Shown: positions 1-64,000 of the stretch, piece by piece
How the letters are laid out: each line of letters begins with the position of its first letter
Numbering within the stretch: the stretch's first letter is position 1
Assembly (NCBI GenBank): GCA_009914755.4
Contig: CP068257.2
Coordinates: forward strand, 19,840,001-19,904,000
Direction: 5' to 3'
DNA length: 64,000 bases
Source: the human T2T-CHM13v2.0 reference genome, Homo sapiens
The notes under the pieces: generated by a model
Seen by the model: the letters and a program-made list of their open reading frames with translations, nothing else
What the model was told of the DNA's origin: nothing
Database searches by the model: none
Translations under genes and position numbers: made by a program

Positions 1-847
1 TAAGAGAAGCGATACCAAAGGCAAATGACCATTTTTTTTCAGTAGCTGCCCTTCAACATTTAATTGGCTTATTAATAATAGCCATATTCAGCAAATCATC
101 TCATTAAGTTACCTAGGGGAACGTTTTGCAACTAGATTATCTTAAATTGTTCCCTAGGCATTTCAACCTTTGTAAATTAGACACTCTACAGATATGCATA
201 CTTGAGATTTTGATGCCAGGGGAGTATTTGGTAACACCCACTTTAATTTTTTTCCTATTCCCTAGGAATAGCAATTAGGGGATTAAAATGCCTTCTTGCC
301 TAATGTTGAAAGGAAAATGTAATTGATTTATGCTGGGAACATGTTAGAGCTCCCTTTGGTTTCTTATACTATCAGCCCAAATACTTAAAATGATGGAGGG
401 CCCTTTAATTTATCATATTAAGGGCTTCAACAAATAAGAGCTAAATGATTGTTAATTTACAAGAGACTGCCTTGTGTTTGTACAGAAGTTTCACCTTAAA
501 TGTCTAATTTCCAAAAATGGTATTTTTGAAGGATTACCTGAAGGACATGACATCTATCTATCCCTCTAAAGAATACTTTTTTTTTTTCTGGGGTAATTAA
601 GGTCTCATTTTTTGGCTTATTTTCTGGCTCTTTCACCCACATCTTCACTCAGATACATAACAAAACTGAATTCCAAGTATTTCCACAAAAATATTTACTC
701 ACATCAACCACTTCATCGTTACATAGAAAGTACTGAATAGCTGAGGTAATGCCAGGGCCACAGGGACATGCAGCTGTCTGCTGCCTCATGGATCCCTTGT
801 CTTCATACCACCCTTCAGTGTCCTTGCCATACACCCCTTCCTTCCCA

Positions 848-1133
848 TATATGTGTGTGTATACACAATTTATAACTTATAAAAATACATGCTACATGTA
901 TATATGTGCATATTCATACTGAATATGCTATACATAGCATTTACAATTATATGTTGTGTGTGTTTGTGTGTGTATATATATACATACATTTAACATATCA
1001 TCTCAAATTACTTTTGGGTTGACTTTTTAAGCTTTTTTGTTCTATGTAGGTCTATATATATAACACATATATAATACATTATAATACATATATATAATAC
1101 ACATATATAATGCACATATATATATATATACAC
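848..1133. repeat. Low-complexity (TG)n/(TA)n/(CATATA)n-like simple-repeat region
   Basis: Visible runs such as gtgtgtgtatacaca, tgtgtgtgtttgtgtgtgtatatatatacatacat, acatatatatatatatacaca; no coding potential. Confidence 0.8.
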
Positions 1134-3364
1134 AATTTTTAAAAATTTATATGAAACAGCTACAGTGTTTGCTTATACATCTCCCAGTGATTATGCATCT
1201 AAGGCTTAAAATCACTGTGTTTCTTTTTGGATTTAAAGCTGTGTAAAAAACTGACACCTTCTTGTCATTAACTCAATTAGGACAAATGAAGAGAAAAATG
1301 GCGCTAGAGTGTATTATTTCCAGGAAGGGTGATATCACCTCCCCACTGGTGACCTGCCTAGCCCTTGACTTTATTAGGTATTATGTGCCTCCATTCCACC
1401 TTCTCATTTTTCAAAGGCCTCATGTCTTTCTTCTGGGCTGGTTTGCAAACTACAACATGAGGGTATTGCACATGTCTTGGTCACTATTGTGTTCATGCCT
1501 TCTAGAAAGTCCTCACTAATCAATTAACTGAATAAATAATTGATGAATGAGTGGGTGAAGACAGAGGGTGTTGTGATAGCTGTGGCTTTTTAGCATAGCT
1601 GCCCTAAGCATTTCAAAATTGCAACTAGGTTTCTTTCTTAACCTTACTGTCCATTGATTAACTTAGAAAAGTTACAACCTCTCTTCTCAGTTATTCCATC
1701 GTTCATACATCTCATAGTACTTTAAGTAGTACTGGCTACAGGCCATTTTTATAAAAACAGATATTCCTGAGTTTCAAAAATCAAGGCAAGTGCCTCTTGT
1801 GTATATTGATAACTTGTAGTGCTTGTTCATTTAAAACCAGGGCTTCGTTAGGGGTTCTAATATCTTCATTTTTACACGAAATAGCAAAACAGGCCAAACT
1901 TTTCTGTTCCTTTGTAATGGAAGTTCTATGTCACCAAAAAGTTTATTTCCTTTGTAATAAAAGTTCTGTGTCACCAAAAAAAATATTAACTAGAAAAAGA
2001 GAATACTAGTATGTTATCAAAATTACAATGTCTTCTTGCCTCCTTCTGAAGGACACTCCATGTTTGAGTACTGTCAATTTAATGCAATCATGAATTTAAC
2101 TTTCACAATTATATTTTAGAGAACAAATACTTAATTGTCACCAAAAATGGAGAATACATCGTTATTCTTTATACTCAAAGAAGCAGTGTTAAATTGTGGC
2201 TCAACATAGAGTAATACAGGGCTGAGCTATGAGGTTAAAAGACATGTCTGCATCTATTGTTATAGACAGGCTGTAATTTATTTATATTTATACCCTGGGA
2301 AAGTGAGATTTGCAGTTGCAATGATAGATTATTAGATACATGATTTCAGAGAAAATGTTTCATTTCCATACAGTTTTTATGGAAACAGTTATATCCTAAA
2401 ATCGCTGTTATTTTTTTAAGTGGTTATGATCTCTAAGGCCCTGAAATACACAACTTACTCAATTTTCCTCATTGCTTTTCCAAAAACCTGACAGAAGCAG
2501 CTGCTACCATCACTTTTGTTATAAAGAGAAGGAAGACAAGCCAGAAAGGTTAAGGAAGCTTTCTGTGTTTAAATTTTTAATACATGGCACAACCCAATAA
2601 TCACACTGTTTTAGATAATTTAATTTATAATTGTATCAATTTATATTTCATTAGTAATTGTAGTTCTAATGGTAATTTTTTCAAATAAAGGGAAATTCAA
2701 ATGTCATATGGTCAAATTTATATTTTAGAAAAAGAATGAGATAGTATTTAAGTGTAGAATGTTTGAGAATAGGATGGCGTTGTTTTATATTCTTATGCTA
2801 ATGATATATTTAAAACTTAGTAATTTTGTTTGTATATTATTTTATGTCATAAAACATCATAGTAGTAAAAAATACCAGTGATAATATAAATCTATCATTC
2901 ATATCCAGACTTTATTTCAAGATACTTTATCTTTCTTCCCCCCAAAAAACTTTAACAATAGTCCCTGGCAATTCTTTTAATGGACATACTAAGTTTTTTC
3001 TGTGTATCATGTTTCATTTTCCCATTCACATAATGATGAATAATCAACAAAATGGCCAAAAAACTAACTGATATATGTGAAATAAAAAAAAAAATCCTAA
3101 TGGAGGTAAATTGTCAACCACTGAATAAAGGATTAATGACAAAACCACTTTTTGGCTAATATAAACAACATTATATTTTATATAGAAAAATGTTGGAAAT
3201 AATACTGGCTTCATTGACACAGCAACTTCATGTATCCCTGTGCCTATGAAAATTGTTCCAATATCCAATATAAGTATATTGTTCCAATTCCAATATAATT
3301 TTTTTAAAAAGGTGTCACTTTAGTGTATGGATATTTACAAACTGCATTTTTATTGCTTTCACAG

Positions 3365-3545
3365 AAAGATAAGGAAGACCAATGGCTAGAGAAAAAAGTG
3401 CAAGGAAATAAAGACCACATCATTTTGGAGCATCTCCAGTGGACCATGGGGTATGAAGTTCAGATTACAGCTGCCAATAGATTGGGATATTCTGAACCGA
3501 CAGTTTATGAATTCAGCATGCCACCAAAGCCCAACATTATTAAAG
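3365..3545 (+). CDS. NCAM2: NCAM2 coding exon, C-terminal half of the second fibronectin type III domain; phase 0 in, phase 1 out
   Basis: Acceptor ttttattgctttcacag|AAAGAT. Translation [60 protein letters not shown] plus the first base of a split codon. Donor AAAG|gtaagc. It is the positional counterpart of the NCAM1 FN3-2 exon (..WNAEYEVYVVAENQQGKSKAAHFVF.. region). The split codon joins the downstream TM exon to give ..[12 protein letters not shown]. Confidence 0.9.
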
Positions 3546-5375
3546 GTAAGCAAAACTATATTCTTTTTTAGACTGAACAATAAATATGATACCACCTTTT
3601 TATAACCCTTACTGACTTTTCTTATTAATAATTAAAACAAACTGAAATGTAAATTCCAGGTTCTAATTATTATTGTGACATATCATACACAAAGTTTCTC
3701 ATCGCTCTTGCCATAGGGTATTGCTTAATTTGTAAATATATTTTGACCCCATTAATAGTTGGAGTGGTGGAGAAAGAATGACTAGGAGAACATAGAGAGT
3801 AAGAGTGACTGATGATAATCAACGTGAAAAGTGTCTATTGAGGCCATACGAAAGCTTTGCTAAGAAGACAATTTCTCTGCCAATCATGTGGAGACTGATG
3901 ATCCAATTCTTGTTAGATTTGACCGAAGGTAATGATGAGCCAACCTATGCCTGACCAAGCAAGTTGATTTTGGAAACATAAAATTAGTCACAAAGAAAGG
4001 CAGGAACAGCCACAAATATAATTCCATAAAGACCTATACCTAGAGTTTTAAGAAGGCTCATAAAATGGGAGAACACTGTAAATCAGCCTTTGCAACACAC
4101 TGGTTAGATTCTACCATTGATAGGTAACAGTGCTTACATTGTTACATCTTAGTATGTTAGTAATATTATGAAAGTTCACAACAGGGATGTTAAAACTTTT
4201 ATTCAGATAAATGCTCTTGAAGTAAAGATGCAAAAATTTATTCTGACTCAAAATAACATTTAACTCTGTTCATGAGTTGCTAAATTGGTCATATTTCTAC
4301 ATTTATTTTCCCTCAGTTATTACTTTTAATATTTTAATTTTATGCAGACATGTACAGATATTTATGTATATATGGTATATTCTTTATAGGTACATATATA
4401 CAGAAAAGAACAGCATATTAATCCATGAAACCAAGATTTATTTGTCTTATTATATTAGAGTATAAGTATAGATATATAATATTTTTGAAACTGGAAAAGA
4501 AAACTAGCTAGTTCAGTCATGTCATTAAACCCTCTTGTAATTTCAAATTGATGTTAATTTCACATATTATGATTTTGTTATATCATACATCAGTTGTTTA
4601 GTAATTGAAAGCAGTTTTATATGATTAATCTTTCAATTAAAAAGTAATTAGTATTGGTTATAAGGTTTAAAAAGTAATTGATATTAGAGCTTTATATTGC
4701 TAATGTTAATAAATTCTACCAAATTATAATTTAAAATTAGGAAGTAAAAAGTCCCTGGAAATAACACTGGTATGTTACATTTTAAGGACTTTTTTTACTA
4801 TTTTCAAAGCCCTTCTGCATTGATTATGTCATTTTATTCTTAAATCTGAGCTGGATAAGGAAGCATTATTCTCATTTTACAAATATGATTTTAAGAGGTT
4901 TAATGACATGTTGGAGGTCAGAAATATTTCTAGTTATATGACAAATCTGATGCCCTTACAAGATAACACATCTAAATAAGAATGACTGAATGTACTATCG
5001 AATTCATTACCTCTCTATGTTTGAAACATCAGAAACCACTTCTACAATTGTAATGAATACGTATGTGGTAATTATATTTCATGCAAATATCAGGAACATG
5101 CTATACGTATTCCCATACTGAGCCAGAGCCTCCTCCAAAGGAAAATTGCAACAGTATATACTATAATCTCCCAAATTTTTAATTTAGTGTATATATTTTG
5201 AAACATAATGAATTAACTTAATCCGTTTAATTTAATAATGTATTAAATTTAATATATGAAGTAGAAGGCAAAATTTTAATAACATAGATAAAACATAAAA
5301 TCAAAAAAATAGATTTTACACAGATTACTAAATGTTATACCCCCAATGACTCTGCTATCTTTGTAAGAAATTGTT

Positions 5376-5731
<356 letters not shown>

Positions 5732-6158
5732 TTAAAAGGTAATAAAAGCAGATATGAAGGCACCAAAGTAACCAAGACATGCTGTAATTCATTTCCTCTC
5801 TCTCTATATATATATATTTTTCAATTTGAGAAACTCGTGTCCTGAGAGCTTTGTAGGCAAGACCTGGAAAGAAAATGGATAGAATTCTGGTTTATATTCC
5901 CAGATTTGTTCCTGTCACATAACTTGTCAAAATAACTGTTTCCTCATCTCTAAAGTGAGTTCCTTCTGGTTCTGCAATGTTAAGATCTATCATTTATTAA
6001 TTTAAGAATTATTTATTGGAGTACTTCTTTGTGACAAACCCTTGAATGAGTACAAAGGATTTATCTGTGAAAAATACAGCACTGACCCATGTCCCCCAAA
6101 ATCTCCACAGTCTGGTAGAGAAGACAGATATTCAACATGAGTTAGAATAACTGCAACT

Positions 6159-6775
<617 letters not shown>

Positions 6776-7868
6776 TTATTCTTTCTCTTATGGGTAAGAG
6801 CAACTGATGGATGAACAGCGGTAGAAAAAATAAAAGAACGAAAAATTTCCTGACACATTATAAGTGTAGACTAACGCTGCCTTTGCAATAGATTGGATTC
6901 AGTCAGTAATGACTTCTAGGTTTCTTGCTTGGGCAACTAGAACATTGCTGATGTCATTTCTCAAGGTGAAGAATTTTGTAGGAGAAGCAAGACTTGGAGA
7001 ATGAGGATCAAACATCAGATCCATTTAGTATTTGTTAAATTTGAAATATCAAATCGTTGGTTAGATATGTGGGCGTATGGAAATGAGAAGATAACCATGG
7101 CTTGGAAACATACACCATGATGCTGTCAGTGTTAACAGGTGAATGGTATGTGAGTGAGGGTAAACCCGTCTAAGCAATGCCTAAAATATCTGAAGAGGGG
7201 TTGATGTCTGTAGTACTCATTTGTGTTTGCCAGTAACTAGAAGGGCGACTGGCACAGCAGTGATTTCCAGAGAATATTTCTTGAATTACTGAAGAGTAGA
7301 AAGAAGTTAAGAACTGAGTTCCAAGGAACTATCATATTATACTAGAAGAAGAAACCAGATCACTCCACCCCTCATCATGAGACTAACACTTTACAAACTT
7401 ACTGGAAAAACAGGAGCGTAGTATCTTGGAAGTTAACAAAGGGTCATATTTCAAGAAGAATAGATGTAAAGTGTCAAATGCTGCTGAAAGGTCAATGGAA
7501 CTGAACCAGAACAGATGTGAAGTATCCCTATCACGTGCAGCTTTGCTGACGTCATTGAGAGATAAATTAGGTACAAGTGGGCAGAGAATTGTATGTGAGG
7601 TTAGGGAGTTTAGACTCCATATTTATTTAATGCTTTCAGGAAGTTTTTCTATGAAGGTGAGCAGAGGAGGGAAAAAGCCAGTGTTAGAAGGTCTTTTATG
7701 ATGAAAAATGCTAGATGAAACAAATCAAGGAGTCGTGGAGCAATCACACATACAGGCACACAGACAAAGCCATCTGAGAAGGTAGGAGATGGTATTCACC
7801 CCTCTAAACCATGTAGCTGATACAAAGCCATCACAACTTATCAAAAAAAGGGGAAAATGAAATATTTA

Positions 7869-8203
<335 letters not shown>

Positions 8204-10528
8204 TTACTGTTACTGAATCCGGATTGCTAAGGCCTCATAGAAAGTCATATCAGAAACAAACCATAAATTAAGAATTGTTTGATTTAGATCTAGGTTTTGT
8301 GAGGCAATTTTAAAGGCTGTGATGATGGGGAATTTGAGAACCTTTCAGATCTTATAGAGTTAACATTATATATTTGCAAAATATGAAAAAAGATCATATA
8401 ATTTTATAACATTTTATTTTTCATTTTAAAATGAAATATAAATTCAAACATATTAGAAATAAGTTATCTGTAATAAACTAGCACATCTTAAGTCTTTTCA
8501 TTTAAGTTAGAGAAGATATAGAGTTTAAAGGTTAAAGTGGTTTTAATTTATTTTTATATTTCATGCATTGTAGACTGTCAAAATAAGTTTTCTGGAATTT
8601 TGAATTTAAAAACCCATTACTTATGTATATTAGATATATTTAACTTTTTGTAAACAATAGGGTAAGTCTAGAGAACATTTATTTGTTGGACTAAAGCACT
8701 ATTTTTTCGTTTTTTATCAACCTACTCCCTTTACATTCATATAAAATATTACATTGATAACAATAATTTTTCTTGTAAGTATGCTAGTGGATACTACATT
8801 TCTTCTTAGTTTATAATTATTAAAAAATAATTTTGTAATTAATATTTTTCATTTTTTCTTATTAAAGATGTACTTATTTTGAAAGATATGTATTTTGATT
8901 TATTTAAAATGGAGTTTCCATAATCAATCGTGTTCCTTTTCAGAATATTCATGCAGCATAACTCCATCTTATTTTATTTTATAAGAAACAAGAATATTGG
9001 GAAACTATAGCAGATTAATTGTTATAAAATGACTACCAAACTATGGATTTCAAGGCTGATAGCATGGCATTTATTGATTTGTTCTGTAATCTTAATGACT
9101 AAAAATACTACTAAACTTCTGGACTGGATATAATCTAATGTTTAAAAAAATCCTTGGAAATAAATAAACTTACTTTGAAAAACATTTTCACCATTTCTTT
9201 TGGCCTGCCACATGTTTGATAACATTTATATTTAACCAAAAAAGACGTTAGTATCTTTCAGTAACTGCTTCCTTCTTTTCCTGAAGACATGTCTAATTTT
9301 AATATTGACTATCAATATAATTTGATGACAATAATTCTGTTCAACATTTTTTATATTCAATGATAAAATAATTCTGCCCTCTGGGAACATGTAATGCATA
9401 CATAATACATACAAAATAGTTGTTTAGATTTAACAAGCTAAAAAAAATAATATAAATCACCACAAAAAATATTGCTAAAATATTTCAGTTACTTTGTATT
9501 TTCATGGGCTTTTAATTTGTACTTCCAATGAACTATACAGTAAAATTATTTTGATCACCTCAACTCTAGTTTCAAGCAACACTAATAAATCCTTCATCAC
9601 TAGATAATTCAACATGAACAGAAAACAACTTTCAAACACATGGCAAATATGAAAATATTATTTTAGGATTACATTTATGGTTGTTTTAGAACATAAGTTT
9701 AAAAATTCTAAAACAATGGTGAAATAGAAGTCCAATTACCTGGGGAAACTTCATCTTAACCCTCTGGAATTTTCAGTCTAACCTAAATATTGATACTACA
9801 CCTGCAGCAGCATTTAGTTTAGCATGTAGTGAAAAAGTAAGTCTAAAAAATATTTTCATAATCTTTGGTTCCTAAAATTGTTTTAAAAGAGATGCAGTGA
9901 CATATGTCTGGAGTTTGCTTATGGCCAATAGGTTAATGCTTCTAGCTTCTATGCTTATTGCAAATTTTAATTATGTGAATATGCAATTTTCACTTATATT
10001 TGTTGGTAGCTTGTTTATTATTAAAATAGAATGGCTTTTATTAAATATATCCTAAGAAATTACGGTAGAAAAAATTACCATCAAACATTGTGGGATATAT
10101 TGAGATCATATTAAAAGTAGCACTGTGAATTCACCAATAGCACAGTGAAATGACTGGTGACTTTTCCCTTGTAATTTACATTTTCAACTTATAAATGAAA
10201 GATATTCACATGTAAGGGATCAGTGACAGAATTAATTTCTGAGTAATGCAGAATAAACATCAATATTGACCTTTGTATGTTTTTAATATGTGACAATACA
10301 TAGAAATGTTTTATACAAGATTTTAGCCATTCTTGTTTTGTATGAAAGTATTTTTTGTAGGTTTGCATTAATTGTTAATGACTTTGTGTAAATCTTGCAT
10401 TAATTATTCTTTTTTCTTTCCTACTGTCACGTTTTTTCTCTTTTGATTTCCTCGTTTGTAACTCTACCCTTTATTTTCTTAATTATTTCATTCTTATTCT
10501 ATTTTCAAAAACAATTTTCATCATGCAG

Positions 10529-10635
10529 ATAAATGCTGTGAAGCGAATAAAGGCGAAAATGGAAGCCAGTCGTGGCAGCTGAATGCTGCTGGGTTTTCTT
10601 TCATTATAGCCATAAGTTTGTCTTGCGTGTTTTAA
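10529..10635 (+). CDS. NCAM2: Candidate alternative terminal exon of NCAM2 encoding a GPI-anchor-type C-terminus (hydrophilic spacer, small-residue cluster, 13-aa hydrophobic tail, stop); phase 1 in, matching the upstream FN3 exon
   Basis: Acceptor ttctattttcaaaaacaattttcatcatgcag|ATAAATGCTG. With the carried-over G from exon 3365..3545 the frame reads D K C C E A N K G E N G S Q S W Q L N A A G F S F I I A I S L S C V F, then TAA at 10633..10635. This is analogous to NCAM1 exon 15 (the GPI/NCAM-120 exon) and to rodent OCAM/RNCAM-GPI. It is a local GC-richer island in an AT-rich intron. The ORF is below 60 aa and so is absent from the ORF track. Confidence 0.7.
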
Positions 10636-10677
10636 TGTCATTGTTATATCATATGGTATATCCTCTTATGCCCTGAA

Positions 10678-10725
10678 AATTAAAAAAAAATAGTAATAGC
10701 AAGGCTTATCTAAAATTATAATAAA
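10678..10725 (+). promoter_or_regulatory. NCAM2: Candidate polyadenylation signals (ATTAAA at about 10678..10683; AATAAA at 10720..10725) 45-90 nt downstream of the GPI-exon stop codon
   Basis: ccctgaaaATTAAAaaaaaatagtaatagcaaggcttatctaaaattatAATAAAatatttcc follows the TAA at 10633; consistent with an alternative 3' end for a short (GPI) isoform. Confidence 0.5.
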
Positions 10726-12092
10726 ATATTTCCTAAGGTCCAATTAATTATGCATGTATCTTCACCCATGAATGATTAAGCTTTTTCTCCTTCCCCCAAT
10801 TATCAACCTTTTAAGTGGATAATTTGTCAGAAAATCAAATGAAGGAAATTCAATCGGGATTGCTACTTTCAGCTACCAGTTCACTGCATAACATACTTTA
10901 TTCTAAATTTTCCATTAATTCCTAAAGTTGACCTTGTTAAATAGCATGTCACTTGTACTTGAAACTTAAGCCTTTGCTACATCTAATCTTTCATTATTAT
11001 TTTGCAAATAATTAAATATCCATGGCCATACTTTTTAAAAATCATAATTTTATTATGTAGAATTGTGGATCACTACTATTGTTTTTTTTACTGTTACTTT
11101 TAAGTATAAGTTTCCAACTTTATGAACATTTCTAATATTTCAATGTGTTTACCATTTATATAAAACATAAGCATTATATTTTATTAGATGTGTATCCCAA
11201 TTGTGCTGCTTATTTTCCCTTTGTTGAACCAAAATGTCTTAAGGAATAAATGTGAAACAGTTTCCTATTTTAAATTTGAACACCGATTAATTTTTTTCAT
11301 TAAGTGAAAATATCTCTGCAATTTTCCCAGAATGAATGTTAAATTAAATTTGTATATGTCTAAAAAGTTACACCCAATTCACTGGATTTAGATTACATTT
11401 TGAGCTGACCTCAAGTCCTATTGTTCTAACATAAGTAGTTATTTATTACATTTTTCTGGACATCTGGTAGTCAGAATTCTTGCAAGCATTAGAGAGAGAG
11501 AAGAAAATATTATAGACACTCCTTTAAAGAAGTTGAAATCAAGATGGGAAGAAATTGAGATTGGAACTAGATTCCAAATTTCAAAGGAATTTCGATTTGA
11601 GGGAGTAGCATGAAGAATGATTTTTGGTCTTTGCAAATTTTCATTATGTGAATATGCAATTTTCACTTAAGTAATCTTTACCTAAGTAATTTCAAAACAA
11701 GTAAAGAGTGTTTGTGTTTTTCACTTGCAACCACATCTTAACAAGTGACTTTTACTACTTATTTATTTAGGACAATAGGAAACAACCAGATGTACATATA
11801 TGCATAAAAGTGACCATAACATACTTGGTAAATCAAATGATTGGGTTCTGGACTCTGTGATTCATTCATCAAAAGCTATCATTTTGTTGAACAGAAATAT
11901 TTTTCGTGTCTCTTTTTAAAGAGATAGCTACAGAATCTTTTCATATGAGGGCTAGGCCTCTCTTTCATAGTAGATTTTCTTTTAACTTATCTTTTCCAAA
12001 CTCCTAGCTGTCAACTGCTATCCTTTCTTGTAATCTAGTAATAGACCTGTAGACTGCAGAAGCAACCCATCAACCGATAAAACACACTTCTG

Positions 12093-12479
<387 letters not shown>

Positions 12480-15050
12480 TTATAGGGCAAGTTTTGTTTT
12501 TAAATCACCATAACCAATATTCCGTTTATTAAATAACTATCATTGCATATTAAATTTCTCGATATTTGAGACTGAAGAGTTTATATTGGTTACTAATTTG
12601 TAGAAGGCGTTGATAAAAAGATTTCTAGTAACACCTCCAGAAACTGTTTTTTACATTCATTGTAACCTTACTTGATCTTTCCAATAAATTAGAGACATTT
12701 CTGTGAGAATTTCATGTAGAAATGATCTTGACTTAGGAATGACAAAATATTTTTTTGGAGATCACGGAATACTTATTTAGTAAGTTAGTGCAAAGTTTAT
12801 TTATCTTGAAGTTTTACATATCATAACTCAAGGTCACTAAGTGATATAAAGAACATTCAAAGTGAGGTATACACAGAAATAAGATACATCAATTTGGCAT
12901 TTTGAAAAGAACCTAATATTAAAATTATGTTAGCAGAGTTATATACATTTAAAGAGTTGTTTGTTAGATTTTAAGCATCTAAGTGTGGATCTAGTTTTAG
13001 TCCTAAACTTTATAAGCAGTCTGTCATTTGGCCAAATGTTTATTCTTACATGAACACCTATTTCACAACTCTGAGATACACATAAATTCTTTTAAAAATA
13101 TTCTCAGAGATGGTAAAATAATAGGCTTTGTGATCTGCCTTATTTCTCTAAGAAATTAAAAAGTACAAAACTAAACAATAAAGCTATTGCATTCCAATAA
13201 ATAAAACCTTAGACATTTTACATCCTAGGATTTTTTAAAAGTTTTAATGTGTTGCTGAGTTATCTTTTATATTATCTGAACAATACTGTTGTTATATGCA
13301 GCCATAAAAATCAGACAGTTTACTTGTTTATTTTAAAAATGAGTTTGTTACTTTTTTGGCTTTACTATTATTTCATCTGTCTACCCATCTAAGTAAATGT
13401 GATTACTGGTAAGCAAGACATAAAAATTTAAACTTATTTTAAGTATCTTCCTAGTACCATCCAATGATTTTTTTTTCATACAATGGAGTTTTACATAAAA
13501 TTCTGTCTCTGAAGATGTATAAATTTGAGCTTGTGTGTTGAGTGTAAGATTAGTCATTATATATAATCAGAAATATATGTCTATGTCCAATGGTGTGTGT
13601 ATTGTATCGTTCACTGTTAAAATATTTCAAAAGATTGTTTTGACCGTATTACCAGTTATGAAGCTAGATTGATTTACTTATGCATGATTGCCATTATCTG
13701 CATGTGGAATATCAGGATTTTTAAAATATAGATCTGGATATCTCCTTCTTTCTCCTCCCAATCTCTTCTAGTCTGTCTTCTTTCCTCCATTTTACAGTCA
13801 ACGTTACTGGCCTCTCTACCCCAATCAAAACTATAATTACTCATCAGTTCACAGTAAGACCCACAAGTACCATGTTTCAGATATGCTAACAGAGTAGGCC
13901 TAGGAGGTAGCAGTAAATTCTTTCCTATAAAATGTATTCTTACGTGGAAAAACCTTAGGTGAGTTGCTATTTTTGTTCATTTCTTTCCTAATACTATAGG
14001 TCATTAGGACGGACTAAGTTTAATTTTATAAACTCTATATTCATATTATTTCCAGAAGCATTTTGCAAATGCACATATATGCCTTCATTCCTGGTATACA
14101 TGAACAAGATTGAAATTAAAATATGTAAACATTTTAAATATGCCTATCTATAGAAGGGGTTAGATTGATGTTTAATATATATGCAATTTTCACTTACATA
14201 TAGCAAATACATATAAAGACAAATAATTTTATTGCAAATAAATTTGACTTTTTAAATATTCAAGTTCTTTTTAAATTAACAAAGTTACAAGTATGCATCC
14301 TAGTGCACATGTTACACACAATAATATGCAATTTGTGTCAATTGGGAAACCATTATAATTAATTATAATATTTTCTGTGTAAGAATACTCATTCATTATG
14401 TTTGAGTTAAATTAAAGCTAAAACAAGAAAAATTCCAAAGTAGTTTCAACCACGTACAATTAAATTTATGATTAGTCATTTATGTTAAATGAAATATATT
14501 GTACAAGAAAGAATTAAACCATGAACTTTTGGATCTGGAGGTATTCTTAGATACATAAAAATAATTTTAAATATTAATATGGTATATTTACCCTGATAAT
14601 GGAGAAATAAAACCTTAAAATTACAAATTATTTTAATAATTCAAGATGGATACTGATATCAATACAATAATACAATATATTTGGGTCTAGCTTTCAAGAC
14701 TAATAGCCAGTATTATGCATGATAACATTTGAGTTTGTAGTAATTAAGAAATATCCCTAGTCATGTAAAGTTTTCTTTAAAGGTTTAAATTTGATATTAA
14801 TATGATATAAGCAACATTAAGAGCTTGAAATGATCAATTCTGGTATTAAACTAAATATTATCACATATATTTTTGTCTGGCCTTGTAGTATTATGATTTC
14901 ACTCACTGAATAAAGATAAACTATAATATTGATCATACCTAAATATGTAACTTTATGTGTTTTATTATGATTAATCTGTGTAAGAGATAATGTAACATCC
15001 TTTAAATGATCTTTTAATAAGTCCAATTTAATTATGTTTTCTTTTTCTAT

Positions 15051-15370
15051 TTTAATTTTTATTTATTTATTTTTTTATTTTCTTGAGACAGACTCTTGCT
15101 CTGTCGCCCAAGCTGGAGTGCAGTGGCCTGATCTCAGCTCACTGGCACCTCCGCCTCCTGTGTACAAGCAACACTCATGCCTCGGCCTGCCTAGTAGCTG
15201 GGTGTGCTACTAGGCGTGCAGCCACCACACCTGGCTAATTTTGTATTTTTAGTAGAGGCAGGGTTTCACCATGTTGGCCAGGCTGGTCTCGAACTCCTGA
15301 ACCCAATTGATCCTCCTGCTTCAGCCTCCCAACATCCTGGAATTACAGGCGTGAGCCATGGTGCCCAGCC
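15051..15370 (-). mobile_element. Alu SINE, minus orientation (poly-T/TTTA-rich tail on the left)
   Basis: tttatttatttttttattttcttGAGACAGACTCTTGCTCTGTCGCCCAAGCTGGAGTGCAGTGGCCTGATCTCAGCTCACTG ... CAGGCGTGAGCCATGGTGCCCAGCC is the reverse complement of the Alu consensus. Confidence 0.9.
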
Positions 15371-15399
15371 TCATGTTTTCACTTTTTTAAAATTTATTT

Positions 15400-15560
15400 T
15401 CTTTTATCCTTTCTTACTTTCTTCTAATGCTTTATTTTTAATTTTCTCCCTTTTTCTCTATTTCTGTCTCTTCCTCCTTTCTCTTTCTCTCCATTTCTCT
15501 CTTTTGTTCTGTCTCTCTCCCTCTTTCTCTCTTTGTCTCTCTTATGCTTCCTTTCTAAAT
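15400..15560. repeat. CT-rich polypyrimidine low-complexity tract ((CTCTT)n/(TCTCTC)n-like), about 160 bp, immediately 3' of the Alu
   Basis: ctttcttactttcttctaatgc...ttctctttctctccatttctctcttttgttctgtctctctccctctttctctctttgtctctcttatgcttcctttc. It produces the spurious K/R/E-rich antisense ORF 15424..15660. Confidence 0.85.
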
Positions 15561-18500
15561 TTTTGGCCATGAATGAATGGAATATATTTCCTCTATTATG
15601 TTTCTGTTCATTGTTTGTAAATTTTAAAATACTAACCTTTGTGGTATAGAAATATGTCATAAAAGCTTCAGCAAATCTAATATATTGGATAGATAGCTGA
15701 AATCTGCATATTTCAAATAACTGAATATACAGATATTCTACAAATTGTCTTTAAAATGATTACAACTTATGTTGAAATTGGTGACGAGGCATTTCCAAAT
15801 TAATCTCATAAATAGTATTGTTTAATCATTAATATTTGATAGTTAAACATAATATTCAGAATATATTTCCACAGTAAATTTTGGGACTTAACTAAAGAAA
15901 AAAATTAACACTTATTAACTCGTTCTCTTACCAATTACCATATAAATTGGAGTATTATTCTAAAGTTAATATGGTTTGTCTTTTAAATACAAAGTTGTAT
16001 TATTCCTTCTACATGTTATACTTACATAATCCCAATTTTTATCTAAGGAAAACATTCCCTCAGTTTAAATCTAATTTTATTTTTTTCAAAATTAGACAAA
16101 GATGAGAGTTTAATATCCATGCTTTGTTTTCCAAAAACCTTTAGTTTTGTTGTCTAAAATTAAGAACTCAACAAAGATCTCTTGTAATAATTCAACATAT
16201 TCCCTGGCTATTAACTAATTTCCAAGCCTGAACTGTCAGTAAATGTTGCACATAGCCTGGAATAGTCCATAACATCTGTATTAGCTAATATTCTGTAAAA
16301 CTAAAAAAAAACAATATCCAAGAAATGTAAAAAATAATTATGTTTAAGAATTCTATTAGTGTTTCTGAGATGGTCTTAACTGCATTTCATCTCCTTTGTT
16401 GGTAGACTATTATTTCATCTACTTTTTAAGGATACTTTCATCCAAGTAGAATTAAACTTAATTTTAATTGTGAACTAATCTAATATTGGTTGTATTAAAT
16501 TTAGATATATTGAAAGTTCTAAAACTATGTATGCTTAAGTTAAATTCAATTAGTCTTTATCATTTCATTTTAGTTAGTAAAAATATGTTACACACTGTAA
16601 AGAATGCATAATAATGAGACACAACTTCAGTTTAGAAAATATATTTTTATTTTTATTCTATGTATGTACTGAATAGGGGCTACGACATAAATCTAGCTAG
16701 TCTTATTTTTTTTCCTAAAAAGCAAGCAATTACAACTACTGTTTTAAATAGTGTACACAATTCATGTACCCCTTTCAAGAATATTTTTCTCTTACATTTT
16801 CATTGATGTCATGTATAACGCTTCTGTTTTAAAGTACTTCTGATCATTTAATTGCATTCGTTTTCATCATAGCTTGTTTTCTTGAAAAAAAAGTATGCTA
16901 TAAGTGTATTGTCCTCAGTATCATCTTATTTAAAACCCTCAACATAATATCCAGCACTGTGTGTAATCCTATGCGTGTGTTTCATAGTATATTAAATGTC
17001 ATTTTATTTTCTGTACCTCTGTGTCTCCATTGTTGTAATAAAGAAAACTGAGGAAAAGCTTTGTTATACGTGTTTTCTTTATTACTGGTACAGCCTTTTT
17101 TGTCCTTGTCGAGTGTTGTCATATCTAACTTGATCAAATTTAATACAAACATTTATTTACTTAGGAGCAGGTAATAAACTTATACTCATTAAGTTACTCA
17201 ATTTTTGGATAACCCATACATCATCAGCAGATTCATAACAATTGTATATTGTAAAAATAATTTCGTGACAATATCAAATATTGTTACTTCCATTGTAAAC
17301 TTGTTCTAGTGTCTTCATAAAAACATCGATCTCTAGTGGGAGGCCAAAATAATCATATATTTCAATAAAACACATGAACATAGTTAACAATTTCAGTAAT
17401 ATAAAGATTGTTAACTAGTCTCCATTGCTAGCAAAAGTCCATAAAGGAAATATAAACACGTAAAGTGATTTTTCTCCAGTTCCTTTGGTCATTTCTTTTG
17501 TTTTGGGCACCAAATGAATAAAGTTGCAGAAATTGATTAACATTCTGTGCTTATCCACTGCAAAGGTATGAAACACAAATAGTAAGTTGAAATTTTGGAA
17601 TAATACTATAAGTAATATAAAAATTATTTAATTAGCTTTTATAGTGTAAAAATAATTTTTGACATAGATATAAACAGAAAAGTCATATTTTTCTTTTAGA
17701 GCAAAATGTTACATTGCCTGATAAATATGAAATGATGCCAAAATTCAAAAGAGAAAATGTTCATTTTCAGGATTTTGGATTGTTTTGGAGCATATTTAAT
17801 TTCTCTTATTCCATGACAGTCCAGTCCAAAATGTATATTTTAATATATACATTATTATACACCTTTTGAAACATGCTTGTGTATATTTCAAAATGAAAAT
17901 TTTAATGCATTTATAAGTCTTATATATTGTAATACTTATACTTCTTTTAAATGATACAATAGTTATAGTAGTTTGAAACATACACCAGAACAGTTATTTC
18001 TTTTTATTATTTTTGTTTTTATTTTTCCTGAATCCCCTTGATAATAGGATGATATCAAATGGAGGGTATCTTGGAATTCTTAGGAATTTGTATGATTACT
18101 GTTGTAGTAAATATATATTACTTTATTAATTTTTTATTGTTCTACTATTCTGGGCCATTGTGAAGAAACTAAAGAGATTTGAGAAAATCTGAAGCTATTA
18201 TAACCAAACTCTATTATTTTATTATATCAACAAACTGAGGATCAGAAAAACCAAATAGTCATTGATATAGTCAAGCAACTTTGATTCTCAGTTTTCCTCC
18301 TATCTTTGTTGTATTACACTAAATCAAAGTTGGTACAAGTAAATTTCTGACCTATAAGTTATATGGTCATATGTCTTAGGTCTAGTTCCTTTGCTATTTT
18401 CTTGATTGGCCTGTGGAGAACAACAACAAAAAATCCCTATGTGTCAGAGGAAAGGCTATGTGTACAACAACCACGGTTTCATCCATTAATCACAGTATTT

Positions 18501-19439
18501 CTATTAGTCAGCTTTTATCTTTCTCACTCAAACTTTTACATATAGCTGCTTCCCTATGACCAAGGTAAGTAAGCACACATTAAGTTTATGGTTTTAAATG
18601 AATATCAAATTAAATTTTCATCACTTTCTTGTTTTTTACACATATTTTGATAACACCTTACTAAATTACTTATTTGCATTGTTGGTAGAGATAGGTAATT
18701 TTTAATTAATATATTTTTATTTACTGTCCACTAAAAGTAAGATATTTTCATCTCAATATGCATCCTTTTTATTTTAAGAATTCAAAGTAAATAGTTTCAA
18801 CACTTACAATTTGCATAGCAGCTATGTGTTTGCTTCTCTACTGATTTCTTATTTAATATTACAAAGAGAAACAAAATGTTAAAAACAAGTATTCAAGATA
18901 GAGGACTTTATTTTTTCTGTTTAAATGTGGTTAAATAAAAAATAAATTATCTTCAAATTGGCATTTCTGTTTTAAAGAATCCATGAATAACACACCTAAA
19001 TTTTACTATTGTTTCTAGAATATAATTTCACAATAGCTGAATGGGATATACTTGTATGTAATGTGAAGTGCAAACTACCCTTGGCTCTTGAAAAACATCC
19101 TATTTCTTAGTGCATGTTGGCAGAAAACATTAAAATTTGTATGGAATTTTTATATAATAGCCTGTGACTCACGGTCCTGTCAAATGGCTCAGTCGTGAAA
19201 GAAAGTTTAAGTGAACAGGGAAAAATATTTATCTAAAATAGGATGTGGTATGGTTCACTGCTGAATTCTATTACATAAAAACAGGAAGCTAAAACCTTTT
19301 AAAGCATCTATATGTGTTACTCCTCACTTAATATGTGGAGTTTTTTTATTTGTTAAAGGACAGAAAAGTAAAAGTTGTTTTTATAGGAGATAATCAATCT
19401 AGGCATAGTAGCCCTTTCCATGCAGGTAATAGAGATATC

Positions 19440-19990
19440 ACCATTGCATGTTTTCCCTTTTAAATAGACTTTAGTTTTTCAAATACTTTTAGATTTACAC
19501 CAAGATTGAATGGAAACTAAAGAGGGCTCCCATATACCATCTACCCCAGTCAGGCACAACCTTCCTGATAATGAATATCTAACACCCAAGTGGTACCTTT
19601 GTTACACTTGATGAACCCACAGTGGCACATTGTAATCACCCAAAGTTTACAGTTTACATTACGGTGCATACTTGGTGTTGTACATTTTATGGATTTGGAT
19701 AAATTAATAATGACCTGTATCCACCATTTTGGTACCATACATAATAAATTCACTGTCCTAAAAATCCTCTGTGTCCTAAAAATCCTCTCTTCCTCCCTCC
19801 TTTCTCCACTAGTTCCTGGCAATCACTGACCTTTTTACTATTTCCTAGGTTTGCCGTTTCCAGAATGTCACTTGGTCGCAATTTTACATTATGTAGCCTT
19901 TGCAAATTGATTTCTTTCAATTAGCAACATGCATTCAAGGTTTCTACGTGTCTTTTTATAATTTGATAGCTGGTAGCATAAAATGTCTTC
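19440..19990 (+). mobile_element. Ancient L1 (LINE-1) 3'-region fragment, sense on + strand
   Basis: ccactagttcctggcaatcactgacctttttactatttcctaggtttgccgtttccagaatgtcacttggtcgcaattttacattatgtagcctttgc matches the conserved mammalian L1 3' motif (..ccctggcaaccactaatctactttctgtctctatggatttgcctattctggacatttcatataaatggaatcatacaatatgtggtc..). It contains an internal 17-bp tandem duplication gtcctaaaaatcctctgtgtcctaaaaatcctct. Confidence 0.6.
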
Positions 19991-22060
19991 AGTCAGATGC
20001 ATTATATAATAATAGACGTTTATAAACCCTACATGCTTAAAATATGTAGTTTTAATAATGTAGAATTGATGTTTTTGTATAACTCTAAGCAGAAATTGAA
20101 ATATCTAAGATAGAATGCAGTGAGTATCTAAAACTGAAAACTTTAAACATCTTAATAAATTACCATAGATTCCAAGAAAAATAATAATACGTATCTTCTG
20201 TGTATTTGCTCACATTTTTCATTTATTCTGTTACATGTTTAGAAAACGCAGAAGTTTTATAAATAGTTAGGAATTTTATATTGGAGAAAATTAAACAGTT
20301 TGGACTTTCGAAAACAAATTATAAAATATGAACTGAAGTATAATCATATAGAGATATGTTTCAATTTTGTAATATAGTCTAGGAAAATAATTTTGTTTGT
20401 ACAATGAAAATATATTTTTCATTTTCTATATATGGAGCAGCCTTTCAATGTTGACAGAAAAATAAAATTGGTCAGGTGGGGGCTTAAACAAAGAACTAAA
20501 AATAAAATTATTCAGTTCTTTTACACTGGCTAATACATATTTGGGTCATATTCATGCAAATCTTTGAAGCTGCCTTTTCTACTAATCAATACAAACACTA
20601 GTTGTTTTATAGCAAACAAACTGCATCCATCAAAGTCAACCAGAAATATAACCAAATTTAAACAGTATTTGGAAAAGTTTAGAGTTAGTAAGATAATAGC
20701 AAACATCAAAAGAAGAGGTTCAACTGGATAGTTAAAGAACACAAAAGATATTTTATATGTGCCAAAATGATCTCAGTTCCAACATACATAATAATGTGAA
20801 ATGTCAGTGTAGATAAGATAATAGATATTTTGTTGTGCAAAGACTTCAGATATTTTATGATTTTTCATGGTTTACAGTTGTACCACATTTATTAAAAGGA
20901 TATTTTAAAATATTTATTTTTAAAATTTTTAGTACTTTGTGATATTTATCACAAAAGAGCTGTTATGTATGAATTTGTTTTTAGCCAATTTTTTTTCAAA
21001 ATAAGCACAGCTCAGTTTCTTTCTTTTTCTTATGTTAAAATCAGTTACTTTAAAGGATAACAAGAATTTGACAAGTTCTCATCAACATTTCTATACAAGC
21101 ATAATAAACTTCTATTTTAGTGGTTCACTTTTTACACAAGATTGTTCTAAAAGGATAGCTAAAACTATAAGAGGGATTGTGTAGATATTTTAAAAAGCAG
21201 GGCGGCCATGGGGGGCTACTTAAAATTCCATTCCAAATAAATATATAGAGAATAGTTATACATAAATATAAACGTATATATTATACAATTTCATAGTATT
21301 TTATCTTATTTAGTTTCTATTTTTAAAATATACCAATAGACTTTAATTATGTAATTTTAATTCAACAACTAATCATATATAAGGGGCTGAGTCTATTTAA
21401 TTCTTCACCTTTTCAATCCAAACATTATCCAAGGAGTTCTCATTCTTATATGGTGTGTGGAAATGGGCATGGAATAGGAGAGAAGGAGAGAGGGAAGACT
21501 GGACAGACATTTAATAGCCATTACCATAGCCCAGGCCGCCTCTAGCTCTTTCCAAACCATTGTGACGATTCTGCTTCCCTCCAATGACTCCCTACCATCT
21601 TTTGGAAAATGATCACAATTTCTAGTTTGTTTTTGGTGCTGTTTGTCAATTTTGATTTGGTTGATCTATTTATTTGTTACTGAATTCACTTGCAAGCTCC
21701 ATCCTCTTTAACAGCATCCTTCACCACTAAAATTCCAATGCCCACCAATCACCTCTAATATCCATGTATGTTTTCTAATGTCAGAATCACACACAGTTTC
21801 ATACATCTTTTTTTATTCAAGCCATGTTCAGATTAAAATGGACTCCTTACGTCAAATGGGAACCTGATTCTTATTTTCGAAAACCATCTCAAACATTATT
21901 TTCTTTATTATGTTTCCTTGACCATTGGTCACTAATTTATATGCTTCTCCCTCCTATTTGCTAACCTCACATTATTTTTTTTGCCAAGAGGTAAACAATA
22001 AATTACACTGCATATTAATTTCTAAATGATGTATCTTACTCTTCCCAATACATTACCCAG

Positions 22061-22125
22061 TGTATGTGTGTGTGTATATATATATGAAATATATATATAA
22101 TATATAAAATATATATATGAAAACA
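22061..22125. repeat. (TG)n-(TA)n simple repeat
   Basis: gtgtatgtgtgtgtgtatatatatatgaaatatatatataatatataaaatatatatatg. Confidence 0.85.
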
Positions 22126-22169
22126 TGCCCTTTAACAAAGTACAGCACAATGATGAACATATGAGTGCA

Positions 22170-23445
22170 CGTGTCTTTTGGGTGGAATGATTTATATCTT
22201 TCAGGTAGATACCTGGTAATTGGATTACTGGGTCAAATGGTAGTTCTGTTTTAAGTTATTTGGGAAATCTCCAGACTGCTTTCCTCAGTGGCTGGACTAA
22301 GTTGCATTCCCATCAACAATGTATAAGCATTTTCTTTTCTCTACGGCCTCACCGGCATCTGTTGTTTTTTGACTTTTTAAAATGATTATTCTCATTGGTG
22401 CGAGATACTATCTCATTGTGGTTTTGATTTACATTTTTGATGATTAATGATGCTAAGCATTTTTTCATATGTTTAATAGCCACTTGTATATCTTCTTTTT
22501 GAGAAGCGTCTGTCCATGTCCTTTGCGTATTCTTTAATGAGATTATTCATTTATTGCTGGTTGATTTAAGTTCCCCATAGATTCTGGATAATAGACCTTT
22601 GTAGGATGCGTTGTTCGTGAATATTTTCCCCCGTTCTGTAGATTTTCTCTTTGCCCTGTTGATCATTTATTTTGCTATACAGAAGCTCTTTAGTTGAATT
22701 AGGTCCCACTTGTCTATTTTTTGTTTTGTTGCTATTTCATTTGGAGATTTAGCCAAAAATCCCTTGCCAAGGCCAATGTCAAGAAGAATATTTCTTAGGT
22801 TGTCGTCCAGGATTTTTATAGTCTGAGGCCTTATATTTAAGTTTTTAATCCATCCCGAGTTAAGTTTTGTATATGGTGAAAGGTAGGGATCCAGATAAAA
22901 TCTTCTGCATTGGGCTAGCCAGTTATCCCAGCATCATATACTGAATAGAGAGTTATTTCCCCCTTACCTTGTTGTAGGTGAGGTGGTTGTAGGTGTGTGG
23001 CATTACTTTGGGTTTTCTGTTCTGTCTAAGAGCATTCAAGCCAGGTGCCTATCAGTGGTAGATTGTATAAAGAAAATGTGGCACATCTGCACCATCCAAT
23101 TCTACACAGCCATAAAAAAAATGACATCATGTCCTTTGCAGCAACATAGATAGAGCGGGAGGCCATAGTCCTAAGCAAATTAACTCAGCAACAGAAAACA
23201 AAATATCACATGTTCTCACTTATAACTGGGAGCTAAGTATTGAGCACACATGGACATAAATATGGGGACAACAGACACTGTGGACTACTAGAGGATGGGG
23301 TGTGGGTTAAAAAACTACCAATCAATCAAGCTGTGTGCTCGCTATCAGGGTGATATGACTTCCAAACCTCAGCATCATGCATTTCCGCATGTAAGAAATC
23401 TGCACATATACCCCCTACATCAAAAATAAAAGTTGAAATTCTAAA
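22170..23445 (+). mobile_element. L1 (LINE-1) 3' end (ORF2 C-terminal region plus 3' UTR), older primate subfamily, sense on + strand, 5'-truncated
   Basis: ORF2-like sense motifs: gggtcaaatggtagttctgttttaagtt, cattcccatcaacaatgtataag, ctcattgtggttttgatttacatttttgatgattaatgatgctaagcattttttcatatg, ctttgcgtattctttaatgag. 3' UTR-like: aaagaaaatgtggcacatctgcaccatccaattctacacagccataaaaaaaatgacatcatgtcctttgcagcaacatagatagagcgggaggccatagtcctaagcaaattaactcagcaacagaaaacaaaatatcacatgttctcacttataactgggagctaagtattgagcacacatggacat ... acatatacccc. Confidence 0.85.
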
Positions 23446-25321
23446 AGGTATACAGTTTTACAATTATAAATGCCATTCCTATAATCTACTTGTTTATAGT
23501 TCCCCCATTTTTAACCAAATATTCTCAATTAGCTACTTTTTCTTGCCCTGAATCAGATATTAAGAAAAAGCAAATAAAAGGATATGGTTATCGGTGCTAC
23601 CTTTTTACTGTTCCGAATCCCTGATAAGCTTCCTAGGATTTTGAAGTGATTTGAAGGAAAATTTTGGATTGCCACTGAGTTTATTTACAAAACAATTATT
23701 TATACGTGTAACAACATTTTGACAAAACATTTAAAATCATTAGAGAATGGAGACTCAGTACTGAAGAATAAGTGTTGGGAAATACATACATCTACCCCCT
23801 AAAGAATAAGCATTCTGGGAAAAGAAATTCGGTAGTAAGTAATAAAATGTCTACATCAAGACTGTTCAGCAAAGTACACATAAAATGGTACATTAAAACG
23901 ACCTTATTGAAAGTTACCAAAAATAGCCTGAGGATGTAAAACATATATAAATAAGCATTAGCCTTTTTTTATTTATTTAAGTAATGTTGAAAATTGTTGA
24001 TGAATTTTACTCAGAATTTTTAAAACCTAAAGTTTTCAAATTCCCCAAATAATATGTGGATGCTGTAAATAGTATTGTAAGGGACTAAAAGAGCTGGAAA
24101 TTATGTAAAATGATTTTACACAATCTACATCAGTGTATTAATGTCCAGTATAAACTTTTATAATTTATTTATAGATCTAAAAAGAGTTCCAATGAACTCA
24201 TTATATACGTATGTGAAAATAGAGCAAATAACTTGTGTGTGATTCTAAAAATTAAAAATCCCTCCAACTGGCCACACACAATCCATAAGCTGGTGTAATT
24301 TCATCAAATTAAGTGCTGTATTCCTGATTATAATTTAATTTTGATTTTTAATGTTTTTAAGCATTATTATTTTTAATATTCCAAAACTCATTTCATAGAA
24401 TTTATCTCTTAAAAAGACACTCTTTGCAGTTTTCTCTTCATAGATAACAATGCTTTTTTCACAGCCATCACAGACATTACTAGCATTACATACTTTTTCT
24501 TTTCAAATTATTCATTGAAAATTACAGGAGATTACATGTTGTACCCATACAGCTCTCATTCAATTATTTCTGTAACACATGTTGTACCCATACAGCTCTC
24601 ATTCAATTATTTCTGTAAGCAGTTTTATATATGATGACTGCGAACTTGAGTGAACTTAAAAAAGTTGCCAATAAGTGCATTTTGTCAGGGAGCTGAAAGA
24701 TGTAATGCCTTTTTATAATCTCATAAATACTCTGAGCTGTCCAGAGGGAGCCGAGACATACCAGAGTAAAAGATTAGAACACAAAAGAAGTACAGTATTT
24801 TTTTTGGGGAGGTGATTTTGATTCACTTTGTAACAATCTTTTAAAAGTTATAATTTTATGTTTTATTACAATGAAGATGAATTGATCTAAAATATTGGAC
24901 AAAATAATAATACAATAAATATGTTAATGATCACAAAAACGTAATAATGTACTAGGGGGCAAAATGAATTATAGAAGAAGAGAATGCCTCCCAAAATCCA
25001 GTATCTCCTTATCTCAAAACTGAGCAAAAGCCAAAGTCATATATGAGTGACAGTAAGAGCATTAGTAAATTATATGGACTTCCTCCATCTTCACATGAGT
25101 TTTAAAAAGATGAAGAAAAATTTTATAGTGTCAATTAGGAATATAGCAATGACCAAAACCAAAATTTACTAGCTAAGAAGTGAAGAAATAAAAAAGGAAT
25201 AATATTAAAATTTTTAAAAACTTGTTGATTCTGGCCACAGTAAAATGCGTAGCTAAAAGTAGAAGAATGGAAATGATCTGAAGCCTTAAGCCTTAATGAA
25301 GATAACATATTAAACAAATAA

Positions 25322-25622
<301 letters not shown>

Positions 25623-28600
25623 AATAACAATAAATTTTAAAACAAAATGTTTGTACTTGCTAAAATCTAGGAAGGTTTTGTATAAAAGTGGAGAAGTTCT
25701 AGTTTAAAAAAAAATACTGCTATAAGCAACAAGTAACAAGAAGCTACTCTAAACTGAATGTTTTTAAAATAATAGATTTAACAAATGAAATAATAACATA
25801 TGTATATAATGACTTGGAATTCCCAAAGTACTTTCTTGCTTGAGCCTAAAAGAGCATTTTCATTAAGATAACTAGATATGTATATCACCATTTTACCAAC
25901 AATGAAACTGGGAATGAAACAACAATATTATTTAGATATTTCCAATTGTATTATATGGACCACAAAATGGGTGAAAAATATAATTCACTCTGAAGATATA
26001 AAATGTTAGAATTTCCAAGTGCATTTATATCAACTCATCTTTTTATTTTTCTGTTTTATAATGTGCATTACATATTTCAATATATATTATAAAATACTAC
26101 CTGTTTATAATTTAAAATAAAAACACCCATCTTGGAAGTGGATACTCAGCTCTTCTCTAGATATATACAGGAAACAATTTTAAAAGTTTTCTAGAAGGAA
26201 GGAAGAATATAAAATTCAATCATGGTTGCTGTTGAGTGTGCTGTTTATTTTTTTAAATTTTGAATGAATGTCAAATGATATTTTTAATCATCCTTGCTAA
26301 TGAAATTTGCCATGATTTTTCTCTTTTTTCTCTAATTGATACAATTAAAGGAGTATTGACTAAACATTGGAAACCTCAAAAGTACAAACACTTCTTTCAA
26401 ATAAGGAGTTTTAATGTGAATTAAAATTGAATAAATCTATCCATTTAGGGATGCACTACAGGTAGCAAAAATGCAAGAGGCCCCACCTGGTGTGATGCAG
26501 AAGAAAAACCTGTTCAGAGAAATGGAAATAGTGTTACATTGTGCTCGGATTGCTAGTATCAGTGGTTCCATATAAAATTCAGTGAATTTTATAACTTGCG
26601 TAAATCAAAATTTTCATTTTCCTTTTTTTCTACCTGTAATTACAACACATGCAAATGCGATCTGAAAGTCATGTTCTTTCAAATATATAAAGATAAATAT
26701 TTTGGAATAATTTTTTTCTTACCACCCACAAATATATAAAGAAAACATTTATACATATATTTCTAATTATCTATGTAGTTTAACTGAGAGAAGTCTATCA
26801 AAGTCCAAACATGAATCTTAACTCATTTAAACTATTTGGTAAGTAAGTTTGTGATTAACATGTAAGGTCTTCCCTGTAGAAGATAGGAAGTTTTGTTAAT
26901 ATAAGACATCTCTCTTCACAACTCCATAATGTTGAAGAGTACTATTTTATTTCGTGACAAGTGGCTTCTGTTAAGAAATGTAAAGGATGCTGTTTGGTTT
27001 TATACTGGAAGAACATTATGAATACAGTTTATTCTCAATATCCCCACCATTTTTAAAGCCGTGAGCATTTAATTTTAAAAAAATTATTTTTGAACACTAT
27101 TTTGCTCACCTAGTCTAGTATCTGCTTTGATTGATTCTTTCTACATTCTGCTACACATTGACTCTTTGAACTACATTTTACTCTTTGTATATTCAAGGGA
27201 ATTCTATGGAAAATGCCACAAAACAAACATTTAATTCATCAATTTAATATAATATCCAGGTTTATAAGGAATAGGTAATCTTGGTAGACTGCTTGCCTAA
27301 CATAACACAACAAGAAGCGTTGTATAAATCTCAGAAATGTTAATTGGTTTTTAAATTAGTGCAATGCATTTTTCTTTAAAACTATGTATTATCTCAGAAT
27401 GTGTCTTCCATAACGCAAAATTTTGCCATAATGTTAACTATTACCAGTATGCCCTTGTTAATGTAAATATCATATCCATTAGCTCCTTTGTCGTGTCTTT
27501 TGTAATTCAATGGATGAAATTATATAAGGGAATTTATAATGCTCCCTAAGTAAATATGGACTTGAAGTATAATATTTCTAAAGAGTTATGTTAATTTTAT
27601 TAATTCTATTTTAGTACATTTTAGGCAACCCTTCTGGTTCTGCACTATTTTATTAGACAGTCAATCAATGTTTATGAAGCATACATGGATTAATGTTCCT
27701 TTTTTTTTTTTTGCTATGTAGCTGCAGAAGTCTTTAGACTATCCAGATGTTTGACTTCTTAAGTAGCTGTCAATTCTGACCTAGATGGAGCCCTGCTGCA
27801 GAAAGATGCCTACTCCACCTTTCTCCACACCAGAAATGCAATCAAAACAAGACTAATTGACTGTGTTCTTGTAATTTTTGAGAAATTGCCCTTTAAGTTT
27901 CAGTATACCAAATTCAAATATTAAAAATTACAATCATAGTTTTACTTCAGTAATTTACAAAGCCATTCAAATCCAAATCAGCAATATTTTAAGAAGTATC
28001 CCTGTGAAGTCCAACACTGATAATACATTTCCCAGAAATTGGTAAATAAGAGTAATTAGATACCTTCCAAATTTTTAAAAAGTCTCTATCCCCTGGAGGA
28101 AACATTTCTACTGACTAAAGTATTTTGCGAGAAAAATTTTGCCTAGTTGTTTTGCTTGACTATATTAAGTAAATTTAATGTTTTCAACATTTTGACACTT
28201 TATATTAAGTATTTCTCAAACCATTTTGAATAGAAGTTAGTGAAACTTTAGACTATACTCATGCCTCTCAAAGAAGATACTTTTGGGGTATGTTTTACAA
28301 TGGATAATTTCTAAAAATATTTTTTGAAACTCTAAAGAACAGTTATTAATTCTCTCAATTTTCTATCCATGTATCAAATTTATTTAATTGTAGGATTAAC
28401 TCTGCACTATTTAAATGATTCAAATTTGAGGTAATTTTGAAGAGTATGTTTTAAAATATTCTTAACTTAATTTCACTTCATAAGATTCCACAAAAGTATT
28501 GTTGAATTCATGTCTATTGACCTTAATCTACAAAGCAAACTAAAACATCCCCCATGATTAGATATCACCAGGTAGAATTTCAAGTTGCAGGGGATTTTTT

Positions 28601-30904
28601 AATCTTCTTTAGTTTTTCCTCATATACATGTATGTATTTGCTATAGACTTAGGCCAAAATTTTCCAAATATCATTTGATGTTAGGGAGTATATTGTACTA
28701 CGAAGGACGAAGTAAGAACATATAATTAAGAGTCATGTAGACTTATCACCAATGTGGAAAGATACCGTACGTAGTAATATCATCAACACCAATCAGAGTT
28801 ATTTAATGTCTTCTCTTTTCATATGCTTAACCTACTTGCCTGCTGCATCCAACAATATCTCTTATGAAAATAGCTACCAGTATTCTGGAAACAGCAACCA
28901 ATCACCATCTTAGGACTCTGACTTTTTTCTCCATGTCTTTATTGCAGCTTTCCACGTCCTGAAATTAATTTTCAGTCTACCTGGAGAAGATGATACATGC
29001 ACATAGAAAAAAGTTAAATAAAACATTGAACTATATAAGGAGTCAAAAAGCATGGCTAGTTTTATGAATCTAATAGTGCAGTGGTTTTTGAAAAGCTAGT
29101 ATTATCAAATATAATACATTTCATGGACAAATATTTTAATATTGCAGTTGGGATTTAATTTATACAACAGAAACATGAAAAGACGCATACAATAGTCCCT
29201 GCTTTAGCCAGAGATACATTCCAAAACTCTCAGTGGATGCCTGAAACCTTTGATCGTACTTAACCCTACATATACAGATTTTCCTCTACGTACATACCTA
29301 TGATAAACTTTAATTTACAAGTTAGGCACAGTAAGTTAACAATAATATCTGTTATTAAAATAGAACAATTACAACAATTTTCCAGCATCGCTAATCTTGT
29401 GTATAAGGGCCATTATTAAGTAAAATAAGGGTTATTGAACATGAACGCTTTGAGACTGACAATAGAGGGCTGAAACAGCTCCTAAGTAACTAAGAGGTGG
29501 GTAGTGTAGATAACATAGACATGCTGGATAAAGGGATGATTTGTGTCCCTGTCACAACAGAGAGGAATAGCAAGATATTTCATCGCACTACTCAGAATGG
29601 CCTCAAATTCAAAATTTATGAATTGTATACTTAAATTTTCCATTTGATATTTTTGGACCACAGTTGACTATAGATAACCGAAACTGCAGAATGCAAAACT
29701 GGATGAGGAGGGACTACTGTATATAAGACATTTGAATGAAGCTTGGATTCTCATACTTTAATACTTTGATTTTATGTTTGGCTGAAAATTTGAATGCAAT
29801 TACAAGAAGATATGGGGAAACAGATTTAGAAAGTCAATTTCCAAATTTCATGGGGTTAGAGAAAATGCAGCTCAGAGGGAAACTGATTCTCACAGTTGCT
29901 TTTAATAGTAAAATATAAACCAAATATATTTTTAACTTTTTATATTCTAAATTATTTATTCTTATTCAATTATGAAGCCCATTTTTCATAACAGCAATAC
30001 AAAATGATCATTAAAGAGGAAGCTTAAAGCAGAAATATAAGTTAGATAAATAATTTACATTGATGTTTTTCATTTAAATAGTTGTTAAATAGTTGTACCT
30101 CCAAATAATATTAAAGGTATATGGATATTGACATTTTTCTATAAGAATAATACATATTTTAATGTATTTGCTGTATTGCTGTACTGTATTTTATCCATAT
30201 CTTTTCATTACTCGTTGGTGAATATCCAAGATAAAATGTTGACTCTAACACAAGTATAAAAAGTATACAACCTGGAGTTAATTAGTGATTCACGTGTACA
30301 GTTCTCATTTTAGGGGTTAGTATGTGACTTAGGCCAATGACCTCTCTGGATCTCAGTTTTCTTTTATGTAAATTAGAACTGATAATATTGTTTTCCTACC
30401 TTATAAAGTTACCATAAAATTTACACCATAAGTCGTAAGTGTAAGTATTCTGATGATCTTAAAAAATAAAAAATGGATTTACAATTATTTAAATTATTAC
30501 TTATGCTCAGGTTTGATTTCCTAAGTAATAAAACCATGATTAACTAATAAAAATGAATGTTCTGGATGTTATTGTGAAAATACATCATTAGTAGTGCCCG
30601 AATCTTAATGATGTCATTTCATATGTGCTTATGGTTTTATTTGTGAAACGTCCAGAGTACAAATAGTGGACTTTTTATGCCAGAGTAAATTGGTGAGAGA
30701 AAATAATTAAAATACTTAACTTTTATAGTTGTAACAGCCTAACCTCATGAGATATGAGAAAGTATAAGCATTTAAATACATCCTCAAGGTGACATTTAAT
30801 ATATATATAATATGTATATACATACATAGAACATAACTTTCAAAAGACAAAACTTATAAACTTATTATTTTTCAATTTTAATTTTTTTTCAGAGAATAGT
30901 ACAT

Positions 30905-31135
30905 TTGTATATTTGTGGGGTACATGACAACTTTTGATACAGGCATACAATGTGTAATAATCAAATTAGGGAAAATGGTGTATCCATCACCTCAAGCATT
31001 TATCTTTCGTGTTACAAATAATCCAATTATACTTTTAGTTATTTTTAAATGTATAATTATTATTGACTATAGTCATCCTGTTGTGCTATTAAATACCTGA
31101 TCTTATTCTATTTTTAACACAAACCTATTTGAAGT
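30905..31135 (+). mobile_element. Short L1 (ancient L1M-type) fragment, sense on + strand
   Basis: tgtggggtacatgacaacttttgatacaggcatacaatgtgtaataatcaaattagggaaaatggtgtatccatcacctcaagcatttatctttcgtgttacaaataatccaattatacttttagttatttttaaatgtataattattattgactatagtcatcctgttgtgctattaaatacctgatcttattctatttttaac is the canonical L1M ORF2-3' segment. Confidence 0.75.
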
Positions 31136-31289
31136 TCACTTCTATCCTCTGCAATGACAAAAAGATACTTATTTTTTCATAAAAATAACTTCAAGCAACC
31201 TACGATTGTAATAAGTTTATAAAGTTAATTTTCTATATATAGAAAAAAGTACTAGCTATTAGTATTTTAGCAATTCTTCACCATAATAA

Positions 31290-31540
31290 AATAGGGCTCC
31301 TATATGGTTAAAAAAGAGTAGGATCTTAATCTGATGGGATCAATGGCCTTAAAAGAAAAGGAAAAGAGAGTTCTCTCTGAGTCTCTATCCCACAAGTGAT
31401 CACACAGTGAGAAGGAAGCTGTCTGCAAAGCCAGGAAAAGAGCCCTCACCAGAATCCAATCATGCTGGTACCTTGACCTCAAACTCTAAACCACCATAAC
31501 TGTTAAGAAATAAATTTCTTTTGTTTAAGCCAAAAAATGA
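31290..31540 (+). mobile_element. MaLR-type (MLT/MST-like) LTR fragment, 3' end
   Basis: ..caccagaatccaatcatgctggtaccttgacctcaaactctaaaccaccataactgttaagaaataaatttcttttgtttaagccaaaaaatg resembles the conserved MaLR LTR 3' end (..caccagacaccgaatctgctggcgccttgatcttggacttcccagcctccagaactgtgagaaataaatgtttgttgtttaagccacccagtct..). Family assignment is by recollection only. Confidence 0.4.
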
Positions 31541-33594
31541 AGATGTTTTACATATATAATTTTTCTGAAAGCTTTTCTAAAGATAAAAATGAAGCATATA
31601 ATTATACTAGTTTAATGCTAAAAAGGTCACAGGATGAAATACTTGTCATTTAAAAGCTAACTAGCCAAACCTGAATTATTAAAAAAAAACTTACTTTAGC
31701 CTCAAGAGAATAATCATTACTTAATAAGAGATAGTCTTCCACTTTAGATTACTGCTGAAAAGATGTGCTTACAGAATAGTTTAATGTTTAACATTAGATA
31801 ATTTTTAGTTGAAATATCATTTTTATAATACTAAATATCAATTTTATAATATTAAAATAATTATAAGCAGTACTTGCTAGATTTTTACTTTGTACTGGGC
31901 AATAAGTGCTGGAGGTTAAGTACATTACCACATTCACACAATCTTCTCAACAAACTTGTGACCTATTTTTGGTTGTTATTTTTATTATTACTGTCTCCAT
32001 TTTAATAAAGAGGCACTTCAGTCTGAGAGATACTAGATGGCTTACCCCAAAAGCTAATGATGGTAAGTGATGAAACCAGGCGTTTCTTACTCCTGATGCA
32101 GTGTTTTTAAGAACAAAGCAAGAATCTTCATACTTAGGAAAGGTAAATGGGAATGTGTATAATAAATCAGATATATTGTCATTGATCTATAGGATTTATT
32201 GCCTAGAACTATCTGCATGTGAGAAGACCCTAAACGAAGTAGCAGAAGAGTGATCCATTCAAACCAATAGGATCATCATGTGAATGTATACACCAGGGCT
32301 AAACCACAATTGTATATTTTTTTCCAATTTTTTTTCCTGAGCTTTAGTTGTTGAGTAATGTGCAACATATCTAAAATGAATACATTTGAAATTGAAGAAA
32401 ATATTGTATTTTCATATAATCAAACATGTTTCATAGGTAAGTTGATTTCACTGTATTGTAATGATAGATTCAGAAGTGAGTCATTTATATTTGGAAATGG
32501 ATAATGGAAGAAAATATATACCATGATTTTTTTTAACTGCAAACAGAAATCCTAGCTTGCTTGATATATTATTTTTGTAGCATGAGGCAATAGTTCTTTT
32601 TTAATTCATGCATAGAGATATACCTTTGAAAAACTGATAACTAATCTTTGGAATCTCATTCTACACTTGTTTATTGAGATTTTGCAAACTAAAAAAAAAT
32701 ATTAAATCCCCATGGCTGAGAAAATACTATTCTTTCTCTAGTTATTCCTCAAGTGGTTTCATGTGCAAAGATAATAGTTCTGTCGAAACCAGAAAATTCC
32801 CGGATACTAGCTAAGCAATTTTACTAAACTATCACCATCTAAGTAGCATGTTAAAATTTGGTATAGGAAGGTATTGAAATTGACATTAATACATTATTTT
32901 TTTTCACTACCTTGTGTTTATCACTAGTTTTTCTTCATGAAAAACAAAATAATTTCAATAAAAATTATACTTGCTTGGACATGAGCATTCTAAATTTGTT
33001 AATTCAGTGACTAAGTAATTCTCATTTGCCGTATCATGATGACATTGTAGAAGTATATTTGCAAGTGTGAACCACAAAGTTGCTGGGATGAAGTGCCAGG
33101 CAAAATCACAAATTGAATGATTTTTTTTTTCAAAACTGAGCTGTTTGCTTTTAGAATTATAAGAAATAAAAATAACTTAAACCTATTTTTTGAAAAAAAA
33201 AATAAAATAATGTAGACATGACACTCAGTCATCCTACAGAACTAGTATTCAGACAAGTCTGACATACTCAAAGTCGACCTGCTAGTGCTTGCTTTTGTAT
33301 GTTAGCAGTTGTTCTGATTCCTTTGGATCACTATTTCCTTTGGATCACTATTTCTTCAAGTCATTATTAAAATATTAAACCTAAGTTTAAAAATATCACA
33401 TAGGAAAACTTTTTATACATATATAAAACAAATACAGGTTTTATATACATATTTTTTCAGGAGTGGTTTTCTCACAGTTCAAATTTACATCTATACCCGT
33501 ATCTGTCACTTGTGTTTCACATCAGTTACATATTTGAACATGCAGTTATTATGCTGAGTAATAAATGCATTTTGTCATTAAAAAGACTAAACTG

Positions 33595-33892
<298 letters not shown>

Positions 33893-34884
33893 CTAAACTG
33901 TTATGCAAGCTAATTCTTAACATGTGTTAAGAATCATTTTGAATGCCTATCAAATTATATTTCTTCCTTATTCTTCTAGATAATACATTATCACCAGTTT
34001 ATTTCTTTTCATTGTTATTATTTTCTGATCCATATTGTTATAGCTGCGGAGTCTACCCTCAGATTCTACTACAAACACGTAACACGTGATTCATCTTCAT
34101 TACTACTTGCTCCACTTGCCATTTCAATTTTATCAATCAGAATACTTCATCTTCTTCCTATTCACCTCTTTCATGGTTACTTTCTTTATGTCTTTTGGGA
34201 TTTCCTGCAACCATATGCCAAAGAAAAGTGGCTTCCACCTTCTCCTACCTTCTCATGGTAGAAACTAACAAAAGGTCATAAATACCATAGCTATAAAATG
34301 TTGCCTTTAATCTATTTGTTAAAATATTAACTGGAGAAATACAGGTGATCCATTTCTTGCCAAATGATGATTCCTAAAATATTCATAAAAAGGTATATTT
34401 AAATACATTCTCTGTTAAAATAACGCGCTCAGAACCATCCATTTTCAAGTTTAAGTTTTAAAACTAACATAATCTCATATAGAAGATTTATTTAACACTT
34501 TTCACAGAAGTTTTGATTATAATTTTCTTTTAACATTATGATCTATTAATGGGTGTCATTTTCTGATAAAGTACATTTAGGGATATGATAATATTCATTA
34601 TCTTCCCCACAGGGATTCAAGAGGTATATTTAAAAGAAGAGGTACTTAGACACTTTTTCTTTGTTAATAAAAAAAAAAGAAGTTTGAAAAAGATAGTCAC
34701 ATAATTAACAAATCAATTGCTTAAAATATTGTTTGAAACCAGGGAATAGGCGTCAACAATCATGAAATTGAATTCTGCCGGTTACTATGACTTTATTCTG
34801 TCTCTTAAATTGAATTATTGGAAAAGATTTATTTTTAAAATAATCATCTAATATTTTCTAATTTAGAGGTTTAATACTTTTTTT

Positions 34885-34886
<2 letters not shown>

Positions 34887-34918
<32 letters not shown>
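34887..34918 (+). repeat. NCAM2: Uninterrupted poly(T) mononucleotide run of 32 nt forming the polypyrimidine tract 10 nt upstream of the TM-exon 3' splice site
   Basis: ctttttttcc(T)32acttttaag|ACACGCTG. Not attached to any Alu. A long homopolymer of this kind is expected to vary in length. Confidence 0.85.
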
Positions 34919-34924
<6 letters not shown>

Positions 34925-34928
34925 TAAG

Positions 34929-35133
34929 ACACGCTGTTTAATGGTCTTGGGCTTGGAGCAGTAATTGGCCTGGGAGTTGCTGCACTGCTGCTAATTCTTG
35001 TGGTAACAGACGTCAGCTGCTTCTTTATTCGGCAATGTGGGTTGCTGATGTGCATCACTAGGAGAATGTGTGGAAAGAAAAGTGGCTCCAGTGGCAAAAG
35101 TAAAGAACTCGAAGAAGGAAAAGCTGCATACCT
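34929..35133 (+). CDS. NCAM2: NCAM2 transmembrane exon (membrane-proximal stalk, TM helix, start of cytoplasmic tail); phase 1 in, phase 2 out
   Basis: Acceptor (T)32acttttaag|ACACG. With the G from the upstream exon the frame reads [68 protein letters not shown] plus CT. Donor CCT|gtgagt. This closely parallels NCAM1 exon 16 (..GAIVGILIVIFVLLLVVVDITCYFLNKCGLFMCIAVNLCGKAGPGAKGKDMEEGKAAF..). The antisense ORF 34924..35148 in the track is spurious. Confidence 0.9.
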
Positions 35134-36469
35134 GTGAGTATCAGGCATCTACATCATGTCATATTAAACAAGCGCCACAGTCAAGCTCGAGTGCTTTACC
35201 TGAGGGCGTTGTAGGGTAAAGGAGTAGGGTAAAGAGTTTGATTATGCAACATTGGACACTGCACTGCCTGCTCTCTGACCTTGAAACTATGTATCCTTAT
35301 ATATAACCTAGAACAAAGTGACTTTGACAACAGTTTATTCAAAATTAAACCTCACAATGGGATCTTCACTGAAAAGAATCACTACCATGATTTATAGATG
35401 ATAAACATATAGATGGATGGATAGTTGTGCAAATGTATTCCATTTTGATTTATTCCACCGGTTTTGTTTATATTAAATAAAAGAAAGGCTTCAACAATAA
35501 TCTGAGCTAAAAACTCAGTTGAACTGAGTTAAAAACAACAAAATTGTGGCAACTTCTACAAACGTAAGGCATGATTACAACAGGCTTCATGATTTTTTGT
35601 ATAGAAAATATGATATGTGCTATAAAATACAATATTACAGATTCTGAATATACTATTCTAAAATTTGATCAAAAGTTGATTACTTGTTAGAATTTGGAGC
35701 TCTCTGTGTAGTTCTATTTAGTTAAGCAGATATAATTTTCAAGAAAGTATGTAGATCGATTTTTTAGAAAATTATTTTGTCCTGTAAAAGGGAAATTACA
35801 ATGTTTTAATATTTCCATTTTGTTTTATTGTGTTTGTCTTTACATAGATATAGATCTAATTTCAAAAGTAGAATATGATCAATGCAAAAAATTCAGCAAG
35901 CACAGGAAATCATACACAAACATATGCACACACGTTTGTGTGTTATGTGTGGGTTTGTATACATATACATGTGTGCATTAAACACAGCAATCAAAAAATA
36001 AACAGTCTTAAGAGTTCAGGACATTCCCTTTATTATTTTTAACCTTAAGTCCTTTCTACTGCATACTTTTTCTGACACATACAAAAGTGTTGAAAGACTT
36101 TAAAGCAAACAACTAGTTGGGTTCCACAATTAACATTTTGTGCTATTTTGTCATATGTTTATTCATACGTTAATCCCTTATATTTTCTTGAATTTCAAAA
36201 AATCATCACACAACCCCTACATAATTCAACTTGCATATCATTACATACAGTCTAAAAGGTGTTTACATTTATGTAAGTAAAGCCACAGAATAAAATGCAC
36301 CAAATGTTTCAGTTGAAGAGTTTTGACAAATGTTTTTATATGTGTAACACAAAGCCATATCACAATTCAGAACCTTACCACCACATTCTGGAAGTTCTCT
36401 CATTTCCTTATCCAGTCCACCCACATTAACCTCCCTCACCCAGGCCATTGCTATTCCTGATTTTTCACC

Positions 36470-39400
36470 ACAGATAGTTTTTGCTTATTTTGGAACTTCA
36501 CATAAATGGATTCCTGCAGTGTCTACCCTTCTGTATCTGACATCTTCAAAAATGTTGTATTAGGACCATTCATGTTTTGTATTTCAAGGACTGATGCTTT
36601 TTTATTGTTGAATCATTTATATTCTTTTTCTATGCATCTGTTGAAGCGTGGAAGGTCTCATACTGTTTTATAGACACATTTGTCTTGGCTTTATCATATA
36701 ATTTTGTTCCATTGTATCATTTACACCTTAAATTTTAAGGATAATTCTTTTATTTGAAAAGTTTTTACTTTAAAGTTTTGGCTTTTAAAATATATGCCAA
36801 AATATATATCATTTTTTACATATTTCTGCATTTTTGCTAATTGTTTTAACATTTTTACTCTCATGGAAGTATAATATTCTAAAAGGCTTAGCTATTATCA
36901 GTGTACAGTTTAATAAATATTCACAAGCTGAGCATGCCCATTTTTAACGCTCAAATCAAGAAAAAGAACTTTATTATCTACGTCTCCTTTCCTGTCCCTA
37001 TTCAATCTCGTGCTAAGCAATATCCTGACTTCATAGCACCATAGATTACTTTTTCCTGTTTTGTACTTTACATAAATGAGTTTATACTTGTTGCATATGG
37101 GGTATTTTGATACAGGCATACAATATGTAATAATCAAATCAGAATAATTGTGGTATCTGTCACTTCAAACCTTTATCAATTCTTTGTGCTAGGAACACAT
37201 TCCAATTCTCCTCCTTTAGTTATTTGTAAATATCTGATACATTATTTTTGGCTGTTGTCAATCTATTGTGACACCAAATACTGAATCCTATTCATTCTGT
37301 CTAACTGTATTTTCATACCCATTAACTGTTCCTACTTAATCCCCCATTCCCCCTTCCTTGTTACCTTTGCTAGCCTCTGCTAACAATTATTCTTTTCTCT
37401 TTCTCCATGAGTTTAAGTTGTTGTTGTTGCAGCTCCCACATATGAATGAAAACACACAATATTTTTCTTTCTGCACTGACTTATTTCACTTAACATAATT
37501 TTCTCCAGTTCCACCAATATTTCCACAAATGATTTTCCATTGTGTATTTAGCAAATTTTCATCCATTCATCCATGGATGGACACTTAGGTCAATTCCAGA
37601 TCTTAGCTATTCTGAATATTGCTGCAATAAACATGGGAGTACAAATATCTCTTGATTTTTTTAAAAATTTTTGATATATACCAAGCAGAGGAATCACTGG
37701 ATCACATGGTAGTTTCTATTTTTAGTTTTTTGAGGAAGCTTCATGCTGTCTTCCATAGTGACAGTATTAAGTTACATTCCCACTAATCCACAAGTGTATA
37801 ATGGTTTTCATTTCTTCACATCATCATCTGGATTCATCTTTGCCTGTCTTTTGGATACAAGCCATTTTAACTGGGATGAGATGATATCTTATTATGGTTT
37901 TGATTTGCATTTCTCTGATGATGATGCTGAGCATTTTTTGTATACTTGCTGTCTACTTGTATGTTGTCTTTTGAGAGAAATGTCTATTCAGATCACTTGC
38001 TCATTTTTAATTGGATTATTTGTTTTGTTTTTTTCCTGTTTTGTTTGAGATGCTCGTATATACTGGTTATTAACTCCTTGTCAGATGGGTACTTTATAAA
38101 CATGTCCTCCTATTCTGTGGGTTGTCACTTCACTTTGTTAATTGTTTCCTTTAGTGTTCAGAAGTTTTTCAGCTTGGTGTGATCCCATTTGTCCATGTTT
38201 GCTTTGTTTATGCTTGAGAGGTATTACTCAAAGAAATTTATGCCCAGATCAATGATCTGAGGTGTTTCCCCCATGTTTACTCTAGTACTTTCATAGATTT
38301 GGTCTTCGATTTAAGTCATTATTCTGTTTTGATTTGTTCTTTGTATATGGCAAGAGATAGGGGTCTACATTCATCATCTATATATGGATGTCCAGATTTC
38401 CCAGTACCATTTATTGATGAGACTTCCCTATCTCCAATGTCTTGGCAGCTATGTTAAAAATAACTCTACTGTAAATGCATGGGTTTATGTCTGGGTTCTC
38501 TACGCCATTTCACTTGGTCTGTGTGTCTGTTTTTATGCCAGTAGCATGCTTTTTTGTTTATTATACCTTTGTAGTATAATTTGAAGTTAGGTAATGTCAT
38601 TCCTTCACTTTTGTTCTTTTGAGTCAGGATGGTTTTGGCTCTTGTGGGTCTTTTGTGTTTCCATATACATTTTACGATCTTTTTTTCTATTTCTGTGAAG
38701 AATGTCATTGGCATTTTGATAAGAATTGCATTGAATCTGTAGATTTCTTTGAGTAGTATGGACATTTTGACAACATTTATTGTTTTAATCCACCAACATA
38801 AAATGCCTTTTAATTTTTGTGTCATCTTGAAGTTTTCATCAATGTTTTATCGTTTTCATTGTAGAGATGTTTTACTTATTCACTTAAGTTAATTCCTAGG
38901 TATTTCAATTTATTTGAGCTTTTATAAATGGGATTACTTTATTGGTTTCTTTTTCAAATTGTTTCCTGTTGACATGTGGAAATGTTACTGATTATTGTAC
39001 GTTGATTTTTTATCCTGAAACATTACTGAATATATTTGTTAGTTCTAATAGTTTTTTTGGTGGAGTTTTTAGCATTTTCTAAATATAAGATCTGTCATCA
39101 TAAGAAGGATTATTTGACTCCTTCCTTTCCACTTTGGATACATTTTATTTCTTTATCTTTCTTAATTGCCCTGGCTAGGACATCCAGTACTACGTTAATA
39201 CCAGTGGTGAAAGTAGACATCCTTGTCTTGTTCCAGATCTTAGAGGAAAGGCTGTCCATTTTTCCTGGTTCAGTATGATACTAGCTTTATTATTTATTTT
39301 CTTCTACTAATTTTGGGTTGGGTTAGCTTTGGCTCTTCCAGTTCTTTAAGATGCATTGTAAGGTTATTTAGTTAAAGTTTTTCTGCTATTTTGGTGTAGG

Positions 39401-40306
39401 TGTTTATTGCTGTAATATGCCACTCAGTACTACTTTTGCAGTATCCAATAGGTTTTGGTATGTTGTGTTTCCATTATCATTTGTTTCAATAAATTTTTAA
39501 TTTTCCTTTTTAATTTCATTGACTTAATGGTCATTCAGGAGCATATTTTTTTTAATTTCCATGTGTTTCTATTGTTTCCAAAGTTCCTCTTTTTATTGAC
39601 TTTTAGTTTATTGTTTTCCGTTGTCAGAAAATATGCTTGATATGATTTCAATTTTTTGGAATTTTTCAAGAATTGTTTTGTGGCCTAACATACGATCTAT
39701 TCTTCAGAATGTTTCATGTGCTGAGGAGAAGAAAGTGTATTCTTAAAAACGTGGATGAAATGTTCTTTAAATGTTTATTAGGTCCATTTGGTCTATAGCA
39801 TATTTTAGGACTTATGTTTCTCTGTTGATTTTCTGCCTGGATGTCTTGTCCAATGCTGAAAGATGGGTTTTGAGGTTCACAGCTACGATTTTATTAGGAT
39901 CTTTCTCTCTAGGTCAAATACTATTTGCATTATATATCAAGGTTTTCCAATGTTGGGTGCATACATATTTATAATTGTTATATTCCCTTGATTAACCAAC
40001 CCCTTTATCATTTTATAATGACCTTATTCATCTATTTTTACAGTCCTTATTCAAGCATTTTAGTCATTTTCTATTAGGTTGCCTTTCTTTTCCTTACTGT
40101 TATGCAGGTGTGTTCTTTTATACAACATGCTCTACATATATAACCTGGGCTATACATATAAATTATGTATATACAATTTATTATAAGTATACATAAACCT
40201 ATATATGGTATAATTAAATTTATATTTATAATAAAATATTTACATATGAAATATAATTTTACATATAACCTCTTTTCTTATTTTTTTAACTGGCAAAATG
40301 TTGTCT
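36470..40306 (+). mobile_element. Ancient L1 (L1M-type) element(s), ORF2-3' region, sense on + strand; about 3.8 kb, possibly two adjoining fragments
   Basis: Two copies of the L1 3'-region motif: acataaatggattcctgcagtgtctaccc (36498) and ttatttcacttaacataattttctccagttccaccaatatttccacaaatgattttccattgtgtatttagc...ccattcatccatggatggacacttaggtcaattccagatcttagctattctgaatattgctgcaataaacatgggagtacaaatatctc (37470..). ORF2 sense motifs gatacaggcatacaatatgtaataatcaaatcag, ggatcacatggtagtttctatttttagttttttgaggaagc, cattcccactaatccacaagtgtataatg, gttttgatttgcatttctctgatgatgatgctgagcattttttgtatac, gtttgcaaat-like and ctgtccatttttcctggttcagtatgatactagc follow in order. Interrupted at 40307 by an Alu. Confidence 0.75.
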
Positions 40307-40572
40307 CTGGGGAGGCTGAGGCGGGTGGATCACCTGAGGTCAGGAGTTCGAAACCAGCCTGGACAACATGGCGAAACCCCATCTTTACTAAAAATACAAA
40401 CATTAGCTAGGCATGGTGGTGGGTGCCTGTAATCCCAGCTACTCGGGAGGCTGAGGCAGGAGAATCACTTGAACCTCGGAAGTGGAAGTTGCAGTGAGCC
40501 ATTGTACTCCTGGCTGGGCAACAAGAGCAAAACTTTGTCTCAAAAAACAAAAAAAAAAAAAAAAAAAAAAAA
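40307..40572 (+). mobile_element. 5'-truncated Alu SINE nested in L1, with about 32-nt A-rich tail
   Basis: tctGGGGAGGCTGAGGCGGGTGGATCACCTGAGGTCAGGAGTTCGAAACCAGCCTGGACAACATGGCGAAACCCCATCTTTACTAAAAATACAAACATTAGCTAGGCATGGTGGTGGGTGCCTGTAATCCCAGCTACTCGGGAGGCTGAGGCAGGAGAATCACTTGAACC...GTCTCAAAAAACA(A)22. Confidence 0.9.
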
Positions 40573-43500
40573 TGTTTTCTCTGGTGAACAGAAGTGCCTG
40601 ATCTTCATGTAGTTTAATATTTTAATTTGTCTCTTGTCTTATTTTTTAAATATTTGCCTATCCTGAGGTCAGTAAGGCCCTCTATATTTTCCACTAAATC
40701 TTTATCATTTCGCATTTTACCTTTAGACATACAATATACCTGAGTTAGGACTCCACACACTTTTCAGTTAGTATTTTTTAAATTATGTTTAGAAAATAGC
40801 ACTAGTAATTTTAGTAATTGAAAATGTCATTCTTTTCTCATGAATAGCAGTGCCATGGTTGTGACATCTCAGATGACAGAATTCAAATAGGCCTGTTTCT
40901 GTTCTTCTTATTCTATTCCACTTTTCACTTTCTCTATCCTTTCACCAATGCCAGACTTTATTAACCACTAAATCTTTGCCATGGTTGTTTTCTAACTGAT
41001 AGAATAAGTTCTCTAAGTTTGTTGTTCTTCAAGATCGTTTTGCTAGTCTTGACTCACATATCCATTTAAAAAATTTAAATTATTTATCCATAAAAAAATT
41101 TGCAATTACAAATTTTAAAAATGTTACAATTTGTATTGGGAGTGCATTAATTTTGCAGATTCATTGAAAGACAATCAATATCTTTGCAAGATAAACTATT
41201 TTAAGCAACAAGCCAATAATAACTTGTGTGAGCTTTGTAAATAATCTAGATTTACTTATGAAGTGAAATTTTTAAAGTACCTTATTCTTTCACATGCAGT
41301 CCTTTTGGGTTGCTGAATATGTTTAAGCAGATGGTGTTCTGCACGAGTCCAAAGAGGGCTATTCATGAGGGTCATGACACCACTTGACTTGTGAGAAAAT
41401 GAGTGCAGTAACCTTAGGACCAATTCCCTTACTTCAGTAAAGAGTTATTCATTAGAATGCATTATAACTAAACAATAAATTTTTTAAAAAATGTTTCTAC
41501 CTATAACCACTTGTCTTAAAATACATGTACTCATGAAACATAGTGAAATCATCAAGATAGTCTCTAAATTTTAAACATAATTATTTTTATTTTTTGTTAG
41601 AACCAAAGCAAATTGCTTTCCTAACAAGATATTATCTCTAATGTACTTTTTAAGTTTGAAAAAATGCTGACTTTTCCCAATTCTCATTTCATTGAATAAA
41701 GTAATTTCGATAGAATTAATTCAGTGGAAAATTTAATTTACTACCTGTAATACCATAATTAAAATCCAATATATTATGGACATTCACCCTGGGTATGACC
41801 ATGAACTAATACTGATAAGACACTATAAACAATGACAGCTTAAACCCGTGTAAAGTACTGTATAATGACCACACTTAGCTAGAATTAACTGTTGGGTTTA
41901 GGTGTTTGAAATCTTCTTATTAAATTTTATCATTTATAACTGAAGAAGACGGCAATTTTAGAGTTTTTGTATTCCTTGCCTATAAAAATAGACCATGGGC
42001 CATGTAATTTTAAACTTTCTTTACAAATCTAAAATTATGTCACTCCAATTATGAATTGTTCAGTAAATAACTCTACAGTTGTTAAGATCTCAGGATTTTG
42101 AGGGAGCCACACAGAAGCATACCGTATGTCCATGTATCGAATGGAAGTAGAAATGACAAAAACACAAGTTTTAGAAAACAAAAGGAACAAAAGGCATCCT
42201 ACCCTTGCAATTACTCCCCAAAGAACCACATCTACAGTTTGTACTCTTTCGTGTCTGGCTTCTTACAGAAAAGCTTGTATTACTCACAAAAGGAGAGTAA
42301 GGTCTACAGTCTCTGAGAAATAAGAATAAAAATCCTTGCACAGGCATTTCATAACATCAGTGCTAACAAATGGAGAGACCATTGAGATAAAAATTAGTTT
42401 GGCAAATAATTATTAGTTTGGGAAGTAATATATTTTAATAATCTAATTATAAAAGTTTTTTTTTCAATTCTAAGGCAGAAGTAATCATTACTTTTCTTAA
42501 AATGAAACGCCATATGCCAACTGAGATTTATTTTTCAAAATTGAAAAACAAAGGCTTTTAATCCACTTTTTAAATATTGAAATTCTTCTGAATTTCTATG
42601 TGCCTAAAATTCAAGAAACTTAACTGTTAAATGTTCCTGTAATATCACATTTTATTTTGTATACCAGTGTTTTTTTCTCTTCTCTTTTTTCGAATCTGGC
42701 TCTTTCTATTGAGAAAATCTAGAAGTCAACCATCTGTATTTTTTTTCCACTTTCAACTTCCTCCCTCACTGCTTAATCTCTTCTATTTTTGGCTTATGCT
42801 TCACTAAAGCTGCTCTTTTCAGTCGAGAGATTTTATGTTGATCAAATCTCATGTCTTACTTTGGTTTTCAAATTCTCAAACCATCTTGGAGAATGTGATA
42901 TTGTTTACATGTTCCCTCACCGACATTCTACCATCCCCTTCCAAGACTCTGTATCATCTTTTTTCTCTGTGTTTCCTCCTCAGTTCTCTTTCTTTATGTA
43001 TAATTTATCCCATAACTCCAAATATCACCTCTACATGTGTGAATACCAAATAAATGTCTGCGTCTGGTCCTTATCATTCTCTTGGGCATCAGGATGCCTG
43101 TGTGTGTCTATTTCTAAACAAAATGGCAGTAATTGAGAATGTCTGAAATCTAACTTAGAGTGATTACTCCCAAATTATTTTCTGTTTCTGTGGTCCTCAT
43201 CTCTGTCAATGGAATAAGTATATTTCCAGTTCCACTTCAATTCCACTTCAAATGCTTCTAGCTCAATAAAGATTTTCTATTTCATCAACTTGGCTAAAAT
43301 CCTGTTTTATCTGTGTACTCCTGTTTCATTCCATTTGTCATATTCTTATATCCTTTATTACATATTTTTATATTCATTTCTTAGCATTGTTTTAAATAAG
43401 CCATTCTGAATAAATTACAAGCTCATTGATTATTGGCATTGGCTCATATTAACATTAACATTCTACCAAATGGTCTTTTTCTGTCACATATAAGAAGACA

Positions 43501-43650
43501 CTAGTTTCTTCCTTCTATTCTGTAGATAGTATGCAAGGAACTAGAGGGATAGAAAGCTATGTGTTCTTCTTGTGATATATTGTTTTCAAAACCTAACTCA
43601 AAAGTCTCATCAGTTTTCCCTCAGTAAGTACTGACTTAAAACTTTAACAC

Positions 43651-43941
43651 AGCCAGGGGCGGTGGCTCACCCCCGTAATCCCAGCACTTTGGGAGGCCGA
43701 GGTGAGTGGATCACCTGAGGTCAAGAGTTCAAGACCAGCCTGGCCAACATAGCTAAACCCTGTCTTTACTAAAAATACAAAAATTAGCTTGGCGTGGTGG
43801 TGCATGCCTGTAATCCCAGCTACTCGGGAGGCTGAGACAGGAGAATCGCTTGAACCTGGGGAACGAAGATGGCACCAATAGACTCCAGCCTGGGCTACAG
43901 AGCAAGGCTCCATCTCAAGAAAAATAAAAATAAAGTAAAAT
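43651..43941 (+). mobile_element. Alu SINE (older, with right-arm internal deletion and degenerate A-rich tail), flanked by a 13-bp TSD AAAACTTTA(A/T)CAC
   Basis: AGCCAGGGGCGGTGGCTCACCCCCGTAATCCCAGCACTTTGGGAGGCCGAGGTGAGTGGATCACCTGAGGTCAAGAGTTCAAGACCAGCCTGGCCAACATAGCTAAACCCTGTCTTTACTAAAAATACAAAAATTAGCTTGGCGTGGTGGTGCATGCCTGTAATCCCAGCTACTCGGGAGGCTGAGACAGGAGAATCGCTTGAACCTGGGGAACGAAGATGGCACCAATAGACTCCAGCCTGGGCTACAGAGCAAGGCTCCATCTCaagaaaaataaaaataaagtaaaat. TSD copies at 43638..43650 and 43942..43954. Confidence 0.9.
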
Positions 43942-46900
43942 AAAACTTTATCACCTTGTAAGAGAGTACCATTTTCAGCCTATTTTTAAGTAGCTGTGAA
44001 AAGATTCCAAGAACCAGTGGAAAAATAAATGAGCTTGAATCCCAGTACACTTGGAGAAGTCATTCTGACTTCTGTGAACATTTGTTTCTTTCTTCATAAA
44101 ATGAGAATTTACAGTTCTGCTCCACATGTTGTGTGACATAAGTAAAGAAATGCATGCAATATATGTAAAATTACCCTTATAATGCCTGGCATTTAATAAT
44201 AATTTATGCATCAGGGTTAGAAATACAGGAGAATCGATTCTTCCTAGCTACATTTTTTTTACATCACCAAGCCTTTTTCAACTTTACTAGATTGTTTGTC
44301 TATGACCATTTGTTATGTATGTTCTGTAAGGGATATTTTTACTTCATGAGATGATAATTAGATAACATATTTCAGTTCAAAAATTAGATTCAACTGTTCT
44401 CAAACAAAATGCAAACTGCATATTTATTGGACATGGAATAAACTAAAGAACAAACATAAATTAGCCTCTACTGCACACTAAATGAGATACAAATAAGAGA
44501 CATGGTAAATACAGTGGAATCAATTCATTTCCAATATTTTTTGCTTTCTTCGTCATTGCCTTTTATGCCTCCTAATAATTTTCTGTACTTTTACATTGTC
44601 TTCCTAACTAAACAAACAGATCACAAAGCTTAGTTTTAGTTGTTTTATTTAAATAGAGGCACAAGATAAAAACACATAGAATAAATATTATATATAATAA
44701 CATCATTACATATACTATATATTATGCTATTATATATAAAGGTATAGATAGAGATATATATTAAATTTTATAAGTCTTCTCTTTTGCCCATCCACTGAGC
44801 AAATATTTATGGAATAAATGCCAGGTTATAAGCACTTTTATAGAACTTAGGAACAAATTAGTAAGCAAAGCAAACAATAATTTTGTTCACATGGAGTTCA
44901 AGTTATTGTGGAAGATGGCAGTTAATAAACGTTAACTAAAAATGAAATGTCCAGTAGTGATAAGCACTAAATGAATGAAAGGCAGGATGTTAAGTTGTTA
45001 TTTGATACTGTGTCATAAATACCTCTCAGGGAGGTGACATTAAGCTTAAGGGTGGGTAATAAGGAGCTGGTAATACAACAATCAAGGGACAGAACATTCT
45101 AGGCAGGTGTAAATTAATGTAAAGATTCTAACATGGGGATGAGCTTGCTATGTTCAAAGGCAAATGACGCTTATTGGTGAGAGTCAGAGAAAGAGAAACT
45201 GGTATAAATATCAGATTGGGAAATTATCTAGGGGCCAAAGTATTATTCCATCTTCTTGGGTCAATGAAAAGGGTCTGAATTTTGTTTGAAATAGAAGACT
45301 ACTAGAAGAGTTTTAAGAAGATGACTTTTGCTATTGTGTGAAGAATGGGTTATTGGACATAATAGGTTTAGGGGAATGATTTAAAATCAGGGAGCCCAGT
45401 TAAGAGGAGCTTGAAGTAATCCAGATGAAAAAAGTTGGGGTTTTTTGGCCCAAGGCAGTGGTATTACACTTATATAAGAGTGAGTATATTTCAGATATAG
45501 TTGGGGTAGTGTCAATCACCTGATTGATTTTATATTTGGATTAGGGAAAGAGAGAAATCAAAATGTACCTTCATGATGTTGTTTGGTTGTGCAGACAACC
45601 AGGTGTATGCAGTTGTGCTGTTTATTTTTATATAACCCTGTTATTTGTTAATTTGTCCACCAACACCTCTGTTTTTAAAACCTGCTGAGTTTAATTAACC
45701 TTAAGGAATTGGGAAAATGAAAATATGTGGTTAATTCCATGCTTATTATTGATCACACAATTTTTATATAAATTTCTTCTGCTTTGGAAAAACAGATTTC
45801 AGCTCTTTTCAAAAATGTAGTGTTCAAGTTTGAAAAAGATATAAAATCTTAATGAGGAATAGGGTTAACTGATTTGACTGTTCGGATTTATACTATCTTT
45901 TACACATGATCCCAAGCATTCTGAGACTAGCTCTTTCATGTTTTCAAAACTTATGACTATGATGATTTATTAAAACTGCATTAATTACACCTAAAGCATT
46001 TTTGTTTTAAGAGCATCTCAAGGCAGAGAAAAAAAAATTAAGATCAGTGTCATAGAGGATAGTATTAGTGTAAAGTTCTATTTTAATTTGGTTCTTATCA
46101 ATTTAAATTACTATATATCTTACATTCTCAAGGGTTTTTCTTATCAAAATGACTAATAATACTTTTTAATCAAATTATCTTTTTACTGTTATTTACTCAA
46201 GCATAATTTACTAAGCATTAATATTAAAAATATTTATTAAACATCTATACAACAAGAGACAACTCTAACTTCTGTGAATACAACTTGTGAAAAAGCAGAC
46301 TCATTCCTTTCTATCAGGAAACTTTTATTCTGGCAGGAACCACATTTTAATTTAAAAAAATCAAATGATAAATAATTTTTATAAATGTTATGTAAAATAA
46401 ATAATTTACCTACTCATATTTATGTAAGCAAGTTGTGAAGAACTAAAGCATAAGGAAGAGTAGGAATTAACTAGCTCGTGTGTGTCTGGTGGGGTGTGTG
46501 GAAGATGGTTCTTCAGGCAGAGGGAATGGACTGTGTAAAAGGCTTTGTTATAAGAGAAAGTAAGATTTGATACAAAAACTGAAGAAATATGTATGAAATA
46601 TCAATTGTATTTTCTGAATAACAGTGACAAAACAAACCAAAACAATACTCCCGGTTTTCAGCCCAGCATGCAAAGAGATTAAAAGTTGCCACTCTCTCCT
46701 AACAAACCAAAAGCTAAACAAACTGAAATCAACAATTCTTAGATTCATAAGAAAAATGTGGTGTTAGTGCAAACTACCGTCCTGAAAATTGAAGAGGCAG
46801 AGAGGCAGATGCAGAAAATCACAACTTATCAGAGCAGAAACCTGTAAGCAGAAACGTCTGTGAGAACCAGTTCAGGAATAGGAAAAAAATGTAAAATGTT

Positions 46901-48089
46901 ATTGATGAATTGGTAGAGGCTCGATGTGGACAAATCTGTGAGTTGAAAACTCCAGGATGACTTAGTCATAGGAGGTCCTATACTTCTGAGAATTTTACCT
47001 TCAGGAGCTTAACCTAGTTGTTACAATGATTATTGGAGAAGTATCTCCTTATGTTTCTGGAAATAGAAGGGGGAAGTAACTACATTAAAATATATCAGAC
47101 CATTCTGTTCTTAACAAAGTCTACTCTCAGAAGAAACTGTTTAACCAGAGCCTAACATGGGGTTTTTAACAGAGCCTAACTGACCCGGAGAATGGAAATA
47201 GCCAACACCACCCGGCTCTATGTTTCCCCCTGGAAATCCCCAACTCCAGTCCACTCTATTCATTCTGTCCCACCAAGGCTGTGGGAGGATCTGAGAAATG
47301 CTTGTGAAGTTTACAGCCAGAATCACGGACTCACTAAAGGACTGAGACCTAATCATGGGATGATAGTCTCTTCTTCTGCCCCACACATTACCTCCAAATT
47401 ACTAAAGGCCTATTGATTATATTTACCCCTACTCAGTATGTTATGTCCAGCTGTCAGGAAAAAAATTACAAGGAGTACTGAACAGCAAAAAACACAGTTT
47501 GAAGAGAGAGGCAGCATTAGAACCAGATTTAGATATGATGGCGATGTTGGAATTATCAGACTAGGAATTTAAAATATCGATGAGTAACATGCTAAGAACT
47601 CTAACAGGTAAGGTAGACAATAAGCAATAACAGATGTGCAATGTATGCAAGCACAGAGATGAAGATTCTAGAAAAGAGGAATGTCTTTGATAGGCTTATT
47701 AGAATAGAAACAGCTGAAGAAAGAATCTCTGAGCTTGAAGGTATCTCAGCAGAAACTGCCAAAATGGAAAGGCAAAGAGGAAATAAGAAAAAAAAAGACT
47801 CAAACAAACAAATAAACTAACAAAAGAAACAGAACATAATATCCAAGAACCATGGAGTAAATACAGTTATAATATGTGCATATTGGTCATATTAAAAAAC
47901 AAAGACAGGGAGAAATAAACAGAAGAAATATTTGAAGCAATAATGACAGAATTTCACCAAATTAATGTCAGGCACCATACCATAGATCCAGAAAATTCAA
48001 ATGTGTAAATTCAAACATGTAAAAAGAAAATGCCCACATATATACATCATATTCAAACTGCAGAAAATTAATGTGTATATATCAATATA

Positions 48090-48400
48090 TAAATATAGAT
48101 ATAAATATATTATTCATATTCATATATATGAATGAATAGTATATATATTTTATATATGAATCCATATACATGAATAAGAATATATATGAATACTATATTT
48201 ATATATAAATATGAATATATATGAATGAATACTATATATATGAATATGAATATATATGAATGAATGCTATATATATGAATATGATTATATATGAATGACT
48301 ATTATATTTATGAAGATGAATATATATGAATACTATATTTATATATAAATATGATTATATATGAATGAATGATATATTTATACATATATATTCCTTATCT
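48090..48400. repeat. AT-rich tandem (satellite-like) array, about 310 bp, imperfect 20-40-bp units built on ATATATGAATGAAT(A/G)CTATATAT / TATTTATATATAAATATGA(A/T)TATAT
   Basis: tatatatgaatgaatagtatatatattttatatatgaatccatatacatgaataagaatatatatgaatactatatttatatataaatatgaatatatatgaatgaatactatatatatgaatatgaatatatatgaatgaatgctatatatatgaatatgattatatatgaatgactattatatttatgaagatgaatatatatgaatactatatttatatataaatatgattatatatgaatgaatgatatatttatac. Confidence 0.85.
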
Positions 48401-48690
48401 ATATAGAATACTGAAAGGAGCAAGAGAGCCAGAGGTAAAAACGCCCTTACTGATGGAGGAAAAATAAGTTTTACATCTGATTTTTCTGCAGAAGCCATAA
48501 AACAAGAAGAGAGTGAAGTATTTTTAGTGTTGAGAGAGAAAACCCCGCTAGTATAGAATTCTGTCTCTGTGAAATGTGAAATTATCCTTCACATGTGCAG
48601 CAGAAAGAATATCCTTTCTCAGACAAACAAAAATAGAGGGTATTTTTTGCCAATAGATCTGACTTGCAAGAAATGCTTGAACAAGTTCTT

Positions 48691-49006
48691 TTTTTCTTTT
48701 TCTTTTTCTTTTTCTTTTTTTTTTTTTTTTGAGACAGAGTTTTACTCTGTTGCCCGGTCTGGAGTGCAGTGGTGTGATCTCGGCCCACTTTGACCTTTCC
48801 CTTCTGAGATTCAAGCAATTCTCCTGCCTCAGACTCCTGAGTAACTGGGATTACAGGCGTGTGCCACCACGCCTGGCTAATTTTTGTATTTTTAGTAGAG
48901 GCGGGGTTTCGCCATGCTGGCCAGGCGTGTCTGAAACTCCTGACCTCCAACCACCTCGGCCTCCCAAAGTGCTGGGATTTCAGGCGTGAGCCACTGTGCC
49001 TGGCCC
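48691..49006 (-). mobile_element. Full-length Alu SINE, minus orientation, with (CTTTTT)n-type tail and a 12-bp target-site duplication GAACAAGTTCTT
   Basis: tttttttcttttt ctttttctttttc(T)20GAGACAGAGTTTTACTCTGTTGCCCGGTCTGGAGTGCAGTGGTGTGATCTCGGCCCACTTTGACC...CAAAGTGCTGGGATTTCAGGCGTGAGCCACTGTGCCTGGCCC. TSD copies at 48679..48690 and 49008..49019. It yields the spurious 143-aa ORF 48582..49013 (poly-K from the tail). Confidence 0.95.
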
Positions 49007-50525
49007 TGAACAAGTTCTTCAGAGCAGAAAAATGCTTTAAACTAGAAACTCAGGTCTCCAAATCATTTGATCATTTTTAAATTGGACTTGTTTATGTTTT
49101 GTTGTTGTTATTTGTTGTTGTTTGTTGTTTTGCTATTGAATTGAGTTCCTTAATATATCCTGGTTATTAATTCCTTGTTAATTGAATAGTTTGCAAATAT
49201 TTTTTCCTATTCTGCAAGTTGTCTCTTCACTTTACTGATGGTTTCCCTTGCTGTTCAGATCCTTTTAAGCTTGATGCGATCCCATCTGTCCATTTTTTGT
49301 TTTGGTTGCCTGTGCTCTTGAGGTCTTACTCAAGAAATCTTTGCCCAGACCAATGTCCTGAAGAATTTCCCCAACTTTTTCTTCTAGTAGTTTCACGGGT
49401 TCAGATCTTAGACTTAAGTCTCTAATCAATTTTGATTTGATTTTTGTGTATGGTGAGAGATAGGGGTCTGGTTTTATGCTTCTGCATATGGATATCTATC
49501 TAGTTTGCCCAGCATGGTTTATTGAAGAGGCTGTCCTTTCCCTAATATATGTTTAAAGAAAGGAAATGCATCAGAGAAAGACTAAGTGAAGGTAAATTAA
49601 AAACTTTTACTTTTCTTATTCTTATTCATAAGATTATTGAAAATAATGGAAACAATGTATTGTATTATATTATGTGTATATACTACGTATAAGATAAATG
49701 AATGGTAACAATGATATAAGGGATGAAAGACTTAGAAATAACTTATCATAAAGAACTCTTGCTACCCATTAAGAAGTACAGTGTTATTTGAAAATTGACT
49801 TCATTCAGTTCATTGTAAATGTATATTGAAAATTCTTGAACAACAAATAAACAAGTTAAAGAAAGATAACTGATATACTAAGGAAAGAAAATTAAATCAT
49901 ATAAAATGCTCAATTGAAATAGCCAAAGACAGAAAAATAGTGAAAGACAAAAACTGAAATAAAGAATAAGGGCAACAAATAAAATAGTTACAAATATAGT
50001 ATATATTAATCTATTGTATCAGTAATTACCTGAAAATTATAATTATCTAAATAGCTCAATTGAAAGGTAGAGACTGTCAGAGTAAATAAAAAATAACGAG
50101 ACCCAACCAGATATTGTCCACACACACACACACACACAATAAGAATAATGACACGTGAATTAAAGATAAATAGATAGAAAAAGACATACTATGCTAACAT
50201 GAATCAAATGAAAGCAGGAATGGAAATATTGATGCCAGATGCAGTCAACTTCAGAGCAAGGAAAGTTATCAGGTTTCTAAACGGGTATTACCTATTATCA
50301 GGTTTCTAAACGGGTATTACCTAATCATAATGGGGTCATTTCTCAAGGAAAATATAGTGATCTTTAACATGTATATGTTTAACAACAAAGCATAAAAATA
50401 TGTGAGGCAAAAATTAATACAACTTAATGAGAAATACAGGTGTCCACCTTTATAGCTGGAGACTTTAACGCTGCCCTATAAGGAACTCATTCAGCAAGCA
50501 GAAAAAAAAAAAAAATGGAATACAT

Positions 50526-50617
50526 GAACCCAGGAGGCAGAGGTTGCTGTGAGCTGAGATCGGGCAATTGCACTCCAGCCTATACAACAAGAGCGAAACT
50601 CTGTAACAAAAAAAAAG
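50526..50617 (+). mobile_element. Alu right-arm 3' fragment (about 90 bp) followed by an A/G-rich low-complexity stretch (to about 50705)
   Basis: GAACCCAGGAGGCAGAGGTTGCTGTGAGCTGAGATCGGGCAATTGCACTCCAGCCTATACAACAAGAGCGAAACTCTGTAACAAAAAAAAAgggggtgtggggggagaatacaaagataaaaagaaaaaaagtaagaaaaaatgggaaaatttgggaaaaaagagaaaaaaataaaatc. Confidence 0.8.
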
Positions 50618-53182
50618 GGGGTGTGGGGGGAGAATACAAAGATAAAAAGAAAAAAAGTAAGAAAAAATGGGAAAATTTGGGAAAAAAGAGAAAAAAATAA
50701 AATCAGTAAGGACGTTGCTTAACCAATCAAGTTCAATCAACTATATATGTCATCTGTAGACGAATTAATCCAATAACAGCAGAATGCATACACTTCTCAA
50801 GCTTGCCTAGAATAGGCACCAAGATAGATCACACCCTAGGTCATATGACACACTTTAAAACATTTTATAAATAGGAATCATACTATGTCTGCTCTCATAC
50901 CACAATGGAATTATACTACAAATAAATAAAAGAAAGCTAGAAAATACTCCAAATGCTTGAAGATTAAACAATGTACATTTAAGTAACACATAGGTCCAAG
51001 AAAAAATCTCAAAAGAAATTTTTAAATATTTTAAACTAAATGAAAATGAAAACACAACAAATCAAAATTTGGGGGATGAAGTGAAACCAATGTTTAGAGG
51101 GAAATTTCCTTGAATACATATATTAGAATATAAGAAAGATTTAAAGTGAATTATCTAGACCTCTACCTCAGGAAACTGAGAAAAGAAGAGCAGATTAAGT
51201 TCAAAGTAAGCAGAAGAAAACAAATAATAAACATTGTAGAAGAAGTAAATGCATTTCAAAACAAAATCAATAGAGAAAATTAAAACTGAAAGCTGGTTCT
51301 TTTAAAAGATTAACGAAATTGCTAAGTCTATACCTAAGCTAACTCAGAAAAATAAAAGAAGACAGAGATAGAGAAAGAAAATACACAAGAATATCAGAAA
51401 TAAAGAAGGAATAACTACTATAGACAGCATTGTCATTCAAAGGATAATAAAGTAATACCATGAGCACCTTTATGCCAATAATTTGATAACCAAAGTGAAA
51501 TAGAGAAATTCCTCAAAAGGCGCAATCAGCTAAATGTCACAAAGGAAGAAGCAATCTGAACAGACCTTTATATCCATCAAACAAATTGAATTAATAATTT
51601 ATAGTCTCCCCAGACAGAAAGCACCAAGCCCAGACAAGTTCACTGGTGAATTCTACCAAACATTTAAACATTAAATTATATCAATTATCTACATGTTATT
51701 TCAAAAGATAGAAATAGAGAGAATACTTTCTCATTCTATGAAGCCAGCATTACTGAAATGCCAAAACCAGACAAAGATATGACAAGAAAACCACAGGCCA
51801 ATATCTTTCTAAACATAGATGCAAACACCATTTACAAAATATTAGCAAGTCAAATCCAACAATTTATAAATAAACTATATATCACACCCAAGTGGGATTT
51901 ATCCCAGGTATGCAAGTCTGGTTCAACGTTAAAAAATCAATGTAAATCCAACACTTCAAGATAATAAAGAAAAATAATCATAAAATCATATTAATATATA
52001 CATAAATTATTTCACAAAATTTGATACCCATTCATAATAAAAGCTTTCAATAACAATGAGGGGTGGACCTTCCTTAACTTAATAAAGGATATCTAAAAAA
52101 CTACAACTTACATCATTTTTTACATCTTAGTGAGTAACTAGAAGCTGTCCCCACTATATCCTCTCTCACTAATTCTTTTCAACAGTGTACTGGAAGAACT
52201 AGCGAAAGCCGTTAAGACAAAGAAAGGAAATAAAAGGCATATTGATTGGGAAGGAAGAAATAAAACTCTCTTTGTTTGCAGATGACATGATAGTCTATGA
52301 AAAAAGTCTGAAAAAACACCTGGGTATAGTCAATGATTATAGCAAGGTTGCAGGATAAAAGATTAATATGCAAAAATCAATTAATATGCAAAAATCAAAA
52401 GTATACCAGCAATAAACAAGTGAAATTTGAAGTTGAAACAAAATTATTATTTTAATTAGCACCCCGCAAAATTAAATACTCAGCCGTATAGCTAATAAAA
52501 TATGTACAAGATCTATATGAAGAAAACTATGTAACTTATGATAGAAAATAAAAGAAGAATGAAATAAATGGAGAGTTATTTCATGTTCATGGATAGAAAG
52601 ACTCAATATGGACAAGACATCAGCTCTTCCCAACTTGATCTGTAGAGTCAGTGTAATCCCAACAAAATCACAAGTCATTATATGAATATTGACAAATTGA
52701 TTCTAAAGTTTATTACATAGAGAGGCAAAAAGACCCACAATAACCAAAGTAATATTGAAAGTGTAAATGTGTAGGATTGACACTATCCAACTTCAATACT
52801 TACTATAAGCTACGATAAACAAGACTTTGTGATATTGGCCAAAGAGTAAACAAATAAATTAATGGAACCCAATAAAAACCTCAGAAATAGACCTACATAA
52901 ATATACTCAAGTAAACTGACATGTCACACATAGTTAAGGCAGTACTATGGTAAAAAGATGTTATTTTCAACAAATGGTACTGGAACAACTGTAATCCATA
53001 AGAAAAAATATATCTAGCCACAGACATTATGCACTTCATAAAAATTAACTCAAAATGTAATATTGACCTAAATATAAATCAAAAAATTATAAAACTACTA
53101 GAATAAAACATGGCAGATAATCTAGATGACCTTGGTTTTGGTAGTGAATTTTTGGATTCAACACCAAAAGCACAATCCATGA

Positions 53183-53426
<244 letters not shown>

Positions 53427-55741
53427 TAAGCTGGACTAGTATAAAATTAAAAATTTATGCTCTGCAAAAGACATTGTTAAGTGAATGAAAAGACGAATCA
53501 CGGAATGGGAGGAAATATTTGCAAAACACATAACTGACAAAGGACTATTATATGATGTATACAAATAATTCTTAAACTCTATATAATAAAAAGAAGAGCC
53601 CAATTAGAAAGTGGGCCAAAATACTTAATACATACCTAATTAAAGAACATATACAAATAGTAAATAAGCCTATGAAAAGACATTTCAAATCCTATGAATC
53701 AGGGAAATGAAAATTAAAATGAGCTACTGTACCACTGCAAGCCTATCGAAATGGTCAACATCTAGAACATTGACAACACCAAATGGTAGATGTGAAGCAA
53801 CAGGACATCTCATTCATTGCTGATGGAAATGCAGTGATACAATCACTGTGGAAGACAATTTAGCAGCTTCTCAAGAAAATAAATATACTCTTACCTTAAA
53901 ATTTATTATTTGAGCTCCTTAGTATTTACCCAAAGAAGTTGAAAGTGTATGTCTACACCAAAACCGCACACTGATGTTTTCAGAAGCTTGTTTCATAACT
54001 GCCAAAACTTGGAAGCAATTAAAACATCCTTCAGTAGGTAAATGAATAAACTGTGGTAGATCCCAGCAATGGGCTGTTATTCAGCACTAAAAAGGAAAGA
54101 GATAGCAAGCCACGAAGAGACATGGAGGAAACTTAGATGATTATTACTAAGTGAAATAAGCCAATTTTAAAAGACTACCTACTTTATAATTCCAACTATA
54201 TGACAAATATAGTTTTGCTTTGAGAAAAGCAAAAGACACTAAAAAGATCAGTGGTTGCACATGTTGGAAAGAAGGGAGGAATAAGTAAAGGGAGCCCAGA
54301 AGATTTGTGAGGCAGTAAAACTATTCTGTATGATAAAATAATTGTGAGAAAATGTCATGATAAACATTTTCAAACACATAGAATGTACAACCCCAAGAGT
54401 GAACCTTAATGTAAAGTATAAATTTGGGGTAATGATGTGTCAAGGTAGGTTCATTGATTGTAACAAATGCACCCCTCTGGTGGGAGATGTTGCTAATGGG
54501 GGAGGCTATGCGTGTGTGGGAGCAGGGGATACGTGGGAAATCTCTGTATCTCCCTCTCAATTTTGCTATGAAATTAAAACTGGTCTAAATTAAGTCTATA
54601 CAAATGGAATTTTAAAATTATTCTTTGTAGTTTATAATTGCTGGGCATCATAGCAGAATGTTTTCCTGATGTTAAAAAATTACAATGTATATGGTTAATA
54701 GTTTGTAACAGTGAATACCTGTACGTGGGAAAGTCAAAAGACTAAAAGAAAAAGAAAAACATTAATAAACAAGGTTTACCTTCTAGTAGACATATTCACA
54801 TGTGTGTCTGGAAATATTTATCATTACTCCATGACAACCACACATTTATCACCTGAAAGACTGGCTATTATACTGAATTACACTAATCTAAATAATAAGG
54901 AAGAAACAAGAAGAATCATAGATGTTGGGGAAAAGTGAATATACAGAATAAAATCTAAAAGAAATATAATTATATAACTTCAAATATTCCAGAAAAGAAG
55001 TTATATACTTCAGCACTTTATTTCTAAACCCTGGGAAACAAATGGCACACAGATTACAAAAAACGAGTGAAATTTTGCTGTTGTCTAATTGGCATATTTG
55101 AATCATTTTCATCCTTTCTATAATATGTAAAATGAAAATATCATGGTTGATTCATAAAAACACAGATGAATGAGGTCTTATTGGATGTTCAGTCCTAATC
55201 TCCTTTTCATTCATCCCCCCTTATGAAAGTATCATGACAGTAGGATCCAATGGTTATTGTGAGTGAAATATTACATGAATACCCGCTCCTCAATTTTAGC
55301 TATATACATGGGCCCAAACTTGAATCACAAGCAATTAATCAGAAAATCTGAGAAAGTAAAGAGAATATGAAGTCACATGATGATACCTCCTATCCAACGC
55401 AGGTATAAGGAACATGAAATTTTCAATATTAAATTTGTTTTGGGATGTGTTTTATTTGGATTATTTTTGCATATCCTTCCATTGCATTTAAGTTAAAATT
55501 ATTTGCAAGTAAGTTATTCTACATAGTAGAGTTAAACTTTCTATTAATTATGCATTCTGAAATAAAACATAGAATACATCAATATTTTAAAAACCTTACA
55601 GCCATATTTGTATTTTAAGGTAACCACAGTATACCCTTTTACTCTTCCCTTTTCTAAACTAATCATTCTCGAAGCTGTTTTCATGATTTATTAATTGCAT
55701 GAAATCCTTACATTCTGGCAGGGTGTGCTTATTAATTAATC

Positions 55742-56120
55742 AATAATATCACCTCTCATGATATACCAGATGACATCTGACAGGGGCAGAGTGCATGGAC
55801 ATTTACTGTCTTTAATGTGGAAACTCTCTCTCTCTCTGTGTTAATATTAATAAAACATAACATAGTATTAGTGTTTCTTTAAGTAACTAAATATTTTAGT
55901 TACAAAAGCAGTACCAACATATATAATTTATATTTAATAATATCACCTTTTATGATAGACTGGATGACATTTGACAGGGGCAGAATGCATTTAGACATTC
56001 ACAGTTTTAATGCAAAATCTCTCCCTCTCTGTTGATAAAACATAACATATATTAGCGTTTCCATAAGTAACCAAATATTTTAGTTTCAAAAGCAGTATCT
56101 ATATGTAATTTTATATTTAA
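55742..56120. repeat. Two-copy tandem duplication, unit about 190 bp (copy 1 about 55742..55937; copy 2 about 55938..56120; roughly 85% identity with small indels)
   Basis: Copy 1 aataatatcacctctcatgatataccagatgacatctgacaggggcagagtgcatggacatttactgtctttaatgtggaaactctctctctctctgtgttaatattaataaaacataacatagtattagtgtttctttaagtaactaaatattttagttacaaaagcagtaccaacatatataatttatatttaat. Copy 2 aataatatcaccttttatgatagactggatgacatttgacaggggcagaatgcatttagacattcacagttttaatgcaaaatctctccctctctgttgataaaacataacatatattagcgtttccataagtaaccaaatattttagtttcaaaagcagtatctatatgtaattttatatttaatt. Confidence 0.85.
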
Positions 56121-56440
56121 TTAAATAAAAATATATATACTTTAAATAAAATTATATAATTTAATTTAATTTAATTATATATAATTTAATTTAATTTAAT
56201 TATATATGATTTAATTTAATTTAATTATATATGATTTAATTTAATTTAATTATATATGATTTAATTTAATTTAATTATATATATTTAATTTAATTTAATT
56301 ATATATATTTAATTTAAATTAATTATATATAATTTAATTTAATTATATATAATTTAATTTAATTATATATAATTAAATTATATATAATTAAATTAAAATA
56401 TAATTTGATTACATTAAATTATATATAATTTTATTTAAAC
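56120..56440. repeat. AT-only minisatellite, about 12 copies of a 25-bp unit GATTTAATTTAATTTAATTATATAT with variants, directly abutting the 190-bp duplication
   Basis: ...ttatataatttaatttaatttaattatatataatttaatttaatttaattatatatgatttaatttaatttaattatatatgatttaatttaatttaattatatatgatttaatttaatttaattatatatatttaatttaatttaattatatatatttaatttaaattaattatatataatttaatttaattatatataatttaatttaattatatataattaaattatatataattaaattaaaatataatttg. Confidence 0.9.
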
Positions 56441-57795
56441 ACTCAAAAATCAAAGAAATGTAAAAAGTAGAAATCAAAGACCTTAATCAATACTGATCCT
56501 ATTTGCTGCCTCATACATAAGCATTAATATTTTTTTCCTTCCTTCCCAATAATTTTCCATGTGGTCTATAGTTTGTAAAAAATAATATCCTAGGATACAC
56601 ACACACTCACACACACAGATATTTCTATGTACTACATATATACATATATAAATTTTAGCAAATTTATGTCACATAGAAATGCAGCTGCAATAATGTTCCA
56701 TTTCAGCACATAAATCTCTTCCTCATTCTTTTCATAAATGAGTAGTATTCCATAGTGTTAGATATAATAATGTATTTCTCTGCTTCTTTATTGTTACACT
56801 TTAGAAGAAACTTTCAATATTTTTATAATGGACTGTTCTGTTTTGAATATCCATATATATAAATTTTGTAAATATACAGTAAGATACTAGATGTAGAATG
56901 GAAGGCCAAAACTGAAAAATTCTGGCAAATTGCCCACAGAAGTCTATTCCAATTCATGGCTGCAATAAAAGCAAAGAATGCATATTTCTCTACAACTTCT
57001 GACATATTAAATATCACCAATTTATTTTTTGACAATCTGGTAAGTAAAAGTTTTTATTTTGATGTTATTTAAGATTTGCATTTGTCTATTTAGGTTGAGT
57101 CTGAGCTTGTTTCTTTTTTTGGTTACTTTGTTTTAATTGTCTTTTAATATCTTTACACACTTTCATAGAGTTATTTAACCTTTTCTCTTACTTGTTGCTT
57201 ATATCATGTGCCCTATAATCATTTGATTTTGTATTACTTGCAAATATTTATTTATATGATGCTATTTATTACATGAAAGTTTATATTTTTATCTGCAAGT
57301 TTATGAATTTCATAAATTTTTTTCAGTGTTGACATTTTCATTTTTAAAAAATTTCTTAAAATTGAAAGTTTCAGTAATATATTTCCAAATGTAAATTCTC
57401 CATGCATGCCACGACAGTGATGCAGGTAACACTGATTGAGTGTGGCACATGCATCAGCTATTACAAGTAACCTACAGGAATTAGTTTGGCACTATTACCA
57501 TCTTTGTTTTATTAACTAAGAAATTCGAAGGATGGGGAGTTTTATGCAATGAGTTAGTGGGAGAGCCAGCTAATTTAGTTCTGATACACCTCCCTTTAAA
57601 CATTATGCTATGCTTGTTATTATTTCCTATTTAATAGTAAGTTCTAAAATATGGCAGGAATTTATATAATGTTAACCAGTCTATACATTGTGAAACTTAT
57701 CCACATTACATTTTGTGACTATTTTGACAAACAATTGCCTCATTTACTCTTTTTAATTCTACAGACAATATCAATAATGTTTCTGGTATTACTTA

Positions 57796-58068
<273 letters not shown>

Positions 58069-60593
58069 TTACAATGGATAGGAGATTCGACATGTAAATT
58101 ATGTGTGTTTCAAATATAGCCAACCAAGGTTAAGTAAAATATTCACTTGATAATACTTATGGTATTTATTATAATAAAAAAGTTAAAAATAACCTAAATG
58201 TTTGTCAGTTGGTAACTGGTTAAATATATGGTGGTACATACATACAACAGCATAGTATGCAGCATGAAAAAATAAAAGACAACTCTAAATATTCTTTTAT
58301 AGATTATAGCTAAAACTCAGTGTTAGTTCAAAAGGCTCAATTATATACAGTTAGTATATTATTTGTGTAAAAATAACTGTATGCATTTGATTCATATGTG
58401 CTGATATCTGTGTAGAATGTCTCTGGAAAAAAATTAATGTAATAAAAATTAAAATTAAAAAGGTCACCAAAAACAAAAATAAGAATTGTAAAGGCTACTA
58501 ACTAACCATTTTCTCTTGTTAATCTTGAATGTCCTTTCAGTAATATTTAATTATTTTTAATTTAAAGATATTTGTTTGCATATTAATTCTTAGTAAGAAA
58601 AAGAATTAAAATCAGAATTCACTAGTTCTGTCTTCTCTCTGCATTGTGCTTTAGTTCATCGTATATTTGTACCAATTGTTAATATAAGAAAATGTTTGAA
58701 TCATTTTCTTGCTAAGAATCATCAATAGCCACATTTCCACAAATAGTATACTCCTGTATGTCATCACAAACACTGGCATAATGCAGAATTTTTTAAAAGA
58801 ATCAATTGAAGAATAATGAAAACTAACACACAAACAGACCAAACAACATTAAGATCCAGTGGTGGTGGGCTCTTCATCCATCTTTACTTACTCTGTAGAT
58901 CTTACTTACTTGGGGCCCTTGATCAGATAATGTTGCTAAATCTGTGTGAATCACTGTCTCTTACAGACATCTGATTTTCAGAGCTAAAAAAGTTTATTCA
59001 CTTCTAGATTTCTTCTATTCTTATAAACACCCATTCTTCAAATTATGATGCATGTGTATGTGAGGTACCTACATACTCAGATAAGAGGAATGATATGGAA
59101 CTGTGATCTGATCAAAAGTGTTTTATATCCTTAGTGTTTTTTTCTATATAAGTCTCAGCATTTGTAGAGTCTGTTCAATCTTTGGACCATTGTAGATTTG
59201 TTGTTTGCTTGCTTTTTTTTTTTTTTTTTTTTTTTTGGTAATCCTAGTGTATATGCTTCCTAAGAGCAAATTTTAATATCCTATATCCACCATTATGATA
59301 AGAAACATAACAGTTTCCCTGCTCTGAATGTTCTAAATGTCCCACCCTTCCTCTAGTCCCTGGCAACTACAGACTTTATTATTGTCATTATGCATTTGTC
59401 ATTTCCGGAATGTCATATAGTTGGAATTAGAAAGTATTTAGTCGTTTCAAACTGCCTCAGTTGCCTTAGTAAATATATTTAAAGTTCTATATATTTTCAT
59501 GGTAGTTAGCTCATTTATTTTTTATTAGTAGTAATTTTCAGTTTTACCGATGGACCACAGCTTACTTACCCATTACCTACTATCCATTCACTTATTGAAA
59601 GACAAGTTGGTTACAATTTTTGGCAATTTATAAATAGTGTTACTGTAAACATTCATATGAAGACTGTTGAATGAATACAAATTGAAGTCCCCAACCCTTC
59701 TTTAGTTTTTTTTTTTTTTTTCTGTAACTATTTGAAATCTTTATTAGGAGTACCTCATGCCCAATTCTTCTGTCTCACTTTACTCCTTGTCATCACCAAA
59801 TAACTTCCTTGTTACTCTTTTTTTGGTTGTTGTTCAGTTGTGAGGCATGAAACATTATAATAAGTTTTCTAGTTTTCATCAATTGTGAAAAATTACATTC
59901 ACTGTTATATATTCAAAATTTGATAAAGACGACATTGGAGGATGAAGTTATAAATGAAAAGATATGCATATATGTTACAAAGATTATTTTATTTAAACTA
60001 TTTTCTTGAAAAACGTGAATAAGTTAGAAGTCCATAATCATTTTATAGTTAAGATCTTTCATACAAATGGGTAGACATATTTAAAAGAAGACAACACATA
60101 CAAATTTTGTCTTCTAAATTTTGAAATAAAAGCAACCCTTCTGAAGTATTTCAAATATTTTAAAATTTTAAAATGTTTTCTTTTTTATTATTTTAAAAAT
60201 GTTTTGAAATATTTTGATAGTTTCAAATGTGGCTAGTTAGAGGAAAGAAACCTACTTGATGCTGTACATTTTATTAACAAAATATTTTCATTTTTTTCAA
60301 AATAGAATATATACAGTAGGATTTTAAAATGTGTACCAATTTTGCAAAATAATTGATACAGTTTTGATGAGAAAATCTATCTAGAAAAAATGGAATTTCT
60401 TCCTTTTTTTCTGAGTGATAATATATGGTGAAACAAATTTAAATGGTAAAGCATTTCTCAGTGGTTTTCTTAAATTAACCAAGTTGGATTTATTTGGAGG
60501 AAGGTAGAATTGGGTGATTTTAAACTCTGTTTTTTTCCATAATGCATCCATTTTTAAATTACACAGGTGAGATGTTTCTCTTTATGTTTCTAG

Positions 60594-60713
60594 GAAAGAT
60601 GGATCAAAAGAACCAATAGTGGAGATGAGAACAGAGGATGAAAGAGTTACTAATCACGAAGATGGGAGCCCAGTAAATGAGCCAAATGAAACCACACCAC
60701 TGACAGAACCTGA
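60594..60713 (+). CDS. NCAM2: NCAM2 cytoplasmic-domain exon (120 nt); phase 2 in, phase 2 out
   Basis: Acceptor ctctttatgtttctag|GAAAGATGG; with CT from the TM exon the frame reads [40 protein letters not shown] plus GA; donor CCTGA|gtatgt. This matches NCAM1 exon 17 closely ([39 protein letters not shown]). ORF-track entry 60619..60804 overlaps it in the same frame. Confidence 0.92.
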
Positions 60714-62385
60714 GTATGTGGCTTGGAGTGCTCACTTATGTTCAAATGGGTATTGGCAAAATGATAACACATTATTATTGTTGTATTACATATTTAAATA
60801 TTAATTATTTGTAAAAGAATTGTGCTTTTACTTTTTTGATGAAAGTACATGTGAATATCTAAAATCCATTTTCTAAGGAGACATTTTTCATGAAAACTTT
60901 GTATGAATGTCAGAGAAAGTCTGTTAAACCATATATCTGTAATTTAATGCAAAAGTATAAAAAGGTAAGTATCTTACAGAGTTTGAGGTTTTCAACAATA
61001 GTCTGTCTTTTTAAGATAGTGTTGTTTTCTCTTTCAAGATAAAATAATTATATTTACTGAAATAAGGACATGTTAGGAAATTTGTCATCGCTTTGAATAT
61101 AAATGTCATTGAAATATACGCACGGCTATTTTAAAAAGAAATATTTGTGCAGAGGAGAAAATAATATTAAAGTGTTTATCATTGCAATATCTATGTAGTA
61201 AATGATGCTTGGTTTCCATTCTTGATGTTATTTATTTTGCATCTCTAATAGCTCTGTTAAAACTATAGTAGATATCAAAAGCTGAAAAGATGAATATACG
61301 CCTAGATTCATGCACAGAATAATTAGAATAATTCAAAGCAAAGGCATTATTACAAAGTAGTAATAGTAGTATTCTTCTATTGGATGTATGTGGTACTAAC
61401 AAAACCATGGTGATCACACACTTCTTTACTGTGCACCAAAATAACTTTTTAATTTTATTATTTTTCAAAACAAATATTTATTTTTGTAACACCTAATATT
61501 TTCTTGCAGAGTAAACTGATTTAGGTTTCTCATCCTAAATCAAAGAAAAAATGTTGTCACAGATGAAGAAAATGATTTTATTTTCATAAATTCCCTCTGT
61601 CTACCCACAAGGGGCTGAAATAATTAATATTTACACAAATGCAAAGTACTACTCTATAGAAAAAAATTTAATATAAATCCTCGGGCCAATTTTAGTGATT
61701 GCATTTAGAGATTATTACAATGTAAATTCAAATTAACTGTATTAGATGTGGGTTCTACATTCTTCACTTTAGAAATAAGAGGTGTACATGAAAACTAGTT
61801 AAGAATATGCTCTTGGACCAGGCTATATTTTGGGAAAAAAGGGTAATTTAATAACTATTTCACAATTATAGAAAATTAATCACCAATATAAAATAATATG
61901 ATTAACAGTGATCTTAAACATATTTTACCTATACGTAAGTGGTGAGAAATTCTATACCCAGAAACAAACTATCAATTTGGTGAAAGCACTGGGTCATTAA
62001 AAACTTAATATATATTTCATGAGTAAGAGATATATTATTATGCTAACTTACTATCAGAACTCTAATCAGAACTCTTTCTCTACAGTTTGATGCTTGAGGT
62101 GACACATTGCTTTTATGACCTTGTATTGTCAATATTTTCAGTACTTGTGAATGCTAAAAAGGAATAACTGAGACTGCACTATTTATAACATATATAAAAT
62201 AGCCTGCTCTCATTGGTACAATGTTTTTTAATGTTTTTTTCATTCCCAGCAATGGATATTACTAGTTTTTGCCTATTACTTCTTTTGATTACTTCTGATT
62301 GCTTTGATCTGCAGAATGTTTTACCCTTCTCATTCAAAAATATAAAATAAATTACAAACAAATCCCAGATGAACTAGCATTGTAA

Positions 62386-62746
<361 letters not shown>

Positions 62747-63140
62747 TGGAATACTATTTCTAACTTAATTTTCTTGGTGTGGAAAAAGTATGTTGTTAAG
62801 GGAGAAAAACTCATCTCCAAATGTCATGTACACAATAGTAAACAATTGAATTTGCAAGTTTTAGGAAAATCTTGAAAGCACAATTCATTGGCATCGAAGT
62901 AGGGTTTATGACGCTGTCTTGATATTAAGAAATAAAGTTGTTATTGCTTCATAAGTTACAATTGCAAACAACTCAAAATCCGTGTTGCAAAGTGACATAA
63001 AAGTGACAAGAAAAACAATGTGAAAAGAGACAAAAGAAAACATATACAATAAATATTAAAAAGTGAGCAAGTCCTAAAATATGTTCATTTGCATTAAGTT
63101 CTAAGGAATATTGTTAATTCACTTAGTTTCTGAATTTTAT

Positions 63141-63403
63141 TTTATTTTATTTTAATAATAATTATTATTATTTGAGATGGAGTCTTGCTCTGTTGCCCAG
63201 GCTGAAGTGCAGTGGCATGATCTCAGCTCACTGCAATCTCCACCTCCCGGTTCAAGTGATTTCCGTCTAATTTTTGTAATTTTAGTAGATACCTGGTTTC
63301 ACCGTGTTGGCCCGGCTGGTCTTGAACTCCTGACCTCAAGTGATCCACCCGCCTCAGCATCCCAAAGTGCTAGGATTACAAGCATGAGCCACCACGCCCA
63401 GCC
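63141..63403 (-). mobile_element. Alu SINE, minus orientation, with about 60-bp internal deletion (the left-monomer/linker region is missing) and a 15-bp target-site duplication GTTTCTGAATTTTAT
   Basis: tttattttattttaataataattattattatttGAGATGGAGTCTTGCTCTGTTGCCCAGGCTGAAGTGCAGTGGCATGATCTCAGCTCACTGCAATCTCCACCTCCCGGTTCAAGTGATTTCCGTCTAATTTTTGTAATTTTAGTAGATACCTGGTTTCACCGTGTTGGCCCGGCTGGTCTTGAACTCCTGACCTCAAGTGATCCACCCGCCTCAGCATCCCAAAGTGCTAGGATTACAAGCATGAGCCACCACGCCCAGCC. TSD copies at 63126..63140 and 63406..63420. Confidence 0.9.
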
Positions 63404-63902
63404 TGGTTTCTGAATTTTATGTAACAGAATATGGCAACAATTATTAATTGTTTTCACTGGAGAAAACGTAGTGCTAATAAATCATATCATTGACATTTAA
63501 AAATATTTTGGCATTTTACCTTCCATAACATGTAATTATATTTTGGAGATCAACAACTAGTTACCAAATCTAAGCCACCCTATAGTGAGCAATTTGGTGC
63601 ATCTATATCTACAAATATATTGTTTCATTCATCATTCTGCATTACATTTTTAAAAGGCCAAGTAATTGTTTTTACTCTCTTTTAGATCTTTTTAAATCTA
63701 TTTTATATTATGTTAATAAATTTAATTTTTCCTTTCTAATTATTGTAGCACGTTTTCTCTATAAAATAGTAACTTATTTAGCATATATAAAATGTTAGCA
63801 TATTATTGGAGCATATTTTCCTTACAAAACAGTAACTTAAAGGTTAAGGTACGTCTCCTTAAATACCTCAGAAAATGAAGCTTATTATTTTTTATCTTCC
63901 AG

Positions 63903-64000
63903 AAAATTGCCTTTAAAGGAAGAAGATGGGAAAGAAGCTCTAAATCCAGAAACTATAGAAATTAAAGTTTCTAACGACATCATTCAATCAAAAGAAGACG
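63903..64000 (+). CDS. NCAM2: Start of the NCAM2 terminal coding exon (cytoplasmic C-terminus); phase 2 in; continues beyond the window end
   Basis: Acceptor cttattattttttatcttccag|AAAATTGCC; with GA from exon 60594..60713 the frame reads [33 protein letters not shown] ... This is the same position and style as the NCAM1 C-terminal exon (PEKGPVEAKPE..TQTKENESKA). Confidence 0.85.

What the first reader, a model, noticed from the sequence alone, without database searches (positions are those of the whole stretch)
10529..10635. Short alternative terminal exon encoding a GPI-anchor-type tail for NCAM2, invisible to the >=60-aa ORF track
In the 31-kb intron between the FN3 exon (3365..3545) and the TM exon (34929..35133) there is a 107-nt segment with a good 3' splice site (..ttttcatcatgcag|AT). 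Its frame is fixed by the phase-1 exit of the FN3 exon (the carried-over G plus AT gives Asp). In that frame it encodes DKCCEANKGENGSQSWQLNAAGFSFIIAISLSCVF*. This has the layout of a GPI-attachment signal: a hydrophilic stretch, a cluster of small residues (N-A-A-G, candidate omega region), then a 13-residue hydrophobic tail ending directly in a stop. ATTAAA and AATAAA poly(A) signals lie 45-90 nt downstream. In NCAM1, the GPI isoform NCAM-120 terminates in exon 15, which sits at this position between the FN3 and TM exons. Rodent NCAM2 (OCAM/RNCAM) also has a GPI-linked form. This exon predicts that human NCAM2 can switch between a transmembrane and a lipid-anchored isoform by choosing this terminal exon or the TM exon. 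I cannot tell from the sequence alone whether it is in the current reference annotation.
Basis: partly seen in the sequence, partly recalled or inferred. Interest (0 to 1): 0.8.

Follow-up and report, generated by a model that had tools for sequence, protein, structure and literature searches.

The report
Human NCAM2 GPI-anchor terminal exon
This short segment is the human copy of an ancient alternative last exon of the cell-adhesion gene NCAM2; it replaces the membrane-spanning tail with a lipid (GPI) anchor signal, an isoform known in rodents since 1997, so the reading is correct but not new.

Summary
The exon at 3365..3545 is identical to human NCAM2 FnIII2 (PDB 2KBG/2JLL) and exits in phase 1. 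A good acceptor (cag|AT) at 10529 opens a 35-codon frame, DKCCEANKGENGSQSWQLNAAGFSFIIAISLSCVF*. The reverse primer published as specific for the mouse OCAM-GPI transcript maps to 10567..10586 at 18 of 20 bases. Three genomic contigs from other vertebrates, one from a viper sequencing run, carry the same exon: CAG|A acceptor, Asp junction codon, 35 codons without indels, stop at the identical position, dN/dS 0.24-0.49. Similarity ends exactly at the stop codon. It is the only phase-compatible GPI-like ORF in the 31-kb intron. Two details need correcting. The best conserved omega site is Ser13 of the tail (S-Q-S, 22-residue propeptide), not N-A-A-G. The proximal ATTAAA and AATAAA are not conserved, whereas a conserved AATAAA plus GU-rich block lies 6.4 kb downstream at 17037. 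Use of the exon in human tissue and its status in current annotation could not be tested here. Reviews already describe TM and GPI NCAM2 isoforms for human and mouse. Verdict: a real, conserved feature of a kind already known; modest interest.

The parts
3365..3545 (+). Last FnIII2 exon of NCAM2, shared by both isoforms. It is 181 nt, exits in phase 1, and has the donor AAG|gtaagc.
   Evidence: Translation. 60/60 identity to PDB 2KBG and 2JLL, 'Neural cell adhesion molecule 2'. 87% identity to the orthologous exon in L001.
10384..10440 (+). Deeply conserved intronic element 90-145 nt upstream of the acceptor (ttgtgtaaatcttgcattaattattc..ttttctttcctactgtcac). By inference, a splicing or poly(A)-choice regulatory element and/or a distal branch-point region.
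   Evidence: 77-87% identity between human and L011/L012/L013, higher than the CDS (alignment A1).
10441..10528 (+). Pyrimidine-rich tract, candidate branch point CTTAT (A at 10496, 32 nt before the acceptor G at 10528), and the 3' splice site ...catcatgcag.
   Evidence: Sequence. The CAG|A acceptor is invariant in the four species. PWM score 7.82. The branch point was read by eye and is inferred.
10529..10635 (+). Coding part of the alternative terminal exon: (G)AT...TTT TAA, encoding DKCCEANKGENGSQSWQLNAAGFSFIIAISLSCVF*. Predicted residues 693-727 of a 727-aa GPI isoform.
   Evidence: D693 as the junction Asp comes from PMC4674770.
10565..10573 (+). Codons for S13-Q14-S15 of the tail (AGC CAG TCG), the best candidate for omega, omega+1 and omega+2 (Ser705 in the predicted isoform).
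   Evidence: Of the positions allowed in all four species, only this one gives a 7-residue spacer plus a 13-residue hydrophobic end. This is a rule-based inference, not a predictor run.
10679..10725 (+). Proximal poly(A) hexamers, ATTAAA 10679..10684 and AATAAA 10720..10725. They are candidate human 3' ends.
   Evidence: Present in the sequence. Not conserved in A1; the nearest hexamers in the orthologues lie 458-733 nt after the stop.
16962..17101 (+). Second conserved island, with AATAAA at 17037..17042 and a conserved GT/T-rich element 20-40 nt downstream. It is a candidate conserved poly(A) site for the GPI terminal exon, which would imply a 3'UTR of about 6.4 kb.
   Evidence: 73% identity over 141 nt, collinear with L013 6723..6859. 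The core TTGTAATAAAGAAAACTGA is identical. Only one other species is available.
34929..35133 (+). Transmembrane exon, the competing downstream choice. Its acceptor is ttttaag|AC, preceded by a T run of about 40 nt.
   Evidence: PWM score 3.53.

Best explanation
10529..10635 is the coding part of the human orthologue of the NCAM2 (OCAM/RNCAM) GPI-isoform terminal exon, the counterpart of NCAM1 exon 15. Mechanism: the donor at 3545 can be spliced either to the acceptor at 10529 or to the TM exon at 34929. Choosing 10529, together with cleavage and polyadenylation downstream of the stop, gives an mRNA for a 727-aa precursor. That precursor keeps the whole ectodomain up to K692 and ends in 35 exon-specific residues. 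In the ER, the GPI transamidase would cleave at a small residue, most likely Ser13 of the tail (Ser705). It would remove the 22-residue propeptide QSWQLNAAGFSFIIAISLSCVF and attach GPI, leaving a lipid-anchored NCAM2 with no transmembrane or cytoplasmic domain. Shown here: the exon anatomy, orthology to the mouse GPI-specific sequence, and conservation as a coding exon from human to a snake. Inferred: the omega site, the position of the 3' end, regulation through the conserved upstream intronic block, and actual use of the exon in human tissue.
For: Gene identity. Frame, acceptor and stop. The mouse OCAM-GPI-specific primer maps inside the exon at 18/20, 0 expected by chance. Orthologous exons in L011, L012 and L013 share the CAG|A acceptor, a GAT/GAC junction Asp, 35 codons with no indels (while both flanks are full of indels), and a stop (TAA/TAA/TGA) at the same position; dN/dS is 0.24-0.49. 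L012 comes from a Macrovipera lebetinus WGS run. blastn similarity stops at 10636/10637, which is the stop codon. The last 13 residues are hydrophobic in all four species (mean Kyte-Doolittle 2.35-3.39), with no charged residue in the last 18. It is the only such ORF in the intron. GPI and TM isoforms of NCAM2 are documented in mouse tissue (PMC7949136; PMC4395419), and a review states that both are transcribed in human and mouse (PMC8471948).
Against: No human transcript, junction or 3'-end data could be examined. A 2010 paper described human NCAM2 as having 'no known alternative splicing forms' (PMC2964649). The proximal poly(A) hexamers are not conserved. No GPI predictor could be run. Homology to mouse rests on a single 20-nt primer. 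The taxa of L011 and L013 are unknown, and the assignment of L012 to viper assumes the contig is not a contaminant.
Confidence: 0.85

Rival explanations
1. The exon is a conserved relic. It works in rodents and other vertebrates, but in humans it is rarely or never spliced, so human NCAM2 is in effect TM-only.
For: No human expression evidence was available here. A 2010 paper reports no known human splice forms. The original human cDNA and human constructs in the literature I read are the TM form.
Against: The human acceptor, junction codon, ORF length, stop and hydrophobic tail are all intact, and the upstream regulatory block is 77-87% conserved. A 35-codon ORF free of constraint would be expected to pick up stops or indels. 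The review PMC8471948 states that both isoforms are transcribed in human.
Confidence: 0.1
2. The exon is used, but the tail is not a GPI signal. It would give a secreted form, or a form held in the membrane by an uncleaved short hydrophobic C-terminus.
For: No GPI predictor or experiment was run here. The hydrophobic stretch is short (13-18 residues). Soluble OCAM of about the size of the GPI form is found in culture medium (PMC4395419).
Against: The layout matches the canonical GPI signal in all four species: a small-x-small triplet, a 7-residue spacer, then 13 uncharged hydrophobic residues ending at the C-terminus. The shorter mouse isoform is reported to be enriched in the insoluble fraction, which the authors attribute to lipid rafts (PMC8304497), and the cited papers call it GPI-anchored. 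A purely secreted form would not need a conserved hydrophobic end.
Confidence: 0.04
3. It is a chance ORF behind a chance AG in an AT-rich intron, or a conserved non-coding element (enhancer, antisense exon) that merely overlaps an open frame.
For: About 2% of simulated introns give a similar ORF behind a good acceptor. The upstream non-coding block is even more conserved than the ORF.
Against: Conservation is frame-aware: there are no indels across 107 nt, the stop sits at the same codon in four species, differences are enriched at third positions (for example 5/9/11 and 6/7/13), and dN/dS is below 0.5. A transcript-specific mouse primer maps here. No Rfam family matches.
Confidence: 0.01

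Closest known systems
Mouse/rat NCAM2 (OCAM, RNCAM) GPI-anchored isoform, NCAM2.2 / OCAM-GPI (Yoshihara et al. 1997; Alenius & Bohm 1997, 2003, as cited in PMC4395419 and PMC8471948)
   Same: It is the same gene (orthologue) and has the same position after the FnIII2 exon. The mouse GPI-specific primer sequence CAGTCATGGCATCTGAATGC (Q-S-W-H-L-N-A) matches human CAGTCGTGGCAGCTGAATGC (Q-S-W-Q-L-N-A). The outcome is also the same: a shorter, lipid-anchored isoform without a cytoplasmic tail.
   Different: I found only 20 nt of mouse exon sequence, so the full mouse tail, its omega site and its 3'UTR were not compared. The 3'-end primer of the mouse Ncam2.2 cDNA has no counterpart in the human window. 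The experimental evidence (western blots, RT-PCR) is from rodents, not human.
NCAM1 exon 15 / NCAM-120 (GPI-anchored NCAM1)
   Same: It is the paralogous gene and uses the same logic: an alternative terminal exon lying between the last FnIII exon and the TM exon, encoding a short GPI signal (established knowledge; restated in PMC7949136, and PMC9360506).
   Different: It is a different gene. The NCAM2 tail carries an invariant Cys-Cys pair, and I did not check whether NCAM1 has one.
Drosophila Fasciclin 2 GPI-linked isoforms (NCAM family)
   Same: Alternative splicing gives TM and GPI-linked isoforms of an Ig5-FN3x2 adhesion molecule (bioRxiv 10.64898/2026.03.13.710942).
   Different: This is an invertebrate orthologue of the whole NCAM family. 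No exon-level homology was tested or is expected to be detectable.

Membership tests
NCAM2 GPI-isoform terminal exon (orthologue of rodent OCAM-GPI / NCAM2.2) | Lies in the NCAM2 gene between the last FnIII2 exon and the TM exon, on the coding strand | tested here: met
   The FnIII2 exon is 60/60 identical to PDB 2KBG/2JLL NCAM2. The TM exon at 34929 joins in frame. The candidate exon lies at 10529, between the two.
NCAM2 GPI-isoform terminal exon (orthologue of rodent OCAM-GPI / NCAM2.2) | A usable 3' splice site in the phase set by the upstream exon, opening a frame that ends in a stop within the exon | tested here: met
   cag|AT; G+AT = Asp; 35 codons, then TAA. PWM score is equal to that of the constitutive FN3 acceptor. 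The AG is invariant in four species.
NCAM2 GPI-isoform terminal exon (orthologue of rodent OCAM-GPI / NCAM2.2) | Sequence homology to the isoform-specific part of the rodent GPI transcript | tested here: met
   The mouse OCAM-GPI reverse primer (PMC4395419) matches window 10567..10586 at 18/20, with 0 of 100 shuffles matching. The test is limited to 20 nt.
NCAM2 GPI-isoform terminal exon (orthologue of rodent OCAM-GPI / NCAM2.2) | Conserved as a coding sequence in other vertebrates | tested here: met
   L011, L012 (viper run) and L013 have the same length and the same stop position, with no indels and dN/dS 0.24-0.49.
NCAM2 GPI-isoform terminal exon (orthologue of rodent OCAM-GPI / NCAM2.2) | Spliced to the FnIII2 exon and polyadenylated in human tissue | not testable with these tools
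   No human transcript, EST or junction resource was available. The protein collections held only genomic read-through ORFs.
C-terminal GPI-attachment signal | Omega site with small residues at omega and omega+2, a polar spacer of about 5-10 residues, then 10-20 uncharged hydrophobic residues ending at the C-terminus | tested here: met
   S/G13, Q14, S15; spacer W/L-Q/H-L-N/S-A-A-G; 13 hydrophobic residues with mean KD 2.35-3.39; no charged residue in the last 18, in all four species. This was a rule check only.
C-terminal GPI-attachment signal | Positive call by a trained predictor (big-PI, PredGPI, NetGPI) | not testable with these tools
   No such predictor is installed and there is no network access.
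C-terminal GPI-attachment signal | N-terminal ER signal peptide on the same polypeptide | not tested
   The 5' exons of NCAM2 lie outside the window. NCAM2 is an established type I surface protein (established knowledge).
C-terminal GPI-attachment signal | Experimental GPI linkage (PI-PLC release, or ethanolamine-phosphate-modified C-terminal peptide) | not testable with these tools
   This is a wet-lab test. The rodent papers cited call the shorter isoform GPI-anchored.
Alternative last exon with its own poly(A) site | A functional poly(A) signal downstream of the stop and upstream of the next exon | tested here: inconclusive
   The human ATTAAA at +44 and AATAAA at +85 are not conserved. A conserved AATAAA with a GU/U-rich element lies at 17037, matched in L013 only. 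No 3'-end sequencing data were available.

The most novel reading that the evidence does not exclude
The human exon may be missing or under-annotated in the reference gene set. The TM/GPI switch of NCAM2 may be an ancient amniote-wide device, controlled by a 57-nt intronic element (10384..10440) that is conserved between human and snake more strongly than the coding sequence itself, and ending at a conserved distal poly(A) site 6.4 kb downstream. The invariant vicinal Cys-Cys (D-x-C-C-E-A) lies upstream of every plausible omega site and so stays in the mature lipid-anchored form. It could give the GPI isoform a property the TM form lacks, such as disulfide-linked dimerisation at the membrane.
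Probability: 0.2. Interest if true: 0.45.

Novelty: already known. Interest (0 to 1): 0.25.

Why it matters
NCAM2 lies on chromosome 21. The papers read here link it to olfactory axon wiring, synapse maintenance, Alzheimer's disease and Down syndrome. Which anchor the protein carries decides whether it can signal through a cytoplasmic tail or instead sits in lipid rafts and can be shed. Human studies that use only the TM cDNA or only C-terminal antibodies would miss the GPI form. Fixing the human exon, its likely omega site (Ser705) and its candidate regulatory and poly(A) elements gives concrete targets for isoform-specific primers, antibodies and splice-switching experiments. The biology itself, TM versus GPI NCAM2, is already established in rodents and assumed for human in reviews.

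Tried and rejected
1. Word-indexed protein search with the spliced 52-aa and 95-aa peptides. It returned only genomic read-through ORFs of the FN3 exon from Logan contigs and no spliced NCAM2 of any isoform. Absence of the tail there therefore says nothing.

2. The contig L001/L002 carrying the rodent-like FN3 exon, with 5 kb downstream. It does not reach a GPI exon.

3. The antisense 52-aa ORF 10483..10641(-) as a handle for orthologous contigs. No candidates were found.

4. A metagenome scan with CAGTCRTGGCAKCTGAATGC. It gave four hits, none with homology to the human region beyond the 20-mer itself, so all are chance matches.

5. The second mouse primers, the OCAM-GPI forward primer and the Ncam2.2 cDNA reverse primer. 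Neither matches the window. The forward primer presumably lies in an exon upstream of the window, and the reverse one in diverged 3'UTR.

6. Full-text search for the peptide and for the human-version primer. Only the mouse primer paper came up.

7. Yoshihara 1997 (PMID 9221781 / PMC6573213). The paper is not held.

8. Searches for human transcript identifiers. They yielded only a 2010 statement that no splice forms were known.

The colinear 34-aa tail was accepted and gave the key orthologues.

10. Cluster look-up to identify the taxa of L011 and L013. It gave no names. An Rfam scan of the loci and of the window found nothing.

11. The bacterial promoter/terminator scan is irrelevant for a eukaryotic intron. 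The small hairpin it flagged at 10573..10591 is not preserved in L011.

12. I rejected N-A-A-G as the omega region and rejected the proximal hexamers as a conserved 3' end.

Full report
OBSERVATION

The window carries part of human NCAM2. The exon 3365..3545 translates to [60 protein letters not shown]. This is 60/60 identical to the solved NCAM2 FnIII2 structures 2KBG and 2JLL. The exon is 181 nt long, so it leaves one base (G) for the next exon.

At 10505..10528 the sequence reads tcaaaaacaattttcatcatgcag, followed by ATAAATGC.... G+AT gives Asp, and the frame stays open for 35 codons: DKCCEANKGENGSQSWQLNAAGFSFIIAISLSCVF, with the stop TAA at 10633..10635. The TM exon at 34929..35133 joins in the same phase (G+AC = Asp, then [25 protein letters not shown]...). 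The ORF has no in-frame start codon, so a mechanical ORF list misses it even at 20 aa.

IS IT MORE THAN CHANCE?

- **Acceptor strength.** A crude acceptor PWM, with frequencies recalled from consensus tables (approximate), scores 10529 at 7.82. The constitutive FN3 exon acceptor scores 7.90 and the TM exon acceptor 3.53. The candidate ranks 25th of 1764 AG sites in the intron.
- **Uniqueness in the intron.** I translated from every AG of the 31-kb intron in the required phase and applied a filter: a 12-residue uncharged hydrophobic end, plus a small-x-small triplet 17-30 residues from the end. Only this ORF passes, and only 10529 has a good acceptor. The antisense strand gives none.
- **Simulation.** Of 300 simulated introns with the same trinucleotide make-up, 6 have such an ORF behind an acceptor scoring >=5.

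On the human sequence alone the case is therefore suggestive (about 2% by chance) but not decisive.

ORTHOLOGY AND CONSERVATION

Two independent lines settle the question.

First, PMC4395419 gives RT-PCR primers specific for the mouse OCAM-GPI transcript. The reverse complement of the reverse primer, CAGTCATGGCATCTGAATGC, matches window 10567..10586 (CAGTCGTGGCAGCTGAATGC) with two mismatches. It matches nowhere else in 64 kb, and no shuffle gives a match. In frame, the mouse sequence reads Q-S-W-H-L-N-A and the human reads Q-S-W-Q-L-N-A.

Second, an exhaustive HMMER search with the 34-aa tail (window 10531..10632) found three ORFs, P0037, P0039 and P0040, that run from intron into the homologous exon on genomic Logan contigs. 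Their DNA was retrieved as L011, L012 and L013. All three show the following:

- a CAG|A acceptor;
- a GAT or GAC junction Asp;
- exactly 35 codons with no indel, although both flanks are full of indels;
- a stop (TAA, TAA, TGA) at the same codon.

P0040 appeared to read through the stop only because the gene caller treated TGA as Trp.

The four peptides are:

| Source | Tail peptide |
|---|---|
| human | DKCCEANKGENGSQSWQLNAAGFSFIIAISLSCVF |
| L011 | DTCCEARTGGNGSQSWHLSAAGFVFFIVITLLCVF |
| L012 | DTCCEAHKGGIGSQSLQLNAAGFVFLIVISILCIF |
| L013 | DRCCEATRPENGGQSLQLNAAGFSFIVVITFWCMF |

Pairwise dN/dS is 0.24-0.49, with third-position differences predominating. blastn similarity to human starts at 10363-10387 and ends at 10636/10637, which is the stop codon. 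It is the only alignable block in window 8500-13000.

L012 comes from run SRR32478113. PMC12377087 identifies that run as whole-genome sequencing of the viper Macrovipera lebetinus. Unless the contig is a contaminant, the exon is conserved across amniotes. The taxa of L011 and L013 could not be identified. L011 is closer to L012 than to human.

ANATOMY OF THE TAIL

Seventeen of the 35 positions are invariant: D.CCEA.....G.QS..L.AAGF.F...I...C.F. The last 13 residues are hydrophobic in all four species (mean Kyte-Doolittle 2.35-3.39), and none of the last 18 is charged.

I tested every position for omega in {G,A,S,N,D,C}, omega+1 not Pro, and omega+2 in {G,A,S}, required in all four species. 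Four positions remain: 4, 13, 19 and 20.

- Position 13 (S/S/S/G, then invariant Q, then invariant S) gives a 22-residue propeptide with a 7-residue spacer and a 13-residue hydrophobic end. This is the canonical layout as I know it from the GPI-signal literature.
That is shorter than any mammalian GPI propeptide I can recall.

I therefore place omega at tail residue 13. PMC4674770 numbers the junction Asp as D693. On that numbering omega is Ser705, and the precursor is 727 aa. No GPI predictor could be run, so this is a rule-based inference.

The invariant Cys-Cys pair (residues 695-696) lies upstream of every plausible omega site, so it would remain in the mature protein.

THE 3' END

The proximal hexamers are real but not conserved. 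In alignment A1 the other species have no hexamer at those columns. Their nearest AATAAA or ATTAAA lies 458-733 nt after the stop.

L013, the only contig long enough to show it, shares a second collinear island with the window: L013 6723..6859 against window 16962..17101, 73% identity. Its core TTGTAATAAAGAAAACTGA is identical in both. It is followed 20-40 nt later by a conserved GT/T-rich stretch. The gaps in this alignment are not multiples of three. This looks like a conserved poly(A) site, with AATAAA at 17037..17042.

This island may be the ancestral 3' end of the GPI terminal exon, which would give a 3'UTR of about 6.4 kb. In that case the proximal hexamers would be lineage-specific alternatives. 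This rests on a single species and remains a lead.

REGULATORY FLANK

Within the upstream intron, 10384..10440 is 77-87% identical between human and the three other species. That is more than the CDS (76-79%) and far more than the pyrimidine tract between them (53-58%, many gaps) or the sequence after the stop (38-55%).

Intronic conservation of this kind next to an alternative exon usually marks splicing control, but that is an inference and nothing here tests it. A branch-point-like CTTAT, with its A at 10496, lies 32 nt before the acceptor G at 10528 (read by eye).

MECHANISM

The choice is between two last-exon routes.

- **GPI route.** The donor at 3545 joins 10529, and the transcript is cleaved and polyadenylated downstream. 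This gives the GPI-signal isoform.
- **TM route.** The proximal exon is skipped and the donor joins 34929. This gives the TM and cytoplasmic isoform.

The GPI precursor would be processed by the ER transamidase at about Ser705.

The steps shown here are exon structure, orthology and coding conservation. The steps inferred are the omega site, the 3' end, regulation, and use of the exon in human tissue.

COMPARISON WITH WHAT IS KNOWN

TM and GPI isoforms of NCAM2 (OCAM/RNCAM) have been known in rodents since 1997, as cited. Both are seen as two bands in mouse olfactory bulb membranes (PMC7949136). The shorter form is enriched in the insoluble fraction, which the authors attribute to lipid rafts (PMC8304497).

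The review PMC8471948 states that two isoforms are transcribed in both human and mouse, and PMC9360506 repeats the two-isoform picture. A 2010 paper described the human gene as having no known alternative splice forms. Human annotation may therefore have lagged behind, and I could not query current GENCODE or RefSeq.

The arrangement parallels NCAM1 exon 15 (NCAM-120) and the GPI isoforms of Drosophila Fas2.

VERDICT

The finding is correct and is now well supported by conservation, but it is the human orthologue of an already known isoform-defining exon. The modest extras are:

- conservation from human to snake;
- an upstream intronic block more conserved than the exon itself;
- a corrected omega site;
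- non-conserved proximal poly(A) signals, against a conserved distal poly(A)-like site;
- an invariant Cys-Cys pair that stays in the mature GPI form.

Interest is 0.25.

Noticed in passing
window 16962..17101 (AATAAA at 17037..17042); L013 6723..6859: A second conserved island in the intron, collinear with L013. It has an identical TTGTAATAAAGAAAACTGA core and a conserved GT/T-rich element 20-40 nt downstream, so it looks like a conserved poly(A) site 6.4 kb after the GPI-exon stop.
   Followed up: partly
window 10384..10440: This intronic block, 90-145 nt upstream of the acceptor, is 77-87% identical between human and three other vertebrates (one from a viper run). That is more conserved than the coding part of the exon (76-79%).
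   Followed up: partly
window 10535..10540 (codons TGC TGT; tail residues 3-4): An invariant vicinal Cys-Cys within an invariant D-x-C-C-E-A motif. It lies upstream of any plausible omega site, so it would stay in the mature GPI-anchored protein. Its function is unknown.
   Followed up: no
window 10546..10551: A canonical AATAAA lies inside the coding part of the exon (GCG AAT AAA GGC), with a T-rich stretch about 45 nt downstream. It is not conserved in L011, L012 or L013. It could act as a cryptic human-lineage poly(A) signal.
   Followed up: no
window 34877..34918: An uninterrupted T run of about 40 nt lies directly upstream of the TM exon acceptor (ttttaag|AC). The acceptor scores low on a short PWM (3.53) but has an extreme polypyrimidine tract.
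   Followed up: no
L011 1598..1634; L012 2678..2714: The two non-human contigs share a 24-nt identical motif, ACTATGCATATTGCTGTGCCTTTA, about 500 nt after the stop. It has no counterpart in the human window at up to 3 mismatches.
   Followed up: partly
window 10559..10567 (tail residues 11-13, N-G-S): The human tail has an N-X-S glycosylation sequon just before, and overlapping, the predicted omega Ser. It is present in L011 but absent in L012 (I-G-S) and L013 (N-G-G).
   Followed up: no
P0040 / L013 1271..1273: The collection's gene call read through the exon's TGA stop as Trp, which means it used a non-standard genetic code. This explains the 'translates_to_query: no' flag for P0040/L013; the same flag on the other two Logan loci (L011, L012) was not examined. 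The ORF boundaries of such calls should not be trusted for eukaryotic DNA.
   Followed up: yes

What the first reader, a model, noticed from the sequence alone, without database searches (positions are those of the whole stretch)
34887..34928. 32-nt uninterrupted poly(T) run forming the polypyrimidine tract of the TM-exon acceptor
The TM-exon 3' splice site reads ctttttttcc(T)32acttttaag|ACACG. A T32 homopolymer is at the extreme of what persists stably in human DNA. It is almost certainly length-polymorphic in the population and prone to somatic and PCR slippage. It sits exactly where U2AF65 binds to define the TM exon. The TM exon competes with the upstream GPI-type terminal exon (10529..10635) and its poly(A) site. 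Tract-length alleles could therefore shift the TM:GPI isoform ratio of NCAM2, by the same mechanism as the CFTR intron-8 poly-T tract and exon 9 skipping.
Basis: partly seen in the sequence, partly recalled or inferred. Interest (0 to 1): 0.5.

Follow-up and report, generated by a model that had tools for sequence, protein, structure and literature searches.

The report
Long poly-T at NCAM2 TM-exon acceptor
A run of 32 uninterrupted T's sits 10 bases upstream of the exon encoding the membrane-spanning segment of the adhesion protein NCAM2; it is a lineage-specific slippage expansion of the normal splice-site pyrimidine tract, almost certainly variable between people, but nothing here shows that it changes which NCAM2 isoform is made.

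Summary
T32 occupies window 34887..34918 and is the longest homopolymer in the window. It lies 10 nt upstream of a conserved AAG|A acceptor of the 205-nt NCAM2 transmembrane exon (34929..35133).

The other long A/T runs I traced are Alu tails; T32 has no retroelement body beside it. Two non-human orthologous contigs carry ordinary 20-30-nt tracts whose longest T runs are 4 and 3. In one of them the TTTAATAC branch-point-like motif lies at -27; in this window it is at -55. I read the tract as an in-situ slippage expansion inside a pre-existing polypyrimidine tract.

Length polymorphism is very likely on general microsatellite knowledge, but I could not test it because no independent human or primate copies could be retrieved. 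The proposed effect on the TM:GPI ratio is untested.

The CFTR analogy is weak. T32 is far above the 5-9 T range where tract length limits U2AF binding. Published hnRNP C/U2AF65 competition at uninterrupted U tracts predicts, if anything, the opposite direction.

Verdict: a real, ordinary kind of feature in a notable place, with modest interest.

The parts
34887..34918 (+). Uninterrupted T32 (U32 in the pre-mRNA); the finding itself
34878..34886 (+). T7-CC, the 5' part of the same pyrimidine run. Together with T32 it forms an unbroken 42-nt pyrimidine run.
34870..34877 (+). TTTAATAC, a branch-point-like motif (yUnAy; A at 34874, position -55). It is conserved in the orthologous contig L001, where it lies at -27. 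It sits just inside the 60-nt AG-exclusion zone, whose last upstream AG is at 34867-34868.
34919..34928 (+). ACTTTTTAAG, the last 10 intron bases. The AAG|A acceptor is weak and conserved (L001 and L007 have TTTCAAG|A). It contains a second yUnAy match (TTTAC, A at -10) that is probably too close to the acceptor to serve as a branch point.
34929..35133 (+). NCAM2 transmembrane exon, 205 nt, followed by donor GTGAGT at 35134
3365..3545 (+). Upstream constitutive exon (end of FN3-2, ...PPKPNIIK + G). Its donor AAG|GTAAGC at 3546 is shared by the GPI and TM acceptors.
   Evidence: the query sequence was recalled from memory; the match was 100% over 60 aa
10529..10635 (+). Coding part of the GPI-type alternative terminal exon (D)KCCEANKGENGSQSWQLNAAGFSFIIAISLSCVF*. 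Its acceptor is CAG|A with a poor pyrimidine tract. ATTAAA at 10679 and AATAAA at 10720 follow the stop.
60594..60713 (+). Next cytoplasmic exon ([40 protein letters not shown])
63903..64000 (+). Start of the last coding exon ([32 protein letters not shown]...); it runs off the window

Best explanation
T32 is a mononucleotide microsatellite that expanded in situ, by replication slippage, inside the pre-existing polypyrimidine tract of the NCAM2 TM-exon acceptor. The expansion happened in the lineage of this (primate, presumably human) sequence.

The ancestral acceptor probably resembled those of the two outgroup contigs. It had a branch-point motif TTTAATAC, about 23 nt of interrupted pyrimidines (T4-C-T4-A-T4 in L001), and a weak AAG|A. 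A few substitutions fusing the short T blocks would lift the run above the roughly 10-nt slippage threshold, after which it grew.

The tract still works as a polypyrimidine tract. No AG occurs in the 60 nt before the acceptor, so a branch point at -55 can scan to the authentic AG. A very strong tract may also offset the poor AAG|A.

The tract is almost certainly length-polymorphic. Within the common range its length is probably close to neutral for splicing, because it is far above what U2AF65 needs.

Shown here: position, purity, exon identity, no Alu and no room for a retroelement body beside the tract, short tracts in two outgroups, and the conserved branch motif and AAG.

Inferred: the slippage origin, the branch point used, polymorphism, and near-neutrality.
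For: - Sequence and coordinates.
- Exon identity.
- The traced long A/T runs in the window abut an Alu 3' end. T32 does not: the exon starts 10 nt downstream, and the upstream flank is unique intron that aligns with L001.
- Both flanks of T32 have collinear counterparts in L001 (TTTTTTTC~CTTATTTTC; T..TACTTTTTAAG~TTTTATTTTCAAG). The run therefore maps onto a T4 block and not onto an inserted segment.
- The longest T run at this acceptor is 4 in L001 and 3 in L007.
- The AG-exclusion zone is 60 nt in this window and 31 nt in L001. The conserved TTAAT lies at -55 here and at -27 in L001.
- Among 13 Alu tails in the window, pure-run length rises with Alu identity to the AluY consensus, used as a rough proxy for youth (rho 0.63, p 0.02). 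Runs of 21 or more occur only on Alus at least 92.5% identical to that consensus. This fits a recent or ongoing expansion of T32.
- The A/T slippage threshold is about 10 nt (PMC2940325), and the longest repeats mutate nearly every generation (bioRxiv 10.1101/2025.01.09.631797).
- The review says the GPI-isoform mRNA is less stable, less expressed and more temporally restricted than the TM isoform's (PMC8471948). If that holds in human, the tract does not cripple the TM acceptor.
Against: - No primate orthologue and no second human copy could be obtained. The timing of the expansion and its polymorphism are therefore inferred.
- The species of L001 and L007 are unknown. For L001 the exon is 89% and the intron 73-75% identical to the window, which suggests a non-primate placental mammal.
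- Near-neutrality is an argument from saturation and not a measurement. Moving the branch point from about -27 to -55 and creating a prime hnRNP C site could both matter.
- A 7-nt direct repeat, ACTTTTT, flanks TTCC-T32. This is also what a tail-only retro-insertion would leave.
Confidence: 0.6

Rival explanations
1. Tract-length alleles tune U2AF65 recruitment to the TM acceptor (longer means stronger) and so shift the TM:GPI isoform ratio, as the CFTR intron-8 T5/T7/T9 tract does for exon 9.
For: - The architecture is as described: one donor at 3546, a proximal GPI terminal exon with poly(A) signals, and a distal TM exon.
- The TM acceptor has a weak AAG|A, which should make it depend on its tract.
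- Isoform choice is tissue-regulated in mouse: TM plus GPI in olfactory bulb, TM only in hippocampus (PMC7949136).
Against: - A 42-nt pyrimidine run is far above the range in which length limits U2AF65 binding. The CFTR effect occurs between 5 and 9 T (own knowledge).
- The GPI exon is transcribed 24.4 kb earlier, and its pyrimidine content at -23..-4 is only 0.50. Its own weakness and its poly(A) site are the more likely control points.
- The outgroups manage with longest T runs of 3-4.
- No association data were available.
Confidence: 0.12
2. Repressor-platform model. The uninterrupted U32 is a high-affinity site for hnRNP C, or for other U-run binders such as ELAVL or TIA proteins. These compete with U2AF65, so a longer tract weakens the TM acceptor in cells rich in the repressor. 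The result would be more GPI isoform or more TM-exon skipping, and skipping shifts the frame. Length would then act in the opposite direction to CFTR.
For: - In PMC3629564 (read) the strongest hnRNP C sites are continuous U tracts of 9 or more. hnRNP C1 displaces U2AF65 from U10 in vitro. Interspersed C relieves the competition, and hnRNP C binds the tracts of the exons it represses.
- The tract here is 32 pure U's, and its only C's lie at the 5' edge.
- Skipping the 205-nt exon joins G+GAAAGATGG... and reaches a stop after 8 codons, 93 nt before the last junction. This would make the transcript a likely NMD target (inference).
Against: - By the review's account the GPI-isoform mRNA is the less expressed one (PMC8471948), so any repression of the TM acceptor cannot be strong in neurons.
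- No CLIP data could be consulted.
- The T7-CC segment and ACTTTTT could still load U2AF65 next to a bound hnRNP C.
Confidence: 0.15
3. Origin rival. The run is the A-rich tail of an extremely 5'-truncated, antisense LINE-1-mediated retro-insertion (a tail-only insertion), not an in-situ expansion.
For: - A 7-nt direct repeat, ACTTTTT, flanks TTCC-T32.
- The site ACTTTTT/AAG matches the L1 endonuclease preference TTTT/AA (own knowledge), read directly.
- Most other long A/T runs in the window are retroelement tails.
Against: - The implied empty site, TTTAATACTTTTT|AAG, would leave only about 13 nt between the branch motif and the AG. L001 has 27 nt, with collinear matches to both flanks of T32.
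- A 7-nt T-rich repeat inside a pyrimidine tract is easily due to chance.
- No element body is present.
Confidence: 0.08
4. DNA-level reading. The poly(dA:dT) tract matters mainly as DNA, for example as a nucleosome-excluding tract, a site of replication-fork stalling or fragility, or a hotspot of somatic and MSI instability. It has no RNA-level role beyond being a tract.
For: Only general knowledge about long poly(dA:dT) tracts. The length and purity are shown.
Against: Nothing in the window points to a DNA-level function. The position between branch motif and acceptor is fully explained by the pyrimidine tract having seeded the slippage.
Confidence: 0.05

Closest known systems
CFTR intron 8 poly-T (5T/7T/9T) and exon 9 skipping
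   Same: A length-variable T run inside the polypyrimidine tract of a coding exon's acceptor.
   Different: CFTR varies over 5-9 T, where the tract becomes limiting; here the run is 32 T inside a 42-nt pyrimidine run. CFTR's outcome is cassette-exon skipping. Here the competitor is an upstream terminal exon with its own poly(A) site. No allele or phenotype data exist here. (The CFTR facts are from own knowledge.)
Canine merle PMEL: poly(T) of an antisense SINE at the intron 10/exon 11 acceptor (PMC7349775)
   Same: A long, slippage-prone T run directly at an acceptor serves as the polypyrimidine tract and increases the distance from branch point to acceptor. Its length decides the splicing outcome and is somatically unstable.
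   Different: Merle is a recent SINE insertion with a body, a 15-bp target-site duplication and a cryptic acceptor inside the element. Here there is no element body and no alternative AG between the branch motif and the acceptor.
hnRNP C-guarded U tracts of antisense Alu elements (Zarnack et al. 2013, PMC3629564)
   Same: A continuous U run of 9 or more immediately upstream of a 3' splice site, which is the sequence class where hnRNP C outcompetes U2AF65.
   Different: Those tracts guard cryptic exons that must stay silent. This one precedes an essential, conserved coding exon that is used. Binding was not tested here.
Exons with distant branch points and long AG-exclusion zones (Gooding et al. 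2006, PMC1431707)
   Same: A 60-nt AG-free zone, with the only well-placed branch-point match at -55. Going by the paper's title and abstract, it describes this class of exons; the link to regulated splicing is from my own knowledge, as I did not read the body.
   Different: The distance here comes from homopolymer expansion and not from a conserved architecture; the outgroup has -27. The branch point has not been mapped.
Mononucleotide T runs at acceptors that are hit in mismatch-repair-deficient tumours (HSP110 T17, MRE11 T11, ATM T15), and the polymorphic TOMM40 '523 intronic poly-T
   Same: Intronic T runs whose contraction alters splicing (HSP110, MRE11, ATM), or whose germline length varies widely (TOMM40, about 12-40 T). 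T32 would be a prime MSI target.
   Different: All of this is from own knowledge and was not checked here. Those splice-relevant tracts are 11-17 T, where contraction brings them into the limiting range. No NCAM2 data were found in the library.
NCAM1 exon 15 (GPI, NCAM-120) versus exon 16 (TM, NCAM-140/180)
   Same: The paralogue produces GPI-anchored and transmembrane isoforms from one gene by alternative splicing (PMC8471948, PMC7949136). The exon order, a GPI terminal exon ahead of the TM exon, is from my own knowledge.
   Different: No comparable homopolymer at the NCAM1 TM acceptor is known to me; this was not tested.

Membership tests
Polypyrimidine tract of a functional 3' splice site | Lies between a branch-point motif and the acceptor AG, with no intervening AG | tested here: met
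   TTAAT (A at 34874) lies at -55. There is no AG from 34869 to 34926. Pyrimidine content is 0.97 over -43..-4.
Polypyrimidine tract of a functional 3' splice site | The downstream exon is a real, conserved coding exon in the correct phase | tested here: met
   The 69-aa translation matches NCAM2 of fish and snake and two mammal-like genomic ORFs with E values from 1e-24 to 1e-35. The phase fits donor G at 3545.
Polypyrimidine tract of a functional 3' splice site | The junction is observed in RNA | not testable with these tools
   No transcript data were available. The only support is that the recalled human protein reads ...NIIK|DTLFNG... across the junction.
Length-polymorphic mononucleotide microsatellite | Pure run above the slippage threshold of about 10 nt | tested here: met
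   32 uninterrupted T's; the threshold is from PMC2940325.
Length-polymorphic mononucleotide microsatellite | Different lengths in different individuals or assemblies | not testable with these tools
   Exact-ORF look-ups and DNA scans for other human copies found nothing.
Retroelement poly(A) tail (antisense) | Tail abuts the 3' end of an Alu, L1 or SINE body | tested here: not met
   No Alu lies closer than 33600..33871, and that one has its own A19 tail. The exon begins 10 nt after the run. L1 was not searched for, but there is no room for a body.
Retroelement poly(A) tail (antisense) | Target-site duplication and an empty site in the outgroup | tested here: inconclusive
   A 7-nt ACTTTTT repeat flanks TTCC-T32. 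However, L001 aligns to both flanks with a T4 block in between, not with the predicted empty site.
CFTR-type splicing-modifier poly-T | Tract length lies in the range that limits U2AF65 binding | tested here: not met
   T32 lies within a 42-nt pyrimidine run, against 5-9 T in CFTR (own knowledge).
CFTR-type splicing-modifier poly-T | Alleles of different length give different exon usage | not testable with these tools
   No genotype or RNA data. No paper in the library links NCAM2 to such a tract.
hnRNP C-repressed U tract | Continuous U tract of 9 or more at a 3' splice site | tested here: met
   U32 ends 10 nt from the acceptor; the criterion is from PMC3629564.
hnRNP C-repressed U tract | hnRNP C crosslinking, and de-repression after knockdown | not testable with these tools
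   No CLIP or knockdown data were accessible.
Alternative GPI-anchor terminal exon (NCAM-type) | Same phase as the TM exon, hydrophobic C-terminal tail after small residues, stop codon, poly(A) signal, and conservation | tested here: met
   - The phase matches (GAT versus GAC).
- The tail AAGFSFIIAISLSCVF has a 9-residue-window hydropathy of about 2.1 to 2.7.
- ATTAAA is at 10679 and AATAAA at 10720.
- Three other-species ORFs end in the same motif, at 66-69% identity and E about 1e-6 against 1.8 billion proteins.
- GPI attachment itself was not tested.

The most novel reading that the evidence does not exclude
A primate- or human-specific U-tract expansion has turned the acceptor of the NCAM2 transmembrane exon into a length-tunable switch. 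Common T-run alleles, read by competition between hnRNP C or ELAVL proteins and U2AF65 and through the distance from branch point to AG, would measurably change the balance between TM isoform, GPI isoform and frameshifting TM-exon skipping in brain or olfactory neurons. This would create a hidden STR-type splicing QTL in a chromosome-21 neurodevelopmental gene.
Probability: 0.12. Interest if true: 0.6.

Novelty: new member of a known kind. Interest (0 to 1): 0.3.

Why it matters
If tract length did modulate TM-exon use, it would be a common regulatory variant that SNP-based studies miss. It would sit in a gene linked in the literature to neuronal wiring and to chromosome-21 phenotypes. It would also be a natural test of two opposing rules for long U tracts at acceptors: more U2AF65 binding, or more hnRNP C binding.

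Even if the tract is neutral, three points follow. First, polypyrimidine tracts can seed large homopolymer expansions without destroying an essential acceptor. Second, the site will give trouble for short-read variant calling and PCR across this exon boundary. Third, it would be an obvious target of mismatch-repair deficiency.

As it stands it is a well-documented lead and not a demonstrated regulatory element.

Tried and rejected
1. Independent human or primate copies, needed to see length variation and date the expansion.
   - Exact-ORF look-ups failed for the sense ORF, the antisense 74-aa ORF and two neighbouring ORFs.
   - A protein-guided scan of metagenome contigs found no relative.
   - Exact DNA patterns found nothing in metagenome, genome or viral contigs.
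   - I ran no further search on the antisense ORF. The exact look-up had already shown it is not on record for human-identical sequence.

2. GPI-exon homology by the word-indexed protein search. The exhaustive phmmer search succeeded. Its top 20 hits are repetitive low-complexity proteins and were discarded as spurious. Only the three full-length matches were kept (two end at the protein's C-terminus; P0027 reads on past the human stop).

3. RNA structure around the tract, for example pairing of the upstream A10 with the U run. The minimum free energy was no better than shuffles (z = +1.1), so this was rejected.

4. Alu-tail origin was rejected. The tail-only retro-insertion is kept as a low-probability rival.

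5. Species of the outgroup contigs. No B1, B2 or Alu and no tRNA-derived SINE were found, so they remain unidentified.

6. Literature linking NCAM2 to a poly-T, mononucleotide or polypyrimidine tract. Only incidental co-occurrences turned up.

Full report
**Observation**

The window carries an uninterrupted run of 32 T's at 34887..34918 on the + strand. It is the longest homopolymer in the 64 kb. Tandem Repeats Finder merges it with the preceding T7-CC into one T array at 34878..34918.

The local sequence is TTTAATAC-TTTTTTT-CC-(T)32-ACTTTTTAAG|ACACG. For this base composition the expected number of T>=32 runs is 1e-10 to 2e-9, so the run is the product of a mutational process. Calling it 'the extreme of what persists' is too strong, because A27, A25, A24, T24 and A21 occur in the same window.

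**What surrounds it**

- **TM exon.** Translation of 34928..35134 gives [69 protein letters not shown]. Its database relatives are NCAM2 (named for Labeo rohita) and genomic ORFs from other vertebrates. The exon is 34929..35133 (205 nt) with donor CCT|GTGAGT.
- **Upstream exon.** tblastn with recalled NCAM2 sequence places the preceding exon at 3365..3545, with donor AAG|GTAAGC.
- **Downstream exons.** The next cytoplasmic exon is at 60594..60713, and the last exon starts at 63903.
- **GPI-type exon.** The exon at 10529..10635 is in the same phase. It encodes (D)KCCEANKGENGSQSWQLNAAGFSFIIAISLSCVF*, with a hydrophobic tail. ATTAAA (10679) and AATAAA (10720) follow it.
- **Conservation of the GPI exon.** An exhaustive phmmer search found three other-species genomic ORFs carrying the same motif, two of them ending with it: DTCCEA..GSQS..L.AAGF plus a hydrophobic tail. 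Identity is 66-69% and E is about 1e-6 against 1.8 billion proteins.

The literature describes TM (NCAM2.1) and GPI (NCAM2.2) isoforms in human and mouse (PMC8471948). In mouse, both occur in olfactory bulb and only TM in hippocampus (PMC7949136).

**Origin of the run**

A blast with an Alu consensus shows that the other long A/T runs I traced abut the 3' end of an Alu: A25 at 5658, A21 at 6441, A27 at 12378, A19 at 33872, T16 at 48715, T15 at 53191 and T15 at 62451. T32 does not. The exon begins 10 nt downstream, and the upstream flank is unique intron.

Exact look-up of two homologous ORFs returned orthologous genomic contigs from unidentified hosts.

- **L001-L006.** The exon is 100% identical to the window at the protein level and 89% at the nucleotide level, and the intron blocks are 73-75% identical. 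This suggests a non-primate placental mammal.
- **L007.** The exon is 94% identical at the protein level, so the source is more distant.

Their acceptors read GAGTTTAATACACTTATTTTCTTTTATTTTCAAG|ACAC (L001) and TTATTAATAAATTCTCTCTTTATTTCTTTCAAG|ATAC (L007). The longest T runs there are 4 and 3.

Both flanks of the T32 run have collinear counterparts in L001, and the run itself corresponds to a T4 block. The parsimonious reading is that substitutions fused short T blocks past the roughly 10-nt slippage threshold (PMC2940325), and the run then expanded in situ.

The alternative is a tail-only L1-mediated insertion flanked by the 7-nt repeat ACTTTTT. This would imply an ancestral distance from branch motif to AG of only about 13 nt, whereas L001 has 27. 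I keep it as a low-probability rival.

Within the window, the pure-run length of Alu tails rises with Alu identity to the AluY consensus, a rough proxy for youth (rho 0.63, p 0.02). Runs of 21 or more occur only on Alus at least 92.5% identical to that consensus. A pure T32 therefore suggests a recent or still-active expansion.

**Splice-signal anatomy**

- **Branch-point candidates.** The last AG upstream of the acceptor is at 34867-34868, which leaves a 60-nt AG-exclusion zone. Inside it only two yUnAy matches exist. One is TTAAT (A at 34874, position -55), within the conserved TTTAATAC motif that lies at -27 in L001. The other is TTTAC (A at 34919, position -10), which is probably too close to the acceptor. 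The expansion has thus most likely converted an ordinary acceptor into a distant-branch-point acceptor of the class described in PMC1431707.
- **Acceptor strength.** The acceptor trinucleotide is the disfavoured AAG, followed by A, in all three species. The TM tract has 0.95-0.97 pyrimidines and a 42-nt pyrimidine run. The GPI exon's acceptor is CAG|A with only 0.50 pyrimidines at -23..-4.
- **RNA folding.** Local folding gives no signal (z = +1.1).

**Mechanism**

I consider it most likely (0.6) that the run is an expanded but still functional polypyrimidine tract whose exact length is nearly neutral. It is far above what U2AF65 needs. By the review's account the GPI-isoform mRNA is the less expressed one (PMC8471948). 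The GPI exon emerges 24.4 kb earlier during transcription and has weak signals of its own, so the decision is probably taken mainly there.

A better-founded functional rival (0.15) runs the other way. Continuous U tracts of 9 or more are the strongest hnRNP C sites. hnRNP C displaces U2AF65 from U10 in vitro, and interspersed C's relieve this (PMC3629564).

The outcome of a weakened TM acceptor need not be more GPI isoform. Skipping the 205-nt exon shifts the frame and reaches a stop after eight codons in the next exon, which would probably trigger NMD (inference).

The canine merle allele shows that the length of a poly(T) at an acceptor can decide splice-site choice through the distance from branch point to acceptor (PMC7349775). 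That case offers a cryptic AG, which is absent here.

**What could not be tested**

All attempts to retrieve other human or primate copies failed.
- On general knowledge a pure 32-nt A/T run is almost certainly polymorphic (PMC2940325; bioRxiv 10.1101/2025.01.09.631797).
- No paper in the searchable library connects NCAM2 with this tract.

**Verdict**

- The functional part is untested, and its analogy is weak.
- It is a new member of a known kind: a slippage-prone poly-T in an acceptor tract.
- Interest is about 0.3.
- The most novel reading still open is a length-tunable, primate-specific splicing switch in NCAM2. It has roughly a one-in-eight chance and would merit about 0.6 if true.

Noticed in passing
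window 5376..63403 (13 Alu 3' ends; e.g. 12096..12404): Thirteen Alu 3' ends were scored. The pure A/T tail length rises with identity to the AluY consensus (Spearman 0.63, p 0.02). Tails of 21 or more occur only on Alus at least 92.5% identical to that consensus (A27 on the 96% copy at 12096..12377).
   Followed up: partly
window 59213..59236 and 59706..59721: T24 and T16 runs with no Alu beside them lie 1.36 kb and 0.87 kb upstream of the cytoplasmic exon (60594). The sequence between them looks like an old interspersed repeat. Their origin was not determined.
   Followed up: no
window 34925..34927 versus L001 1626..1628: Position -4 of the acceptor is T in the window (TTTTTAAG) and C in both outgroups (TTTCAAG). 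The T creates an in-frame TAA just before the exon.
   Followed up: partly
window 33872..33890 and 34669..34678: A same-strand A19 (an Alu tail about 1 kb upstream) and an A10 (about 210 nt upstream) could in principle pair with the U32 in the pre-mRNA. The local fold that includes the A10 was no better than shuffles. The A19 was not tested.
   Followed up: partly
P0003, P0009 (fish NCAM2 fragments) versus window 60594..60713: The annotated fish proteins join ...EEGKAAYL directly to KLPLKEE..., that is, the TM exon to the last exon. They lack the 120-nt KDGSKEP... exon that is present in the window and in the snake fragment P0008.
   Followed up: no
L001 2526..3746 versus window 44499..45744: Conserved intron blocks lie about 0.9-2 kb downstream of the TM exon in L001 and about 9.4-10.6 kb downstream in the window. 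The primate intron has therefore gained roughly 8.5 kb here, presumably from repeats, or the other lineage has lost it.
   Followed up: no
P0027 (other-species GPI-exon ORF): In one species the ORF continues past the position of the human stop (...FWCMFWCCGKGKQ...). The GPI-exon stop is therefore not at a conserved position in every lineage, or this copy is degenerate.
   Followed up: no
window 3546 -> 60594 (hypothetical junction): Skipping the 205-nt TM exon would read G+GAAAGATGGATCAAAAGAACCAATAG. This stops after 8 codons, 93 nt before the last exon junction. The product would be an anchorless ectodomain and the transcript a probable NMD target.
   Followed up: partly
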